Shown piece by piece: positions 1-64,000 of a DNA stretch of 64,000 nucleotides. The stretch comes from an uncultured Planctomycetales bacterium. Lineage in GTDB: Bacteria > Omnitrophota > Gorgyraeia > Zapsychrales > Fredricksoniimonadaceae. Positions within the stretch are counted from its first letter, which is position 1. Each line of letters opens with the position of its first letter. Position numbers and translations under genes: made by a program. The notes under the pieces are model-generated. The model was not told the DNA's origin, ran no database searches, and was given only the letters and a program-made list of their open reading frames with translations. Where the stretch lies: the NCBI GenBank assembly GCA_964572155.1, contig CAZNDZ010000003.1:138224-202223 (forward strand). Reading direction: 5' to 3'.

Positions 1-51
1 ACATGAAAATGTCGATAATGATTTCCGCTTATGGCAATGATTTTAGACATC

Positions 52-1419
52 TTAAACCTTTTCTAATAACTGGTGCTGTTGTAAAAGACTTGCGACTTGA
101 AACAAATCTTTAACTTTAAATCCAGTTTCTTTGGCTATTTGAAGCAATGAATGTTTTCCATCCGCATAAAACATGAGCCACAACATCATATCGACTTGAT
201 TAGCCAAGACTGGCTCATCTGCAACTTTTTGTTTTAAACTACCACCCAATTGTGGATACAAACCCCGCTTGCCAAGCATTGGCTCGCAAAAAGGATGTCG
301 TGAAGTATATGTCCCATCCATCTCAAGCATGTCGATTGCTGATAAATAAAGCTGCAATGTTTTAACTAAATTCTCACCTGACACAAAATCTAAATTATCT
401 TTCGAGGTATGATAATAATCATACTCATAATACTTATCTTTAGCTATCGTACCCGTCGGTATACGAAAATATGGGGCTGAGAATTGGCGTTCATCACTAC
501 CCGCAATATCAAATGGATAGGTCACATATGCTTCCCCTGATTCTTTTAATACTTGATGCGCCACTTGATCCACTTGATGGTCGGACATAAATGAATGCTT
601 ATAACCAAATTTACCCGGACCCGCCACGGTTGTGATCACAAATCCACCAGCGCTATTCTTCATGGCTGCTTCATTTTTATTTAAATATACGATTGCCCCA
701 ATGGTTTCAGGAATGATAATGAAACGATATGAATGACGCAACGTGCGTTGGCTTATTGCCTTAAGGAGCAATGTCCAAAGGATGGGCCCTGATAAGTTAT
801 CATTCGCGAGCGACGGATGGCAACTGTAGGTTGAAATGATATATTCTTTATTCGAACTGCCCTTTAGAATTTTTTCCCCATAGCTCAATGACCCTGGTTT
901 TAACGTCGCATCAATGACCACCTTATAGGTGCCGTTGGTATCTAAGGTTTTAAATTGCTGATGCGTTAAACAAAAACCCCAATCCCTTTTGTAATAGCTC
1001 GTACGATAAGGAATAGCGTCAGGGAGATTTGGTAAATAATGCAAATGCTCTTTTAACTGATCAAAGTGCATGGTTGCATTAACGGGCACACTGTAATTGA
1101 CGACGTGAATATTGCTATCTTTGAATGAAACTATTTTTTTACCCGCAGCATCTTGAATATACGCATCATTAATATTCCATTCATCTGGAACTGTCCAATC
1201 ATAACAAACTGTACCCGAAGGCACTTCTTTCACGTCAAACGGAGCAATGTTTTGTAAATATTGATACGTCTGACGCACCCCATCTCCCGTTAAACTACGG
1301 CAGATTGGAAACAAGTCTTTAAACATCGTATTTGCTTGAGCGATTAAAGATTGCATCGTTTTACTTTCTATATTCATCTTTGGTGATAGCCATGATAATT
1401 TGATCTTCAAATTTACCAT
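52..1419 (-). CDS. Aminopeptidase-like (M28-fold) domain protein of the DUF4910 type seen in sugar/nonulosonic-acid clusters; true start may be an internal Met (1377 or 1356) because the track start overlaps the upstream gene by 58 nt
   Basis: 455-aa ORF; motif run CHPSLANDNLSG characteristic of DUF4910-like proteins; lies in the NeuB/PseB cluster. Confidence 0.5.
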   Translation of the reverse strand: MVNLKIKLSWLSPKMNIESKTMQSLIAQANTMFKDLFPICRSLTGDGVRQTYQYLQNIAPFDVKEVPSGTVCYDWTVPDEWNINDAYIQDAAGKKIVSFKDSNIHVVNYSVPVNATMHFDQLKEHLHYLPNLPDAIPYRTSYYKRDWGFCLTHQQFKTLDTNGTYKVVIDATLKPGSLSYGEKILKGSSNKEYIISTYSCHPSLANDNLSGPILWTLLLKAISQRTLRHSYRFIIIPETIGAIVYLNKNEAAMKNSAGGFVITTVAGPGKFGYKHSFMSDHQVDQVAHQVLKESGEAYVTYPFDIAGSDERQFSAPYFRIPTGTIAKDKYYEYDYYHTSKDNLDFVSGENLVKTLQLYLSAIDMLEMDGTYTSRHPFCEPMLGKRGLYPQLGGSLKQKVADEPVLANQVDMMLWLMFYADGKHSLLQIAKETGFKVKDLFQVASLLQQHQLLEKV

Positions 1420-1906
1420 TAGAAAACAACATGTTCTTTAAACGACCTTCCTCCTTAAAACCCACATTGGCATATGCTTTGATCGCTGCTGCATGATTGG
1501 CATAAACATCTAACAATACTTTATTCAAATTTAACTGGTTAAAAGCATAATTTAATAACAACCCTGTCGCCTCTTGCGCAAAACCTTTACCCCAACTATT
1601 CTTATCCCCAATCAATATCCCCATATACCCATGACGATGCACCCAGTTGATATTGCCCAATTTAATATTACCAATATGTTTTTTCGTATCTTGACGTATG
1701 ATCGCAAACATCACATCGTTTTTGGACACAGAAATATTCTTATAAAAATCGACCAACTGCTCCATATTGGACGGGAAAACCGTACTTATCAAATATTTAG
1801 AGACATCACGGTCATTGAGCCATTTAACATATTCTTTATTCAAGTCTGACTTTTGCAACGCACGCAATAAGACCTTCTTGGTCTTCAAGGTCATTTTATT
1901 TTCCAT
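1361..1906 (-). CDS. GNAT family N-acetyltransferase (RimL/RimJ-like)
   Basis: 181 aa; GNAT core with NWVHRHGYMGILIG...GKGFAQEA...LNYAF arrangement typical of the acetyl-CoA binding fold. Confidence 0.75.
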   Translation of the reverse strand: MENKMTLKTKKVLLRALQKSDLNKEYVKWLNDRDVSKYLISTVFPSNMEQLVDFYKNISVSKNDVMFAIIRQDTKKHIGNIKLGNINWVHRHGYMGILIGDKNSWGKGFAQEATGLLLNYAFNQLNLNKVLLDVYANHAAAIKAYANVGFKEEGRLKNMLFSNGKFEDQIIMAITKDEYRK

Positions 1907-2447
1907 GTGGTCTCCATTCTGACGCTAAGATAGAAAAAACATTCGAATCCCAATATTTTCCTTCATAAAAATAGTTTTGACGCAGCACGCCATCGATTGA
2001 CATGCCCAATCGTTGGTATAATTTTTTCTTTTTATCATCAAAGGAATAAATCTCCGTCCAGATTTTATTTAACCCTAAATCTTTAAAGGCATAGGTAAAT
2101 AGAAGCTCACAACTTTCTTTAGCGTACCCTTTGTCATCAATGTAGGCATCGTTATGCCCAATATATAACGACAAGTCTGCATGACGATATACCCAATGGG
2201 CATACACTAGACCACAACAACCTAATAATAAATTGTCCGACGCCCGCTTAATGCTAAACATGATCGACGTTGCGTCATTATTAACAGCTTTTTCAAACCA
2301 TTGTTCTTGCATGCGATCTGTCAAATACCGATATTCCCTAAAATGTTTTTTCAAATTTTCATTATTTCGCCACGTGCGTAATATTTCAATATCCGCGCGT
2401 TCTACCGCCGTCAAAATGACTTTCTTACCCACCAACATCTTAAACAT
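1896..2447 (-). CDS. GNAT family N-acetyltransferase, PseH-like by position next to the nonulosonic acid synthase
   Basis: 183 aa GNAT-like; overlaps downstream synthase gene by 8 nt; sits where pseH is found in pse clusters. Confidence 0.6.
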   Translation of the reverse strand: MFKMLVGKKVILTAVERADIEILRTWRNNENLKKHFREYRYLTDRMQEQWFEKAVNNDATSIMFSIKRASDNLLLGCCGLVYAHWVYRHADLSLYIGHNDAYIDDKGYAKESCELLFTYAFKDLGLNKIWTEIYSFDDKKKKLYQRLGMSIDGVLRQNYFYEGKYWDSNVFSILASEWRPHGK

Positions 2448-3504
2448 CCCCCTTATTCACACAATCTTGCGCTTTAACATCTTTAAGCAATGCTTTGCCA
2501 ACAATTAGATTTATTTCATACGGTGCCAATGCCCCTTGTGGGATTGGCCTTAAAGGAAAGACATGCGATGCCTCAATGATCGTCCCTTTCTTTAAATCAT
2601 GTGCATAACGCAACGCGCGTTTTTGTAAAACACTCGTCTGCTGTTCATTGTCTTCTATCTTTTTAACCCCATCCCCTAACGCCGCGAATGCTTCATTGGC
2701 ACGATTAACCATTTCTTGCCACTCTGATGGGATAACTGAAAATTTATGATCAGGACCTTCACGCCCACGGTCATCGGTAAAATGTTTTTCAAATACTCTA
2801 GCGCCTAAAGCAATGGCTGCAATCACCGTCGATGGACCATGTGTATGATCGGACAAGCCTAGGATAACATCGTTCCCGTAACGTTGGCTGTACGTCTTTA
2901 AGACATTTAAATTTATGTATTTAAAATTTTTAGGATCAGCAGTGTAATTGGTATTGCATTGCATGAGGACAATTTGATTGTTAACTTCACGTAACGCTGC
3001 CATGGCTTGATCTACTTCATCAAGTGTTGCTGCCCCTGTTGCAATCATGACTGGTTTACCTTTTTTACCGATATGACGGATGATATCAAGCCACGTGATG
3101 TCCCCTGATCCAATCTTATACGCACGCAGATAAGGATCAACATGGTCGACCGATTCCATATCATAAGGCGATGTCATATACTCGATGCCAAGTGCATCAC
3201 AATGTTGTTTTAACTTAAGTGTCCAATCAAAAGACAGGCTCGCATCTTGATATACTTCAAACACAGATTTTTTCCATGATGCCTGATGACTAAATTGCCC
3301 GCCTAATGATTCAAATCCTTTTTGACTGACTATCTTAGCAGCTTGGAAATTCTGGAATTTTGCTGCATGCGCCCCAGAAGCTTTGGCCAAATCAATTAGT
3401 TTCAACGCCCGCGATAGATCACCGTCGTGATTTGCAGCAATATCCGCAATAAAATATGGCGGATGATTTATTCCAATTGTATTTGTTCCAATCTTAATAT
3501 CCAT
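2440..3504 (-). CDS. NeuB/PseI/LegI-family nonulosonic acid (sialic-acid-like) synthase with C-terminal SAF domain
   Basis: 354 aa; N-terminal IADIAANHDGDL...AKFQ signature of NeuB family TIM barrel; C-terminal antifreeze-like SAF domain. Confidence 0.9.
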   Translation of the reverse strand: MDIKIGTNTIGINHPPYFIADIAANHDGDLSRALKLIDLAKASGAHAAKFQNFQAAKIVSQKGFESLGGQFSHQASWKKSVFEVYQDASLSFDWTLKLKQHCDALGIEYMTSPYDMESVDHVDPYLRAYKIGSGDITWLDIIRHIGKKGKPVMIATGAATLDEVDQAMAALREVNNQIVLMQCNTNYTADPKNFKYINLNVLKTYSQRYGNDVILGLSDHTHGPSTVIAAIALGARVFEKHFTDDRGREGPDHKFSVIPSEWQEMVNRANEAFAALGDGVKKIEDNEQQTSVLQKRALRYAHDLKKGTIIEASHVFPLRPIPQGALAPYEINLIVGKALLKDVKAQDCVNKGDV

Positions 3505-3511
3505 AAAATCC

Positions 3512-4645
3512 CTATTTGATAGGTTTTGGTAATGGCGCCGCAGCTAAGATAATGGTGTCCGATAAACGGCCGCGATCAAAAATGTATTGCGCCTCATTCA
3601 TCATGCCACTAAGCAATTTAACCGCACAATCATCTTTTAACCTGTACATTAAATGACTAATCGATTCATAAAAATCCATGCCGTAATACCACGCGCTGAC
3701 AGGTTTAAACCCACTTTGTTCATAGGTACTGATCAAAGAATTCTCTGTAAAGACATTGATATGCCCCATAGGGTCTAAATGCCTAACGACGATATGCGGA
3801 GAAGCTTTTTGCAGGACTGTGCTCATGCAATTCCAATGAGGAACCTCACATACAACCAATCCTTGCCTACCTTTTAGAATCCTATACGCTGAGCTTAATA
3901 ACTCAATAGGGCTGGTGACATGTTCAATCACACCCCAAAATGTGACAATATCAAAGTCACGGTAACGTGCCCAATCTTTGCTGACATCACAATTATCTAA
4001 TTCGAAACCAAAGATATCTTTACAAAATCCGCGACTCGCATCGGACACTTCAATGCCTTGGCTCTTAATGCCTAATTGTCGACACGCATACACAAAATGC
4101 CCTGCCCCTGCCCCAATATCTAAGATAGAGCGCGGTTCACGTCCATATTTTCTTTTATATTGTTCGACGACCCATTTAACTTTAGGGATCGCAATTTGCT
4201 TAATGCGTTCTTTTAGAATACGTTTATTAGTGTATGTCGTGTGGTAGGTTGTGCTGTGGGCGTAGAAATCTTCCACTTCTTCTTTGGAGGGACGATTAAT
4301 GATATAACAATGACCGCATGTGTCACATTGATGATATTTACCGCCGTAAATGGTTACTTGCCATTTGCTTTTCTTTGTCGACTCACGACAAATCGGGCAG
4401 TTAGCCATATGTGGTTTTGGTTTTGCAAAAAACTTCTCGCGCATGGTGCGCATTTTCTTCACAGATGCAATGTAATCTACCGCTTTTGCGGGTTTAAACG
4501 AAAAGATATCCGCATGCTTTCCGGTTTCTACATGCACGGGGTATGAACGTAGTGTTTTGCCTTGGGCATTGGTCAGTTCCCAATGTTCTGTGTCTTGCCC
4601 TGCTCCAAAACCATCGATCGACGTCTTACGGAACCATTTGTTCAT
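3512..4645 (-). CDS. Class I SAM-dependent methyltransferase with N-terminal extension and Cys4 zinc ribbon
   Basis: CPICRES...CDTCGHC zinc ribbon; motif I ILDIGAGAGHF; WGVIEH post-II motif; paralogous to 9347-10240 and 10237-11142. Confidence 0.75.
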   Translation of the reverse strand: MNKWFRKTSIDGFGAGQDTEHWELTNAQGKTLRSYPVHVETGKHADIFSFKPAKAVDYIASVKKMRTMREKFFAKPKPHMANCPICRESTKKSKWQVTIYGGKYHQCDTCGHCYIINRPSKEEVEDFYAHSTTYHTTYTNKRILKERIKQIAIPKVKWVVEQYKRKYGREPRSILDIGAGAGHFVYACRQLGIKSQGIEVSDASRGFCKDIFGFELDNCDVSKDWARYRDFDIVTFWGVIEHVTSPIELLSSAYRILKGRQGLVVCEVPHWNCMSTVLQKASPHIVVRHLDPMGHINVFTENSLISTYEQSGFKPVSAWYYGMDFYESISHLMYRLKDDCAVKLLSGMMNEAQYIFDRGRLSDTIILAAAPLPKPIK

Positions 4646-4647
4646 GC

Positions 4648-5574
4648 TTAATCCTTCCTTAAAATATTAATCATGGATAATCGCTCATTACTTTTATAAT
4701 CACGGATAAAATGCGCAACACTATCTTCTAAAGTAACAACAGACACATTCAAGTCTTTTGCCAACTTGGCCATATTTAATGACAAGTCCTTGCACCGTGG
4801 CGCACGCAGCGGCATTTGATCAACTAAAATGGGCGTAATCAATGTGGCATCTAAATTCATTTTTTTGGCAAGATTAACTAGGAATTCATATTTTGACACG
4901 CACGTGCTGCTTCCAAAATTATATACCCCACTTAGATCTTTAAAGATCATTTGATCAATCAAATCAGCCATATCTTTGGTATATATCGACGAGAAAATTG
5001 CGTCTTTGAATCCTTTTATTTGATTTCCTGCTTTTAATTGATCAATCCCCCACTCTGCAAAACTGCGTTTCTCAATGGTGTTCCAACCAAAAAAATTGGT
5101 TCGTAACGCCAAGGCCCTTGGCAAACCCATTGCCACGCGTTCGCCAGCAAGTTTTGTCTTACCGTACACATTAATGGGGTTAGGCGCATCTGCTTCACTA
5201 AAATTACCTTTTTTTCCGTCGTAAACCAAATCAGTTGAAATATAAATGAGTTTGGTGTTTAATCCGTGCAAGGCTGCCACCACATTTGTGGTCATTTGCA
5301 CATTCGATTGATACGCCATATCTGGATTTTCTTCACATTTATCCACATTGGCTTCTGCTGCCGCGTGAATGACAATGTCAGGCTTTACATCATCGACCAA
5401 AGCCTTTAAATTTTTTGCGTCACCCAAATCCAAAGAACAGATATGCACCCCAACAGCGACGACAGATTTTGAATACGTGATACCAACAATGTCATAACGA
5501 TCACGCAAGCAGAATAATAAATTACTCCCTAATAGACCACTCGCACCGGTTAATAACAGCTTTTTCTTAGACAT
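4648..5574 (-). CDS. RmlD-like NAD(P)-dependent sugar nucleotide reductase (dTDP-4-dehydrorhamnose reductase family)
   Basis: 308 aa; LLTGASGLLGS Rossmann motif; YGKTKLAGE catalytic YxxxK typical of RmlD family. Confidence 0.7.
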   Translation of the reverse strand: MSKKKLLLTGASGLLGSNLLFCLRDRYDIVGITYSKSVVAVGVHICSLDLGDAKNLKALVDDVKPDIVIHAAAEANVDKCEENPDMAYQSNVQMTTNVVAALHGLNTKLIYISTDLVYDGKKGNFSEADAPNPINVYGKTKLAGERVAMGLPRALALRTNFFGWNTIEKRSFAEWGIDQLKAGNQIKGFKDAIFSSIYTKDMADLIDQMIFKDLSGVYNFGSSTCVSKYEFLVNLAKKMNLDATLITPILVDQMPLRAPRCKDLSLNMAKLAKDLNVSVVTLEDSVAHFIRDYKSNERLSMINILRKD

Positions 5575-5580
5575 AAAAAT

Positions 5581-6609
5581 TTAAGGAATATCCCCCATGT
5601 ACCATGGTTCTTTTTCAACCTTATCATCCTCGCCAGCTTTCTCCGCTAGGACGCGCAATTGTTCGACGGTGAGCCATTCTTTATTATTACCGGAATCATA
5701 TCGGAATGAATCTGCACATTGTTTACCGCCAGCTTTAACCAATGCTTGGCGAGCCCCTTCATTAGCTTGCACGATAAAACAATCACGAAACTCCACAATA
5801 TTACGGGCCTCATCTTCGCTAATCAAACATTCGTGTATCTTTTCACCTGGACGAATACCAATGTCTTTTTGTTTACAACCTGGCGCAACGGCTGTTGCTA
5901 AATCGGTAATCTTCATGGATGGGATTTTAGGAACAAAGATTTCGCCGCCTTGTGTTTTTTCTAAAGATGCCAACACAAATTCAACAGCGCGACCAATGGT
6001 AATCCAAAACCGAGTCATTTTCATGTGGGTGATGGGTACTTCACCAGCTTGCGCTTTAGCTTTGAAGAAAGGGATAACGGAACCACGGCTACCAAGCACA
6101 TTGCCATAACGCACGACGGAGAATTTAGTTTTATGTTGGCCGCTGTATACATGCGCCGCTACAAATAACTTATCGGAACACAACTTGGTTGCCCCATATA
6201 AGTTGATGGGATTAACCGCTTTATCTGTTGAAAGCGCCACAACGGTTTTAACATTATTGGCAATGGCCGCTTCGGTGACATTGACAGCGCCCATGATATT
6301 GGTTTTAATGCATTCATATGGATTATATTCTGCGGCAGGGATTTGTTTTAAGGCCGCAGCGTGAATGACATAATCAACCCCATTAAAAGCATGATTCAAA
6401 CGATCGCGATCCCGCACATCCCCTAAGAAATAACGCATGAACGGATATTTTTCTTGGCTCCAATATTGCTGCATTTCAAATTGCTTTAACTCATCACGAC
6501 TAAAAATAATCAACTTCTCGGGTGTGTACTTTGCAATGATGGTCTTAACTAACATTTTCCCGAGGGACCCAGTTCCACCGGTGATTAAAATAACTTTACC
6601 GTTTAACAT
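5581..6609 (-). CDS. pseB: UDP-N-acetylglucosamine 4,6-dehydratase (inverting), PseB/FlaA1 family
   Basis: 342 aa; ILITGGTGSLGK, YGATKLCSDKLF, FSVVRYGNVLGSRGSVIPFF, near full-length colinear similarity to Helicobacter FlaA1/PseB recalled from memory. Confidence 0.88.
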   Translation of the reverse strand: MLNGKVILITGGTGSLGKMLVKTIIAKYTPEKLIIFSRDELKQFEMQQYWSQEKYPFMRYFLGDVRDRDRLNHAFNGVDYVIHAAALKQIPAAEYNPYECIKTNIMGAVNVTEAAIANNVKTVVALSTDKAVNPINLYGATKLCSDKLFVAAHVYSGQHKTKFSVVRYGNVLGSRGSVIPFFKAKAQAGEVPITHMKMTRFWITIGRAVEFVLASLEKTQGGEIFVPKIPSMKITDLATAVAPGCKQKDIGIRPGEKIHECLISEDEARNIVEFRDCFIVQANEGARQALVKAGGKQCADSFRYDSGNNKEWLTVEQLRVLAEKAGEDDKVEKEPWYMGDIP

Positions 6610-7162
6610 CTAATCCTCCTGTTTCATTTTTGGCCAATTCCATGATCAAATGGACATAACGGCCTTTTACATCCAATTCATTTTCCTTAATCTCTTTACA
6701 AATCAAGATTGTCCCTTGAACCTCACCCTTTGGAAAATCATCGACGTGATGCGCCTGAACATCAACGCAACTATTTTCCTTGAACACCACATCAATCAAA
6801 AAAGCCAAATCTGATTTTCCAACAACATAAAAAATCCGCTCTCCTTGGTTGTAGAGCGGCAATAAAATGCTTTTTAAGTTTTCTTTGATGAGTGAAATCG
6901 AGTTGATGGTTTTAAGCGTATAATTGACCGACTTACGCATCTTCTCCGCAAAGCCCTTGGGGGTCAAGATATACTGAATTTTACGCTTATTGAGCTGTTG
7001 AATACGAATATAACCCTTAGTGACCAAACGCTTTATCAACATATTGGTCATCCCAAGCGACATATCCATTTGATGCGATAAATCCCGCTGATTGTGCGCC
7101 AACTTGGCACCAACTATATTAACTAATTCAAACTCGCGCTCGTTTAGGATATCTTTTGGCAT
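6596..7162 (-). CDS. Winged-helix (MarR/ArsR-like) transcriptional regulator with C-terminal domain of unknown function
   Basis: 188 aa; N-terminal HTH-like segment LSHQMDMSLGMTNMLIKRLVTKGYI; a 15-bp perfect palindrome sits just upstream of its start. Confidence 0.55.
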   Translation of the reverse strand: MPKDILNEREFELVNIVGAKLAHNQRDLSHQMDMSLGMTNMLIKRLVTKGYIRIQQLNKRKIQYILTPKGFAEKMRKSVNYTLKTINSISLIKENLKSILLPLYNQGERIFYVVGKSDLAFLIDVVFKENSCVDVQAHHVDDFPKGEVQGTILICKEIKENELDVKGRYVHLIMELAKNETGGLDVKR

Positions 7163-7172
7163 AAGGGCTTGT

Positions 7173-7187
7173 GTTCAATTATTGAAC
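7173..7187. promoter_or_regulatory. Perfect 15-bp palindrome GTTCAATTATTGAAC, candidate operator immediately upstream of the wHTH regulator gene; a TATAAT hexamer lies just upstream on the minus strand
   Basis: Read directly; position 11-25 nt upstream of the minus-strand ATG at 7162. Confidence 0.45.
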
Positions 7188-7241
7188 GATAGATTATAAA
7201 TCGTTTGTGGCGCCTGTCAAGAATAACATTGAGATACCAAG

Positions 7242-9347
7242 CTAAAAGCTACGCAAGACAAATACAAACAATAAAGCAAAACCCAAAATAGAAAAAAATA
7301 TCATCAAAAACAACATATTATCAGAAAAACGTAGCTCATATTGATGCCACCCTTGCATCGGAGAAACCTGAAGCATTCCAAATGGACCTTCTTTTACAGA
7401 TTGTCCTATTTCTTGATGATCTATGTATAATCTCCAATCTTTATGATAATTCGAACTTATTAAAATTTCTTGTCCTTCAAAGTTGCCCTCCCATTTTAAC
7501 CGACTTGGCACATAGGATGAAAGCATCACATTCTTTAAGGGAACATCATTTAATGCATCAAACAACACTTGATCGGGATTGGTCTGTTGCTGAATATACT
7601 TTAATGCTGCCCTTGGAATGCTCATCACCCGAGAAGATGTGTTCTTCAAACGATACTGATACCACGTTTTTGTTAAAACCTTCTTATGAAGAATGCTGAA
7701 TTCTTCCGAATACTTCACTTGCTTCTCATCGACAGGGATAAAATCATCTAAATGCAGTGGTGTTTGGGAACGAATGAACTCAACATTATTAAATTTCAAC
7801 CACTTGATAACATTTGGACTCCCCATCTCATATGTCAACTCCATACGATTATTCCAGCTCCTAAATGAGCAGGGATCTTTATCCGTGAGGACATACTTAA
7901 TCCAATTTGCTGCGTCGTTACCATTATAAAAAACAGAAACGCCATCAAACGTCTCTTGATTCTTGATAGAAGCTTGAGCAGAAAAGAAGCGTAATGGGAA
8001 ACAGTTATCTGAAACAGTCACAACACGAGATGGAACAACGTGATGGTCATAGGTAAATGGATCTAAATGCAAATATCCATAAGGTGCTGTTTCTGAGATG
8101 TAATAAAAAATTTTAAAAGGTGCCAAGAAGATCAACGCCAACAAGACCAACTTTATGCCATTGGTTGCGTACTTTAGAAAATCAAATAAAATACAAAGAC
8201 TTGAAAAAATCCCTAAAAAAATCAAGTATTTACCGTCGATCAATGGTCGATCTGGCCATAATAGGCTAGCTGATAATACCGCACAAACAACGATTTTAAC
8301 CACCCCAATCATAATCTTAAGAGGCCGATTATCTAGCGGAACTCGCTCTATCAAATAGACCGCCAAGAGCATCCAGAGGAAATTAATGAAATAATACCCT
8401 CTGCCCCATGCAAACGAGAACTTACTTAAAAATGGAATACCTGATAAGAGCGTACTTTGCGAAACAATCACAGCAATCGATACAATCAAAGCCAATAAAA
8501 TGAGAGCTTTAATGTTTTTCCAAAAGTTAAATAAAATAATAATACATAAACAAGGCACAATGATCTGCGCATGTTTCAAATAACCCATCAATGATTTAAA
8601 GCTAAATACCGGCGGAAGCGCCTCCCATAATACCCTGTTAGAATGAGCCCACTGTGAAGCGAAAGCTAAAAGATTGGGTAGATATAAGACTGCAAAAACA
8701 CCCCAAAACATCATGGAGAAACTAATATTCTTAAATCTAGTGTTCTTGTCTGATAGAAAGAAAACAACGATGCCATGCATGAGTGGCAACATGGGGACTG
8801 TATAGGGAGGATACATGAGCAACAACGCAAGCATTAAGAAACTAATCCTAATTCTCCAGTCGATGGGATGCTTCCCATGCGTTGTTAATGCCACAACCAA
8901 CGGCAATAGTGGTACTAAGATGACAAATGGGTTCTCATTAAACCAATAGAACAACGATAAGCTAATCAAACTACCATATAGTGCGGTTAGATGCCTAAAC
9001 CCAAGAAAATTAAAACAAAACATGTACGTTCCCGTCAGGATAAACGCATCTAAAATGATTTGAAAAATCGTATAAGATAAAGACGCCGGTAAGAATGCTG
9101 ACAATAAACTACACAAATGCTGCGGATGAACTGTTTCTAAATATGCTGGCCACCCTCGCATGATCGAGGCATTCCATGCATTATCAAAAGGATGCCGCCA
9201 AAACTCTCCCCCATGTTGAAACTTTGCAATGAGGATATCTGCCACATCAATTAAACGTACAGAAGCTGCCTCGCCTAAAATCAATCGATCTAAATTAAGC
9301 GCAATGGCAACAACAATAAGACAAAAGAGGACTTTATGAAGTTTCAT
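7242..9347 (-). CDS. Large polytopic membrane protein with C-terminal soluble domain, GT-C-like (YfhO/PMT-like architecture), paralog A
   Basis: 701 aa; more than 10 hydrophobic helices followed by ~280-aa hydrophilic C-terminal domain; about 45 percent identical by eye to 11923-14025 over the full length. Confidence 0.55.
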   Translation of the reverse strand: MKLHKVLFCLIVVAIALNLDRLILGEAASVRLIDVADILIAKFQHGGEFWRHPFDNAWNASIMRGWPAYLETVHPQHLCSLLSAFLPASLSYTIFQIILDAFILTGTYMFCFNFLGFRHLTALYGSLISLSLFYWFNENPFVILVPLLPLVVALTTHGKHPIDWRIRISFLMLALLLMYPPYTVPMLPLMHGIVVFFLSDKNTRFKNISFSMMFWGVFAVLYLPNLLAFASQWAHSNRVLWEALPPVFSFKSLMGYLKHAQIIVPCLCIIILFNFWKNIKALILLALIVSIAVIVSQSTLLSGIPFLSKFSFAWGRGYYFINFLWMLLAVYLIERVPLDNRPLKIMIGVVKIVVCAVLSASLLWPDRPLIDGKYLIFLGIFSSLCILFDFLKYATNGIKLVLLALIFLAPFKIFYYISETAPYGYLHLDPFTYDHHVVPSRVVTVSDNCFPLRFFSAQASIKNQETFDGVSVFYNGNDAANWIKYVLTDKDPCSFRSWNNRMELTYEMGSPNVIKWLKFNNVEFIRSQTPLHLDDFIPVDEKQVKYSEEFSILHKKVLTKTWYQYRLKNTSSRVMSIPRAALKYIQQQTNPDQVLFDALNDVPLKNVMLSSYVPSRLKWEGNFEGQEILISSNYHKDWRLYIDHQEIGQSVKEGPFGMLQVSPMQGWHQYELRFSDNMLFLMIFFSILGFALLFVFVLRSF

Positions 9348-10240
9348 TAATTCAATGGTTTGCGATAAATGGCAAACAACTCGCCTGGCAAAGCCAGTGT
9401 CATCGAGAAATCAGGAGAAAAAAGTTTTTTAATGATAGGAAAAGTAAACTTACAAACCGCTGGATACCGCCCCATGGATAACATGATGGCATCGCGAGAC
9501 ATTTGAGCAGGATAAGTACCAATCCATGCTTTTTCATAACCAGCCTCGACAAAAAGCTTCGTTAACGATCGTTTGCTAAAATCTTGGATGTGCTGCCCTT
9601 GAATGTTCCACCATTTCTTACCTAAAATTTTCGAACACAAACCATCCACATCCCCTGTCCACATCGCAACAATACCACCTGGTTTAAGTAACCGGAACAT
9701 TTCACGCACTTCCAAACGAGGATTCTCAAAATGTTCAATGACCCCCCACAAGGTGATCACATCATATGTTGGGCCTTGATCAAATTGGGAAAGAAACTTG
9801 GAATGCACGGTAAAACCTTTTGAACGTGCTAAATCTGCAGACCATGTTGAAAGTTCTAAACCTTCTGGCTGATAAAACTCTTTGGCCACCGTCATAAAAT
9901 CACCTGTGGCACAACCAATGTCCAAGAGCTTGCCCTTAGGCACAAACGTTGTTAATGTTGCACATAACTTTTTTGAGGTGGCAAGACGAGACTTTTGATG
10001 GCGCAAATAAGCTTGATCTTCGACGGAAACATAATTCTTCCAAATATTGACTGGCAATGGTGTGCTATACACATGCGTACATCTAAGACAACGAACCGTT
10101 TGATAGCCTAACGAATGACTGGGAGTAAAGTTATAATCAAAATTTGGAGTTCTGCCATTCAATGTTTCTGGATATAGTACTTTATACTCCGTAGATTGAC
10201 ACACGCCACATGGAACATCTTTTAATTGATCAACGGTCAT
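9347..10240 (-). CDS. Class I SAM-dependent methyltransferase with N-terminal Cys4 zinc ribbon
   Basis: CGVCQS...CLRCTHV; LDIGCATGDF motif I; WGVIEH; LLKPGGIV. Confidence 0.75.
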   Translation of the reverse strand: MTVDQLKDVPCGVCQSTEYKVLYPETLNGRTPNFDYNFTPSHSLGYQTVRCLRCTHVYSTPLPVNIWKNYVSVEDQAYLRHQKSRLATSKKLCATLTTFVPKGKLLDIGCATGDFMTVAKEFYQPEGLELSTWSADLARSKGFTVHSKFLSQFDQGPTYDVITLWGVIEHFENPRLEVREMFRLLKPGGIVAMWTGDVDGLCSKILGKKWWNIQGQHIQDFSKRSLTKLFVEAGYEKAWIGTYPAQMSRDAIMLSMGRYPAVCKFTFPIIKKLFSPDFSMTLALPGELFAIYRKPLN

Positions 10241-11142
10241 ATGGCTTTCTTCCTTGCATAAACATCCCGAACTCCAACGGATAGACGCATGAAACGTTGT
10301 TGCAGCATGCTGTTTATTTTAGGGTGTTTGATCAATAACGATAACCCTGGAAATTTACCAAACAAATACGACAAGCTCACATAACGTTTATGACGTTGAT
10401 ACGCACAAATCTCAAAACCATGATTCTTTAAAATTCCCTCCAAGGTTTTGCGGGTAAAATATAACAAATGCATTTCCATCAAGAAAGGATATTTCTTGCG
10501 CATTAGTTTCGCAGACACGCTATCTAAAACCATGGTACTCACCCCAATCACCCCACCACTTTTAAGTAAATCCGCAGCTTTTTTGATCAGAGCATTTGGG
10601 TCGCTGACATGCTCGATCACATCCCACAACACAACTGCATCATACGTGCCATTTTTTTCTTTCGGTAATTCGTCAGTGGATGCCAACAATTTTAAACCAC
10701 GTTTTTGCAAAGCAATCTGTCTTGCCCACGCCGAGAATTCAGCACCTTCAACGTCCCAACCTTTTTTCTTTGCAATTTCTAAATAAACACCGGTATAACT
10801 GCCAATCTCAAAAAGCTTCCCTCTCTTTGGGCAAAATCGATTTAAGTCATCGATGGCCACGCCAAAGGTTTTAAGGCGCCCAGCCTCTTCCTGCAAATAT
10901 AGATTATCTTCAACTTGGGTATAAATATCTTGTAAGGCTTTTGGTGTGGGGCGTCGGCTGGAATACATCAAATGACAATCACTGCATTTTAAAATATCAG
11001 GGAATCGTCCATAGCCCGAGGAGGTGCATGCATAGACAGAAGCATCAACAGCTTTAGTAGTAACGGTACTAGTGCCCTTATAGTAAATGCTGCTTTTTTT
11101 TGAATGACACATCGGGCAATGATCAACCGTTACATAATCCAT
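10237..11142 (-). CDS. Class I SAM-dependent methyltransferase with N-terminal Cys4 zinc ribbon (tandem paralog)
   Basis: CPMCHS...CSDCHLM; FEIGSYTGVY motif I; WDVIEH; LLKSGGVIGVS. Confidence 0.75.
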   Translation of the reverse strand: MDYVTVDHCPMCHSKKSSIYYKGTSTVTTKAVDASVYACTSSGYGRFPDILKCSDCHLMYSSRRPTPKALQDIYTQVEDNLYLQEEAGRLKTFGVAIDDLNRFCPKRGKLFEIGSYTGVYLEIAKKKGWDVEGAEFSAWARQIALQKRGLKLLASTDELPKEKNGTYDAVVLWDVIEHVSDPNALIKKAADLLKSGGVIGVSTMVLDSVSAKLMRKKYPFLMEMHLLYFTRKTLEGILKNHGFEICAYQRHKRYVSLSYLFGKFPGLSLLIKHPKINSMLQQRFMRLSVGVRDVYARKKAI

Positions 11143-11150
11143 ACTTAAAC

Positions 11151-11939
11151 CTAAATGATGATTTTCTTTTTTAAGATTCTAACTTGATATGCCAAAACAA
11201 AAATACGCTCAAGGGCATGTAGAAATTCTTTAGGAGACACCTTAGTTTTCCCCATGGTGCGTTGATTAAAGATAATGGGAACCTCATCGATGCGACACTT
11301 ATTCATGGTTAACCACAATAAAAGCTCGACTAAGAAAATGTATTGTTTAGATTTGATATTCTTTTCAACATCTAAACTCTTTAAGACATTTGTTCGATAA
11401 CAACGAAATCCTGAGGTACAGTCCATGGCTTTAATGCCAAGCAATGTCTTGGCCAGCAAATTACCACCCTTGCTCATCCAACGACGCCATAATTCAAAAT
11501 TTGGGATTTCCCCACCTGGGCAATAGCGCGATCCAATGACCAAATCATTCACCGCGCTCTTCTTTATCATGTCATTGATCACAATGGGATCATGAGATAA
11601 ATCAGAGTCCATGGTGATCACAAAGGTAAAACCAGCCTCTAAAGCCAAAGAAAAACCGGCCAAATACGCAGAACCCAAACCTTGCTTGCCAGCACGTTCA
11701 AAAACAGTGATGCCTGAGATCTTGGTTGACTTTGCTGTGGCTGCCGCGGCAGTGCCGTCGGGAGAACCATCATCAATCACTAAAATCTGCATTTTATTCG
11801 AAACACGCGTGGTGATGCGATCAATCAATTCTGTAACATTCTCAACCTCATTGTAGGTTGGAATAATGACAAGATAATCGCTTCCAATGGCTTGTTTATG
11901 TGCTTTTAATTGAGTTAAAACATCAGACCGCTGCTTCAT
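11151..11939 (-). CDS. Polyprenyl-phosphate sugar synthase, GT2 Dpm1/GtrB/CsbB-like (dolichyl-phosphate mannose synthase family)
   Basis: 262 aa; IIPTYNEVEN, QILVIDDGSPDGT, MDSDLSHDP (DAD-like motif) all in the order seen in DPM1/Ppm1. Confidence 0.85.
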   Translation of the reverse strand: MKQRSDVLTQLKAHKQAIGSDYLVIIPTYNEVENVTELIDRITTRVSNKMQILVIDDGSPDGTAAAATAKSTKISGITVFERAGKQGLGSAYLAGFSLALEAGFTFVITMDSDLSHDPIVINDMIKKSAVNDLVIGSRYCPGGEIPNFELWRRWMSKGGNLLAKTLLGIKAMDCTSGFRCYRTNVLKSLDVEKNIKSKQYIFLVELLLWLTMNKCRIDEVPIIFNQRTMGKTKVSPKEFLHALERIFVLAYQVRILKKKIII

Positions 11940-14025
11940 GCAATGCCCCTTCTTTCTTACGCAATGTGTGAAGCAAAAATATTAGCACAAAAATTGCAAA
12001 AAACATACTGCAACATATATTTCGATAAATCTTCCCCAAAAAGACCAAATCATAGCGATGCACCCCTGCAACAGGCTTAATATGAATCATACCAAAAGGA
12101 CCCGACTTAAGCGCATCTTCCTTTAATACACCATCGACCTTAACCTTCCAATCTGGATGGTAATTGATGCTAGCCATCAAATCTTTACCCTCAAAATCCC
12201 CTTGCCATGACATATGACTTGGCGCATACGCATCAAGGCCAACGCGTTCGAACGCTAAAAACGTTTCTGGTTTTATGTCCTGACCTTGCGCCACGGCAAA
12301 AATGCGTGATGCGGGATCTTTGATCCTGTATAGAAAATGATCTGGTGTTTCTAAAAGATATGGGCTAAAAAATTTCGACGCTTTAGGAAAATCAACGCGC
12401 ACCTGCTCTTGCAAGATAAGGCTTGGATGTGTGATGGGCGCACTAGAACGGATAAAGGCTGTATTATTTAACCTAAGCCACCCTAGAATCGCATCTACAT
12501 TCTGATCCCACGTGGCCCGCACCAATTCGACGCGATTATTCCAACCTTTAAATGAACAATAATCTGCATCTTTGATCACATACGCATTCCAATTGGCGGC
12601 ATCGACCTTGTTGTAAAAAACGCTAACACCGTCGAAAGTCTCTTGCCCTCGCATTTGTGCTTGGGCGGGATAAAAGGCTGGATGCCAACATTCATCACTG
12701 AGTGTGACAACACGATAAGGATATAACGTGTGCTCATATTTGAATTGATCTTGATACAGATAGCCATACGGTACATCCTCATAATGCTTGACGCTATAAA
12801 TCTTGCAGGGCAATAAGAATATAAGGCATAAAATCAACATCTTCGTCGGTGTTTTTGCCTTCTCAAGAACATGAAAGGCAACATAACCTATGCTAAGCAA
12901 GCTAAAGACCACATACATCATGCCAACACTGCGGGAAATCCACTGGCTCTTTAATGCCAATACAGCGACGATTATCCAGCAGGCTACACCTGCTACAATT
13001 TTTTTGCTGATCTTTATTGGATGATGTTCAATTAAATAAATGATCAAAAACAGCATTAAGACAGAAGAATAAAAACTCAACCGCGACCATGCAAACGATG
13101 TGATATTAAATATTGGGATTGTTTTAAAGTAAGCACTTTGTGAAATAAAAATAAGGATGAGTACAAATATAAATAAAACCCAACGGGCAACGGGAATCTT
13201 ATAAAACTGAAATAATGCAACAACAGCAAGGCAGGGAAACCAAAAATTCATTTGCCGTATGCCATCCCACAAATTTTGCCATGATAGCACGCCACCCGCC
13301 GTAACCCATATAGTCCGATTTGAATGCCCCCATGTAAAGAAATATCCAATGAGATTGGGCCAATAAAAACAGGCATACACCGCCCAGAATCCACACCAAA
13401 ACATTATATTAATCCCACGTCGCTCTTTCGATGAAAGCAAGACAACAGCCAGCAAATGCACCATTGGCGCCATAGGTACAGTGTACGGCGGATACGAAAT
13501 AAACAGGCTTACCAATAACAATAAAAACCTAGTTATGCCCCCTATTGGTCGACGACCAATAGATGTTGCAGCTATAAATAACACGACTAGAAATGTTTGA
13601 GTAACAAATGGGTTCTCATTAAACCAATAAAACATGGATAAATGAAATAAACTCCCGTAAATCGCTGACAGATGCCTGTAACCTAGAAAATTAAAGAAAA
13701 ATACATACGTTCCAGCGAGGATTAAGAACTCAATTAAGATCTGGAAAATTGTAAATGCCAACGAGGCTGGCATAAAAACTGAAAGGATGGAACATAAATG
13801 CTGAGGCTGGACACTGCCAACATGGGCTGGGGCGCCCCGCAGGATTGAGGCATCCCACTGATTATCACTGGGGTTTTTCCAAAACTTGGCCCCTTGATCA
13901 AACTTTGGCACATACATATCAGCAACATCGGTGCGTTTTACTGGACCATGTTCTCCCAGCCATAATCGTGGCACATTAAGAAGCACCACGATTAAGAAAA
14001 ACATCACAAAAATCTTACGCATCAA
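11923..14025 (-). CDS. Large polytopic membrane protein with C-terminal soluble domain, GT-C-like, paralog B
   Basis: 700 aa; colinear with 7242-9347 (shared blocks HLCSxLSxFxPASLxxTIFQI, YWFNENPFV, ETFDGVSVFYN). Confidence 0.55.
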   Translation of the reverse strand: MMRKIFVMFFLIVVLLNVPRLWLGEHGPVKRTDVADMYVPKFDQGAKFWKNPSDNQWDASILRGAPAHVGSVQPQHLCSILSVFMPASLAFTIFQILIEFLILAGTYVFFFNFLGYRHLSAIYGSLFHLSMFYWFNENPFVTQTFLVVLFIAATSIGRRPIGGITRFLLLLVSLFISYPPYTVPMAPMVHLLAVVLLSSKERRGINIMFWCGFWAVYACFYWPNLIGYFFTWGHSNRTIWVTAGGVLSWQNLWDGIRQMNFWFPCLAVVALFQFYKIPVARWVLFIFVLILIFISQSAYFKTIPIFNITSFAWSRLSFYSSVLMLFLIIYLIEHHPIKISKKIVAGVACWIIVAVLALKSQWISRSVGMMYVVFSLLSIGYVAFHVLEKAKTPTKMLILCLIFLLPCKIYSVKHYEDVPYGYLYQDQFKYEHTLYPYRVVTLSDECWHPAFYPAQAQMRGQETFDGVSVFYNKVDAANWNAYVIKDADYCSFKGWNNRVELVRATWDQNVDAILGWLRLNNTAFIRSSAPITHPSLILQEQVRVDFPKASKFFSPYLLETPDHFLYRIKDPASRIFAVAQGQDIKPETFLAFERVGLDAYAPSHMSWQGDFEGKDLMASINYHPDWKVKVDGVLKEDALKSGPFGMIHIKPVAGVHRYDLVFLGKIYRNICCSMFFAIFVLIFLLHTLRKKEGALHEAAV

Positions 14026-14950
14026 GCACTTGCTCCCAATATGCGACCAAGTCCTCCAAAGAACGATCTAAATCATAGGACATTTGAAATCCTAGATTTC
14101 TTAATTTTTCATTATTACCAACGATAACAGGGCTGTCGATTGGACGCATTAAATTGGGATCTTGAACAAAATTATTACCAATCTTGGTCTTTTGACAGAT
14201 TTTTGCTAACACCTCTCGAAGTGCAATGCCTTTACCGCTGCACACATTATAAACTTCCGCGCGCTTACCCTTATCTAGAATACACAAATAGGCACGGACC
14301 ACATCGCGCACGTCCATCAAGTCACGGACAATATCAACATTACCACAGCTAATGTGTTTTGATTTACCACGTTTAACCTCGACAGCCTGACGGACAAAAG
14401 AACTGATAACAAAACGATCGCTTTGACCGGGTCCCAAATGATTAAACGAACGGGTGCATACAATATCTAACCCATAACCTGCAGCATAAACCTTGGATAA
14501 ATGTTCTTGTGCAACACGGGCAACAGCGTATGGGCTCAATGGACTTAAAACATGTGTTTCGCAAAGAGGCAGATCTTCTTTTTTAACAATCCCATATTCT
14601 TCAGAAGAACCAACAGATAAAATACGGCAGTTTAATTTCAGGCGACGAACAACCTCGACGAGATTTAAGAATATATTGGTATTATTAATAAAACACTCGA
14701 CCGGTTCTTGCCAACTAAAAGCCACCGAACTTGCAGAAGCCAAATGAATGATGCGTTCTGGCTTAACTTCAATAATGAGAGCTTCTAAGGCTTTTTGATC
14801 TATTAGAGAAAGCTGCCTAAAATCAACGCCCTGAATATTTTCCTTAACCGCAGTTGTGCCTACACTTACAATCTCATGGCCCTCTTTACGCAGCGCATCT
14901 ATCAAATGCCCCCCAACAAAACCCGAGCCTCCTGTGACCAAATATTTCAT
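14015..14950 (-). CDS. NAD-dependent epimerase/dehydratase family SDR, GDP-4-keto-6-deoxy-sugar reductase-like; start placed at internal Met preceding the Rossmann motif
   Basis: MKYLVTGGSGFVGGHL glycine-rich loop; SPYAVARVAQE YxxxK region; track ORF extends 22 codons upstream to 15016. Confidence 0.7.
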   Translation of the reverse strand: MKYLVTGGSGFVGGHLIDALRKEGHEIVSVGTTAVKENIQGVDFRQLSLIDQKALEALIIEVKPERIIHLASASSVAFSWQEPVECFINNTNIFLNLVEVVRRLKLNCRILSVGSSEEYGIVKKEDLPLCETHVLSPLSPYAVARVAQEHLSKVYAAGYGLDIVCTRSFNHLGPGQSDRFVISSFVRQAVEVKRGKSKHISCGNVDIVRDLMDVRDVVRAYLCILDKGKRAEVYNVCSGKGIALREVLAKICQKTKIGNNFVQDPNLMRPIDSPVIVGNNEKLRNLGFQMSYDLDRSLEDLVAYWEQVLDA

Positions 14951-15067
14951 GAATTTTATATCCTTGTGTTTAAATGAACACTTGATTATAAAACCACATC
15001 TGTCTCTGTCAAGCAAATGTGACTAGCTATTGAATTATCCAACATAAAACGTTACTATACGTGAAAT

Positions 15068-16603
15068 ATGCCACCCAAACGTAATCTAATCTTTCTATTT
15101 TGCTTAGGCCTTCTCATTCTCTGGCCTCATCACAACTACCAAGAAGCACTAGCCCAAGGTGATCACGGACGGGACCTATACGCTTTCCAAGCCGTATATG
15201 AAGGTCAATTACCTTATAAAGATTTTTGGTGGGTTTATGGTCCTATTGCTCCATATTATTATGGAATATTCTATAAAATTCTTGGGGTAAGTATCCATAG
15301 CATTTTAATTGGCCAGATGATCTTACAACTGTTAACAGGATTTGTTGTTTATTTGATCGCCCGCATGATGATATCCCCTCTAGCAGCTCTTTTATGTGCC
15401 TGTTGGAGTCTAGCGTTCTGGCAAGACTTTATCTTTACCTATAACCATACCTTAGGCATTCTATTTATCGCCCTGATGTTATTTTTCTTATGTCGATTTC
15501 TAAACCAAGTCAAAAAATCAGACATCACCTGGATATTCATCTGCATTTTTATCATTGGCCTAGTTAAGATTAATTTTGGGATTGTAAACTTAATTCTTTG
15601 CTCCCTTGTGCTCTTTCGTAAAAAATCATTATCTTGGATTCCCGTCATTGCTACATTCTTAGGATGGATATTTGCCTATTGGTTTTTCTTACGAGGCTTA
15701 TCAATTTCAGAAATTCGAGAATGCATGCCCTATTGGGGCGATTATCAACCGCATAATATCAGCCTCATTGAAGCTGTGCGCCTCTTTATTGAAAATACCT
15801 ATACCGATTTGCTCAAAACCCCAACAGCCATGGTTCTAGGCATTTTGACCATCATCGCTATGGCGCGTCTTATCATCACTCAAAACATTTTAGAAAAACA
15901 ATTTCTTACAACCTTGGTTCTCTTAGCTGCATTTTATATTCTAAATTTACACGAATTCATTAAAAGCGGAGTTTGGTATCGCATCGCATGGGGACAAGCC
16001 ATTTCATTCCTATTGCTTTTCTTTATCATTGATTATGCTTTCAAGATGCGAAGAAATATTTTCTACTGGATTATCTGGGGCATCGTCGCTATCACGTTAT
16101 GCATTCATGTCTATGATCAACATAAAAAAATCAATGCTTACAAAACCCCGTCACATTTTATTTCTTTGCCGCGTGGGCAAGTTTATACTACACAAATGAC
16201 GTCTCACTGGATCGGCTCGATTGAACAAGCGACAAATTTCTTAACTAAAACACTGAAACCATCAGACATGTTCTTTGCGCTCCCATACGATCCATTATAT
16301 TATTACCTAACCAATCAAAATAGCCCGACACGCCAGTTGATATTTTTTGAACATACCTATATTCCTCAAGCACAGGAAATCAAGATCATTCAAGAATTAG
16401 AATCACATCCCATCACCCATATTGTTCTATCAAACTTCTTCAAAACCGATGACCACTATCGGGGTACATTAGGAGCCACCTATTGTCCTTTAATTGCATC
16501 ATACATTTTTCAAAACTTTACACCGGTTGCACAATTAGGTGAATGGAATGATGCGCCAGGTTGGGCTGACCATCATGGGGTGACTGTTTTACAAAGAAAA
16601 TAA
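15068..16603 (+). CDS. Polytopic membrane protein, putative GT-C-like glycosyltransferase (loop motif GQLPYKDFWW)
   Basis: 511 aa, about 12 predicted helices; first-loop motif shared with 49948-51531. Confidence 0.45.
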   Translation: MPPKRNLIFLFCLGLLILWPHHNYQEALAQGDHGRDLYAFQAVYEGQLPYKDFWWVYGPIAPYYYGIFYKILGVSIHSILIGQMILQLLTGFVVYLIARMMISPLAALLCACWSLAFWQDFIFTYNHTLGILFIALMLFFLCRFLNQVKKSDITWIFICIFIIGLVKINFGIVNLILCSLVLFRKKSLSWIPVIATFLGWIFAYWFFLRGLSISEIRECMPYWGDYQPHNISLIEAVRLFIENTYTDLLKTPTAMVLGILTIIAMARLIITQNILEKQFLTTLVLLAAFYILNLHEFIKSGVWYRIAWGQAISFLLLFFIIDYAFKMRRNIFYWIIWGIVAITLCIHVYDQHKKINAYKTPSHFISLPRGQVYTTQMTSHWIGSIEQATNFLTKTLKPSDMFFALPYDPLYYYLTNQNSPTRQLIFFEHTYIPQAQEIKIIQELESHPITHIVLSNFFKTDDHYRGTLGATYCPLIASYIFQNFTPVAQLGEWNDAPGWADHHGVTVLQRK

Positions 16604-16605
16604 TC

Positions 16606-18441
16606 ATGCGACACAACTTTCTTTTCACATCTCTTATCGTCGGTGTATTGATCACCCTATCTACAGAAGCGCTTAGCTTATTTCACGCCATCAACTCATT
16701 ATGGATCACTTTGTTATGGGCTTGTATTTTAGTTGCCGTAATTTTTCAATTTCGCAAATCGCTATTTAGCTTCCCTAAGTTCCCCTCACTAGAAACTTTT
16801 GAATGGATCATGTTAGCTGGCATTGGCCTCTTCTTGCTTATCCTTGGGATCATTGCCTTCTTTGCGCCGCCCAATACGTGGGATTCCATGACCTATCACA
16901 TGCCGCGCGTCATGCATTGGATACAAAATCGCACCGTCGATTATTACCCAACGTATGACGAACGTCAGATTTGGAAAAGCACGTTTGCTGAATATGCCAT
17001 CTTGCATTTACAAATGCTATGCCATAGTGATAGATGTGCAAACTTTGTTCAATGGTTTTGCTACATAGGCAACATCATTGGTGTCACGTTGATTACAAAA
17101 ACACTAAATGGAGATCGTTTTACACAAATTTTTTCTGCTGTGATTGCTGCGACGATACCTATGAGCATTCTAGAGGCATCCGGCACACAAAATGACCTCG
17201 TTGCTTCATTCTGGATGGTTGCTTTTACCTACTTTATTTTGGCATGGCATAAAGTGCCCAACCTAAAAAATGCTCTCTGCATAGCTGCAAGTTTAAGTTT
17301 AAGCCTTGCGACCAAAGAAATTAATTTCATTTACGCCTTACCTATACTTTTAATGTTCCTTGTCTTAGGTGTTAAAGATCATCCCCGCAAGATCCTTCTA
17401 CCTCTATTTTGGATCGTTGTCCTCGTGCTTTTAATCAATGGTCCACATTGGTTGCGAAATTATCAGCTCTATGAAAACCCTCTATCAACATCATCGACAA
17501 CAGAGTCATTTATCTTAGAAGATCATCATCCCATGACGCTTTTGTCTAATATCATCCTTAATATTGGCAATCATCTAAAAACACCTTGGGAAGAATTAAA
17601 TACCGTCTTCCAGAATCTGATCGCCTTAATTCACCAATGGATGGGAACAAGCATCGAGACATCTAAAGCCAATCCAAATAATTTTCACTATGTGCAAAGC
17701 CCATTGCACGAAGATAATGCAGGCAATTTCTTACACGCCCTACTGATCATCATCTCATTTGGCCTTTGTCTTTTTATTCGTCGACTAAGATCACCCATGA
17801 TGTTAACGTTTTGCTTATCTGTTGCTTGCCTTTTCCTATGTTTTATTTGGTTTATGAAATGGTCTATTTTTCATAATCGTGTCCAACTGCCCATATTCAT
17901 CTTATTTAGCCCCATCATTGCGATCACGTTGTCAGAAATCTTTAAACGTAATGTGTCATTTGCCATAGCCTTGATTTTATTGACATCGGCTTTGCCATGG
18001 CTGATTTCTAATGTCTCGCGCCCTCTAATTGGCAAAAACAATATCTTTGTAACACCGCGAAACCAACAATACTTTGCAAACTTAAAAAGTGCAGCAGCAT
18101 CATATGCTGATGTTGCTTTAGAAATTCAAAATTACCAATGTCACAATGTTGGTTACGGCTTAGGAGACGATCGATTTGAGTATCCGTTATGGATAATTCT
18201 CAAAAAGAATAATTGGAAAGACCTACGCATTGAGCACATGTTAGGCAACACCCCCTCGTTCGCTAAACTTTCATATCCTCTTGGAAACTTCACACCGTGT
18301 GCTATTCTTCAACAAGGATTAGCCAAAGAGACTAGCTTTATGCATAATAATGAATATTACATCCTGACCTTACATAGGCCATTCTTAAATGTTTACATCA
18401 ATGTTAAATGGGGCATGATGATGCAAGGACGTCAACAATGA
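16606..18441 (+). CDS. Polytopic membrane protein, putative GT-C-like glycosyltransferase
   Basis: 611 aa; many TM helices; first periplasmic loop PPNTWDSMTYHMP with acidic residue in ArnT/PMT-like position. Confidence 0.45.
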   Translation: MRHNFLFTSLIVGVLITLSTEALSLFHAINSLWITLLWACILVAVIFQFRKSLFSFPKFPSLETFEWIMLAGIGLFLLILGIIAFFAPPNTWDSMTYHMPRVMHWIQNRTVDYYPTYDERQIWKSTFAEYAILHLQMLCHSDRCANFVQWFCYIGNIIGVTLITKTLNGDRFTQIFSAVIAATIPMSILEASGTQNDLVASFWMVAFTYFILAWHKVPNLKNALCIAASLSLSLATKEINFIYALPILLMFLVLGVKDHPRKILLPLFWIVVLVLLINGPHWLRNYQLYENPLSTSSTTESFILEDHHPMTLLSNIILNIGNHLKTPWEELNTVFQNLIALIHQWMGTSIETSKANPNNFHYVQSPLHEDNAGNFLHALLIIISFGLCLFIRRLRSPMMLTFCLSVACLFLCFIWFMKWSIFHNRVQLPIFILFSPIIAITLSEIFKRNVSFAIALILLTSALPWLISNVSRPLIGKNNIFVTPRNQQYFANLKSAAASYADVALEIQNYQCHNVGYGLGDDRFEYPLWIILKKNNWKDLRIEHMLGNTPSFAKLSYPLGNFTPCAILQQGLAKETSFMHNNEYYILTLHRPFLNVYINVKWGMMMQGRQQ

Positions 18442-20642
18442 TATTCGCTCTAGCAAGTTTTCTAGTCTTATGTTTTTCATGGACTTTTCTAACGGGAAAC
18501 TATATCCCGGCCCACGATACACTGCATAATTTTGACTTGTTTTACTTCTTTTATAATCAGTTCTACACAACAGGGCACATTGCTCAATGGATGCCCAATT
18601 ATACCTATGGGCTACCCGCGGGATATTGGCAGATATTTGCCGTCTCACCGACTGCCTACTTTTGCATGCTCATGGGCTTTATTTTCAAAATACCAAATGC
18701 CTTGTTTTTATTTAACCTATCATTTTTCTTAGAGAACATCATTTTTGTATATGGCATGTACTTACTTGCTAAAGAATTATTTCTGCTTAATTCAACCCGA
18801 CTCTTTGTCTGCCTGTCTGCAACCTCAATACATGCCATCATTGGTCAATCGTGTTTCGGCATACAAATTTTCTACATTTTTCCCCTTGCCGCATTTTGCC
18901 TACTGCGTTTTATGTCGACGAAAAACCCAACATTTTTTTGGCTGTGTGGATTAACGGTTATCTTTGGCGCGATTGGCAACACCCTATATTTCCCATTTAT
19001 TTGGATTGTAGCACTGTCCGTTTTATTCATCGGCTTTACACTTAAATCAACAAACCCTCTAAAACCTTTATTGTCATTAAAGGCAAATAATATTGCTTTA
19101 GGTGCCTTGTTCATTTTTATGGCTGCTTGTTTTTATCTAACCATCAGCGAATTGCCCCATTTTGCTCAAATGCCTTTTAGAGCCGATGGCAAAGCCTCCA
19201 ATTCACTTGGCATGTTCTTAACCTATGGAGATTATTTGGATTTAAAGAAACTCCTTACGTGGTCGATATTCGGAAACAATTGGAGTTTTTATATAGGCAT
19301 GATTCCTTGTTTATTTTTTATCTATGCCTTGATCAAAGAACGTTCTCGCAAATTCTTTGTTTTCCTAAGTGCCACCGTCGTGATAGCTTGTCTGACATTC
19401 GCAGGTATCGTTGCCGTGTTCCTTTATTTCTTCCCTGGCATGTCGTTGTATCGCCACCTAGGCATGTCTTACGATTTGCTAAAACCACTCCTATTAATTT
19501 GTGCTGGGTTTGGATGGGAATACTTCTTTAAACATCATGACTCCAAAAAATTCTTTCTGCTTTTGTGTTTACCTTTCATTCTGATTATTTTGACTGATGC
19601 CTTGGGTATATCCAGAGAATGGCTTGCCGAAATATCGACGAATAAAGCCCTTTTAAAATCAACGCTCTTTACATTTGATGTCTCCTCACCGTTAATGCGT
19701 CTGTGCATCAATGCGGCGGGTTTATTGCTTGTAACAACACTTGTCTTTAAGAAGACAAAGCGCATTGAACCATTGGCTAAATCAATCTTGATTGCCGTTG
19801 TATTATTAGACATTGCCTCATTTGAATATGCGATCTATCAAAATTCTCAAAGCTATTTATTACCCAAAAGCAGCCCCTACACATACACCCTCAATGCTGC
19901 GCCTTTAAAATACCAAGAACAACGGCTAATGGCTCCTTTAGAATCTCGCCCCAAAGATGCATGGAAATTGAAACATGGTGATGAAGCAGGATATATTTTC
20001 TATGCTTCTGCCTATAGTTTTATTGGGTACGAACCTTGTGAATCAAGTGCACGCCAAGATTTTGTACCATATAGAACGATTGACATCTTACCGATTAAAA
20101 AGCTATTTAACCCGAAAAATGGTTATGCCATTTTTGGTTGCAGCGCTCCCAAGATGCGCTTAGTTTCAAATGTAATCTACGCACCAAAATTAGGCGATAT
20201 GCTAGCAACTTTAACCAATACCGATATAACAAATGCCGTGATTTTATCTGACCTATCTTTTTCATCAGCCCCACAAAGCCTGACCAATCCTAAACCACCT
20301 TTAGATCAACATATCACTATCAATCACTTTGATAGCAATAAGGTTGAGTTAGATGTGAATGTGCCAAGCACGCATGATGCAATGCTGGTGTATGCGGATT
20401 CATATCATCATGGATGGAAAGCATTTGTCGACGATAGAGAAGTTAAAGTTAATGCGGCTTATGGAGCTTTTAAATCGATCCATGTTCCCGCAGGAAATCA
20501 TCATGTGCGTTTTGAATTTTCAAATGGCTTACGCACATGGTGCAGCTACTTTATTGCTTTCTTTGGCTTGATGGCATGTGTTGTTCTTATCTTCTTCATG
20601 ATCCAAGCATCGTTCCATAAACATAACCAACACAATAAATAA
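18438..20642 (+). CDS. Polytopic membrane protein with C-terminal soluble domain, YfhO/GT-C-like; start taken at ATG overlapping the upstream stop (ATGA)
   Basis: About 734 aa; about 13 TM helices then about 200-aa hydrophilic domain and terminal TM helix. Confidence 0.45.
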   Translation: MIFALASFLVLCFSWTFLTGNYIPAHDTLHNFDLFYFFYNQFYTTGHIAQWMPNYTYGLPAGYWQIFAVSPTAYFCMLMGFIFKIPNALFLFNLSFFLENIIFVYGMYLLAKELFLLNSTRLFVCLSATSIHAIIGQSCFGIQIFYIFPLAAFCLLRFMSTKNPTFFWLCGLTVIFGAIGNTLYFPFIWIVALSVLFIGFTLKSTNPLKPLLSLKANNIALGALFIFMAACFYLTISELPHFAQMPFRADGKASNSLGMFLTYGDYLDLKKLLTWSIFGNNWSFYIGMIPCLFFIYALIKERSRKFFVFLSATVVIACLTFAGIVAVFLYFFPGMSLYRHLGMSYDLLKPLLLICAGFGWEYFFKHHDSKKFFLLLCLPFILIILTDALGISREWLAEISTNKALLKSTLFTFDVSSPLMRLCINAAGLLLVTTLVFKKTKRIEPLAKSILIAVVLLDIASFEYAIYQNSQSYLLPKSSPYTYTLNAAPLKYQEQRLMAPLESRPKDAWKLKHGDEAGYIFYASAYSFIGYEPCESSARQDFVPYRTIDILPIKKLFNPKNGYAIFGCSAPKMRLVSNVIYAPKLGDMLATLTNTDITNAVILSDLSFSSAPQSLTNPKPPLDQHITINHFDSNKVELDVNVPSTHDAMLVYADSYHHGWKAFVDDREVKVNAAYGAFKSIHVPAGNHHVRFEFSNGLRTWCSYFIAFFGLMACVVLIFFMIQASFHKHNQHNK

Positions 20643-22288
20643 GCCAGCCAAGCAAATGCAGAAATAAAGATCATCACCTTCAGTCTCATGGAAACTGGCA
20701 CAACTTGTTTGAAATGGATATACCGATCAAATTCCTGTGCATCAGTCTTTGGCCATAAGGGCCAAGAGTTAGACAAATAATATCCACCTTTACCTTCTGC
20801 CCCAAACATTTTACGCACATCATGCATATTATAATATCCCAATGCTGCTTCTTGTGAGACATCGCCACCGCCTGTCCAAGAACTCTTAATTGATATCTCC
20901 TTTGGATATTCATTGCCATAACCAAAAATACATCCAAGGGCGCACGACGTATAATGCTCTTTAAGCGGTGTTGCCGGCTGTGGCAACTCTTGGGTGAATT
21001 CTTTAACTGCAGGAAATAACGGCCACGTAAAATAATTGCGGCCAGCATATGCAATTTCAAACATATTGGTCAACATTAGTAACACCGCTAGGACCTTAAT
21101 GAAGTGATGTTTACTCTTAAATAAAAACTCGTAGCCTTTAGCAATGAAAACACATAAAACAAAAACCAAAACAATGTTGCCCCGCCAATGCCATGTGATG
21201 GATTTTAAGACAGGGAAAATCATCCTCACAAGATCAGCCACATGCGTAGTGCGAATAAATAGTAAATGGCCAATTGCTGCTAACACTAGAGCTAAAAATA
21301 TTTTATTCTTCCATAAATCTTTTGATCTAAATATACCTATCAATAGTGCTGGAATCGCTGCTAATCCAATAAAGTTCGTATAATCTTGCATAAAACCCAA
21401 CATGCCATGCCCAGCTTTGGTCACAACAATATTGGCATTAAAAAATGACTGCACTAACATCTCTATCAAATACCGCGTATTTCCTATGATCTGATAATGG
21501 GGGGCAACACCTCCCCCTGCTCTTGGAAAATTCAACATCTGGTATTCATAGACAGCCCCTAATCGAAATAAACTTAAAAGAATGGCAATCGCCCCCAAAC
21601 CTATGATAATACTCATTTTTACAAACAACGCATTGGGGGTTTTCCACGAAGAAATACATTCGACAATCAACCGAAAAACAAAGACAGGCAAAAATACTTG
21701 AATCCAGATATAACCACTATTGATGATTAAAAAGAAAAGACCAATCAACCCTAACAACGTTAATCCATAAGACTTATTGTACTTAACAGGCAATTCTAAG
21801 ATCTTCTCCGTCAAGATCATGATCCACGGAATATAGGCAACGCCCTGCATCCATAATCCTCCCATGCTCATGTGATACGCCCATGAGCCGGAAAAGACTG
21901 TTAAAGCGCCTGCAATGATCCGTGCATTGATGTCTGTTATTCCCAACCGTTTAAACCAAACAAAAACACCAAAACCAAAAAGAATGGTCATAAAAAGATT
22001 CCCAACCTTACATGCCCAGACAGCATTAGGAATAACAAATGCAAAAAGAGAATAAATGCTTAAGACAATGCTTTGCGCATCTGCTAAAAATAACCAGCCT
22101 CCACAACGTGCTGGCGTTATATATGGCAAAGACAATTCACTAGCCAAATGCTTCTTTAATAAGGCAAACTGCCAAACAATTGACGTGGTATAATCGCCGC
22201 TTTGAATATTCCCACCAATAAAGAAAAATAGAAGCAAAACAATTGCAGATAACACTAACAAGAAAGTTATAACACGTTGTGATTTCAT
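20546..22288 (-). CDS. Polytopic membrane protein, putative GT-C-like glycosyltransferase
   Basis: 580 aa; TM-rich; 3-prime end overlaps convergent gene by 97 nt. Confidence 0.45.
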   Translation of the reverse strand: MKSQRVITFLLVLSAIVLLLFFFIGGNIQSGDYTTSIVWQFALLKKHLASELSLPYITPARCGGWLFLADAQSIVLSIYSLFAFVIPNAVWACKVGNLFMTILFGFGVFVWFKRLGITDINARIIAGALTVFSGSWAYHMSMGGLWMQGVAYIPWIMILTEKILELPVKYNKSYGLTLLGLIGLFFLIINSGYIWIQVFLPVFVFRLIVECISSWKTPNALFVKMSIIIGLGAIAILLSLFRLGAVYEYQMLNFPRAGGGVAPHYQIIGNTRYLIEMLVQSFFNANIVVTKAGHGMLGFMQDYTNFIGLAAIPALLIGIFRSKDLWKNKIFLALVLAAIGHLLFIRTTHVADLVRMIFPVLKSITWHWRGNIVLVFVLCVFIAKGYEFLFKSKHHFIKVLAVLLMLTNMFEIAYAGRNYFTWPLFPAVKEFTQELPQPATPLKEHYTSCALGCIFGYGNEYPKEISIKSSWTGGGDVSQEAALGYYNMHDVRKMFGAEGKGGYYLSNSWPLWPKTDAQEFDRYIHFKQVVPVSMRLKVMIFISAFAWLAYLLCWLCLWNDAWIMKKIRTTHAIKPKKAIK

Positions 22289-22295
22289 ATTCTCC

Positions 22296-23453
22296 TTACC
22301 GTGGAAGCAATACCCATAATTTAAGCACTCTAAAAATTAAAAGTGCCGTTATGAAAATCAAAATCCCTTGTTTTAGAACCTTGTGTTTAGCTAGAACAAC
22401 CATCAGATATGACGCAAAACACGTCATCATGATGCCAATGGGTGTGATGAGCATGAAATAGCGATTAGACACCTCAAAACCCTCACCATTTGACGATTGC
22501 CCAGTCTTTAATTTCATGTAAATCGCAGCACTACCCGCTAAAATAAGCGCACCAAAAGTGATCACGTTGACAAACAGCTTCTGATGTTGCGTAGATACTG
22601 GATGAAACCAACGTTTTAATGTTTTACTTCTCGCTGCCATGATCAATATTCCCGCGATGACTATCAATGCCATGCGATCGATCGCCAAATTAGCTCCAAA
22701 CAACTTCATCATCCCATTCTTAATAAAGAACGCATACTTTGGCGCATGCCAGAAATAAAAAATACTTATAAGCATCGGGATAACTAATAAGAGTAGATGA
22801 TCTTTGATTTTACGCGCGCCATGTTTCCAGAGAATGATGCTCGTCGCTACATTGGTGATGATGCTTAAGAAAACACTTAAAGATAACAAGGTTTGTGTGA
22901 TGATTAAGCCCAACATCAAACGCGCTTGGCGTTTTTGTTTTGCTTCTAGCCAAAAAAATAACAAGACCATTTGCATGGCGCTTAAAAAGAACCATAACGC
23001 GTATGGCCTTGCCGTGCAGGCATAGGACCAAACCATAAACGATGATAAACTAACAAGCAACGCATAAAACCCTGCGATGAACCCAAGGCGTAGCGTGACA
23101 TAAAAAAAGATGAGCGCAACACCGGCGGCCATACACAGCAATGGCAACATACGCAGAACCATCATTGAGGGTGGATGTTGATACGACCACTGACCTTTTT
23201 TCCAAGCTTCAGGTGTTTGATAGCCTATTACATCTTGATAAACTTTTTGTAAACTATAAAACAACGGCGCATTGTTACCTTCATCCACATGCCCTGCCCA
23301 AATCTTTTGCCATGTCATCCCTTGTACACTTGAAACTTGGCTATAAAATTCATCATTATCCAAAGGTAAGCTTTGAGCGCGCTTCATAAACGCAGAACTA
23401 ATCCCTAAAAAAATAAAGATGGCGCAAATAATGGCAATGACGTTTTTTGACAT
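22296..23453 (-). CDS. PMT_2/ArnT-like GT-C family membrane glycosyltransferase (DE-motif in first loop)
   Basis: 385 aa; LPLDNDEFYS first-loop motif resembling GT39/GT83 DE motif; tandem paralog of next gene. Confidence 0.6.
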   Translation of the reverse strand: MSKNVIAIICAIFIFLGISSAFMKRAQSLPLDNDEFYSQVSSVQGMTWQKIWAGHVDEGNNAPLFYSLQKVYQDVIGYQTPEAWKKGQWSYQHPPSMMVLRMLPLLCMAAGVALIFFYVTLRLGFIAGFYALLVSLSSFMVWSYACTARPYALWFFLSAMQMVLLFFWLEAKQKRQARLMLGLIITQTLLSLSVFLSIITNVATSIILWKHGARKIKDHLLLLVIPMLISIFYFWHAPKYAFFIKNGMMKLFGANLAIDRMALIVIAGILIMAARSKTLKRWFHPVSTQHQKLFVNVITFGALILAGSAAIYMKLKTGQSSNGEGFEVSNRYFMLITPIGIMMTCFASYLMVVLAKHKVLKQGILIFITALLIFRVLKLWVLLPR

Positions 23454-23457
23454 ACCG

Positions 23458-24582
23458 TTAACCTAAATGAGACCTGATTGCCGAGGGAACAATCTTAAAG
23501 AACCTCGGGATAAATAATGCAGCGACAAAGACCCATAAGGCATACTGAGCAAACCGCCAACGGGACAAAGAGTGATGCAATGTAACACACGCCCAGACAC
23601 TGGCTATCACACCAATGGGCATCAAATAAATAAAATACCGACTGCTTACAGGAAAACCTTCCTTGGTCTTAGCGCCCATCTTAAACATTGTGATTAATGC
23701 TGCTGTCATTAATAAAGCACCTAACAAATATTTAAAATATGGCAGCACATCTTTGATGGCACTTTGCTTTTTTTGCCACACAGATATAGTCCAGCAAACC
23801 AAAAACGCGATGAAAATATAGAATCGCTCCCTGCCTATATTATCTCGGATGAGTTGTTCCGGGGTTAAATCAAAATAAAAAGAATACCGAGGGGCTTGCG
23901 TATAATAATACAAAATGGCAATGACCGGCAAAACCATCGCCATGCAATATTGTTTAAAATGCTTCACCCGATACAACCCCATGATCACGGTGGTTGCAGC
24001 AATCAACCCCAAACTAAAAATTGCTGTCAGGCTTAAGAAAATGTTTGTAGCAATCAATCGCTTTAAACCCACTTGACCATTTGATTCAATGACCTTAACC
24101 AAACACAGCGACTGAGCTGTGGTTAAGAAAACCAACATCGCATACGGCCTTGCCTCAGCCCAAAATGGCCAAAGGATATAGGTCGACACATAAACAAACA
24201 CGCTTAAAAGTCCGACTGCCCAATGAAATCTTGCTGAAAAGAAATGAAAGATCAGTGCGATCGACAATGACATAAACAAAACAGGATTGATGCGCAATAC
24301 CAAGCGATTAGCCAAGTCTACATCATCCCATTTTCCGTTAATCCATGAGGAAGGGACATCATAAGGCGTGATATCAATCAATATCTTCTGAAAGGTATAA
24401 AATAATGGGGAATTATTCCCCTCGGGGATCTTGCCTGAAAACATTTTAGTATATGAAATATTTTCAATGCTAGAAACTGTAGAAAAATACTCATCATTAG
24501 CCATGGGTTTATGTGCTGCCAGCATGAATCCCACAGCAAGCATGACGAAAAACACAACAGATGCTAAGAAATATCTCTTCAT
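23458..24582 (-). CDS. PMT_2/ArnT-like GT-C family membrane glycosyltransferase (DE-motif in first loop)
   Basis: 374 aa; PMANDEYFS motif; colinear with 22296-23453 (shared PLFY, ARPYA blocks). Confidence 0.6.
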   Translation of the reverse strand: MKRYFLASVVFFVMLAVGFMLAAHKPMANDEYFSTVSSIENISYTKMFSGKIPEGNNSPLFYTFQKILIDITPYDVPSSWINGKWDDVDLANRLVLRINPVLFMSLSIALIFHFFSARFHWAVGLLSVFVYVSTYILWPFWAEARPYAMLVFLTTAQSLCLVKVIESNGQVGLKRLIATNIFLSLTAIFSLGLIAATTVIMGLYRVKHFKQYCMAMVLPVIAILYYYTQAPRYSFYFDLTPEQLIRDNIGRERFYIFIAFLVCWTISVWQKKQSAIKDVLPYFKYLLGALLMTAALITMFKMGAKTKEGFPVSSRYFIYLMPIGVIASVWACVTLHHSLSRWRFAQYALWVFVAALFIPRFFKIVPSAIRSHLG

Positions 24583-24585
24583 AAA

Positions 24586-25821
24586 TTAGATGAACTTGAT
24601 CTTCTTCATAGCAAAACCACACATCTTAAACAACAATAAACCATGACGAAAACGTTGGATCTGCGTGGTGCCATACATCCGACTTTTATAACGGATGGGC
24701 ACCTCAACAACTTTTAAATTCAATTTAACCGCACCAAAGATGAGGTCAAAATCACCGAATGGATCAAAATCACCAAAATAATGACGATTAGCAACAAGCT
24801 CTTGATAATGATGTTTCAAGATGACCTTGGTACCGCACAAGGTGTCTTTAAAACGTTGACCTAATAACCACGTAAAGAAAATCCCAAAGAATTTGTTGGC
24901 CAATAAATTGAGGAAACGCATGGCTTCATCTTCCATCGGGTAAATCAACCGGCAACCATTAATAAATTCACCCTTACCACTGACAATGGCCTCATAAAAC
25001 TTTGGCATATCTTCCGGCGGGGTTGTTAAATCTGCATCTAAGATCATCAAAACATCACAGGTGGCTCTACTAAAACCAGCTCTCACCGCATCGCCTTTCC
25101 CCACACCCTCTTGTTTAAATAACTTGATATCCCGATCAGGATAAGCCTTCATGACGCGCTCTACTTCTTCATAGGTGCCGTCTTTTGAATGTCCCTCGAC
25201 AAAAATAAATTCTTGATGTGTCCCAAATTTTGGTGTGCGGGTGATGGCTTGTTCAATATTACCGCGTTCATTACGGCAAGGTACTAATATCGTCACAGAC
25301 AACGCTTGTGGTTCTTTAAAGATGGGTCTTGCGATAATAAAATGATTAAGGGTTAACGCATTAAAGATGGGTAACTTTGCTATATATCGATTGATGAGAT
25401 AACTCAAACCCCAGATCTGAACAGGAAATAGAATAGCCCGCTCTTGATGGATAGGATCAAAATCTGCTAAATTTAAGAAATTATTAATATCCGCCCACGT
25501 TAGCCAATTTTGGGTTTTCTGCTTTGCTTTTAATCCTAAGTTCTCTCCCAATTTTAAAATATATTGCCATAAATAACTGTAATACTCAACGATTAGGCGA
25601 GTATCACGATGACAAAACGGACGCAATTGTTGTAAGTATTGTTGCACATCAGATTGGCCACCCAATGTTCCAGCGAGCACAATATAATCATATTTAACAC
25701 TTTGTGCTGTGCTCGGTAAAACCCCATCAGGCCCTATGTTCAAAACTTTTTTATTCTCAGGAATAAAATAACGATATTGTTTATCCCTTAAACCAAAATA
25801 ATATTTTTTCCAAGAACTCAT
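24586..25821 (-). CDS. Two-domain protein: N-terminal degenerate class-I methyltransferase-like domain fused to GT2 Dpm1/GtrB-like polyprenyl-phosphate glycosyltransferase domain
   Basis: 411 aa; N-part VLNIGPDG, YDYIVLAG; C-part ILVPCRNE, LDADLTTPPEDM, hydrophobic FFGIFFTWLLG. Confidence 0.7.
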   Translation of the reverse strand: MSSWKKYYFGLRDKQYRYFIPENKKVLNIGPDGVLPSTAQSVKYDYIVLAGTLGGQSDVQQYLQQLRPFCHRDTRLIVEYYSYLWQYILKLGENLGLKAKQKTQNWLTWADINNFLNLADFDPIHQERAILFPVQIWGLSYLINRYIAKLPIFNALTLNHFIIARPIFKEPQALSVTILVPCRNERGNIEQAITRTPKFGTHQEFIFVEGHSKDGTYEEVERVMKAYPDRDIKLFKQEGVGKGDAVRAGFSRATCDVLMILDADLTTPPEDMPKFYEAIVSGKGEFINGCRLIYPMEDEAMRFLNLLANKFFGIFFTWLLGQRFKDTLCGTKVILKHHYQELVANRHYFGDFDPFGDFDLIFGAVKLNLKVVEVPIRYKSRMYGTTQIQRFRHGLLLFKMCGFAMKKIKFI

Positions 25822-25825
25822 CGTG

Positions 25826-26845
25826 TCATTTCCTTGATCCTAAAAGCAGCATTGTTAATATTTTATTCTTTCGAATCAACACGTTCGAAAGCGCCATCAA
25901 ACCAACGATAAAAAGCACTGCCATAATCGTTACATAAAAATAGTTAAATGGGATCTGCCATTTGATGATCAAACGCCCATAAAGACCTTCGAGCAAGAAA
26001 CGTTGGATTAAATAAATATCCAATGAATACATGCCAACTTTTTCTAAAAAATTCAACGAACTCGCCTTGGAAAGCTGCCAAGATATGCCCATCACAACGA
26101 CGATGCCTAGAAATCCCATCAAATAACGGTACAACAAACGCACAACATCGCCAAAATTTGCAAACATCATCTTATTGACGTAAATATAGTCAGTCGTATT
26201 CCAAAACTGTTGCAAGACCACAAACAAGATAACGCATCCTACAAAACCAAACTTCACATATGGTGCTTCCCAATTCATCTTTAGACGATACACAAAGAAA
26301 CCACACGCAAAGAACACATAAAACCATTGAATATAATATAGCCCAACATATTGATTTATGGGAAAAAATAGGATGAAGAAACCTGCAAACACATTGCCCA
26401 ATGCAAGGGCTGCCACCCCAAAAAGCGTCCATAAAAACCATATGGCTGGATTAAGTATCAATTGATCCCAAAAAACCCAAGGCATTGTCCGCCAATCCCA
26501 TGCCTGATGGTCTAAACCATCTAACGCAATCGTGATCAAAACACCTAAAATCCCCCAACATAAAAATGGGATCATCAAACCTCTAGCGCGAGATTGAAAG
26601 ACCTTCCATTTAGAACTTCTAGAGAGGCTGCTTGCCAACAAATAACCACTGATAAACACAAACAGTGGCATATGAAACATGTAAATGATTCTAAATACTG
26701 GATTTAAGAAAAAATCTTGCCCCAAGGCTACCATGTGCCGTTGGATCAAATGGCCATAAATAACTAAAAATATGCCAATGCCTTTGGCAACGTTAAGCGT
26801 TCTATTTCTATTTTCCAAAGTTCTTTCTAATTCCGTTCTTGTCAT
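25826..26845 (-). CDS. Acyltransferase family 3 (OafA/YrhL-like) membrane O-acyltransferase
   Basis: 339 aa; about 10 TM helices; conserved His in IYGHLIQ and FFxxSG-type motif PLFVFISGYLL. Confidence 0.8.
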   Translation of the reverse strand: MTRTELERTLENRNRTLNVAKGIGIFLVIYGHLIQRHMVALGQDFFLNPVFRIIYMFHMPLFVFISGYLLASSLSRSSKWKVFQSRARGLMIPFLCWGILGVLITIALDGLDHQAWDWRTMPWVFWDQLILNPAIWFLWTLFGVAALALGNVFAGFFILFFPINQYVGLYYIQWFYVFFACGFFVYRLKMNWEAPYVKFGFVGCVILFVVLQQFWNTTDYIYVNKMMFANFGDVVRLLYRYLMGFLGIVVVMGISWQLSKASSLNFLEKVGMYSLDIYLIQRFLLEGLYGRLIIKWQIPFNYFYVTIMAVLFIVGLMALSNVLIRKNKILTMLLLGSRK

Positions 26846-26857
26846 GGCACATCAATA

Positions 26858-28294
26858 TTGATAAGCTGTACAATATTAATTTATATTCACCATAACTTCA
26901 AATTAAAAATTACCGCAATGAAGGATTCTTCTCGCATGATTTGGTTAAGCATTGCCCTCTCTTGGATCTGGTGGATATACTTAGGCACACATGTCCACAT
27001 GGTCTTGGCACAAGATGCCCTTGTATATGAAACGTTGGGTCGCAATATCGCTGATCAAGGATTTTTCCCAAATTTCTTTGTCCAAGGACCCAATCGAGAA
27101 CCCATTTACCCCTTGATGGTTGCTTTTGCCATGAAAATGGCATTTTGGTACCGCATCCCCTTTGAAAACATCATGATCACGTTTGGCATTGTGATTTTGG
27201 GACTTAATCAGCTCTGTCTTTTACGATTACTGCAAATTTTAAAAATTCGCACTTCGATTATAGCATTATCATTACTATATCTAGGCTTCTCACCGTCGAT
27301 CAATAATGCGGCATTAAGTTTATACTCAGAAATATCTGCCATCACCTTTATCTTACCCCTTTTACTCATCACGTATTACGTCTATGAAAACGTCCGAAAC
27401 GATGCAAAAATCCCTAGCATGATCTCTGCTTTAGGCATTGGGGTTGCGGTTAATTATTTAACATTGGTCAAAGCCCCATTTGAAATCATCACGCCTGTAT
27501 TCTTAAGCGCGCTTTATGTTTTGCTATGGCGTGCATACCCAACAAAAGTACGCTTGATTAGCATATGTGCTGCGATCAGTTTTTCTATTTTCATTGGCTT
27601 TATTCATCATTACAAAAGTTTGAATCAATATTACAACGGGCAATATGCCCTAACAAATCGTGCATCATGGGCTTTATACGGCAACACAGCCCGTCGGATG
27701 GAGCCGCTTAATGGCACCCGTTTATTAGGCGCCATGGCCTATGTGCCTGGGGATGGCGTTTGCAAACGTTTTATCGACGCTGATACCTGTGATTTCTGGT
27801 CTTTTCGCATGTCTGATGAAATAGGCATGACAAAGATCAGCGCCTTACAAAAATTCAACAAAGATGCCGATGCAACCAATCAAGCCTTAGTACGTGATGC
27901 CGCGCACATGGCACTATCTAATCCACTGCAATATGCGTTCCTTACATGCTTAGAAGGAACTAAGATGTTCTTCTGGGAGTCTACACAAATTGGTTTTGTG
28001 AACTATCCGACGTGGTTAAATCACATTTATAACAATGAGATGTTTAAAGATGCGTTGCGTCTAGTAGTAGCGCTTGTCACCATCTTTGCTGTTGGATTTG
28101 TTTGGGTACTTAGCTTTAGAAAAACTACTGAACCTGTTGTGCGCCTCATGGGCTTACTCATTTTTTTGTGGATAGGAACATATGCCTTCTTTTTTATCGT
28201 CACACGTTATGCTTTGCCAATTGCCTCTTTATTTATAATTGCCATCGCATATACGGCTAATATTTTGTATAATAACCGCCATGCCAAACATTAA
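26858..28294 (+). CDS. ArnT/PMT_2-like GT-C membrane glycosyltransferase; track start is TTG, likely true start at downstream Met (about 26918)
   Basis: Loop motif QDALVYETLGRNIADQG resembling ArnT DExRYAExxR motif; about 12 TM helices. Confidence 0.55.
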   Translation: MISCTILIYIHHNFKLKITAMKDSSRMIWLSIALSWIWWIYLGTHVHMVLAQDALVYETLGRNIADQGFFPNFFVQGPNREPIYPLMVAFAMKMAFWYRIPFENIMITFGIVILGLNQLCLLRLLQILKIRTSIIALSLLYLGFSPSINNAALSLYSEISAITFILPLLLITYYVYENVRNDAKIPSMISALGIGVAVNYLTLVKAPFEIITPVFLSALYVLLWRAYPTKVRLISICAAISFSIFIGFIHHYKSLNQYYNGQYALTNRASWALYGNTARRMEPLNGTRLLGAMAYVPGDGVCKRFIDADTCDFWSFRMSDEIGMTKISALQKFNKDADATNQALVRDAAHMALSNPLQYAFLTCLEGTKMFFWESTQIGFVNYPTWLNHIYNNEMFKDALRLVVALVTIFAVGFVWVLSFRKTTEPVVRLMGLLIFLWIGTYAFFFIVTRYALPIASLFIIAIAYTANILYNNRHAKH

Positions 28295-29153
28295 GAACAT
28301 TTTCAGAACAAAGCAACGCACAATTTCATTTGAATTGTTCCCCCCTAAAACACCTGAGGGTGAAACAAAACTCTTTACCACCATTGAAAAACTTGGTTGT
28401 CTCAAACCTGATTTCTTCTCGTGCACCTATGGTGCGGGTGGGTCAAGCCGTGGAAAAACTTTAGAAATTGTCAGCCACATCCAAGATAAATATAAGATCG
28501 CGGCCATGGCGCATTTGACATGTGTCATGCATACCAAGGATGACATTAAGAATATTCTCGAGGATATGAAACAGCGCCACATCAACAATATCTTGGCCTT
28601 GCGTGGTGATCCACCAAAAGATAATCCTAATTACCAATTAGAAAAAGAAAACTTTGCTTACTCTTCTGACTTGATTAAATTTATCCGCAATTATCTTGGT
28701 GAGACAGCGACGATTGCTGCCGCAGGATTTCCGGAAGGGCATATCTTAGCACCCAACAAAATTTTTGATGCGGGCATCCTAAAAAGCAAGATCGATCATG
28801 GCGCGGACTTCATCATCACCCAATTATTTTTCAACAATCAAGAATATTACGATTACATCGCACGCTTAAAACACTTGGGCGTAACTGCACGCGTGATCCC
28901 AGGAATATTACCAATCACCGACTATAACGCGCTGGTTCGTTTTTGTGCTCTTTGCGGCGCCACCATCCCCCAGAACGTGCACGCTATCTTTAAACCCCTA
29001 GCTGATAATCCAGTTGCCACGCTTGAGGCCGGTATCAAATTTGCAGTTGAACAATGCCAAGATCTTCTTGATCATGGTGCACCTGGATTACACTTCTACA
29101 CGCTAAACAAAGTTTCCCCGACGCAAGAAGTTCTAAGTAAGCTTAAAATTTAA
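28281..29153 (+). CDS. metF: 5,10-methylenetetrahydrofolate reductase
   Basis: ISFELFPPKT, FSCTYGAGGS, AHLTC, LALRGDPP, colinear with E. coli MetF; start chosen at ATG (MPNIKNIF) rather than upstream TTG. Confidence 0.85.
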   Translation: MPNIKNIFRTKQRTISFELFPPKTPEGETKLFTTIEKLGCLKPDFFSCTYGAGGSSRGKTLEIVSHIQDKYKIAAMAHLTCVMHTKDDIKNILEDMKQRHINNILALRGDPPKDNPNYQLEKENFAYSSDLIKFIRNYLGETATIAAAGFPEGHILAPNKIFDAGILKSKIDHGADFIITQLFFNNQEYYDYIARLKHLGVTARVIPGILPITDYNALVRFCALCGATIPQNVHAIFKPLADNPVATLEAGIKFAVEQCQDLLDHGAPGLHFYTLNKVSPTQEVLSKLKI

Positions 29154-31125
29154 GTTTCACACCAGCGTTATACGACCTGCCTTGGGCTGGAAAATGCGAC
29201 TTGATGTTGGATGTAACGGCTTTGCTAACGTAGATGTCATAATGTTCATCTAGGATATTATCTACTTCCCCAAAAACTTCCCATGTGTCTTTGCTGTAAC
29301 TTATTCGCGAATCCAAAACAAAATATGGGTCGGTTTGCGGCAATGCATTGCCGATATCATTGATAGCGAATTGATTGCCAACATAACGACCTTGGAGCAT
29401 CCAATCCAAATGATCGGTTAACCCCACCGCTAAACTCATTGCCCCCTGAAATTGTGGGGCCATGGGGACTTTATTACCTTTATAAACACCGTTACTAAAC
29501 GTAGCATGCTGATATGTATAATTTGTTTTCCATAATAATTTTTTTATCTGCTGCGCTTTAAGCATGGCTTTTAGATCCACCTCTTGTTCATACTCTACCC
29601 CAATGCGGCGGGTTCGATCATAATTACTCGTCGCACCAAAGCCACCACCGCCAGCGGGATCTAAGAAGATTTCATTGCGATTGTCCATGACATACGGCGT
29701 TAGACTAACTTTCAAGACATCATTGAAACGATGTTTGACCCCAGCTTGATATTGCACGCCTTTTTGTTGGTTTAAACTGGTATTTAAACCATTGAACGTA
29801 TCAAACCAATCATCCGTTGTTAAAAAACGAAACGTTTGGCTGACGTTGGCAAATATATTGCTTTGTGGAGCATATTCATATCTCATTCCGCCACTGGCGA
29901 TATGTTTATCGGGGTTTTGTTGTTGATACGTCTTTGTGCCGCTGACTTGATTGAACGTATAGTAGGCCTTATCAAAACGCGTACCTGCCTCCAGAAATAG
30001 ATTATCGACAACTTCATAACTGCCATTGGTATAAACCCCAATCTCATTTTTGGTTATCGTCAAATCATCACTGTTGCCAGCACTGCCATATATCCAATTG
30101 TCATCGGTATAATAATCAACACCTGTTGCTAAATTCAACAGCTTACCGTCGATCAAACGTTCCAGGACATAGCGACCATTGATGCCCCAACTATTAATGT
30201 TGCGCTTGGTGGCATATTCGCCAAAGGAATAAAACACCGCGTAACTATCTCGATTACGAAATGATGCATCGACGATAAAATGACCTAAATCTTCATCAGC
30301 CCACGGATTAAAATCGGTCGTGATCGCAAACATCCGATCCTTGGTCATGGCATAGTCCTCAGGATTGGCGGTACCTTTAGGTCCAAGCGTTGCCAAAGGC
30401 CCATCTTTTAAACCACCGGTTAAACCATATTTATCTTCATGCCAATTTAATTTAAAATCAATCTTAATGGGTTCAATAGGGTTTATACCAAGACGGCCCA
30501 CATAATCGCGGCTACGCAATTGGCTGTTTGCCCTATATCCGTCGGTATCAAACTGCTGTGCGCTAAAATAATAATCCACCTTCGATTGCGCGCCTGAAAA
30601 TTCCTGAGATGTTTTTAAGGTGTCATAACTACCATAGGTTGAGGATAAAACCGCATGATGCCCTGCCTTGCCCTTCTTGGTGATGATATTAATGACCCCG
30701 CCAACGGCATTGTCTCCATATAAAACAGAAGCCCCGCCGCGAATGATTTCAATGCGTTCAATAGAGTCGATGGGAATTTGCAGAAAATCAGGACCAGAAT
30801 TGTCAACAGGATTGATGCGTCGATGATTAACTAGAAGCAAGACATTACGCGTTGCGGTATCACCAAAGCCTCTCATATCTGCGACAACCGTCTTTGGAGA
30901 ACTGTTATCTACAATTGCAATACCCAACTGACCTTTTAACACATCCCCCACACTTTGCGCGTGGCTTTGGGCAATATCTTGACTAGAAATGACCGTTACT
31001 GACGATGGTAAATGAGCAACATCTTGATCGTAACGACTAGCAGTTAAAACAATTTTTTGTAAATCAATGGTTTCTGCAAAAACGGGGGTGGCAAACAACA
31101 ACAAAAAAAGGCATAGTACAGGCAT
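29143..31125 (-). CDS. btuB: TonB-dependent outer-membrane receptor, likely cobalamin transporter BtuB given the upstream B12 riboswitch
   Basis: Signal peptide MPVLCLFLLLFATPVFA; TonB box ETIDLQKIVLTAS; plug domain; C-terminal F; SD GGGAG 5 nt before ATG at 31125. Confidence 0.8.
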   Translation of the reverse strand: MPVLCLFLLLFATPVFAETIDLQKIVLTASRYDQDVAHLPSSVTVISSQDIAQSHAQSVGDVLKGQLGIAIVDNSSPKTVVADMRGFGDTATRNVLLLVNHRRINPVDNSGPDFLQIPIDSIERIEIIRGGASVLYGDNAVGGVINIITKKGKAGHHAVLSSTYGSYDTLKTSQEFSGAQSKVDYYFSAQQFDTDGYRANSQLRSRDYVGRLGINPIEPIKIDFKLNWHEDKYGLTGGLKDGPLATLGPKGTANPEDYAMTKDRMFAITTDFNPWADEDLGHFIVDASFRNRDSYAVFYSFGEYATKRNINSWGINGRYVLERLIDGKLLNLATGVDYYTDDNWIYGSAGNSDDLTITKNEIGVYTNGSYEVVDNLFLEAGTRFDKAYYTFNQVSGTKTYQQQNPDKHIASGGMRYEYAPQSNIFANVSQTFRFLTTDDWFDTFNGLNTSLNQQKGVQYQAGVKHRFNDVLKVSLTPYVMDNRNEIFLDPAGGGGFGATSNYDRTRRIGVEYEQEVDLKAMLKAQQIKKLLWKTNYTYQHATFSNGVYKGNKVPMAPQFQGAMSLAVGLTDHLDWMLQGRYVGNQFAINDIGNALPQTDPYFVLDSRISYSKDTWEVFGEVDNILDEHYDIYVSKAVTSNIKSHFPAQGRSYNAGVKLKF

Positions 31126-31144
31126 GTAAACTCCCATCTCTCGT

Positions 31145-31280
31145 AGGGTTAATTAAAACGACTGCATCAGCGGGCATTCGGACTTGTTCCCTAGAGGGAC
31201 TTACCGTAGCGGGACTGCTCCTGAGTTGCACAGGATTTCCCCATCTGATACTTCAACAACGCTTCATACCCTGCATACAA
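31145..31280 (-). promoter_or_regulatory. Cobalamin (adenosylcobalamin) riboswitch in 5-prime leader of the TonB-dependent receptor gene
   Basis: Minus-strand GGGAAAUCCUGUGCAACUCAGGAGCAGUCCCGCUACGGUAAG matches the conserved core (E. coli btuB leader AGGGAAUCCAGUGCGAAUCUGGAGCUGACGCGCAGCGGUAAGG); downstream AAGUCCGAAUGCCCGCUG resembles the B12 box. Confidence 0.7.
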
Positions 31281-31709
31281 CACCATGCTGTAGGCAACAG
31301 TACTTAGCAATGTACTTCTAAAAAATGGAATGGCTAAAATATAACAATCAGTTAAACCCGCCCACGTGCGCGGGTAAAGCGTTAGAAAAGCACCAAAATT
31401 TGTGACGATAAAAAATATGACAGCGCCCAAAATGCTGCCGCCTAAGACATTAGCCCAACTCTTACGTGACTTTAGAAATGAACCAATCGCGCTAATGGCA
31501 ATCATGCTGCCATAAGTAAAAACCATGGTGTCATGGAAGCCTAAGATTAAGTCAGTGACAAGCATCATACCGACTGGAACCATATATGCCATGCGGCCTT
31601 TTAAATACATGCCGGCAAATAAAGCGATTGCCAGCGTCGCCGTAAATTGCGGTGTATGCACGATGACGCGCGAAAAAATTCCAATGATAACTAAGAGGAT
31701 TGCAAACAT
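31191..31709 (-). CDS. Small polytopic membrane protein, ECF-transporter S-component-like (function uncertain); last about 18 codons overlap the riboswitch
   Basis: 172 aa, 5-6 hydrophobic helices; stop codon TAG lies inside the riboswitch core. Confidence 0.45.
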   Translation of the reverse strand: MFAILLVIIGIFSRVIVHTPQFTATLAIALFAGMYLKGRMAYMVPVGMMLVTDLILGFHDTMVFTYGSMIAISAIGSFLKSRKSWANVLGGSILGAVIFFIVTNFGAFLTLYPRTWAGLTDCYILAIPFFRSTLLSTVAYSMVLYAGYEALLKYQMGKSCATQEQSRYGKSL

Positions 31710-31750
31710 GAGGTTATTCTAATTGCCAACATAAATATGTCAACCGCTAA

Positions 31751-32119
31751 TTATTCTTGAATATAGTCCTGTTTGCCAGAAGCCATAGCAACATCGACCT
31801 TTTTAAGCTCTTTCCCAAGATATGCCGCATGCGCTTTATCAGAAAACCATAACTTGCGATGCCGCTTCTCATAACGAAAGATTTCTTCGAAAATATCAAC
31901 CGACCGCTTACCCCGAAACACTTTTACAATCACGTGACGCTTATCGCAGATAGCAACTTCGATTGTCTTATGCGCATAATCAGGTCGAATCAACACATAA
32001 AACCCTGTTCTATCCCGACGGAAATCCTTAATCGGATCATAAATAGAACAGTCGATGGTCTCACAATGAGGATCCATCGACTGTTTATGCCAAACATAGT
32101 TGACTTTCTTAGCGACCAT
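31751..32119 (-). CDS. Hypothetical protein, co-operonic third gene downstream of higBA
   Basis: 122-aa ORF starting 2 nt after higA stop; basic, no recognisable motif. Confidence 0.4.
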   Translation of the reverse strand: MVAKKVNYVWHKQSMDPHCETIDCSIYDPIKDFRRDRTGFYVLIRPDYAHKTIEVAICDKRHVIVKVFRGKRSVDIFEEIFRYEKRHRKLWFSDKAHAAYLGKELKKVDVAMASGKQDYIQE

Positions 32120-32121
32120 AA

Positions 32122-32469
32122 TTAATTCATGCTTAACTTTAAAGGTTTGATCGTCTTAAGTTCTTTACTAGGATTCTTATGTGCATGCCAAAGGTCATAG
32201 GCTACTTGTCCTTGTATCCAAAACTCAACAGAAGTTTCAAAAAGCCTGCCTAATCGCTGAGCTATTTCTAGGGACAGTGGTTTGCGGGTGTGCACGATAT
32301 CAATAAGATGCTTCCGAGAAATCTTTAGATGAGAAGCCATATCTTGTTGAGTGATGTTATATGGCAACATAAACTCCTCTACTAATATTTCTCCAGGATG
32401 TATTGGAGCTCTATTCTTTGGTAATCGGATGGTATTTCTTAAATTAGTTTTCATTATTCTTCCTTTCAA
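32122..32469 (-). CDS. higA: HigA antitoxin (XRE-family HTH)
   Basis: IHPGEILVEEFMLPYNITQQDMASHLKISRKHLIDIV...FWIQGQVAYDLW matches HigA consensus; ATGA overlap with higB. Confidence 0.8.
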   Translation of the reverse strand: MKGRIMKTNLRNTIRLPKNRAPIHPGEILVEEFMLPYNITQQDMASHLKISRKHLIDIVHTRKPLSLEIAQRLGRLFETSVEFWIQGQVAYDLWHAHKNPSKELKTIKPLKLSMN

Positions 32470-32759
32470 TGATAATCAATGATTTCGACTTCGCTTGGCC
32501 CCAAATCTGTCCAATAGAAACAAATCCTATATTGATCATTGATTCGAATACTATGTTGTCCTTTTCGATCCCCCTTAAGAGCTTCCAACTTGTTGTTTGG
32601 CGGCGATCTTAAATCATTTAGAGTAACAGCATGATCTAACGCATAAAATTTTCTGTACGCAACCCTCCATAAAGAAACAGGCAAACATTTCAAGGCAACT
32701 TTAGTTCGAATGCCGTCATATACAGATTCTGCTGCGCTATTCTTAAAACTTTGTATCAC
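32466..32759 (-). CDS. higB: HigB toxin (RelE/ParE superfamily plasmid maintenance system killer)
   Basis: LKGDRKGQHSIRINDQYRICFYW...VEIIDYH matches HigB consensus. Confidence 0.8.
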   Translation of the reverse strand: MIQSFKNSAAESVYDGIRTKVALKCLPVSLWRVAYRKFYALDHAVTLNDLRSPPNNKLEALKGDRKGQHSIRINDQYRICFYWTDLGPSEVEIIDYH

Positions 32760-32767
32760 AATGATAG

Positions 32768-32795
32768 TGTAACCTAAATGGTTACATTTGTCAAC
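32768..32795 (-). promoter_or_regulatory. higBA promoter with palindromic operator: -35 TTGACA, -10-like TACACT, and 19-bp inverted repeat TGTAACCTAAATGGTTACA overlapping spacer/-10
   Basis: Read directly on minus strand 9-35 nt upstream of higB ATG. Confidence 0.55.
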
Positions 32796-32826
32796 AAAAA
32801 AGCCAGTTATCTTGCGATAACTGGCT
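32792..32826 (-). terminator. Rho-independent terminator of gap (stem GCCAGTTATC/GATAACTGGC, loop TTGC, then T-run on minus strand)
   Basis: Perfect 10-bp stem followed by TTTTTTGTT on the transcribed (minus) strand about 25 nt after gap stop. Confidence 0.7.
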
Positions 32827-32850
32827 TTCTGAAGAACTATTTACGAACGA

Positions 32851-33945
<1,095 letters not shown>

Positions 33946-33986
33946 CTACAATGATATCCATCAACAGCGTTTTGTCAATAGATGAT

Positions 33987-34022
33987 GTTTTTAGACGTTT
34001 TTAGACGCCATTAATGGCGTCT
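33987..34022. repeat. Tandem direct repeat GTTTTTAGAC x2 fused to a 20-bp perfect palindrome AGACGCCATTAATGGCGTCT abutting the stop codon of the GalT-like gene
   Basis: Read directly; located between gap start and upstream operon end. Confidence 0.6.
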
Positions 34023-35021
34023 CTACGCTTCCCTTAAAAATTTCGCTGAGGTGTGCGGGTACGTTGGGGTTATATGTAACCCTGTTCCCCATTCAAAACC
34101 AATGCTGCGGGTTAATTTGGGGATAATTTCAATATGCCAATGATAACATTTTGGCTTGGAATACTTGACCGGCGCCGTATGGATAAAGAAATTATACGAC
34201 GGGTTCGATAATGCTTTGCGCATGCGCTTTAATACATCCAACAAATGCGCCGATAAATCTCCTAACATCTCAACTTGCATATCAGCAAATGATGCCATAT
34301 GGGATTTGGGCACAATCCACGTTTCAAAAGCATACCGTGGTGCATACGGACAAAAAGCTAAATATGAATTGTTCTCGGCCACAATGCGCTCGCGGTCCTT
34401 ATATTCTTGTTCTAAGACATCACAAAAGACGCAACGTTGATTAGCTTCATAATATTGATGACTGCCGCGCAATTCTTCATTAACAGCTTTTGGCACCATG
34501 GGCAGCGCAATGATTTGGCTATGCGCATGCTCGACGGTCGCACCAGCAGACGCCCCAAAATTTTTAAAGACACTCACATATTGCACACGCTCATCAAGAG
34601 ACAAGGCTTTGCTGCGGCTTAAGAATTGTTGCAACACAAAACCCATTTCCTCGACGCTTAAATCTGCTAAATTCTTTTGATGATCAGCTGTCTCAATGAC
34701 GACCTCATGCGCGCCAACACCCCCCATGACATCAAACATGCCATAAGCTTCCTTATCAACATCACCTTCTGTTGTAAGCGCTGGAAATTTATTTGGCACC
34801 GTGCGCACCAACCAACCCGAAGAATTAGGTTCACTTGCTTTCGGACGCAAGGCATCTACTTCTGGTGGCGTAAAATGTTCTTTACCTGGGCAAAATTGAC
34901 AGGTGTTCTTATGACCTGGGAGATTATTGGTTTCCTTAATAAAATCCCCTGGACCTTTTTGATGGTCGCTATCAATGATGACCCAACGGCCGACAATAGG
35001 ATCTCGACGTAATTCAGCCAT
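34023..35021 (-). CDS. Galactose-1-phosphate uridylyltransferase-family (GalT-type HIT) hexose-1-phosphate nucleotidyltransferase, catalytic motif intact
   Basis: 332 aa; Zn site CQFCPG; active-site HAHSQ (HxHxQ); C-terminal HWHIEIIP. Confidence 0.75.
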   Translation of the reverse strand: MAELRRDPIVGRWVIIDSDHQKGPGDFIKETNNLPGHKNTCQFCPGKEHFTPPEVDALRPKASEPNSSGWLVRTVPNKFPALTTEGDVDKEAYGMFDVMGGVGAHEVVIETADHQKNLADLSVEEMGFVLQQFLSRSKALSLDERVQYVSVFKNFGASAGATVEHAHSQIIALPMVPKAVNEELRGSHQYYEANQRCVFCDVLEQEYKDRERIVAENNSYLAFCPYAPRYAFETWIVPKSHMASFADMQVEMLGDLSAHLLDVLKRMRKALSNPSYNFFIHTAPVKYSKPKCYHWHIEIIPKLTRSIGFEWGTGLHITPTYPHTSAKFLREA

Positions 35022-35989
35022 TAAATGTTTACCTCCCGTAAGAACTTTGCTGTCATTTCTGGAGGGATAGGATTAATATAAAAACCTGTGCCTCGCTCAA
35101 AACCTGCAGTGCGGGTTAAGCGGGGCAATAATTCAATATGCCATGAATAACACTCAGGCATATCTAAATCAAATGGCGCACTTTGAATGACATAGTTATA
35201 TGCCGGGTCATTCAAACCGATTTTATATTTTAAGAATAAATTTTTCATCACGATCGCTAATTCCGTCTCCAACCCTTCTATCCCATGGACATAATCGTAA
35301 TATTGACGCTTTTCTTTAGGCATGATCCATACTTCAAAAGGAAAGCGTGCGGCAAAAGGACAAAAGGCAATGAAATTCTCCGTCTCTAAAACAATGCGCT
35401 CTTTTTCTTTAAGCTCCTGACGAACTAAGTCATAAAAAAGTGAGCGCTCATGAAAGTTAAAGTACAATTTAGCGCCATTGATCTTATCTTGCACACGCAT
35501 GGGCAAGACAGGAATGGCCATGATTTGAGAACGAGCATGTCCAATGTTGCGACTTCCTGCAGCAACGCCATAATTCTTATACGCTAAGACATACTTAATT
35601 GATTTATCTTGATGATGATGCCACATGCGTAGCGCATACGTCTTAAAAACAGCACGAATTTGTTCGACGGGTAAATCTGCTAAATTGGCAATATGCTCAG
35701 GAGTCTCAATGACCACCTCGTGGCTGCCATGCGAATGACATGATTGATATAAACCATCCTGTCTTACTGTTACTGATTGAGTCTCAGAAAAGATAGGCGT
35801 ACCGCTTTTGACAACGCGCACATTTTCATGTGCTAATAATAGTGTGGATTGGGTGTCGTGACAAAATGGGCACCCTTCTTTTTGAGTAACTGCTGGTGAT
35901 GGATCAACAAACGCCGCTGGACGACGAGCACGTTCTGTGGCAATGATGACCCATCGACTAACGATTGGATCTTTGCGTAATTGAGGCAT
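35021..35989 (-). CDS. GalT-type HIT family paralog with nucleophilic His replaced by Arg (GHARSQ), probably non-canonical or inactive
   Basis: 322 aa; CPFCHD Zn site; aligned motif HARSQ versus HAHSQ in downstream paralog; Arg codon ACG(rc CGT) at 35531-35533. Confidence 0.7.
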   Translation of the reverse strand: MPQLRKDPIVSRWVIIATERARRPAAFVDPSPAVTQKEGCPFCHDTQSTLLLAHENVRVVKSGTPIFSETQSVTVRQDGLYQSCHSHGSHEVVIETPEHIANLADLPVEQIRAVFKTYALRMWHHHQDKSIKYVLAYKNYGVAAGSRNIGHARSQIMAIPVLPMRVQDKINGAKLYFNFHERSLFYDLVRQELKEKERIVLETENFIAFCPFAARFPFEVWIMPKEKRQYYDYVHGIEGLETELAIVMKNLFLKYKIGLNDPAYNYVIQSAPFDLDMPECYSWHIELLPRLTRTAGFERGTGFYINPIPPEMTAKFLREVNI

Positions 35990-36044
35990 TTAAAAATTAT
36001 ATCAAAGGCTTCTTAATTATACAAGTTCTGTTAACATTAATTCA

Positions 36045-37553
36045 ATGCGTTTTTGGTTAAATAAACCCCATTTGCTTGAATATTTCATTATCATTGTTGC
36101 GCTGATCCTATCATTCTCGCCTGCCCTAACAATGATTTATATTTACCATGACGATGTACAATTCTGGCTATCCCCTCCCACACATGACTATTTCCCTAAC
36201 ATTTGTCATTACATCATCTATTTAGGCCGTTATCTAGGCGCACTCATACTATACTTAAACTTTTTCCTGGTTGATACACCTGCTGATTTAAATAGAATAC
36301 ATCTCATAAGCATTGCATTGATCATCACCTGTGCTTTATGTAGTTATAAAATTCTCTTGGACTATTTTAAGAAACCTCTCAATGCCACCCTCGTGGCGTT
36401 GATCATTTTCTCTCTCCCTGCTTTTCAAGCAATAAGTTGCCTCACAATATTATGCTATGTACCCTATGCTATCTTGTGTGCAATTGGCGCTCTCTATGTT
36501 GCCCCAAAAAATTTCTACATAGCTTCTCTTTTAATGTTCATGTCTCATTTGATTTACCCACCCGCCGCGACATTCTATTGGGCCATGGCTACATTCATCC
36601 TTTTCAGAGAAGTAGAACCAAAGGATTTTAGTAAAAAACTACGTGAAATTCTTCTGCCTGGCATCATGGGAATCATGATGTATGCAATAACTTTTAAAAT
36701 TGTTGGTAGTTTCTTACATTATAAATTTGTATCTCATTATCAACCTCAGAACATGACGACAGATGTTTTTTCAAAATTCTCCTGGTTTCTATCGACCATT
36801 CTTCCCCAAGTACTCAATTTATGGAATATCAAAGGAGACAACTTTATTCCTTTGATTCTTGGCATCCTGATCATGGGAGCGGGTACAATGTGGTTAATTC
36901 AACATCGCTCTTGGACTCGTCCTGCGATTATCATATTATTTTTATTCTTATCCTACTTACCTAACTTTTTATCCGCATTAAATATTAATGTGTACCGTTG
37001 CCAAATCGGCTTAACGACATTGTTCGTCTTTATTTTGATATCTAGCTTAAAACAATATTTGCGTTTTATCCCCCCCATAGCCCAATCACATTTCTTTTCG
37101 GTCATACTCTGCGTTGCTTGTGCATGGGGACTTTGGCAAAGTTACAATAATATTGCCCACGCACGCGTTATCCCAAGCCATCAAGAATACATGACCGTAA
37201 GGAATGCCATCAAAGATTCGCTTGGAAAAATGAAAAGCATATACGTGATTATTCCAAGCGCATCATCACAATCTACACCTCACGACGAATTTGTTGGATT
37301 AACATCAAATTATTATGCAGACATGGTTGTATTTGTTAACGCCATTCTCTATGACATTGCTTCAAAAGAAGGATTAAAATGGGTATATATGGATTTTAAC
37401 GAGCAAAATAGTGCGGAAAAAATTGTATTTCAAGATATCAAAGACCCCAAAAAGAACTTTACAGTAAGTTTAGATGTTGTCATTTCCGATGCGCCTCCAA
37501 GGATACAATTGCCAGAAACAGTTATACTGATCGATCTAAGAAAAGAGAAATGA
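36045..37553 (+). CDS. Polytopic membrane protein, possible GT-C-like (YHDD loop motif)
   Basis: 502 aa; about 11 TM helices; hydrophilic C-terminal about 130 aa. Confidence 0.4.
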   Translation: MRFWLNKPHLLEYFIIIVALILSFSPALTMIYIYHDDVQFWLSPPTHDYFPNICHYIIYLGRYLGALILYLNFFLVDTPADLNRIHLISIALIITCALCSYKILLDYFKKPLNATLVALIIFSLPAFQAISCLTILCYVPYAILCAIGALYVAPKNFYIASLLMFMSHLIYPPAATFYWAMATFILFREVEPKDFSKKLREILLPGIMGIMMYAITFKIVGSFLHYKFVSHYQPQNMTTDVFSKFSWFLSTILPQVLNLWNIKGDNFIPLILGILIMGAGTMWLIQHRSWTRPAIIILFLFLSYLPNFLSALNINVYRCQIGLTTLFVFILISSLKQYLRFIPPIAQSHFFSVILCVACAWGLWQSYNNIAHARVIPSHQEYMTVRNAIKDSLGKMKSIYVIIPSASSQSTPHDEFVGLTSNYYADMVVFVNAILYDIASKEGLKWVYMDFNEQNSAEKIVFQDIKDPKKNFTVSLDVVISDAPPRIQLPETVILIDLRKEK

Positions 37554-38486
37554 TCAACGATTAAGTATATCTTTGACTCTCAAGTGATGCCCCGCTACAA
37601 AACTTACCGCAGACATGATTTTTGATGCTTCTAGATGGACTTGTTTAATTAATAATGCGCCTTTGCCACATGCAACAGTAAATCCATTCTTATCAATTTG
37701 CAATACTTCACCTGGTCTACCAGAAGTCAGATCTTCTAGAATAACAGCTTTTAAAATCTTTAAGGTTTTACCATTAAATGAAGTATATGCCCCTGGCCAT
37801 GGTTGAAGGCCCCGCACTTGATTGAAAATGAAACAGGCATCATTCGACCAGTCAATCTTACCCATGCTTTTCGTTAGTTTAGAAGCATAACTACTTTGTG
37901 ATTCAACTTGCGGCGTTAAAGAGTGTTTATTTGCGGTAATATCATTAAGCGTCTGAACCAAAAGCTTTGCTCCTACCTCTGCCATATCATTGCGTAAGAC
38001 CTGAGCATTGGTATCGTCTGTGATACTCATGTGTTCTTGAGAAATGATATCGCCCGCATCCAATGCCAAGGCCATTTTCTGAATGGTGACACCTGTTTTT
38101 TTATCCCCATTTAGAATGGCCCAATTGATTGGCGCTGCCCCACGGTATTTAGGCAAGAGTGAGCCGTGCACATTGATACAAAATATTCTAGGAATATCTA
38201 AAACCTCTTGGGGTAACAATTTTCCATAGGCCACAACAACAAAGATATCTGCCCCCAAAGATTTTAACTGTTCAACAATCAACGGATCTTTTAATGTCGC
38301 TGGCTGTAAACATAAAAGCCCATGAACATCGGCCATGGTCTTAATGGGTGACATGACAATGTTCATGCCCCTGCCTTGACGTGTATCTGGCTGGGTCACA
38401 CACGCCACCACCTGATGCTTGGCATCGAGCAAAAACTTTAAATGTGTTGCAGCAAAATCATCGCTGCCAAAGAATACAATTTTCAT
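37554..38486 (-). CDS. fmt: Methionyl-tRNA formyltransferase
   Basis: MKIVFFGSDDFA, HGSLLPKYRGAAPINWAI signature (formyl transferase SLLP motif). Confidence 0.9.
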   Translation of the reverse strand: MKIVFFGSDDFAATHLKFLLDAKHQVVACVTQPDTRQGRGMNIVMSPIKTMADVHGLLCLQPATLKDPLIVEQLKSLGADIFVVVAYGKLLPQEVLDIPRIFCINVHGSLLPKYRGAAPINWAILNGDKKTGVTIQKMALALDAGDIISQEHMSITDDTNAQVLRNDMAEVGAKLLVQTLNDITANKHSLTPQVESQSSYASKLTKSMGKIDWSNDACFIFNQVRGLQPWPGAYTSFNGKTLKILKAVILEDLTSGRPGEVLQIDKNGFTVACGKGALLIKQVHLEASKIMSAVSFVAGHHLRVKDILNR

Positions 38487-40168
38487 GGGTCGATATTAAG
38501 CGTACAAATTACGCCGGAGATACGTTTGACGGTTTGCATGCTTGTTTTAATATGCTTGATAATATCAGGAACGTGTTGCCCTCCTACCATCAAGCGAAAA
38601 CGGTATTGATCCCTTAGCTTAGCCGGTGTATCGGGCATCACCTCGGTGATCTTTAACAGAGCTCCTTGGGATTGCTTTAAACAATTATACACATCTTGCG
38701 CCATCCTTAAGGCATTTTTTTCCTTCTTGGAACGCATCACCAACGCCACCCAGTGATAAAACGGTGCAAAATTTAATTCTTGCCGCATTGATAATTCTTC
38801 TCGATAAAAGCGATCCTCGTCGTTGGACGTAAACGCTTTTAGCATCGGGTGATCCAAATTACGGGTCTGTACTAAAATCTTTTTTCCCATGGTTTGAAGC
38901 CGTCGCAACATGCGCCACACTTTAAAGGACGACTGCATTTCTAAACGATTTAGCGCCGTGTCAATTTCAATAACGGCCACTGTTTCTACAGATATTTCCT
39001 GCTGAAAATTTAAAATAGCAACCGTTGCAATCATGACATCCCATTTTGCAGTAATGCGCTCAGAGGCCGTCTCATAGGTTGACACGTGCGCCGTCGGAAA
39101 AAGATTCGCTATTTCTTTTTGAGCTTTTTCTAAACCCATGCCAAATGATTTCCATGATGCTACCTTACACGTGGGGCATTGCCCTGCATCCTTCATCTGA
39201 TGCAAGCATTGATGGCAGTTAAAAACATGTTTGGCCGCACTATAAGCCATGGCACTCGCACAACGCGGGCATTTTAAAACATAATGACACGTGGCGCATC
39301 GAGTCACGCTAAATGTTCCTCGACGATTAAATAGCAGCAACGTTGGTTTTTGAGCTTTGATGTTTGCCTCTAAGGCATTGCGCACAGGCACAGATAAAAT
39401 GCCTTTATCTAAATATTTATAATTAGTTGTATCGATCACTGTCGGGGAAACGTCCATATGACCTTGGCGCGTGTATTCAATGGCTTTGGTGTTAACCAAC
39501 TGCATGAGTTCAACCGACGGCGTTTGGCTGATAAACACCACATCAAAACCATAAACGCGTTGTGCCATTAAAACCACGTGGCGTGTTTCATACATGGGCG
39601 ATTGCTCTTGCTTAAACGAATCATCATCCTCATCGATGACAATGATCCGTGATTTTTGTGCAAAAGCCTCAAACATGGAAGAACGCATCCCATGGGGATG
39701 TTCTTTGCCTAGCATTTTTGCCCTGTGCATATCTGCAACCAAAACAAAATAATGCCCCCCTGTTGCACAAGCCGCCTTCAAAGCTTCTTGAAAATACCCA
39801 TCCACACAGTGAAACAAACTTGTTCTTGGGTTTGGATTCGGTTTCAAGGCAAATGGCGGTTGTTTACGATGACGCATCATGACAGCCAACGCTTCTCCGA
39901 CGCTGCAACCATAGTATCCCGCAAATATCTTCGCGAAATTTAGATCACGCTGATCAAAAATCGGGGTTTGGTCAATCAAGGACTTGATCGGCTTTATTTT
40001 TTCAATGCTGCTTTCATTATTTAAAGCCACAACAAAACCTGTCACTATGCGCGCGCCAAAAGAAACCCTGACACGCACGCCTCTAACCACTTTATTTTCT
40101 AATGCCGGTGGGATTAAATAATCAAACGGTTCTTCTAGGGGAAGATCAACAACGACTTTCGCAATCAT
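38483..40168 (-). CDS. priA: Primosomal protein N-prime (PriA) homolog with degenerate helicase motifs (no Walker A GSGKT; DEDD instead of DEEH), Cys-rich zinc region intact
   Basis: N-terminal 3-prime-DNA-binding and winged-helix regions, CxxC x4 zinc region CATCHY...CPRC...CHQC...CPTC, but Walker A position reads CVDGYFQE. Confidence 0.75.
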   Translation of the reverse strand: MIAKVVVDLPLEEPFDYLIPPALENKVVRGVRVRVSFGARIVTGFVVALNNESSIEKIKPIKSLIDQTPIFDQRDLNFAKIFAGYYGCSVGEALAVMMRHRKQPPFALKPNPNPRTSLFHCVDGYFQEALKAACATGGHYFVLVADMHRAKMLGKEHPHGMRSSMFEAFAQKSRIIVIDEDDDSFKQEQSPMYETRHVVLMAQRVYGFDVVFISQTPSVELMQLVNTKAIEYTRQGHMDVSPTVIDTTNYKYLDKGILSVPVRNALEANIKAQKPTLLLFNRRGTFSVTRCATCHYVLKCPRCASAMAYSAAKHVFNCHQCLHQMKDAGQCPTCKVASWKSFGMGLEKAQKEIANLFPTAHVSTYETASERITAKWDVMIATVAILNFQQEISVETVAVIEIDTALNRLEMQSSFKVWRMLRRLQTMGKKILVQTRNLDHPMLKAFTSNDEDRFYREELSMRQELNFAPFYHWVALVMRSKKEKNALRMAQDVYNCLKQSQGALLKITEVMPDTPAKLRDQYRFRLMVGGQHVPDIIKHIKTSMQTVKRISGVICTLNIDP

Positions 40169-41244
40169 ATGAGGCTAATAATGTCTTTCACCGCCGTTGG
40201 TTTGGCCAAGACAGCAATCGCAGTACGTAATTTCTCTAGATTTCCTGGGGAGGCATTTAAATCATCGATGGTTGAAATGATTTGAGGCACGGTCATTTGA
40301 TCTTGAGCCACACCATACTTCTTTAAAACAAAAATATTTTGCATCTCTTGGCCTGGTATCGCAGAGAAGAATAACATCGGTAATCGTTTAACCAAGGCCT
40401 CAGCAATGGATAATCCACCTGGCTTTGTGACCATCACATCAGCGACGGACATCAACTCATCCATGTTATTGACAAGCCCAAAAATATGCACATAAGCACT
40501 CGCCTTTGGTAAAAGCTTTTCGTATAAAGCCTTGTTATGACCACAGACAACCAAGACATGATACCCTTTAAGACCATCAATCAACTCTTCGATTGGCCCC
40601 ATCCCAAATGATCCTGTTGCAATCAACACATTGATGGCTGGCGGATACAGTTTAAATTGCGCTTTTAATTGTGCTACATCCACATCTTTAGAAAATTGTG
40701 ATAATGTTGGAATGCCCGTCACAAAAGCACGATCTGGATGAACGCCTAGGGCAATCAATTTATCTTTGGTGAATAACGAAGCCCCTGTATAAATATCAAT
40801 GCCTTGATTAACCCAAATACGATGCACATCAAAATCAGTAACCACACAAACAACCTTAGATTTGATCTGCCCCGTACGTTTTAAATAGGCGCTGACCTCG
40901 GCAGATAAAAACTGAGTGGTGATGATGCAATCAAATTTCTCGTCGATAAGAAACTTTTGTAACGCTTGAGCGTTTAAACCATTATAAATGCGACGCACCA
41001 CCCGAACCGCAGGTTGTAACCAAGCAATATTCAACACCCCAAAAAAGAATGCCCACAAAAATGGAAACTTGGTGACCATGAGCGCATAAGTTTCTGGGTA
41101 GGTGACTTTGAAAAACGGATTGGTATAATCAAGCGCATCGACGAGCTTCGCATTATGTCCGTCAGCAATTAAACCTTGATAAACGGCTTCTGCGGCTTTC
41201 TTATGACCTGCTCCGGCTGTGGCGTGTATGACGAGGATTTTCAT
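40165..41244 (-). CDS. GT28-family glycosyltransferase (MGDG synthase / UgtP / MurG-like fold)
   Basis: MKILVIHATAGAGHKKAAEAV N-terminal G-rich loop typical of MGDG_synth; C-terminal GT28 domain. Confidence 0.65.
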   Translation of the reverse strand: MKILVIHATAGAGHKKAAEAVYQGLIADGHNAKLVDALDYTNPFFKVTYPETYALMVTKFPFLWAFFFGVLNIAWLQPAVRVVRRIYNGLNAQALQKFLIDEKFDCIITTQFLSAEVSAYLKRTGQIKSKVVCVVTDFDVHRIWVNQGIDIYTGASLFTKDKLIALGVHPDRAFVTGIPTLSQFSKDVDVAQLKAQFKLYPPAINVLIATGSFGMGPIEELIDGLKGYHVLVVCGHNKALYEKLLPKASAYVHIFGLVNNMDELMSVADVMVTKPGGLSIAEALVKRLPMLFFSAIPGQEMQNIFVLKKYGVAQDQMTVPQIISTIDDLNASPGNLEKLRTAIAVLAKPTAVKDIISLI

Positions 41245-41788
41245 CTAAAACTATTCTAACGGCATCGTGCAAATTGGCAACCACATAATCAGGTTTTGCA
41301 CCTTCCTTCAAAGCGAGCGCTTTGGTGCCCTTCCCTGATAAAACCAAGATGGTCCGAAATCCAGATGCCTGTCCTGTTTTAATATCAATGGGTGAATCTC
41401 CAATAAAGAAACTCCCCTTTAAATCTAAAAGGCGTTTCCCCAAACTTGCCGCGGCTTTTTGCACATTGGCAATCCCTGGTTTACGACAAGCACATTTGTC
41501 GTCGGGGTGATGTGTGCAATAAAAGCTTTTATGGATACGTCCGCCCGCTTTTACAACACCACGATGCAAATGTGCGTCAATTTGGTTGAGTTTTGCTTGG
41601 GTAAAACGACCACGGCCAACCCCAGCTTGGTTAGAGATAACAAAGACTTTATATTGATGTTGGGTTAAATCTGCAATGGCTTGTAATGAGCCAGGTATGA
41701 AATGAAAATCTTTGACCCGCGTGACGTAATCGCCATGTCCGGGGAATTGGTTGATCACCCCATCACGGTCAAGAAAAACTACATTCAC
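41201..41788 (-). CDS. gmhB: D-glycero-D-manno-heptose 1,7-bisphosphate phosphatase (HAD family)
   Basis: VFLDRDGVIN motif I; zinc-binding CTHHPDDKCACRKP; 195 aa. Confidence 0.8.
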   Translation of the reverse strand: MNVVFLDRDGVINQFPGHGDYVTRVKDFHFIPGSLQAIADLTQHQYKVFVISNQAGVGRGRFTQAKLNQIDAHLHRGVVKAGGRIHKSFYCTHHPDDKCACRKPGIANVQKAAASLGKRLLDLKGSFFIGDSPIDIKTGQASGFRTILVLSGKGTKALALKEGAKPDYVVANLHDAVRIVLDENPRHTRHSRSRS

Positions 41789-42546
41789 TCTCTAACCCCA
41801 TTCTTACGTTCCCAATACTTGGCGTAAGAAATGACTTGGTATAATGAAGCGTAATAGGCAATCATAAAACCAACAAACCCATCACGGTAACCTTGTTTGA
41901 CGATAAAACTGCGGAAAAAACGATCCACGGTGCGCCATACAGCAATATGCAAGGGCATCTTACGGCCCGTCTGAATCCACTTTTCAGCTTCCAAGGTGGT
42001 TTGACGATTTAAACTTTGCAAGAAATGTTCAAAATCAGGGTATCCCTTGTGGATTAAATCCTTGGTCAAATGCCCTGTTTTACCGTCGAGGAAAACGCGT
42101 GGATGAACGCCCACTTCTTCATATTTAAAACGGCTCTTTTGAAACATGCGCAACTTTCCAGCTGGATACCAACCAGAATGCTGCACCCAATATTTACCAA
42201 TGTAATTGCGCATCGGCATATCAAAGGCATTAAATGTTGTATTTGGAATTGTGGCAACAATCTCTGCGGCTAAATCACTGCTGACCATCTCATCAGCGTC
42301 TAAACTTAAAACCCATTCATTCTTAGCTTGTGCATACGCCCAATTGCGGTGAATACCCTCATTATCCATCTTGCGATGAAAAATTTTAGCCCCATAACCT
42401 TTGGAGATCTCAACCGTCTTATCGGTGCTCTCATCGTCGACAATGACGATTTCATCGGCGAAGTCCACAACGCTTTTTAAGCAATCGTGCATGTTGCGCT
42501 CTTCATTTTTTGTGATAATGACAACCGAAAGTGGTATTTTAGCCAT
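41785..42546 (-). CDS. GT2 glycosyltransferase, WaaE/KdtX-like (LPS core)
   Basis: SVVIITKNEE, ADEIVIVDDESTD, LSLDADE. Confidence 0.75.
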   Translation of the reverse strand: MAKIPLSVVIITKNEERNMHDCLKSVVDFADEIVIVDDESTDKTVEISKGYGAKIFHRKMDNEGIHRNWAYAQAKNEWVLSLDADEMVSSDLAAEIVATIPNTTFNAFDMPMRNYIGKYWVQHSGWYPAGKLRMFQKSRFKYEEVGVHPRVFLDGKTGHLTKDLIHKGYPDFEHFLQSLNRQTTLEAEKWIQTGRKMPLHIAVWRTVDRFFRSFIVKQGYRDGFVGFMIAYYASLYQVISYAKYWERKNGVRE

Positions 42547-42548
42547 AA

Positions 42549-43649
42549 CTATAAGGATTCCTTTAGCGCTTGGACAACTGTTTGAACCTGTTCCTTGGTC
42601 ATATGTGGGAACATGGGCAAGCTCATGATCTGACTTGCAACTTTCTCAGCAACGGGAAAATCACCTTGCTTATAACCTAATTCAGCATATGCTTCTTGCA
42701 TATGCAAAGGAATTGGATAATGAATCAAAACACCGATGCCCTTGGCTTTCATGGATTCCATGACTTTATCGCGATTCGGCACCGTCACTGCAAATGTTTG
42801 ATACACATGTGTACGATCAGATTTAACAAACGGCGCTGTCACACCTTTAAGATCCTTTAACAATGCTCCATAATGCGCTGCAGCTTGTGCGCGCATCGCA
42901 TTCCATTGATCCAAATGCTTTAACTTTGCATTGAGCACCACCGCTTGGATGGTATCTAGACGGGAATTTGTCCCTTTGATTTTATGTTCATAGCGTCCTT
43001 GACGACCATAATCACGCAACATCAACGCTTTTTCATAGATATCTTTATTATTGGTAACAATCATACCTGCGTCGCCACATGCACCTAAACTCTTTGTTGG
43101 GTAAAACGAAAAACACGCTAAATCACCCAATGAACCAACACGGCGGCTATGATAGCGAGCACCATGGGCTTGAGCGGCATCTTCGACAACTTTAATATTA
43201 TGCTTCTTAGCAATGGCTTGAATTTCATCCATGTCCGCTGGCTGACCATACAAATGCACGACGATGATGGCCTTTGTTTTCTTGGTAATGGCCTTTTCAA
43301 TCGCCTTTGGATCCATGTTGTACGTATCAGGTTGAATATCTACAAAAACAGGTTTCGCACGGCAGAAAGAAACACACAATGCCGTTGCAATGAAGGTATG
43401 TGTTGGAACAATGACCTCATCACCTTCTTGTAATTCTAAGGTGGATAAACCTAAATGCAATGCATCAGTTCCAGAATTAACACCGACGGCATATTTTGCT
43501 TCGCAATAATTGGCAAAAGCTTTTTCAAAAATCTGAGCCTGTTCACCTAAGATATAATCGCCTTTTTCAAAAACCTTCTTGAAACCCACGTCAACTTCAT
43601 CTTGGATCAACTTATTTTGCTCTTTGAAATCAATGAACGGAATGCTCAT
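42549..43649 (-). CDS. DegT/DnrJ/EryC1/StrS-family PLP-dependent sugar aminotransferase (catalytic Lys present)
   Basis: ACFSFYPTKSLGACGDAGMIVTN with Lys in the PLP Schiff-base position. Confidence 0.85.
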   Translation of the reverse strand: MSIPFIDFKEQNKLIQDEVDVGFKKVFEKGDYILGEQAQIFEKAFANYCEAKYAVGVNSGTDALHLGLSTLELQEGDEVIVPTHTFIATALCVSFCRAKPVFVDIQPDTYNMDPKAIEKAITKKTKAIIVVHLYGQPADMDEIQAIAKKHNIKVVEDAAQAHGARYHSRRVGSLGDLACFSFYPTKSLGACGDAGMIVTNNKDIYEKALMLRDYGRQGRYEHKIKGTNSRLDTIQAVVLNAKLKHLDQWNAMRAQAAAHYGALLKDLKGVTAPFVKSDRTHVYQTFAVTVPNRDKVMESMKAKGIGVLIHYPIPLHMQEAYAELGYKQGDFPVAEKVASQIMSLPMFPHMTKEQVQTVVQALKESL

Positions 43650-44712
43650 ATACGAAACTCACCTTTCTATATACGTCCTCTACAGACAAGTCTTTTAAAC
43701 AACTAAAGTGTTCACACTGAGCTACAAAAAATCGCTTATAACACGGCTGACATGCTAAATTTTTCTTAACAACCTCATGACCAGCCGACGGATAGGGGCC
43801 GTAAACTTTTTCATCAACTGGACCAAAAATACTGATCGTCTTGACACCGCTGGCAACGGCCACATGTAAGGGGCCACCATCGTTAAGCACAGCTAAACTA
43901 CAATATTTCAATAAAGCTGCCATTTGCAAGATCGATGTTTGACCAACCGCGGAATAAACTGGTGAGGCTGCCAGAGAGGTGATCTCTGTTGCTAACCCTT
44001 GTTCCTTGGCATCACCGAATAGTATAACAGTGACACCTAGATCCGCAATCATTTTATCAATTAACTGTGCATATTTTGCCGCAGGCCAACGTTTTCGTTC
44101 TGCACGACCTCCCCAACTAGCACCGCCACCTGGCACAACCGCAACCAACTTAGAAACTTGGCTTATGTCATTGTTAACCAACCATTGCCCTGCCCAAATT
44201 TCCTCATCTTTACCCACATTCAGACGCATTGCCTTAACAACAGCAGGCACGTCAATAAACTTTAATAAATCAAGGTAATATTCAACAACATGTTTATTTT
44301 CATAGCCTTTAAGCTCTATTTTATGGGTTAACATGATCCCTCGACCCTTAAAATCATAGCCGATGCGCATCTTGATCCCTGCAATCCATGCTAAACAACC
44401 AAACATACGGTTTAAGGAAAAATCAACGGCAACATCGCAACGTTCTTGCCGTATGGCGTCGATAAAAGCAAACCATCTTTTTGCGTAGGCAAAAAAATTC
44501 TTTTTCCGCGCTTTAACAAACTCGTCGCGTTCATAAGATATAACATTGTCTACATTTGGATTTGATTTGATAAGAACAGCGGTGCGGTCATTGGCGATGT
44601 AGGAAATCCGCGCAAGTGGATATTTTTTCTTGATGTTGGCGATAACAGGATCTGCAAATAAACAATCACCGACACCAAAAGGATTGATAATTAGAATACG
44701 ATTGAATGTCAT
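43630..44712 (-). CDS. GT9 ADP-heptose:LPS heptosyltransferase family
   Basis: ILIINPFGVGDCLFADPVI N-terminus and C-terminal GGGASW...NDGGPLHVA motifs typical of RfaC/RfaF/RfaQ. Confidence 0.85.
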   Translation of the reverse strand: MTFNRILIINPFGVGDCLFADPVIANIKKKYPLARISYIANDRTAVLIKSNPNVDNVISYERDEFVKARKKNFFAYAKRWFAFIDAIRQERCDVAVDFSLNRMFGCLAWIAGIKMRIGYDFKGRGIMLTHKIELKGYENKHVVEYYLDLLKFIDVPAVVKAMRLNVGKDEEIWAGQWLVNNDISQVSKLVAVVPGGGASWGGRAERKRWPAAKYAQLIDKMIADLGVTVILFGDAKEQGLATEITSLAASPVYSAVGQTSILQMAALLKYCSLAVLNDGGPLHVAVASGVKTISIFGPVDEKVYGPYPSAGHEVVKKNLACQPCYKRFFVAQCEHFSCLKDLSVEDVYRKVSFVYEHSVH

Positions 44713-45539
44713 TGGATAGATTCTTTAACCCTTTTGCCTGTTTTATAACGTATTCTATACCAAAGTGCCGGATGCCACCAATATTTCTTTTGAATGTCCC
44801 GCCAATCTTGCCCACTTAATACGTGCGCATCAACCATTGACTGCATGACAGACGGATGTGTGCCAAAATAGGTCGCAAAGCGATTTAAATCCCCAAAACC
44901 GCTGATTTCCTTTGAACTATCCGCATAACCAATGGCCGCAGCATTTTGAGATCGTTTTTGAATGTCTTCCGCCGAATTTACCCAACCATAATGATATAAA
45001 TAACAATGGGTCGGCGCATTTTGTAGGGGCTTGCCATCTTTGCGGGCAAAACCAAAGGCATCTCCAACAGAGATAATTTCACCATTATTGCGCACAATAC
45101 GGTCTTGCTTTTGATACCATCCTTTGTCGATGCGATAACGCCAAAATGAGCCATAAAAATGCAACCACTTAAAACGCAGGGCATCAATCGAAGGGTTATT
45201 TAAATGCTGCTGCATGCATTGTTTGATCTTAGGCAAGTCCGCCTCGTGAATCACTTCATCTGACTGAACGTAAAACGCCCAATCACCACTACACGCCTTT
45301 AACGCAATATTGGTCTGCTCAGACAAAACTGTTGAGCCTTGCCCCATATTCCACGTTGTTTGGATAATGCGCAGCTTAGAGCTTTTGATGGATTGGATTA
45401 ATGCTAGAGTGTCATCGTCGCTGTTTCCGACATTAACAATAAATTCATCGCAAATGGGCAATATGGATTCTATGGCCGCCTTAACAGGGTAGTTAAACTT
45501 GATAGCATTGCGAACAATGGTAAAACCGCTTATTTTCAT
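44709..45539 (-). CDS. Putative GT-A-fold nucleotide-sugar transferase (family uncertain)
   Basis: 276 aa; MKISGFTIVRNAIKF N-terminus, QSDE acidic motif; ATGA overlap with GT9 gene. Confidence 0.35.
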   Translation of the reverse strand: MKISGFTIVRNAIKFNYPVKAAIESILPICDEFIVNVGNSDDDTLALIQSIKSSKLRIIQTTWNMGQGSTVLSEQTNIALKACSGDWAFYVQSDEVIHEADLPKIKQCMQQHLNNPSIDALRFKWLHFYGSFWRYRIDKGWYQKQDRIVRNNGEIISVGDAFGFARKDGKPLQNAPTHCYLYHYGWVNSAEDIQKRSQNAAAIGYADSSKEISGFGDLNRFATYFGTHPSVMQSMVDAHVLSGQDWRDIQKKYWWHPALWYRIRYKTGKRVKESIQ

Positions 45540-45547
45540 TGAATGAA

Positions 45548-46267
45548 TTATGCTTTCTTAGCCTCAACATATACTGTTTCTAATTCACGACCAGCTGGTT
45601 CCAATAATGCTTTGTCTGGCGTATGCCCTTCAAGACGTGAAACCCTTTTAATATCCACAAATCCCGTCCGCTTGAGTATATCAGCCAAGGATTCAAAATC
45701 ATAAAACCACTTATGAGCTCCACCGCTATCATAGGCTTTGGCAATGAAAATCTGCCCTGGAGTTTGTGCTGCCTTAAACGCACACCATTCCCGAATTAAT
45801 GGATTGTTAAAAAATGCCTTATCTTTATTCACATAAGCTTTAGCATATTTCTCTAAATCAGGGCAACTTAAACGAATAACACCGCCTGGTTTCAAGGCTT
45901 TATGCGCACATTTCAAAAGTTGTAACCCACAATTAAGATCCAAATGCTCTATGACATGACTTCCGGCGACAAACGATAAACTGTTGTCCATCACAGGCCA
46001 TGGCTTTAGTAAATTGTAATTTAAGAACCACCCGTTATGCTTACGTGTAAGTTTTCCATATTTCTGACGGCGTTCATACAACACATTAATCCAATGATCT
46101 AAGATGACATGGCCGCAACCTATCTGCAAACGGTCACAACCAATCAAAGACAATTGCCGCTTTAATATCCCAAATTGAAAGCCACTATAACGCAACAACA
46201 ATAATGATTGCGCATAATTTAGAAACCCTTGAAACTTATATACACGCTTCTCCCATTTTTTATTCAT
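45548..46267 (-). CDS. Class I SAM-dependent methyltransferase (Methyltransf_11-like); start placed at internal Met MNKKWEK
   Basis: IGCGHVIL motif I, HVIEHL, LKPGGVIRLS; track ORF extends into upstream gene. Confidence 0.65.
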   Translation of the reverse strand: MNKKWEKRVYKFQGFLNYAQSLLLLRYSGFQFGILKRQLSLIGCDRLQIGCGHVILDHWINVLYERRQKYGKLTRKHNGWFLNYNLLKPWPVMDNSLSFVAGSHVIEHLDLNCGLQLLKCAHKALKPGGVIRLSCPDLEKYAKAYVNKDKAFFNNPLIREWCAFKAAQTPGQIFIAKAYDSGGAHKWFYDFESLADILKRTGFVDIKRVSRLEGHTPDKALLEPAGRELETVYVEAKKA

Positions 46268-46275
46268 CGATAACC

Positions 46276-47856
46276 TCAAATCTGATTTGATAATAATATA
46301 TGTCGTGCGATATTGTCCGCCAAAATACCCGCACCTTTCGGCGTGCAATGACCAAAATCCCCAGCAAACGCATCTGTGAAATATGTTTCATATTTTCCCT
46401 GTGTTAATGCTTGCTTAAAGATGATGCCATTATCAATAAATAAAACCCCCTTAGTAACATCAAGCATTTTCTCTAGACCATGTGTATGGCGCGTCGCATA
46501 CGAGGACACCACCATGTCAATATGGTGGCCTTGAACGATCTTTATAATCTGTCGATAATTAGAAATCGTTGCATTTAATGGCTTCTTTTCACTGAGAGCA
46601 TCAGCCATATTAATATAAACCAAAGCCTTATCTTTCATATCCGTTTGATTATAAATATTAGCTAAACCACGAATAATTTCTACACTCTGGGGATACTTGA
46701 CTAGCGCATTTTTTAAGACCACCTCTGCCCTTGAGAATTGATTGCGTTTCATATACCAATCAACCAAATCTAAAATCACATGCAGACGATCACCTTTTTG
46801 AACATTTTTACTATCAATCTCTGCTGCTGTATCGATCATCGCTTCCATATCATCGTATCGCCCTTGGGCCCCATAACAAAACCCTAGTTGTGCATAGATT
46901 TTTGAATTTTGCGGTGCTTTAAGCTTTGCTTTTGCATATAAATCCTCTGCATCAGAAAAACGTGCTTGTTTGGTATAAAAAGACCCAAGCTCTATAAAAA
47001 TATCCATGTCATCAGGATTTTTATCAAGGCCATCTTTTAATGCTCGCTCAGCCAAAACCTCTTTTTTCTGGTCAGCATAAAATCGGCTTAAGAGTGCATA
47101 ACTCCAAGATTTCTTGGGGTTCTTTGACACCGCCAATAAATATAGCTTTTCAACTTCATCAACTCGCCCTTGTAACAGATAAACCTTTGCCAACTGCTCG
47201 TAGCCCCAATCTTTCTTTGGATTGATTGAAATGCCCTTCTTAAACAATGCCTCGGCCAGCTTAAATTCTCTTTGTTCAATATAATATTGTCCTAACTCGA
47301 TATATGCCCCAGAACCTTTGGGATGAATTTTAATTTCTTTTTTCAATCGATCTATTGCTGATAACGGTTTAGCATCTTGACCCAATTCTTGCATGATGTG
47401 TGCCCACAAAAATTTTCCAACCCTAATAATACGAATATCGCCTATCGCCACTTTAAATTTATCCGACGAAGAATCTGTATAAGCAACCGTGTTATCGCTA
47501 TCATTAATGCCCACCATAGCGATCACCATATTCGGCTTGTAGAGTTCGATGTCTTTCTTTAAATTTGCTACAATATCTGCAGAATCACTCCCAGGTATGC
47601 CTCGATTAATCACCTCAAAACGTTTTCCTTTTGCTCGATCATTTAAGATGCGCTCTAACTGAGATGGATACGATTCTTTGCCACCAGCAAATGTCGTCGA
47701 CTCTCCAATACACATGATCCGATAAGCATGCGCGTCTTTTAAATGCGCCTTATTCTGATAATCTTGAATAGAAATCGATGCTGCGCCACCTAGACGTAAA
47801 AATAGCTCTAGGCAAAATAAAAATAGCAGTGGTCTTATGATTAATCGTATTGTCAT
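46276..47856 (-). CDS. Secreted SGNH/GDSL hydrolase whose catalytic domain is split by an about 250-aa TPR-repeat insertion; PatB/AlgJ-like partner of the adjacent MBOAT
   Basis: Signal peptide; block I CIGESTT, block III GINDSDN, then TPR repeats, then block V GDFGHCTPKG (DxxH) at C-terminus. Confidence 0.65.
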   Translation of the reverse strand: MTIRLIIRPLLFLFCLELFLRLGGAASISIQDYQNKAHLKDAHAYRIMCIGESTTFAGGKESYPSQLERILNDRAKGKRFEVINRGIPGSDSADIVANLKKDIELYKPNMVIAMVGINDSDNTVAYTDSSSDKFKVAIGDIRIIRVGKFLWAHIMQELGQDAKPLSAIDRLKKEIKIHPKGSGAYIELGQYYIEQREFKLAEALFKKGISINPKKDWGYEQLAKVYLLQGRVDEVEKLYLLAVSKNPKKSWSYALLSRFYADQKKEVLAERALKDGLDKNPDDMDIFIELGSFYTKQARFSDAEDLYAKAKLKAPQNSKIYAQLGFCYGAQGRYDDMEAMIDTAAEIDSKNVQKGDRLHVILDLVDWYMKRNQFSRAEVVLKNALVKYPQSVEIIRGLANIYNQTDMKDKALVYINMADALSEKKPLNATISNYRQIIKIVQGHHIDMVVSSYATRHTHGLEKMLDVTKGVLFIDNGIIFKQALTQGKYETYFTDAFAGDFGHCTPKGAGILADNIARHILLSNQI

Positions 47857-47859
47857 AAT

Positions 47860-49260
47860 CTAAAATTGAAAATAAATAAACTCTTGGGCATTCATCACTC
47901 CCCAGCCTATTAATAAATATGTCATCCCTGCGTAAATCACCGTCTTAAGCACCCAGTGTTGTTTAAAAATCACCATTAAATCGTTTGTCTTAGCTTGCCA
48001 AATCTGAACCATTAACAAAGGCCCAATAAATGATATTAACTTTAACCACAAGACGCCTTGCTGACTAAGCTTGAAATTAAAAAATATCGCCTTTAACATC
48101 TCAATAACTTGCCCCATGGATTGAGCTCTAAACAATAACCATCCTAAAACCACAAAATGAAAAAATATGATGACCTTAAAAAATGATCCACCGTGCGCTT
48201 GTGCTTTATCCTTGGTTATAAACCTGTGCGCAATCAATAACAATGCTTGATACGCACCCCAAGCAACAAATGTCCACGCTGCACCGTGCCAAATACCTCC
48301 GAGCAACATGGTCAACAATAAAGCGATGTACATGGTGCGCTTGCCGTTTTGATTCCCACCTAAAGGAATATATACATAATCTCTTAACCACGTCGACAAA
48401 CTAATGTGCCAACGTTTCCAGAATTCTTTTGGATTTGAGGCAAAATAAGGCAAATTAAAGTTAATTGCGATCTCAAAACCCATGCATTTACCCAAACCAC
48501 GCGCCATATTGGAATATCCATCAAAATCACAAAAAATTTGAAAAGCAAACGCATATAATGCCACCATCACAACACCCCCTTCATAAGGACCAGGCGATGC
48601 AAATACAGGATTAACAATTTTAGCTAGATTATCAGCCACAAACATCTTCTCGAACAATCCCCAAAAAAAAAGAAAACATCCTTCATAGACACCGTTTATT
48701 GTAATTGTCCTTGGGGTGACAATCTGGGGCAAGAAGCTCTTGGCACGCATGATGGGTCCCGCCACCAAATGTGGGAAGTAAATGACAAATAATAAGTAAT
48801 CGCCATACTTTTTAGCTGGTTTAATCAAACCGCGGTAAACATCGACGGTGTAACTGATGGCCTCAAATGTATAAAAAGAAATACCTACGGGAAGGATAAT
48901 ATTTAAAACAAAGGTACTTGCCGGAGAGACTAGATGCAAACTTTCAAGTACAAGCGTAACATTCTCAATAAAGAAATTAAAATATTTAAAGAAGCCCAAA
49001 ATCGACAAATTGACAACGATGCTAATAATTAAATACTTTTTCTTATCTTTTAACAATGAGCTTAGCGCAATGCGTTTAGCACAAAAATAATCCACGCTAA
49101 TTGAAATCAACATCAAAGCCAAAAACTTCCAATTCCATGACGCATAAAAGAAACAGCTAGCAACAATTAACAAACGATTCTGCCAGCGATGCTTGAGCAA
49201 CAAATACAGCCCATACACGATTGTGAAAAAAACCAAAAATTTAAAGGAATTGAATATCAT
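47860..49260 (-). CDS. MBOAT family membrane-bound O-acyltransferase (AlgI/DltB/PatA-like); likely start at MIFNSFKF (track start is GTG at 49278)
   Basis: WHISLSTWLRDYVYIPLGGN and GGIWHGAAW hallmark MBOAT motifs with catalytic His. Confidence 0.9.
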   Translation of the reverse strand: MIFNSFKFLVFFTIVYGLYLLLKHRWQNRLLIVASCFFYASWNWKFLALMLISISVDYFCAKRIALSSLLKDKKKYLIISIVVNLSILGFFKYFNFFIENVTLVLESLHLVSPASTFVLNIILPVGISFYTFEAISYTVDVYRGLIKPAKKYGDYLLFVIYFPHLVAGPIMRAKSFLPQIVTPRTITINGVYEGCFLFFWGLFEKMFVADNLAKIVNPVFASPGPYEGGVVMVALYAFAFQIFCDFDGYSNMARGLGKCMGFEIAINFNLPYFASNPKEFWKRWHISLSTWLRDYVYIPLGGNQNGKRTMYIALLLTMLLGGIWHGAAWTFVAWGAYQALLLIAHRFITKDKAQAHGGSFFKVIIFFHFVVLGWLLFRAQSMGQVIEMLKAIFFNFKLSQQGVLWLKLISFIGPLLMVQIWQAKTNDLMVIFKQHWVLKTVIYAGMTYLLIGWGVMNAQEFIYFQF

Positions 49261-49280
49261 ATTTAAAATATAATGCACAC

Positions 49281-49955
49281 ATGCTACAACGCAAAAAGAT
49301 CATCTTTATATGCATATTGTTATGTATCAGCTTAATAACATTATTTTACCTTTCTCCTGAGCAAACATCGCCAATACGCGTTGCATGCGTTGGCGACAGC
49401 ATTACATCGGGTTCCGGAACGCAGGATAGATCACAAGATAGTTACCCTGCCCAGCTCGCACGCATGCTTGGCAAAGACTGGGATGTAAAAAACTTTGGAG
49501 CAAATGATACAAGTATTCTTTCTAAAGCAATAAAACCCTACACAAAAAAACGAGCTTTCAAATTAGCCAAAAGTTTTAAACCACACATTGTAATTATTTG
49601 CCTTGGCACCAATGATTCAAAACCAGAAAATTGGGCACATCATTCAGACTTTACAAATGATTACATAGCATTGATCAAGAAGTTCCAACGCCTACGTTCT
49701 CATCCGCGCATCTTTCTTTGCTTACCGCCCCCAGCTTTTACATCAGCATATGGCATCAATGACTCAATTATTAAAGAACAGATCATCCCTATGATCATAG
49801 ATATTGCCAAAAACACCAATGTCGAAACCTTAGACCTCTATAATGCCTTACAGGACAAACAAGACTTATATTTTGACAAGATTCATCCCAACACGCAAGG
49901 TTACACCATCATTGCCGAAAAAATCCACGATTTGCTCACCAAAAAACTCAATTAA
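49281..49955 (+). CDS. Secreted SGNH/GDSL hydrolase (O-acetyl esterase, Ape-like)
   Basis: Signal peptide; ACVGDSITSG block I, GTNDS block III, DKIHP block V. Confidence 0.8.
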   Translation: MLQRKKIIFICILLCISLITLFYLSPEQTSPIRVACVGDSITSGSGTQDRSQDSYPAQLARMLGKDWDVKNFGANDTSILSKAIKPYTKKRAFKLAKSFKPHIVIICLGTNDSKPENWAHHSDFTNDYIALIKKFQRLRSHPRIFLCLPPPAFTSAYGINDSIIKEQIIPMIIDIAKNTNVETLDLYNALQDKQDLYFDKIHPNTQGYTIIAEKIHDLLTKKLN

Positions 49956-51531
49956 CATTTAACTTCATGATGTTGTACGACGGGGTTTGCGCAACCACAT
50001 GATAATGTTCTTGGATAAACTGCATGGCATCCTGATAATATTTCCGATTAGATTCAACTTTAAAATGAACTGTATGAAAATAATCTGGCACTTGTTTTAA
50101 ACAAACCGTATATTGTGGCGGCTTTTCCTTCAAAGCTTTCATCCAGCCATTGTGCCAATCAGGGCTAAACCACGACGATGTTACAAGCGCAAAACGCCCC
50201 ACCCATGGGCGATTTACAATAAAATGCATGGCTCCCATTTCAGGATACATCAACATTGGTTCATGAGGCGCTACATGTTGATTTACAAAATCATTAATCC
50301 CGTGAATGTCTTCCGCTTGATCTTTTGGAACAACTAAACCCTTTAATCTGGGAATATCTAAGACAACCGTTTCTTGTCCTTTAAGTGGGCTTTTTCTAAA
50401 GAATAAAAATCTTTTATTAATCCGTTCTACACTAAAGATTAATGAAGAAATCACAATGATCGCTAGAAAAACCACAGCAATCTTTTTACGATAGATCATT
50501 AACGATTCAACCGCTCGTGCCAACAAATAAAATAGAAGAACTTTCTGAGGCTGTAAGGACATTTCAAAGACGCTTGCCCACAAATTTCGAAAGCCTGTCA
50601 CATAGACCATAAAACCATACACAGCAACGGCGGCTGCAGCTTGATCTACCCAATCTAATTGTTTCTTACGCCAACGCCATATCAAATACCCAACAAAAAT
50701 CAAATAACAATATACCGGCGTCATCTGACGAAAGTTTTTATTAATCGGTACAAATAACGCATGCAAAACTTGTCCTATACTAGAAGGAACAGGCTCAGTC
50801 TGAGGAAAAGTATGGAGCATTTCACGGGCAACAACAAGCTGGGTATTCATATATTCAAACCATGCACCATTCATGCCAAGGTAATAATTATATGGCAATA
50901 AGAACGCAAATAACATGATCCAAAATACCATCAATGCCCGACGATTGGCCCACGCTAAAACCACAGTGATCGCAACCCCTAAACAGACGCCAATCTCGAT
51001 GCTGGTTAACCCTGCAATGACGGTTAATGCTGTCATTGCGATCAACCATCCGCGATGCTTAGACTTTAAGAATCGAATTAAACACCACACGGCCAATAAA
51101 CCCCACCCGTAACGCATGCCTCCCCAATACGTGAAAACCACTCTGGGAAATGTTCGAGTGACTAAGACGGGAACAAAAGTATAAAATAACAATCGTGAAG
51201 GGATGATTTCACGCGCAATTAAAACACATGCACATAACGTTATGACTGTTCCGACGTAGAAATACGCGCTTAACACTGCCGCATTTGTTCCAAATACTTT
51301 CATTAACAAGGCAGGTAAATATAAATCCATTGGGGCGCGTAGATAAAAGAAATCCCGATACGGGATTTGACCATCTAAGATGGCGTTTATGCCGGGTAAA
51401 TACAAACCAAGCTCAAATAAATTTATACGTTGATGTAAAAAATACGGATGAAATGTTATCAAACACACAATAAAACAGGCTATCCATGCGTCTGTGCGTG
51501 TTAGAGGCGTCTTAATTAAGTTTTTTACCAT
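49948..51531 (-). CDS. Polytopic membrane protein with C-terminal soluble domain, putative GT-C-like (loop motif GQIPYRDFFY shared with 15068-16603)
   Basis: 527 aa; about 11 TM helices then about 150-aa hydrophilic domain. Confidence 0.45.
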   Translation of the reverse strand: MVKNLIKTPLTRTDAWIACFIVCLITFHPYFLHQRINLFELGLYLPGINAILDGQIPYRDFFYLRAPMDLYLPALLMKVFGTNAAVLSAYFYVGTVITLCACVLIAREIIPSRLLFYTFVPVLVTRTFPRVVFTYWGGMRYGWGLLAVWCLIRFLKSKHRGWLIAMTALTVIAGLTSIEIGVCLGVAITVVLAWANRRALMVFWIMLFAFLLPYNYYLGMNGAWFEYMNTQLVVAREMLHTFPQTEPVPSSIGQVLHALFVPINKNFRQMTPVYCYLIFVGYLIWRWRKKQLDWVDQAAAAVAVYGFMVYVTGFRNLWASVFEMSLQPQKVLLFYLLARAVESLMIYRKKIAVVFLAIIVISSLIFSVERINKRFLFFRKSPLKGQETVVLDIPRLKGLVVPKDQAEDIHGINDFVNQHVAPHEPMLMYPEMGAMHFIVNRPWVGRFALVTSSWFSPDWHNGWMKALKEKPPQYTVCLKQVPDYFHTVHFKVESNRKYYQDAMQFIQEHYHVVAQTPSYNIMKLNVN

Positions 51532-52318
51532 AAACCGCGAATCGTGTGTTGGGGACAGAATAAATTGTGTGCTGCTTAGACAGATCCCTTAAGTAATTAA
51601 AAACTTCTTTATGGATAATGTAATCAAAATCATGCCAGACGATTAAGCCGTTTTCGGAAACCATCTTAAAGGCATTTTCCGAATCCTTCTTTACAAATTC
51701 ATGGGAATGATTTCCGTCGATAAAAACCAAGTCGATCTTCCCATAATACGGACTAAAATCAAACGTGGATGAATCCCCAAACAATTCAACGATCTTATTA
51801 CACAATGGATGATTTTTATAAAATCGCTTGGCTATATTTGCCTGACTTAACTGCATCACCAACATATCATCATAAGAATTCCCCTTGGCTTGTGCTAAAT
51901 CATACCCTGGTGGCAAATCTAATGTATATATTTTACAATCAGACGGGCTATTGACCGCCATGTGAAGCGTTGTAAAACCATTATAGGTGCCAATCTCAAA
52001 AATTGTTTTTGGTGCATATCCGTCGACTATCGTGGCCAAAAAATGAGTCTCCATTGAACGGGTTACTTGCGCTTCTTGATTAAATAAATTACTTTTGGCA
52101 AACAATGTCTTGCTACTTAATTTCTTAAAGAAATCCGTTTCTTCAAAATTCTTCAATCCCCCATGCGATGACTGAAAGAATTCATTTACCGATGAGAAAA
52201 TTGGAAAAAGAAACTGCTTCATCTTCTTAGGATGAACGATCAAATAAAAGAACAAATTGATCAAAACCCATAAAAGATTAACAATCTTTTCAAAATACCA
52301 TCCCAGTTTATTCAACAT
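51512..52318 (-). CDS. Class I SAM-dependent O-methyltransferase (TylF/CmcI, Methyltransf_24-like) with N-terminal TM helix
   Basis: FEIGTYNGFTTL motif I, IDGNHSHE. Confidence 0.65.
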   Translation of the reverse strand: MLNKLGWYFEKIVNLLWVLINLFFYLIVHPKKMKQFLFPIFSSVNEFFQSSHGGLKNFEETDFFKKLSSKTLFAKSNLFNQEAQVTRSMETHFLATIVDGYAPKTIFEIGTYNGFTTLHMAVNSPSDCKIYTLDLPPGYDLAQAKGNSYDDMLVMQLSQANIAKRFYKNHPLCNKIVELFGDSSTFDFSPYYGKIDLVFIDGNHSHEFVKKDSENAFKMVSENGLIVWHDFDYIIHKEVFNYLRDLSKQHTIYSVPNTRFAVYGKKLN

Positions 52319-52321
52319 AAC

Positions 52322-53401
52322 TTACGTAACAACTTTCTTATAAACTTCATGTGTTTCTCGTGCAGTTTTCTCAAATGAAAAATCTAAAGCCCTTTTTAAA
52401 GCTTTTGATTTATAAGAGGCGCGCAAATCCGAATCTCCTAAAATACGCTGTAACATGCTAGCTATAGTCGATGGATCATTAGGATCAATTAATAATGCCG
52501 CATCTTTGGCAATCTCCCCACAACTCGAAAGTGAAGAACTCACCACACATGCCCCTGCGGCAAATGCCTCTATAATCGGAAAACCAAACCCTTCATAAAA
52601 AGACGGAAATACAAATGCTGTGCAGGTATTATAAAGGAAATTAAGCTCTTGATCACTGATAAATCCCGTAAAGATCACCTGAGACTCGAGCCCCATCTCT
52701 TTAATTTTCGCCGCAACATCGTCACTCTTCCATCCTTGCATCCCAACTACAACCAAAGGCACCTTAGTTTTTGACTCCGCCATAGCATGAACCAATCCTA
52801 ATAAATTCTTGCGTGGTTCAATAGTGCCAACAAATAATAAAAAGTCACCCTGTATGTTTTTTGTCTTTAAGAAATTCTTTGCCTGAGATAAATCTTTAAG
52901 GGCATGAAAAATATCATGATCAACACCATTATGCACAACACAAGAACGTTCTTTTGGAAATTCAAAGAAGCGATGCAGATCACTGCGTGTACTCTCTGAA
53001 ACGCAAATGATCCGATCAGCACGTGCCACAATCCCCTGCATATACTTTTCGGTTAGATCTATGGTTTCTTGAGTATGACTTTGCGGATATGTCCGATAAA
53101 TCATATCGTGGATGGTCACCACAACTTTACCGTTGAAGCTTTCTATGTCGGCAGGACTGGGCAAGTGATACAAATCACCCCAAGGCAGAGGCCTTGAAGA
53201 ATGATGAATGACACGATGAAAATTGGGATAATTAAAACGTGGGAGCTTACGTTTAAAATCAAAACGCTTCTTTTGCGCATAAAGCATGTAATCATTGCTG
53301 GCGTCCATCTTGCCTAATTGATCGATCAAATTGTACGTATAGCGTCCAATGCCCGTACGGTTACTTAAAAGAATCGATCGGCAGTTAACAACAATGCGCA
53401 T
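52322..53401 (-). CDS. GT4 family (GT-B fold) glycosyltransferase
   Basis: FVGTIEPRKN and EGFGFPIIEAFAAG EX7E motif. Confidence 0.85.
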   Translation of the reverse strand: MRIVVNCRSILLSNRTGIGRYTYNLIDQLGKMDASNDYMLYAQKKRFDFKRKLPRFNYPNFHRVIHHSSRPLPWGDLYHLPSPADIESFNGKVVVTIHDMIYRTYPQSHTQETIDLTEKYMQGIVARADRIICVSESTRSDLHRFFEFPKERSCVVHNGVDHDIFHALKDLSQAKNFLKTKNIQGDFLLFVGTIEPRKNLLGLVHAMAESKTKVPLVVVGMQGWKSDDVAAKIKEMGLESQVIFTGFISDQELNFLYNTCTAFVFPSFYEGFGFPIIEAFAAGACVVSSSLSSCGEIAKDAALLIDPNDPSTIASMLQRILGDSDLRASYKSKALKRALDFSFEKTARETHEVYKKVVT

Positions 53402-53406
53402 GCGCT

Positions 53407-54600
53407 TTAAACTGAATACCCTTTGCTTTTTAAGAATTTACCAACCACGTCGATCACATGGTCCATCTGTGAAATTTCAATGTCTTGATGGCAGCCGATG
53501 TGGGTTCCGTTGTCAGAACAGAATTCTGTTTCTGGGAAATCACCTAACTTATGACCCATGAATGCATAGCTTGGGGTTTGTGTGGGGATGGAATAGAACA
53601 AATTACGGGAATCAACACCTTCTTTCTCAAGATAGGTGACAAATTCATCTTTGGTAAATTTCATCCCTGGGCGCACGATCATGGAGAATGCATGAGGGCC
53701 TAATTTTTCATGGGCATCTTCTTGAACATAGATAAAATATTTCTCAAATTGCTTAAAGTGCTTGATCAAATATAAGATATTGCGACGACGTTTTTCTAAG
53801 ATGTCATGAAAAATTTCAATATTACCTAAACCCACCGCAGCTTCAATCTCATTCATCTTGGCAGAGAATCCAATACGCTCAAAACGGAATTTACCGTCGA
53901 TGCCATGATTACGCAAACTAGCAGCTGCCTTCGCCATTTGTTCATTGTTGGTGATGATCATGCCACCTTCGATCGTTGTAACAATGTGTGCAGCATATAA
54001 TGAGAAACATGCCATATCACCGATGGCACCAATTTTTTTGCCATTATATTCAGCACCATGTGCTTCGGCGGCATCTTCAATCACATACAATTTATGTTTT
54101 TTAGCGATGGCCATGATTTGATCCATCGCCGCAGGTTTTCCCATCAAATGTACGGGCATGATCGCGCGCGTGCGTGGGGTGATCGCGGCTTCTATCTTAT
54201 CGGGATCAATATTTAGCGTATTGCGATTCACGTCGACAAACACTGGTTTGAAACCTGCTTGCAACACCGCATTGCCTGTTGCCACAAAGGTTAATGCAGG
54301 GATGATAATCTCATCACCACGCTTGGCGCCAAAATCATATAAGACCGCACAGGCAATAGCATCAGCATCTGTTCCAGATGATACAGCAATCCCATATTTC
54401 ACGCCAAAGGTCGCGGCAAATCTTTCTTCAAACTCTTTTACATATTTACCCTTGGTTAACCATTTTTCGGCAATGGCCACATCGATTAACTTCTTGGCTT
54501 TTTCAGTGATCGACACTGTTCCAAATGGAACCTTATAATTGGCCTTCTTCGCTTCTTGTCCGTCGGAAATCGCGGTTGCTTTATTAAAATCTGTTTTCAT
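53407..54600 (-). CDS. DegT-fold PLP/PMP enzyme with His replacing the Schiff-base Lys: NDP-4-keto-6-deoxy-sugar 3-dehydratase (ColD/E1-like) rather than aminotransferase
   Basis: ACFSLYAAHIVTTIEGG, His205 (codon at 53986-53988) aligned to Lys of 42549-43649 and to the active-site His of ColD/E1. Confidence 0.65.
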   Translation of the reverse strand: MKTDFNKATAISDGQEAKKANYKVPFGTVSITEKAKKLIDVAIAEKWLTKGKYVKEFEERFAATFGVKYGIAVSSGTDADAIACAVLYDFGAKRGDEIIIPALTFVATGNAVLQAGFKPVFVDVNRNTLNIDPDKIEAAITPRTRAIMPVHLMGKPAAMDQIMAIAKKHKLYVIEDAAEAHGAEYNGKKIGAIGDMACFSLYAAHIVTTIEGGMIITNNEQMAKAAASLRNHGIDGKFRFERIGFSAKMNEIEAAVGLGNIEIFHDILEKRRRNILYLIKHFKQFEKYFIYVQEDAHEKLGPHAFSMIVRPGMKFTKDEFVTYLEKEGVDSRNLFYSIPTQTPSYAFMGHKLGDFPETEFCSDNGTHIGCHQDIEISQMDHVIDVVGKFLKSKGYSV

Positions 54601-55310
54601 TTAAGCTCCTTCAAGTGTTCTTGGGCCCACGCATAACGTTCTGGGGTGCCGATATCAATAAACTTATTTTGAACTTCAAACCCATAAAATCCTTGTTCTA
54701 CCAAGTGTGGGAAAAAGTCATATTCAATTGAGAACTTCTCAGGGGTTTTAACCAAATCAAAAACATTGCGGTTAAAACAATACGTACCTGTATTAATCAA
54801 AGCAGATTTCACCTCGGGTTGTTTTTCTTTAAAAGCGGTGATCTTGCTTTTACCGTCTACTTCGATCGTACCATAATCCCGCGCATCATCTAAACGTGTA
54901 ACGGCAATCGTTGCTTGTGCATGATTGTCATCATGAAACATGACAAGCTGATTATAATCGATCACGCAAAAACAGTCACCGTTCATCGCCAGAAATTTGT
55001 CTGTTTTAACTAACCCAGATCCCTTCTTAATAGCACCACCGGTACCAAGTGGCGTCTCTTCTCGGGAAAAAACCAACTCTAAATTTTTATGTGCTCCCTG
55101 CAAATGACGCTCAACAGCTTCTGCGCCATGGCCTGTGCATAAAATAAAACGGCGGCCACCAAAGGACGCCAAATATTCAATCAAAATAGAAATAAAGGGC
55201 TTATCACCAACTTGAACCAACACTTTCTGCTGGCCCCCTGTGACTGACGCTAATCGCTTGCCTAAACCACCGGCTAAAATGACTATATCAACATTAGATA
55301 AACGCGACAT
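54597..55310 (-). CDS. Sugar-1-phosphate nucleotidyltransferase, HddC-like (D-glycero-alpha-D-manno-heptose-1-phosphate guanylyltransferase)
   Basis: 237 aa; IVILAGGLGKRL N-terminal NTP-transferase motif; size and context with HddA. Confidence 0.7.
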   Translation of the reverse strand: MSRLSNVDIVILAGGLGKRLASVTGGQQKVLVQVGDKPFISILIEYLASFGGRRFILCTGHGAEAVERHLQGAHKNLELVFSREETPLGTGGAIKKGSGLVKTDKFLAMNGDCFCVIDYNQLVMFHDDNHAQATIAVTRLDDARDYGTIEVDGKSKITAFKEKQPEVKSALINTGTYCFNRNVFDLVKTPEKFSIEYDFFPHLVEQGFYGFEVQNKFIDIGTPERYAWAQEHLKELK

Positions 55311-55312
55311 GA

Positions 55313-56311
55313 TTATTTAACAACGCCTGTATCTGGCTGGAAGAAAATAATTTGACTGCCTAAATTCTCAAACTTGATCGGGACTTCTAATAATTTCTTT
55401 AACGCACTACGCACTTTATCTTGTTTATGTGGTTGCACGAAAAGCAGCACAAAGCCACCACCGCCAGCACCTAAAAGTTTACCGCCAATAGCTCCTGCGC
55501 GGATGGCTGTGGCGTACATGTCATCGATATTATCCGTTGATATTTTATCTGACAATGTGCGTTTTAATTTCCAACTCTCATCTAACAATTTGCCGAATTT
55601 TAAAATGTTTTTACCATTTAAGATCTCAAGCGCTTCGCCTGCCATTTCATACATACGGCCAAGCTCTTGTTTTTTATTTGGAATGTTCTTAATTTGATGT
55701 TGTGCGATTTGAGACGCTGTTCTCGAAAATCCGGTAAAGAACAACATCAGATGATCTTGCAATAAATTTAATTTCTCAATGGGCAACGTCACCGGTTGAA
55801 CGCGCAAATGATTCTGCCCACCAAACTCAATGTAATTAAAACCACCGTATGCCGCCAACATTTGATCTTGGCATCCGACATTTTCTTTAATCATATCTTG
55901 TTCAATGTGAATCGCTTCTTTGGCCAATTGTTCTTTGGTTGTCATGCGACCTTTAAGCGCATAGAGCGAATTTAACAATCCGACGGTAAATGACGAACTG
56001 GAGCCTAAACCGGTACGCGCTGGTAAATCCCCATCATGATGAATTTCAACGCCTTCTTTAATTTTAAGGTAACGTAAGACTTCGCGAACAGAAGGGTGAT
56101 CAATGTCATTGATGCCGTGCACATGTTCCATCTTGGAATAGATGATGCGGCTCTTATGTTCAAAGAATGGTGGCAAATAACGGCAGCTGATATAACAATA
56201 CTTATCAATGGTGGTGGCCAAGACAGCGCCTTTATGTTCATTAAACCAACCATTGTAATCAGTTCCGCCGCCAAAGAAAGACATGCGAAACGGTGTGCGT
56301 GAAATAATCAT
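55313..56311 (-). CDS. hddA: GHMP kinase, D-glycero-alpha-D-manno-heptose 7-phosphate kinase HddA-like
   Basis: MIISRTPFRMSFFGGGTD N-terminus nearly identical to HddA consensus MIISRTPLRISFAGGGTD; GHMP motif PARTGLGSSSS. Confidence 0.75.
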   Translation of the reverse strand: MIISRTPFRMSFFGGGTDYNGWFNEHKGAVLATTIDKYCYISCRYLPPFFEHKSRIIYSKMEHVHGINDIDHPSVREVLRYLKIKEGVEIHHDGDLPARTGLGSSSSFTVGLLNSLYALKGRMTTKEQLAKEAIHIEQDMIKENVGCQDQMLAAYGGFNYIEFGGQNHLRVQPVTLPIEKLNLLQDHLMLFFTGFSRTASQIAQHQIKNIPNKKQELGRMYEMAGEALEILNGKNILKFGKLLDESWKLKRTLSDKISTDNIDDMYATAIRAGAIGGKLLGAGGGGFVLLFVQPHKQDKVRSALKKLLEVPIKFENLGSQIIFFQPDTGVVK

Positions 56312-56320
56312 AAGATATAA

Positions 56321-57829
56321 TTAAACAGTAGAGGTTTCCAAAATCTTGCGTTTTAATTTAATTTGCGTCGACTTCAATGTTTCATCGACAGCAATTTGAC
56401 CGAACTTTGTCTTTAATAAATCTAAGAATTTAGGATTCGTGTGATACTTCATCCATGCTTCATCACGGAATGCCAAAACTTGGTTTGCACTTAAATATTT
56501 TGTCGGCAAAGGTTGGCATTCATAGGAATGCTGTGAAAACCCTGCATAACTCGACGGGAGTTTCCAACCTTCTTTCTTGGCAATCCCATACAAAGGGCTA
56601 CCTGGATAAGCCATGGCTGAATAAAAATTAGCTTCTTCGGTATTCATTTCAATCGCCAAATCAAGCGTCATCTTCATGCTGTCAATATCATCTTCAGGAA
56701 GACCAAAGATATAATTACCAATGACATTGATGCCATGATCGCGAATTTTCTTAACGACGGCATGAATATCCACATCATCAAATCGACCCTTGGTCACATC
56801 TTTACGCACACGGGTATTGCCGCTTTCAATCCCTAAAGCCAACCAATTAACCCCTGCCTTCTTTAATGTGGCTAAATATTGGTCTTTAACGGTATCGACA
56901 CGTGAATAACACCAGATATTAAATTTATAACCGCGCTCAATGATCATTTCGCAAATGCGCATGAAGTGATCCGCACGTAAAACGAAAAGCTCGTCGGCAA
57001 TTTTAATATTCGTAATGCCCTGAGAAGCAAAGAAATCAAATTCTTTAATGATATGCTCTGGATCCCAATAACGGAAAACTGCCGAACCGTCGGAGAATTC
57101 ATTCTCTTGACGATTGATGATATTAATCATACAGAAAGAACATTTCATCGGGCAACCAAGCGACGTGTATAACGCGGCAAACGGTTGACGCTGTGAATTA
57201 TTCGGATACGAATGCCACAATGCGGTGCGATAATTCTTTATCGGTAATAAATCCCAAGCAATGCCTGGCATTTCACGCGGCAAATCTGCTTTTGCGACAA
57301 TGGGCGATGGTTTATTTAAAACAATTTGACCATCTTTTCTCCAACCTAACCCATCGACTAAATCCAACTTATCTTTCAAATTGGTTTTAAGTAAATTTGA
57401 TAACGTGTAAACCCCTTCGTTTTGACAAACGAAATCAATGGCAGGATGATTTTCTAATACTTCACGCGATAATGCTGATATATGACCACCGACAAATGCA
57501 ATTTTAATCGATGACGCATTAGCTTTAACCAATTCAGCTAAACCAATCGCGCCGGCCATATTTTGAGAACTGGCTGATGGTTGTTGACCGTAAACAACAA
57601 AACAAACAACCTTAGGGTTAGCTTCTTTGATCTTACTGGCAGCTTGCTCATCGCTTAAATGCAAGGCTTCCGCATCTAAAATATCGACGGAGAAACCTTT
57701 AACACGGCAATGACTGGCCAACATGCCCGCCCAAATAGGAGGCTCTATCGCCGAATAATCTTTCGCTAAATCTTGGTAGATTTTGCGTGAAGCGTTGGGA
57801 TGAACAAAGAGGATATCGAGTTGGCTCAT
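56321..57829 (-). CDS. Cobalamin-binding (class B) radical SAM enzyme, candidate sugar C-methyltransferase
   Basis: 502 aa; N-terminal B12-binding-like Rossmann domain; CPMKCSFC (CxxxCxxC) radical SAM cluster motif. Confidence 0.8.
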   Translation of the reverse strand: MSQLDILFVHPNASRKIYQDLAKDYSAIEPPIWAGMLASHCRVKGFSVDILDAEALHLSDEQAASKIKEANPKVVCFVVYGQQPSASSQNMAGAIGLAELVKANASSIKIAFVGGHISALSREVLENHPAIDFVCQNEGVYTLSNLLKTNLKDKLDLVDGLGWRKDGQIVLNKPSPIVAKADLPREMPGIAWDLLPIKNYRTALWHSYPNNSQRQPFAALYTSLGCPMKCSFCMINIINRQENEFSDGSAVFRYWDPEHIIKEFDFFASQGITNIKIADELFVLRADHFMRICEMIIERGYKFNIWCYSRVDTVKDQYLATLKKAGVNWLALGIESGNTRVRKDVTKGRFDDVDIHAVVKKIRDHGINVIGNYIFGLPEDDIDSMKMTLDLAIEMNTEEANFYSAMAYPGSPLYGIAKKEGWKLPSSYAGFSQHSYECQPLPTKYLSANQVLAFRDEAWMKYHTNPKFLDLLKTKFGQIAVDETLKSTQIKLKRKILETSTV

Positions 57830-57831
57830 AT

Positions 57832-58761
57832 TTAGATATTCGCGTACTGGTTGCGTTTAATGACTTGGTAGCCTTTGATGAGTTCAGCGATGCCAGCTTG
57901 CAAGCTTACACTTGTTCTAAAGCCTGTTTTTTCAATCTTTTCATTGCTGACAATGTAATCGCGCTTATCTGGATCTTCGCCGATGGTTGCTTCCACAAAA
58001 TAAAAATCAGGAACTAACTTTTTAATCTCTTGGCACAACTGCAATTTTGTTAAATTTGCATCACTAAGTCCAACATTATAGGGTTGCTTTTTCATCTTGT
58101 CAAAATTATTCAACCCATGAACGAAAGCGCGGGAAATATCGCGCACGTGAATGTAGTTACGGTTAAAATGCGCTTCAAATAAAACCACAAAACGATCATA
58201 CACCGCACGATAGGTAAAATCATTAACCAACAAATCTAATCGCATGCGAGGTGAAACGCCAAACGCAGTGGCTAAACGCAACGTGATGCCGCCTGCATCT
58301 AAGATAGCATTTTCAGCGTCCACTTTAAGTTTTCCGTACAAAGAAATTGGACGCAATGGTGTCTCCTCGGTGCAATGCTTGCCCTTTTCACCCACCCCAT
58401 AACCGCTATTGGTGGTTGGGAAAATCATCATTTGCTCTTTAGACTTCAAATCAATGATCATGTTAATGGAATCTAACAAGATGGTCGTCGCACCCACAGG
58501 ATCTTTGGCACATAATGGCGCGCCGGTTAAACAAGCCAGTGGAAAGATCGCATCAACGCTCTTCATCAGTTTAGTGATTAAGACTTTATCGCGCGTATCC
58601 CCACGAATGATCGTCAATTTTGGATGATGGCAGCAATCAAGCAGCGAAGATTGATTGTACATAAAGTTATCTAAGGCAATGACCTCGTGCCCTTCGTTTA
58701 ACAAAATTGGCGTTAAAACCGACCCAATATACCCTGCCGCACCCGTAACTAAAATTTTCAT
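57832..58761 (-). CDS. NAD-dependent epimerase/dehydratase family SDR
   Basis: MKILVTGAAGYIGS, YGKLK catalytic YxxxK. Confidence 0.8.
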   Translation of the reverse strand: MKILVTGAAGYIGSVLTPILLNEGHEVIALDNFMYNQSSLLDCCHHPKLTIIRGDTRDKVLITKLMKSVDAIFPLACLTGAPLCAKDPVGATTILLDSINMIIDLKSKEQMMIFPTTNSGYGVGEKGKHCTEETPLRPISLYGKLKVDAENAILDAGGITLRLATAFGVSPRMRLDLLVNDFTYRAVYDRFVVLFEAHFNRNYIHVRDISRAFVHGLNNFDKMKKQPYNVGLSDANLTKLQLCQEIKKLVPDFYFVEATIGEDPDKRDYIVSNEKIEKTGFRTSVSLQAGIAELIKGYQVIKRNQYANI

Positions 58762-59687
58762 ATACTACCCTTTCTATACCATTGAATTGTTTGGCTAATA
58801 CCTTGCTCTAAATTGATTTTGGGCGACCATCCCAAATTCTTTATACGCTCATTATCCATCAATTTACGTAAAGTTCCGTCAGGCTTTGTTGTATCAAAAA
58901 CAATCTTACCTTTAAACCCAGCGATTTGTGCGATCATTTTTGCTAAATCTTTGATGCTAATATCGTCCCCGCTGCCCATGTTGATTAATTGAGCATCGTT
59001 ATATTTATTCATGAGCAATATACAGGCATCGACAAAATCATCGACATATAAAAACTCACGGCGGGCTTTGCCTGTGCCCCAAACTTCGACGGTTGGGCTA
59101 TTTTTCTCAACAGCTTGAGTAAACTTTGCCATCAACGAGCCCATGACATGCGCATTAGCTAAATCATCGTCACTACCTGGGCCATAAAGCGTTGCAGGAA
59201 CTGCAACAATGGCATTAAATCCATATTGAGCACGATACGCTTGCGCCATTATGGTGCCAGCAATTTTAGCGACGGAATAAGGAGCGCTGCTTGATTCAAG
59301 CGATCCCGTTAACAAGGATTCTTCTTTAATCGGCTGTTTAGCCAAGGCAGGATACGCGCAAGAACCTGTGAAATATAATAATTTCTTAACCTTATGAGTA
59401 TAGGCCGCATGCATGACATGACTTTGGGCCATGCAATTTTCATAGATGAATTCGGCAGGCATCTTTAGATTTGCACCAATTCCGCCGGAACGGATCGAAC
59501 CTAAAAATACATATTCTGGTTGCTCGGCTTTAAAGAACTTTGCAACCTTGGACGCATCTAAGACATCTATTTTATTAAAGTTGTTAGAATACACATGATC
59601 AAACCCACGCGAACGTAAACCTGATACCAAAGAATTTTCGATGGCTTCCTTATGTCCGACGATAAAAATGCGTGAATTTTTCTGCAT
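58758..59687 (-). CDS. GDP-L-fucose synthase-like (GDP-4-keto-6-deoxy-sugar 3,5-epimerase/4-reductase, Fcl/WcaG family)
   Basis: RIFIVGHKEAIENSL, PYSVAKIAG, TLYGPGSDD motifs match Fcl family. Confidence 0.8.
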   Translation of the reverse strand: MQKNSRIFIVGHKEAIENSLVSGLRSRGFDHVYSNNFNKIDVLDASKVAKFFKAEQPEYVFLGSIRSGGIGANLKMPAEFIYENCMAQSHVMHAAYTHKVKKLLYFTGSCAYPALAKQPIKEESLLTGSLESSSAPYSVAKIAGTIMAQAYRAQYGFNAIVAVPATLYGPGSDDDLANAHVMGSLMAKFTQAVEKNSPTVEVWGTGKARREFLYVDDFVDACILLMNKYNDAQLINMGSGDDISIKDLAKMIAQIAGFKGKIVFDTTKPDGTLRKLMDNERIKNLGWSPKINLEQGISQTIQWYRKGSI

Positions 59688-59691
59688 GCAA

Positions 59692-60276
59692 TTACTGGCT
59701 GGTTTTCATACCTTTGGCATAATACTCTTCGTTATAGTAGTTGCCGTGTTCAATGATGAGCGTCGACTTTCCGTCGGTGCGCGTTAATGCTTTCTGATAT
59801 GCTGGGAAAATTTGATCCGCTGTATCAAGTTCAATGACTTCGATCCAATGAAATAATGCACGAAATGCTTGTGCGTAATTCCCAATATGTTGATGCCCTG
59901 GGTGCACTGGCGCATCAGGACCTGTTGCCACTCTAATGATAACTTTAATCGGCCATTTACCTTCGCTGACATCTGGCATCTTATCAATCATATTAGCCAT
60001 ATCCGCCGCCGCTAACATCAAAAAGTTTTGTCTAGGATAAACCGAAACAGGTATATATCCTGCCAATGCCATCCCTAAGGTAAACTGCATTTGAAAGCTT
60101 TCATTGATGGGCATTTCAAGCGTGCGGTCTTTAGGGCAATCCCTCAAGGTTTGAAACATGAATGTGCCAGGCCCTGCAACGGTTTGACCAACAAACTGCA
60201 CCTTATCTTGAGTGGCAAGCCACTCCATGGTGCGTTTTAATTCATCAAAATATTTGAGTTGTGTGGATGTTTCCAT
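59692..60276 (-). CDS. Transketolase-like TPP enzyme, pyrimidine-binding (Pyr) domain subunit
   Basis: INESFQMQFTLGMALAG (catalytic Glu region like TK VREFGM) and GPDAPVHPGHQ. Confidence 0.55.
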   Translation of the reverse strand: METSTQLKYFDELKRTMEWLATQDKVQFVGQTVAGPGTFMFQTLRDCPKDRTLEMPINESFQMQFTLGMALAGYIPVSVYPRQNFLMLAAADMANMIDKMPDVSEGKWPIKVIIRVATGPDAPVHPGHQHIGNYAQAFRALFHWIEVIELDTADQIFPAYQKALTRTDGKSTLIIEHGNYYNEEYYAKGMKTSQ

Positions 60277-60278
60277 AA

Positions 60279-60890
60279 TTAGAACTTAATGAGCTTACCC
60301 AAACCTGAATGTGGATAGCCGTTGGTGTATTTGAAATATATGATCTTCTTTTCGTATTTTGTCCCCTTAAACCAAGGATCAGGTGAGCCCCATGTTTCGC
60401 GGGTATTGGTCATGACGGACACACCATTATCTCCGACGATAAAGACCGCTGGTAAATCAAAATTACAAGCATATTTAACCGCTTCATGGAAAATGCCTGT
60501 TTCAGCTGACATATCACCACAAAAAAGAAAAGCCCGACCTTTTTTACCTTGATTCTTAAGCGACCATGCGACCCCTGTAGCCGTACCCATTAAGGAACCG
60601 ACAATACCTGAGCATAAAACTTTCTTTTCAGGGAAACATAAAGAAATGCTGCGACCTCTAAGAATCGCATCTTTGACATCTTTGGCAGGAACACCTTTAA
60701 GTAACGCTAATTCATGCGAATCCCAGAATCCAAAAATATAATCATCATCATTGATATCATAATCTTTGAATATTTGAATTAACGCATCTTCACGGCCAGA
60801 ACGCAAATGCACAGGTGCACGGATAACGCCTGTTGCAAAAACGTCAGCAATATCTTTTTCAAAAGCAATGATTTCTTCTTTAGTTAACAT
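60279..60890 (-). CDS. Transketolase-like TPP enzyme, diphosphate-binding (PP) domain subunit
   Basis: APVHLRSGREDAL and FLFCGDMSAETGIFHEAVKYA...VFIVGDNG TPP-binding GDG-X-N motif. Confidence 0.65.
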   Translation of the reverse strand: MLTKEEIIAFEKDIADVFATGVIRAPVHLRSGREDALIQIFKDYDINDDDYIFGFWDSHELALLKGVPAKDVKDAILRGRSISLCFPEKKVLCSGIVGSLMGTATGVAWSLKNQGKKGRAFLFCGDMSAETGIFHEAVKYACNFDLPAVFIVGDNGVSVMTNTRETWGSPDPWFKGTKYEKKIIYFKYTNGYPHSGLGKLIKF

Positions 60891-60925
60891 AAACGTTGGT
60901 TAGTATAACAAAGTCACTATTTTGG

Positions 60926-61558
60926 TCAAGCCAAAATAGGCAATATTAGTCTCCTTAAGAATAATCCAATACTCCCCCACATAGTGATAAACCATAACGG
61001 CAAGCCTATGACATGAACTCCTGGGTATCCCCAAATCCCAAAACCAACCCCGACATATTCAATAACAGCGCCCATCAAAACAAAATATCCTACATAGATT
61101 AAATCATATCGCTCATGAAAGAAAATTAGACTTAAACCCATTAAAGCAAAGGTCACATACGTCAATAATGATTGATCTGCAATGCATGAAAAACTTAATG
61201 CAAACCCCACGGCAAACATCCCAGCTACTATTTTATTGGTTTTAGGTTGTGGCCCACCCAATAATCGCAATCCATGTAATACATAAAAACCATACATCAA
61301 ACATTCCCATACAGGAATACCAAGAAAGTCTGGGTTTTTAAAATAAAACACACCTTGTTTCACCGCCATGACATCTAAGACAGAGAATACTGAACAAACA
61401 CTAAAAAATAAGATGATCTCCTGAAAGACTAGCGGATTAAATGTGATCAGCCACAGAACACAAAAAGCGACCGCTTTAACATAATTCCCAGGAACCACAA
61501 CCAAAATGGCGATGGTTAGTATCAGTTGGGTTATGTATTTTAACTGTTGAGAGTTCAA
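60926..61558 (-). CDS. Small polytopic membrane protein of unknown function, translationally coupled (ATGA) to the FAD oxidase gene
   Basis: 210 aa; about 6 TM helices. Confidence 0.45.
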   Translation of the reverse strand: MNSQQLKYITQLILTIAILVVVPGNYVKAVAFCVLWLITFNPLVFQEIILFFSVCSVFSVLDVMAVKQGVFYFKNPDFLGIPVWECLMYGFYVLHGLRLLGGPQPKTNKIVAGMFAVGFALSFSCIADQSLLTYVTFALMGLSLIFFHERYDLIYVGYFVLMGAVIEYVGVGFGIWGYPGVHVIGLPLWFITMWGSIGLFLRRLILPILA

Positions 61559-63192
61559 TTGGCAGAATAGCGACGAGGCGCAATGATCCCTTGAGGGTCA
61601 ATCGCATCTTTAATTGTTTTTTGCATCGCCCAAAATGTTTTATCCACGTTAACCAAATCCCCCATCATGTCAATATTGGCACGATATGGAAAGAACCCAA
61701 GTTTACGACCCTCTTCTAAAAGCTCAGCAAAACACGCCTTGGCTTGAGCGACTTCCGTTGGATTTTGTGGATTAAATAAAATCGGCACCGTGCTATCAAA
61801 ACATCGGTCTGATAACGTCGTCAAGGTAATGAGCGGCTCTATGCGATGCTTCACGCAAACTTGATTCACAAAATCAACATACGTACGCACGGTTTCTGGC
61901 TTCATGGGCACTAAGGGTGCATACCATATCAAACCACAACCATCTCGTGCGGGATTAAGTTCTGAAGTATCAGGCAATCCCAACGGCATCTTGCGATAAC
62001 ACAACGGCAAGGCGATTTGATTGGGCCTTCCCTCTAAGATATCAAAAGATAATTTCATTTTTTGAATACGGTTTAATGATGTCTTTGTCCATTGCGCTGG
62101 TAAACATGATAAAATCTTCTCTAGGAAATTTAATTGTCCTCGAGAAAGAAAAATCAATCGCTTGGTGTGTGGATAAACTTTATTGCGCAACACCCGCTTG
62201 GCAACATCCACCATTTCTTTCTTACCATAAAATGATCCCAAACATGTCCATGGTGCAAAATCCATATCTGTTGCCATCTTCTTTAGGATGTTGACATAAT
62301 TAGCTGGGTCTTTATCAATTTCTTCAAACGGATAATATGCGCTCATCGATAAAAGGCGCAAAGAATTCATAATATTGATAGATCCCGTCACCCCGCCAAT
62401 CTCGCGCAATGTCTCACGCACCAAAGCCACGGCTTTCTCAAGGTTCTTTTCATCACGCATCTCAAAGATAAATGCCCCGACCGACTCCGGACGCGCAGCT
62501 AATTGAATGGTGATCTTGGTGACTATGCCAAAGTTACTTTGGGTAAATAATCCATCTAAATAAGGGCCAATGCCCCACTTAAATATCTGGTCAACATTAA
62601 TGCAGTCTTGTTCATAGATGGCTGAATGATAGATGCTCCCATCGGGAAGCACGGCCTCTAAACTCATGAGCGATAAGAAATGATCTGAAATAGGCGTTAA
62701 TCCATAGCCGCGTTCTAAGGCATTCCCTAAAATACTTGCATGAGGACCAGCACCTGTGACGGGCGTTAAATATGCATCATCATGTTCTTTAAGGAACTTA
62801 GACAACAATTCTTGCGTTACCCCAGGCTCAACGGAAACAGTACCGAGATCCGCATCAAACTCTACGATGCGATCCATCCCTGAAAGATCTAAGATAACAC
62901 AGCCATTGGTCACTGGGTTGGCTGAACCATATCCCCAATTATTCCCCTTGCTTATTGGATACAGCGGCACTTGATATGTCGATGCCACTTTAACGATGGC
63001 CACAATCTCGTCAGTTGTCTTTGCTTGTAACGTACAGAAAATTTGGCGCGGCGCACATGCGGTTGTATCTTGAGTGTATTTAACCAAAGCCTCTTGATTC
63101 ATTAAGACGCGAGCATCACCTAAAATTTTTTGCCAGCTAACAATCGCTTGATTAATCTGTGTCATGTCGGTCATTGGACAATCCTTCTCCAC
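61555..63192 (-). CDS. FAD-linked oxidase (PCMH/vanillyl-alcohol-oxidase superfamily, FAD_binding_4 domain)
   Basis: 545 aa; N-terminal FAD-binding region TTDEIVAIVKVASTYQVPLYPISKGNNWGYGSANP. Confidence 0.8.
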   Translation of the reverse strand: MEKDCPMTDMTQINQAIVSWQKILGDARVLMNQEALVKYTQDTTACAPRQIFCTLQAKTTDEIVAIVKVASTYQVPLYPISKGNNWGYGSANPVTNGCVILDLSGMDRIVEFDADLGTVSVEPGVTQELLSKFLKEHDDAYLTPVTGAGPHASILGNALERGYGLTPISDHFLSLMSLEAVLPDGSIYHSAIYEQDCINVDQIFKWGIGPYLDGLFTQSNFGIVTKITIQLAARPESVGAFIFEMRDEKNLEKAVALVRETLREIGGVTGSINIMNSLRLLSMSAYYPFEEIDKDPANYVNILKKMATDMDFAPWTCLGSFYGKKEMVDVAKRVLRNKVYPHTKRLIFLSRGQLNFLEKILSCLPAQWTKTSLNRIQKMKLSFDILEGRPNQIALPLCYRKMPLGLPDTSELNPARDGCGLIWYAPLVPMKPETVRTYVDFVNQVCVKHRIEPLITLTTLSDRCFDSTVPILFNPQNPTEVAQAKACFAELLEEGRKLGFFPYRANIDMMGDLVNVDKTFWAMQKTIKDAIDPQGIIAPRRYSAN

Positions 63193-63854
63193 ATCGAAAA
63201 GAAGTCGTAGAATTTAATGATAAACCAATTGATAAAAAACCATGCATAAACAAACAAGAAACCTAATGGAAAAACTGCGTGGCCATAATCAGGCAAGAAA
63301 TCAATGACACTTAAATAACAAATCACATACCCCAATAACATGAGCCGTATTTTATTTCGCTCAACACGATCTTGCGCTCTACCTAAATGCACAACCAAAT
63401 TAACAAGTGCCATCAAACCAAAAATACCAAAGTATACTAAGAATATTGGATGCAATACCCCTGCATTAAACCAGAAACCCCAAGGATATACACGCGCCTG
63501 ATCAACCAACAAGTTTGTTGCTAACAACGGGATAAAAAGAACTGCTCCGACGTAATATCCCATCTTAATAAACTTACGTTGTGCCTCTATCTGAAGAAAA
63601 CTAACCACCAATTGATAGGAAGCCACGGATAAAAAAACGCAACCGATGTACGCAATGCGCGAAAAGAATGTTGCCGCAACCACGTCATGTGCCGTTAGCA
63701 CAAAAAAACTACCCATCTGCCAAACAAATCCACAGAACACCTGAACCAAAAAAGCATCTCGGGTCAATGACTTCTCATGCCTGCCTAAAACAAAGGCTGC
63801 CATCACCAAACAAAGGCATGAACAAAACAAATACCCTAATGCTAAACCACTCAT
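63171..63854 (-). CDS. Polytopic membrane protein of unknown function (7-TM)
   Basis: 227 aa; 7 hydrophobic helices; ATGA overlap with upstream partial gene. Confidence 0.45.
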
Positions 63855-64000
63855 AATATTTCCTTAAAATAATTCATCGTGCGTTGAATGCCGTCTTCAA
63901 GTGGAACCTTAGGTTCCCACTTTAATGCCTTACGTGCCAAGGTGATATCTGGTTTGCGTTGCTTTGGATCATCTTTTGGTAAAGGCTCAAAAACAATTTT
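63851..64000 (-). CDS. Partial (3-prime end) SDR gene, UDP-glucuronate decarboxylase (UXS/ArnA-C-terminal)-like
   Basis: C-terminal peptide [45 protein letters not shown] matches UXS C-terminal consensus. Confidence 0.65.

Follow-up and report, generated by a model that had tools for sequence, protein, structure and literature searches.

E1-type alphaKADH2 pairs put a pyruvate-derived acetyl group on keto-sugars; the evidence is an in vitro demonstration in the case of KbDH, and genetics or feeding in those of AviB1/B2, Pau11/12 and the aldgamycin system (PMC12247030, PMC4425429). Reduction, methylation or transamination of the branch ketone follows in the antibiotic sugars (PMC12247030, PMC4425429, PMC10338323). 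An acetyl group is also put on CDP-3,6-dideoxy-4-keto-glucose by YerE (PMC9306805). In C. jejuni, Cj1427 and a C3-dehydratase give rise to GDP-3-deoxy-4-keto-heptose (PMC10680097), and the proteins of PDB entries 7ANC and 7ANH are heptose C4-reductases of the same organism (PMC7949155). Here we describe two adjacent genes that, as judged from their sequences and structural models, encode the alpha (PP) and beta (Pyr) subunits of a cut-down E1-type ThDP enzyme, hereafter mini-E1, which is an uncharacterised family within the known E1-type kind.

Both genes lie on the minus strand of the window (the whole stretch of 64,000 nucleotides analysed; Table 1) and are separated by just 2 nt. The alpha protein contains the motifs PVHLRSGRED (28-35), GDMSAETG (125-132) and GDNG (153-156), and the beta protein INESFQM (57-63) and PDAPVHPGHQ (120-129). 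Pfam matched alpha to E1_dh (6e-13), although only over positions 9-178 of the 300 in the profile, and beta to Transket_pyr (2e-7). Neither subunit matched PF02780, the transketolase C-terminal, E2-docking domain; beta, which has 194 aa in the window and about 178 aa in most relatives, stops after its Pyr domain. An alignment with a full-length homolog showed that alpha had lost its N-terminal extension, one internal segment and its C-terminal tail, so that about a third of E1 alpha is absent from the mini subunit and the whole TKC domain is absent from beta. Natural alpha-beta fusions, among them AIR93527 of P-TIM68, were also found and read PP-then-Pyr. Pfam and NCBIfam matches of the pair were confined to E1 alpha/beta, plus weak DXS matches (E 0.004) and the generic TPP_enzyme_C; Pfam gave no match to Transketolase_N (PF00456), and no Pfam or NCBIfam match to ComDE/Ppd families was obtained at E<=0.01. 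Alpha scored 62 and 49 bits against NCBIfam PDH_E1_alph, far short of the cut-offs of 394 and 411. The best PDB sequence matches were the PDH E1 alpha 1w85 for alpha (5e-8) and the E1 beta 1ik6/1ni4_B for beta.

Table 1. Features of the mini-E1 cassette, with coordinates in the window.
Feature	Coordinates	Strand	Length, match or other basis
Promoter-like site TTGACC-16-TATACT, TG-extended	60902..60929	minus	consensus scan, 35-nt gap before alpha
Mini-E1 alpha, ThDP diphosphate-binding (PP) domain	60279..60890	minus	203 aa ORF, Pfam E1_dh
Mini-E1 beta, aminopyrimidine-binding (Pyr) domain	59692..60276	minus	194 aa ORF, Pfam Transket_pyr
GDP-fucose-synthase-like SDR, degenerate NADPH loop	58758..59687	minus	NCBIfam GDPFucSynFcl 365 bits, cut-off 500
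Cj1427-like GDP-D-glycero-D-manno-heptose C4-dehydrogenase (predicted 4-keto maker)	57832..58761	minus	PDB 6VO6/6VO8
B12-binding radical SAM enzyme	56321..57829	minus	Pfam B12-binding + Radical_SAM
HddA-like GHMP sugar kinase	55313..56311	minus	NCBIfam HddA 2e-44, below cut-off
HddC/ManC-like sugar-1-phosphate (guanylyl)transferase	54597..55310	minus	NCBIfam, sub-cut-off
DegT-family protein, predicted PMP-dependent C3-dehydratase (ColD/E1 type)	53407..54600	minus	His replaces Schiff-base Lys
GT4 glycosyltransferase, last gene of cassette	52322..53401	minus	Pfam Glycos_transf_1/Glyco_transf_4

The truncation spared the residues expected of an active ThDP enzyme. In alpha, H28, H59, the Mg/diphosphate motif G125-D126...N155, which reads GDM(125-127)-x27-DN(154-155), and H194 (YPHxG) showed no or almost no variation within the family; in alignments of 41 and 66 sequences, G125 and N155 did not vary and D126 was conserved in at least 90%. 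The C-terminal YPHSG of alpha, which includes H194, aligned with the VWHSG catalytic-His motif of a full-length sugar-cluster E1 alpha. The full-length sugar-cluster E1 alpha of locus L052 showed 30% identity to the window alpha. In beta, the cofactor-activating Glu59 and His130, the counterpart of His128 in E1 beta, were invariant in 35 of 35 diverse sequences, and INES fell on ISEM in the alignment with human E1 beta. The AlphaFold model of alpha (pLDDT 94) retrieved E1 alpha structures exclusively as its top 50 PDB fold matches (TM 0.75-0.79), transketolase being absent from these 50. For beta (pLDDT 86) the best folds were E1 beta (TM 0.74, rmsd 3.1 A), with AzcB/C ranking 12th (TM 0.61) and a split transketolase 50th; the best fold matches of both subunits thus came from E1 enzymes of the heterotetrameric type. 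Nothing significant emerged from a viral fold search in BFVD. The conservation of alpha, the confident AlphaFold models and the best superposition on solved E1 alpha and beta structures together put the pair far beyond what chance would produce. The preliminary description of this DNA had pointed to two adjacent proteins of about 200 aa with these motifs, forming a minimal, split ThDP enzyme whose PP half comes before Pyr and which has no C-terminal domain, and this was borne out by the ORFs and motifs recovered on the minus strand, the lack of PF02780 and the intact cofactor residues. Calling the pair transketolase-like proved imprecise, as the nearest proteins by sequence and fold are the E1 alpha and beta subunits of PDH/BCKDH and Transketolase_N was not matched. 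Signs of a sulfopyruvate or phosphonopyruvate decarboxylase, which it had set out as the competing identity, were also looked for: neither subunit matched ComDE/Ppd, the order was not Pyr-first and the ThDP residues had not been lost.

The two genes open a tightly conserved cassette that was syntenic in about 40 Omnitrophota species, with alpha retaining 71-93% identity in 46 species-level Omnitrophota genomes. The promoter-like site ahead of alpha is consistent with a cassette beginning at this gene, in a consensus scan whose total of promoter and terminator sites did not exceed the shuffled expectation. The FAD oxidase and membrane protein encoded upstream (60926-63192) were conserved in no other relative than the closest, L001, and were discarded as parts of the module; in other Omnitrophota, the gene upstream of alpha encodes an ordinary UXS-type SDR that bears no relation to it. 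The protein encoded two genes downstream of beta matched 6VO6/6VO8 with E 2e-119 and 58.4% identity over 308 aa; 6VO6 we take to be the C. jejuni GDP-heptose C4-dehydrogenase Cj1427 (Huddleston et al. 2020), the function of which is described in PMC10680097. Between it and beta lies the fucose-synthase-like SDR, which resembled E. coli GFS (8e-78) and the C. jejuni heptose C4-reductases 7ANC/7ANH (1e-71) and carries VGHKEAIENS in place of GxxGxxG, a replacement kept in about 40 Omnitrophota orthologs. With the Gly-rich loop of this protein gone, no NAD(P)H reductase that could act on a branch ketone is obvious in the Omnitrophota cassette. The B12-radical-SAM protein fell under every NCBIfam cut-off (best HpnJ, 153 bits) and showed similarity to the diol-dehydratase AprD4. 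The HddA-like kinase matched the heptose-7-phosphate kinases 4n3o/3k85/4usk in the PDB (1e-33 to 1e-36) and was 61% identical to the kinase that adjoins mini-E1 in a locus of Paceibacterota, and the nucleotidyltransferase matched the NCBIfam models for mannose-1-P guanylyltransferase (2e-42) and HddC (9e-40), in both cases below cut-off. The GT4 protein was syntenic in most long Omnitrophota loci (43-68% identity).

A His at the position of the Schiff-base Lys is a hallmark of ColD/E1-type 3-dehydratases. In the DegT protein, whose best NCBIfam match was RfbH, FSLYAAHIVTTIEGG aligns with FSFFGNKIITTGEGG of the GDP-perosamine synthase 3BN1 and a His stands opposite Lys186; the perosamine synthase structure 3DR4 is a Lys-to-Ala mutant at this same position. 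The His was found in 23/24 Omnitrophota, 32/33 diverse and 13/14 viral matches (68/71 in total in mini-E1 loci), and the change of the catalytic Lys ruled out a role for DegT as a C4 or branch aminotransferase in the module.

The mini-E1 family comprises thousands of sequence clusters and, besides Omnitrophota, extends to CPR and marine bacteria and one DPANN archaeon; on the viral side it turned up in over 500 contigs and in the two cultured cyanophages S-SM2 and P-TIM68. The cultured cyanophage gene is annotated only as a 'transketolase central region-containing protein', and our literature search found neither a function for it nor a link between ThDP and heptoses; a plasmid search returned full-length E1 genes but no mini-E1. 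Besides the window, about 120 further loci held an E1-type pair amid nucleotide-sugar genes. To survey the neighbourhoods we used 79 non-redundant mini-E1 loci from lineages other than Omnitrophota (the diverse loci). A Cj1427-like C4-dehydrogenase or a 7US5-like GDP-heptose 4,6-dehydratase was present in 57 of these 79, with C4-dehydrogenase orthologs at 40% identity or more in 40, and a His-type C3-dehydratase in 26; activation genes (isomerase, kinase or nucleotidyltransferase) were present in 35. Within the DNA available, no 4-keto-generating enzyme was recognised in 22 of the 79 diverse loci, and a DegT relative was absent from 52. The commonest gene immediately upstream of alpha encoded an RmlC-like 3,5-epimerase, preceded by the C4-dehydrogenase, and the linkage of the pair to sugar 4-keto enzymes was tight and sometimes translationally coupled. 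Radical-SAM relatives occurred in 25/79 diverse loci, directly upstream of E1 alpha in 11. The DPANN locus (L136) encodes a 7US5-like 4,6-dehydratase that has 40-57% identical relatives in other variant loci, and in L136, L052 and L055 the pair has NDP-sugar enzymes for neighbours, with neither a kinase nor an isomerase close by. These data established a linkage of the pair to GDP-heptose and 4-keto-stage enzymes that extends well outside the Omnitrophota.

On this basis, and by analogy with yersiniose chemistry, of which it would be the heptose counterpart, we propose that mini-E1 acts as a carboligase adding pyruvate-derived hydroxyethyl-ThDP to C4 of a GDP-(3-deoxy-)4-keto-heptose, a reading that we hold with a probability of roughly 0.55. 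The HddA-like kinase and the HddC-like nucleotidyltransferase, with GmhA/GmhB encoded elsewhere, would produce GDP-D-glycero-D-manno-heptose, C4 of which would be oxidised by the Cj1427-like dehydrogenase before the His-type DegT protein takes off the 3-OH to yield GDP-3-deoxy-4-keto-heptose. Mini-E1 would then decarboxylate pyruvate to hydroxyethylidene-ThDP, and attack on the C4 ketone would give a nine-carbon branched sugar, a 4-C-acetyl heptose (its branch subsequently becoming 1-hydroxyethyl or being modified in another way), which could be tailored by the B12-radical-SAM and fucose-synthase-like proteins and transferred by the GT4 enzyme. The neighbours and the analogy suggest the donor and acceptor, the carbon that is attacked and the sequence of the steps. 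The resemblance of the partners to GDP-heptose enzymes, heptose kinases and GDP-sugar enzymes in PDB and NCBIfam matches argues for the proposal and agrees with the heptose-type nucleotide-sugar operon recognised in the preliminary description. The GDP-4-keto-sugar acceptor suggested there is likewise where the neighbourhood points, through the 4-keto enzyme of 57/79 loci and the predicted His-type C3-dehydratase. Its comparison with the E1 pairs of antibiotic sugars needed narrowing: the alphaKADH2 class is real (PMC12247030, PMC4425429), but its members are full length (325/345 aa) and stand to mini-E1 as a parent class only. The further idea of a local supply of sedoheptulose precursor is disfavoured because the pair is more tightly linked to 4-keto-stage than to activation genes (57 against 35 of 79).

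Some observations weigh against the C4 carboligase proposal. The known sugar-branching E1 pairs are full length, with about 300-345 aa per subunit, and a 4-keto enzyme was not recognised in 22/79 loci nor a DegT relative in 52/79. A kinase gene follows beta directly in many cellular loci and one relative of the pair is fused to an APH-family kinase, so that a role with sugar phosphates is possible. The pair could, in that case, work upstream in a TK/DXS-like manner, producing an unusual ketose phosphate (e.g. an octulose or deoxy-heptulose phosphate) for subsequent activation by a SIS isomerase, a kinase and a nucleotidyltransferase, as in the lincosamide octose route on which this explanation is modelled and which takes in the earlier ideas of an octose and of a local precursor. 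The alpha-beta-kinase order of several cellular loci and both cyanophages, the kinase fusion, the weak DXS matches of alpha and a split transketolase encoded in one marine mini-E1 locus all fit such a role. We nevertheless judge it distinctly unlikely, considering that activation genes are less frequent than 4-keto-stage enzymes, that the immediate upstream neighbours are an epimerase and the C4-dehydrogenase, that L136, L052 and L055 manage with no kinase or isomerase nearby, and that no SIS isomerase gene was found in the window; chemical reasoning also indicates that pyruvate and an E1-type enzyme would yield a 1-deoxy-ketose, not convertible to an aldose by a GmhA-type isomerase. A true transketolase, or one supplying sedoheptulose-7-P locally, was rejected for want of Transketolase_N and of a SIS gene in the window and for the weaker linkage to activation genes. 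It is also conceivable, but on balance unlikely, that a C-C bond is made or broken on the nucleotide sugar and yields no C4 acetyl branch, whether by acyloin extension at an oxidised C6 or C7 to a longer linear sugar, with a donor other than pyruvate, or by retro-acyloin cleavage resembling that of acetoin E1. These variants share the linkage to NDP-sugar-level enzymes with the main model, the AprD4-similar B12-radical-SAM protein could create a side-chain carbonyl, and acetoin E1 (Ao:DCPIP OR), from the same superfamily, cleaves acyloins (PMC12247030). The most tightly linked enzymes (C4-dehydrogenase, 4,6-dehydratase and C3-dehydratase), however, would generate a ring C4 ketone and no side-chain carbonyl, and the characterised alphaKADH2 sugar enzymes attack ring ketones using pyruvate (PMC12247030).

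An E1 core with no E2 partner would by default release an aldehyde, and minimal split ThDP decarboxylases are known (ComDE, AzcB/C), which makes it imaginable that the pair is a plain non-oxidative 2-oxoacid decarboxylase supplying an aldehyde or small building block for glycan decoration. This seems very improbable to us, given that no recurring aldehyde-consuming partner (ligase or acyltransferase) accompanies the pair, that its linkage is to sugar 4-keto enzymes and that its fold is of E1 rather than decarboxylase type. We give almost no credence to the idea that a catabolic E1 of the usual kind (for pyruvate, acetoin or branched-chain 2-oxoacids), or else a sulfopyruvate/phosphonopyruvate decarboxylase, is located in a glycan island by coincidence. 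Source-database automatic annotation does name relatives 'pyruvate dehydrogenase E1 component alpha subunit', but a PDH or acetoin E1 is ruled out by the truncation of alpha and the missing E2-binding domain of beta, by scores of 49-62 bits where the NCBIfam cut-offs lie at about 390-410, by the absence of E2/E3 genes from the 48 scanned window ORFs and from the gene tables of related loci, and by the nucleotide-sugar context in about 120 loci. The PP-first order, the absence of family matches and the lower fold similarity likewise rule out a ComDE/Ppd-type decarboxylase, and the scanned window ORFs include no PEP-mutase gene.

If the proposed C4 branching is correct, no E1-type ThDP enzyme smaller than mini-E1 would be known (an alpha-beta unit of about 380-400 residues vs about 650-700). 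The enzyme would reveal which parts of E1 can be spared after loss of the E2 partner, and could serve as a compact scaffold for biocatalytic tertiary-alcohol synthesis. ThDP-dependent sugar C-branching would then reach GDP-heptoses, beyond a few actinomycete antibiotics and enterobacterial O-antigens. One particular new sugar is predicted by this reading, which lends itself to assay with C. jejuni enzymes and substrates already described in the literature. A wider interpretation, doubtful when taken as a whole, is that the module makes a new nine-carbon C4-branched 3-deoxy-heptose as a conserved surface-glycan part of ultra-small host-associated prokaryotes (Omnitrophota, CPR and DPANN), encoded by viruses, cyanomyophages included, for remodelling host or virion glycans. 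As part of the same interpretation, the truncated mini-E1 may receive its GDP-sugar from the cofactor-less fucose-synthase-like partner, and the Cj1427-like dehydrogenase, retaining NADH, may be re-oxidised on the branch ketone in a redox-neutral cycle of oxidation, branching and reduction.

TK and DXS share the PP/Pyr superfold and the PP-first order of mini-E1 but keep a third domain, whereas ComDE, phosphonopyruvate decarboxylase and AzcBC, with the same superfold and subunits of similar size (about 170-190 aa), are Pyr-first and less similar in fold (TM about 0.6 vs 0.74 for E1 beta). The heterotetrameric E1 enzymes (pyruvate, branched-chain or acetoin) are the nearest by sequence and fold and have the same Mg/diphosphate motif, activating Glu and catalytic His residues, yet the mini pair covers about 45% of each of their subunits and lacks the E2-binding domain, the E2/E3 genes and the usual E1 context. 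The capsule pathways of C. jejuni are not known to include a ThDP enzyme, a B12-radical-SAM enzyme or a C-branched heptose. The partners of mini-E1 are close homologs of the C. jejuni GDP-heptose enzymes (Cj1427/MlghA, the HS:5 C3-dehydratase, MlghB/C and DdahA/B/C; PMC10680097, PMC7949155), as seen in the 58% identity to 6VO6, the 7US5-like 4,6-dehydratase, the relatives of GFS-like reductases, the HddA/HddC-like pair and the His-type C3-dehydratase, and mini-E1 would replace the C4-reductase of those pathways or act before it. The yersiniose-type pathway (YerE/YerF; ErwE, MygE) follows the same logic of a 4-keto NDP-sugar, a His-type PMP 3-dehydratase and ThDP-dependent C4-acylation (PMC9306805); YerE itself differs in being a single-chain, Pyr-first, decarboxylase/acetolactate-synthase-like flavoprotein of about 560-600 aa that acts on a CDP-3,6-dideoxyhexose instead of the GDP-heptose proposed here. 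The alphaKADH2 pairs of actinomycete antibiotics (AviB1/AviB2, Pau11/Pau12, aldgamycin AlmDI/DII, EvdU5/EvdS3 and KbDH-alpha/beta) are likewise heteromeric E1-type enzymes of a nucleotide-sugar pathway, sharing with mini-E1 the split into PP (alpha) and Pyr (beta) subunits, the keto-sugar-forming neighbours and the lack of E2/E3. Mini-E1 is set apart from these pairs by size, domain content and predicted sugar: they are full length (e.g. 325 + 345 aa) and keep the beta C-terminal domain, compared with 203 + 194 aa in mini-E1, and their sugar is an antibiotic deoxyhexose or pentose, whereas that of mini-E1 is predicted to be a GDP-heptose of the surface glycans of uncultured lineages and viruses.

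The mini-E1, a pair of ORFs for the PP (alpha) and Pyr (beta) domains of a thiamine diphosphate (ThDP) enzyme, lies within 59692-60890, with 2 nt between the ORFs, and holds all the motifs quoted in a preliminary description that had read it as a split, minimal, transketolase-like enzyme. Alpha matched Pfam E1_dh (6e-13), over only positions 9-178 of the 300 in the profile, with marginal matches to DXP_synthase_N and TPP_enzyme_C, and beta matched Transket_pyr (2e-7); the Pfam search found no transketolase C-terminal domain in either. In NCBIfam only the pyruvate dehydrogenase (PDH) E1 alpha and beta models matched, scoring 62 and 31 bits where the cut-offs exceed 320, and the closest solved structures by sequence were E1 alpha 1w85 (5e-8) and E1 beta 1ik6 (3e-6). 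AlphaFold models were confident (pLDDT 94.3 for alpha, 85.9 for beta). For alpha, the top 50 fold matches in PDB were all E1 alpha subunits of PDH or BCKDH (TM 0.75-0.79 relative to the query and about 0.45 relative to the target), and those of beta were headed by E1 beta (TM 0.74, rmsd 3.1 Å), the Pyr-first split decarboxylase AzcB/C ranking 12th (TM 0.61) and a split transketolase 50th. Motifs, sequence matches in Pfam, NCBIfam and PDB, and models with their fold matches together confirmed a split minimal ThDP enzyme, for which "E1-like" is a more exact label than "transketolase-like".

Features of the window and of loci carrying mini-E1 relatives
Feature	Coordinates	Strand	Details
Alpha ORF (cassette gene 1)	60279..60890	minus	203 aa
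Beta ORF (gene 2)	59692..60276	minus	194 aa
Fucose-synthase-like protein (gene 3)	58758-59687	minus	best match E. coli GDP-fucose synthase (GFS), 8e-78
SDR (gene 4)	57832-58761		best match PDB 6VO6/6VO8, E 2e-119, 58.4% identity over 308 residues
B12-radical-SAM enzyme (gene 5)
GHMP kinase (gene 6)			best matches heptose-7-phosphate kinases, 1e-33 to 1e-36
Nucleotidyltransferase (gene 7)			best matches mannose-1-P guanylyltransferase and HddC
DegT (gene 8)	53407-54600		best match GDP-perosamine synthase (6e-65); top NCBIfam match RfbH
GT4 (gene 9)
FAD_binding_4 oxidase, GlcD/DprE1-like	within 60926-63854	minus	545 aa; directly upstream of cassette
Multi-pass membrane protein	within 60926-63854	minus	210 aa; no family match
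HisKA_7TM-type 7TM protein	within 60926-63854	minus
Second DegT	42549-43649		normal Lys kept
Nonulosonic-acid region	52-7162		NeuB/PseB-type genes, GNATs, DUF4910 protein
DegT, GT9 and HAD genes	41201-44712		Lys-type DegT, GT9 heptosyltransferase, GmhB-like HAD
O-acylation-type region	46276-49955		MBOAT, GDSL and TPR genes, typical of polysaccharide O-acylation
P-TIM68 (L217, KM359505)	9049-10194		single-chain alpha-beta fusion; cultured T4-like cyanophage
S-SM2 (L218, GU071095)	8971-10179		single-chain alpha-beta fusion; cultured T4-like cyanophage
Soil-metagenome sugar cluster L052	1991-3783 and 8001-9157		full-length E1 pair (296/301 aa, beta with C-terminal domain) and mini-E1 pair
Marine locus L047	142-5713		split transketolase, acetolactate-synthase-like enzyme and mini-E1 pair side by side

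The active-site residues are intact: in family alignments alpha conserves H28 (PxHL), H59 (WRSH), H194 (YPHxG) and the Mg/diphosphate motif GDM-x27-DN (G125-D126 ... N155), and beta conserves E54, the cofactor-activating E59, R82 and Q129-H130, the equivalent of E1 beta His128. When the mini-alpha family was compared with the full-length E1 alpha of L052 (296 aa), the C-terminal YPHSG aligned with VWHSG, which we read as the classical catalytic-His motif, and alpha lacked an N-terminal extension, about 20 residues of an internal segment and a C-terminal tail of about 40-50 residues. The parts for E2 docking are lost, the entire C-terminal domain of beta, which is the E2 docking site in metabolic E1, being gone. 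Single-chain fusions of about 380-410 aa occur naturally in the PP-then-Pyr order with the key residues kept, and the two ORFs therefore make one enzyme. Both kinds of pair coexist in L052, which points to two separate ThDP steps in a single pathway.

A search of the clustered database gave alpha 825 relatives at E<=1e-3. The top 120 of them showed 79-93% identity and 202-220 aa (mostly exactly 203), with Candidatus Omnitrophica as their named sources. Alpha is encoded in 46 species-level genomes at 71-93% identity, all of them Omnitrophota MAGs, some labelled "uncultured Planctomycetales" and one "Acidobacteria". By tblastn with the window proteins, the cassette proved conserved in essentially every sufficiently long Omnitrophota locus. 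The three genes upstream are shared only with the closest relative, L001, where the oxidase is present twice, and may form an addition specific to the lineage that acts on a lipid-linked sugar; other Omnitrophota carry a UXS-type SDR at that position. A promoter-like match in the 35-nt gap ahead of alpha is weak evidence only.

The mini-E1 is linked to enzymes of GDP-heptose synthesis and of the 4-keto stage. The SDR best matches 6VO6, presumably Cj1427, the C. jejuni GDP-heptose C4-dehydrogenase. In the cassette DegT, the motif FSLYAAHIVTTIEGG places a His at the Schiff-base Lys of perosamine synthase (FSFFGNKIITTGEGG), the position altered from Lys to Ala in entry 3DR4; His there is the hallmark of ColD and E1, the PMP-dependent 3-dehydratases. 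The same His was found in 23 of 24 DegT relatives from Omnitrophota mini-E1 loci, 32 of 33 from diverse loci and 13 of 14 from viral ones; per non-redundant locus, 26 had His, none Lys, and 52 lacked a detected DegT. In C. jejuni HS:5, a C3-dehydratase of this type and Cj1427 yield GDP-D-glycero-4-keto-3-deoxy-heptose (PMC10680097). The fucose-synthase-like protein also matched the C. jejuni heptose C4-reductases MlghC/DdahC (7ANC/7ANH, 1e-71; PMC7949155). It keeps the Ser/Tyr/Lys triad and the Cys, has Gly at the equivalent of GFS His179, and carries VGHKEAIENS in place of the NADPH-binding GxxGxxG, a degeneration common to about 40 Omnitrophota orthologs; orthologs beside mini-E1 in other phyla have an intact loop (AGHxGxVGS). 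Farther along, genes occur for a GmhB-like HAD phosphatase and for a GT9 heptosyltransferase, and no SIS isomerase was detected within the 64-kb window. Beyond these genes, the window forms one large glycan island, which includes methyltransferases besides NeuB/PseB-type genes, GNATs and MBOAT/GDSL genes.

Looking beyond Omnitrophota, we searched 50%-identity representatives exhaustively and obtained 1482 relatives, of which 297 had E<=1e-10. The top 150, mostly about 200 aa, include alpha-beta fusions and intein-bearing members. Among P0150, P0159 and P0219, relatives from this search, inteins (LAGLIDADG or intein splicing/Hint domains) interrupt some alphas, and one protein is fused N-terminally to an APH-family kinase. 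Profiles of alpha and of beta each gave at least 8000 candidates, and the best 120 in either search were short proteins; named sources included Paceibacterota/Parcubacteria, a Woesearchaeota archaeon and Tara ocean samples. All seven sampled contexts were nucleotide-sugar clusters. A Paceibacterota locus repeats most of the window set (SDR 63%, B12-radical-SAM 41%, kinase 61% identity; also DegT, alpha, beta, nucleotidyltransferase, GT4 and SIS isomerase), and in a DPANN locus the alpha start overlaps the stop of an SDR whose best match is the solved GDP-D-glycero-D-manno-heptose 4,6-dehydratase 7US5 (1e-80). The L047 type is widespread (57 contigs, Tara samples) and adjoins a gene set of the GDP-heptose type that contains an NTP-transferase-HAD fusion.

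Metagenome and viral scans covered 80 loci each, from more than 500 confirmed matches each. Among 79 non-redundant loci (alphas below 90% identity to one another), 66 had a beta ORF, 40 a Cj1427-like C4-dehydrogenase (>=40% identity), 20 a 7US5-like 4,6-dehydratase, 57 either keto-generating enzyme, and 35 a kinase, nucleotidyltransferase or SIS gene; position -1 of alpha was occupied by an RmlC-like epimerase in 24 and a radical-SAM enzyme in 11, and position -2 by the C4-dehydrogenase in 16. The family is abundant among viral contigs, with at least 521 confirmed matches in IMG/VR. The cyanophage fusions, annotated "transketolase central region-containing protein", sit in a heptose-type cassette (Zn-ADH, kinase, nucleotidyltransferase, phosphoheptose isomerase, epimerases, GTs). 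Alpha and beta are adjacent in cellular loci, whereas one to several genes (SDRs, unknowns) separate them in 49 of 74 viral loci, usually in the order C4-dehydrogenase, RmlC-like epimerase, alpha, other genes, beta. An uncultured megaphage (LR756501, 735 kb) has a homolog. Campylobacter phage CP21, whose host is rich in heptose, encodes a 192-aa "transketolase" (BFVD I7KLL3) with weak similarity to the mini-alpha fold (E 2e-3, TM 0.54), which may be a further small ThDP subunit. Curated models in Pfam and NCBIfam do not cover the short form, whose relatives are annotated "hypothetical", "thiamine pyrophosphate-dependent enzyme" or "PDH E1", and the literature searched yielded nothing on a ThDP enzyme linked to heptose modification. 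We classify the mini-E1, widespread in ultra-small prokaryotes and viruses, as an E1-type carboligase that has been truncated and taken into GDP-heptose pathways, with a reaction that we infer.

The recurrent gene set starts with a 4-keto-forming enzyme, often includes a 3,5-epimerase, and continues with a His-type 3-dehydratase and the ThDP enzyme. From its likeness to yersiniose biosynthesis and the precedent of the alphaKADH2 class, the mini-E1 is probably (about 0.55) a pyruvate-dependent carboligase acting at C4 of GDP-(3-deoxy-)4-keto-heptose, donor, acceptor, attack site and later tailoring all being putative: it would decarboxylate pyruvate, and the hydroxyethylidene-ThDP would be added to C4. 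An upstream, transketolase- or DXS-like role in building an unusual ketose phosphate would fit the alpha-beta-kinase adjacency and the kinase fusion, but linkage to 4-keto enzymes is stronger and some loci have no activation genes, and we consider this role unlikely. Plain decarboxylation supplying a decoration appears still less probable. That the pair is a conventional E1 or a ComDE/Ppd-type enzyme seems very improbable. None of the refuting observations named in the preliminary description was made: the pair did not match ComDE/Ppd halves, was not Pyr-first and lacked no ThDP residues. Carbon-carbon chemistry on the NDP-sugar at another position, or in the other direction, is doubtful, if the likeliest of these alternatives.

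The proposed C4 carboligase shares with yersiniose biosynthesis the logic of 4-keto formation, 3-dehydration and a ThDP step. There YerE transfers a pyruvate-derived acetyl group to CDP-3,6-dideoxy-4-keto-glucose, before reduction (PMC9306805); unlike the mini-E1, YerE is of the acetolactate-synthase-like superfamily. E1-type pairs of the alphaKADH2 class perform the same chemistry in aldgamycin, avilamycin (AviB1/B2), paulomycin (Pau11/12) and everninomicin (EvdU5/S3) pathways, with pyruvate as donor and attack at C3 or C4, the branch ketone afterwards being reduced, methylated, oxidised or transaminated (PMC12247030, PMC4425429, PMC10338323), and ketone acylation by KbDH-alpha/beta has been demonstrated in vitro (PMC12247030). 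These known sugar-branching pairs are full length (Pau11/12: 325/345 aa, PMC4425429), whereas the mini-E1 is a short form.
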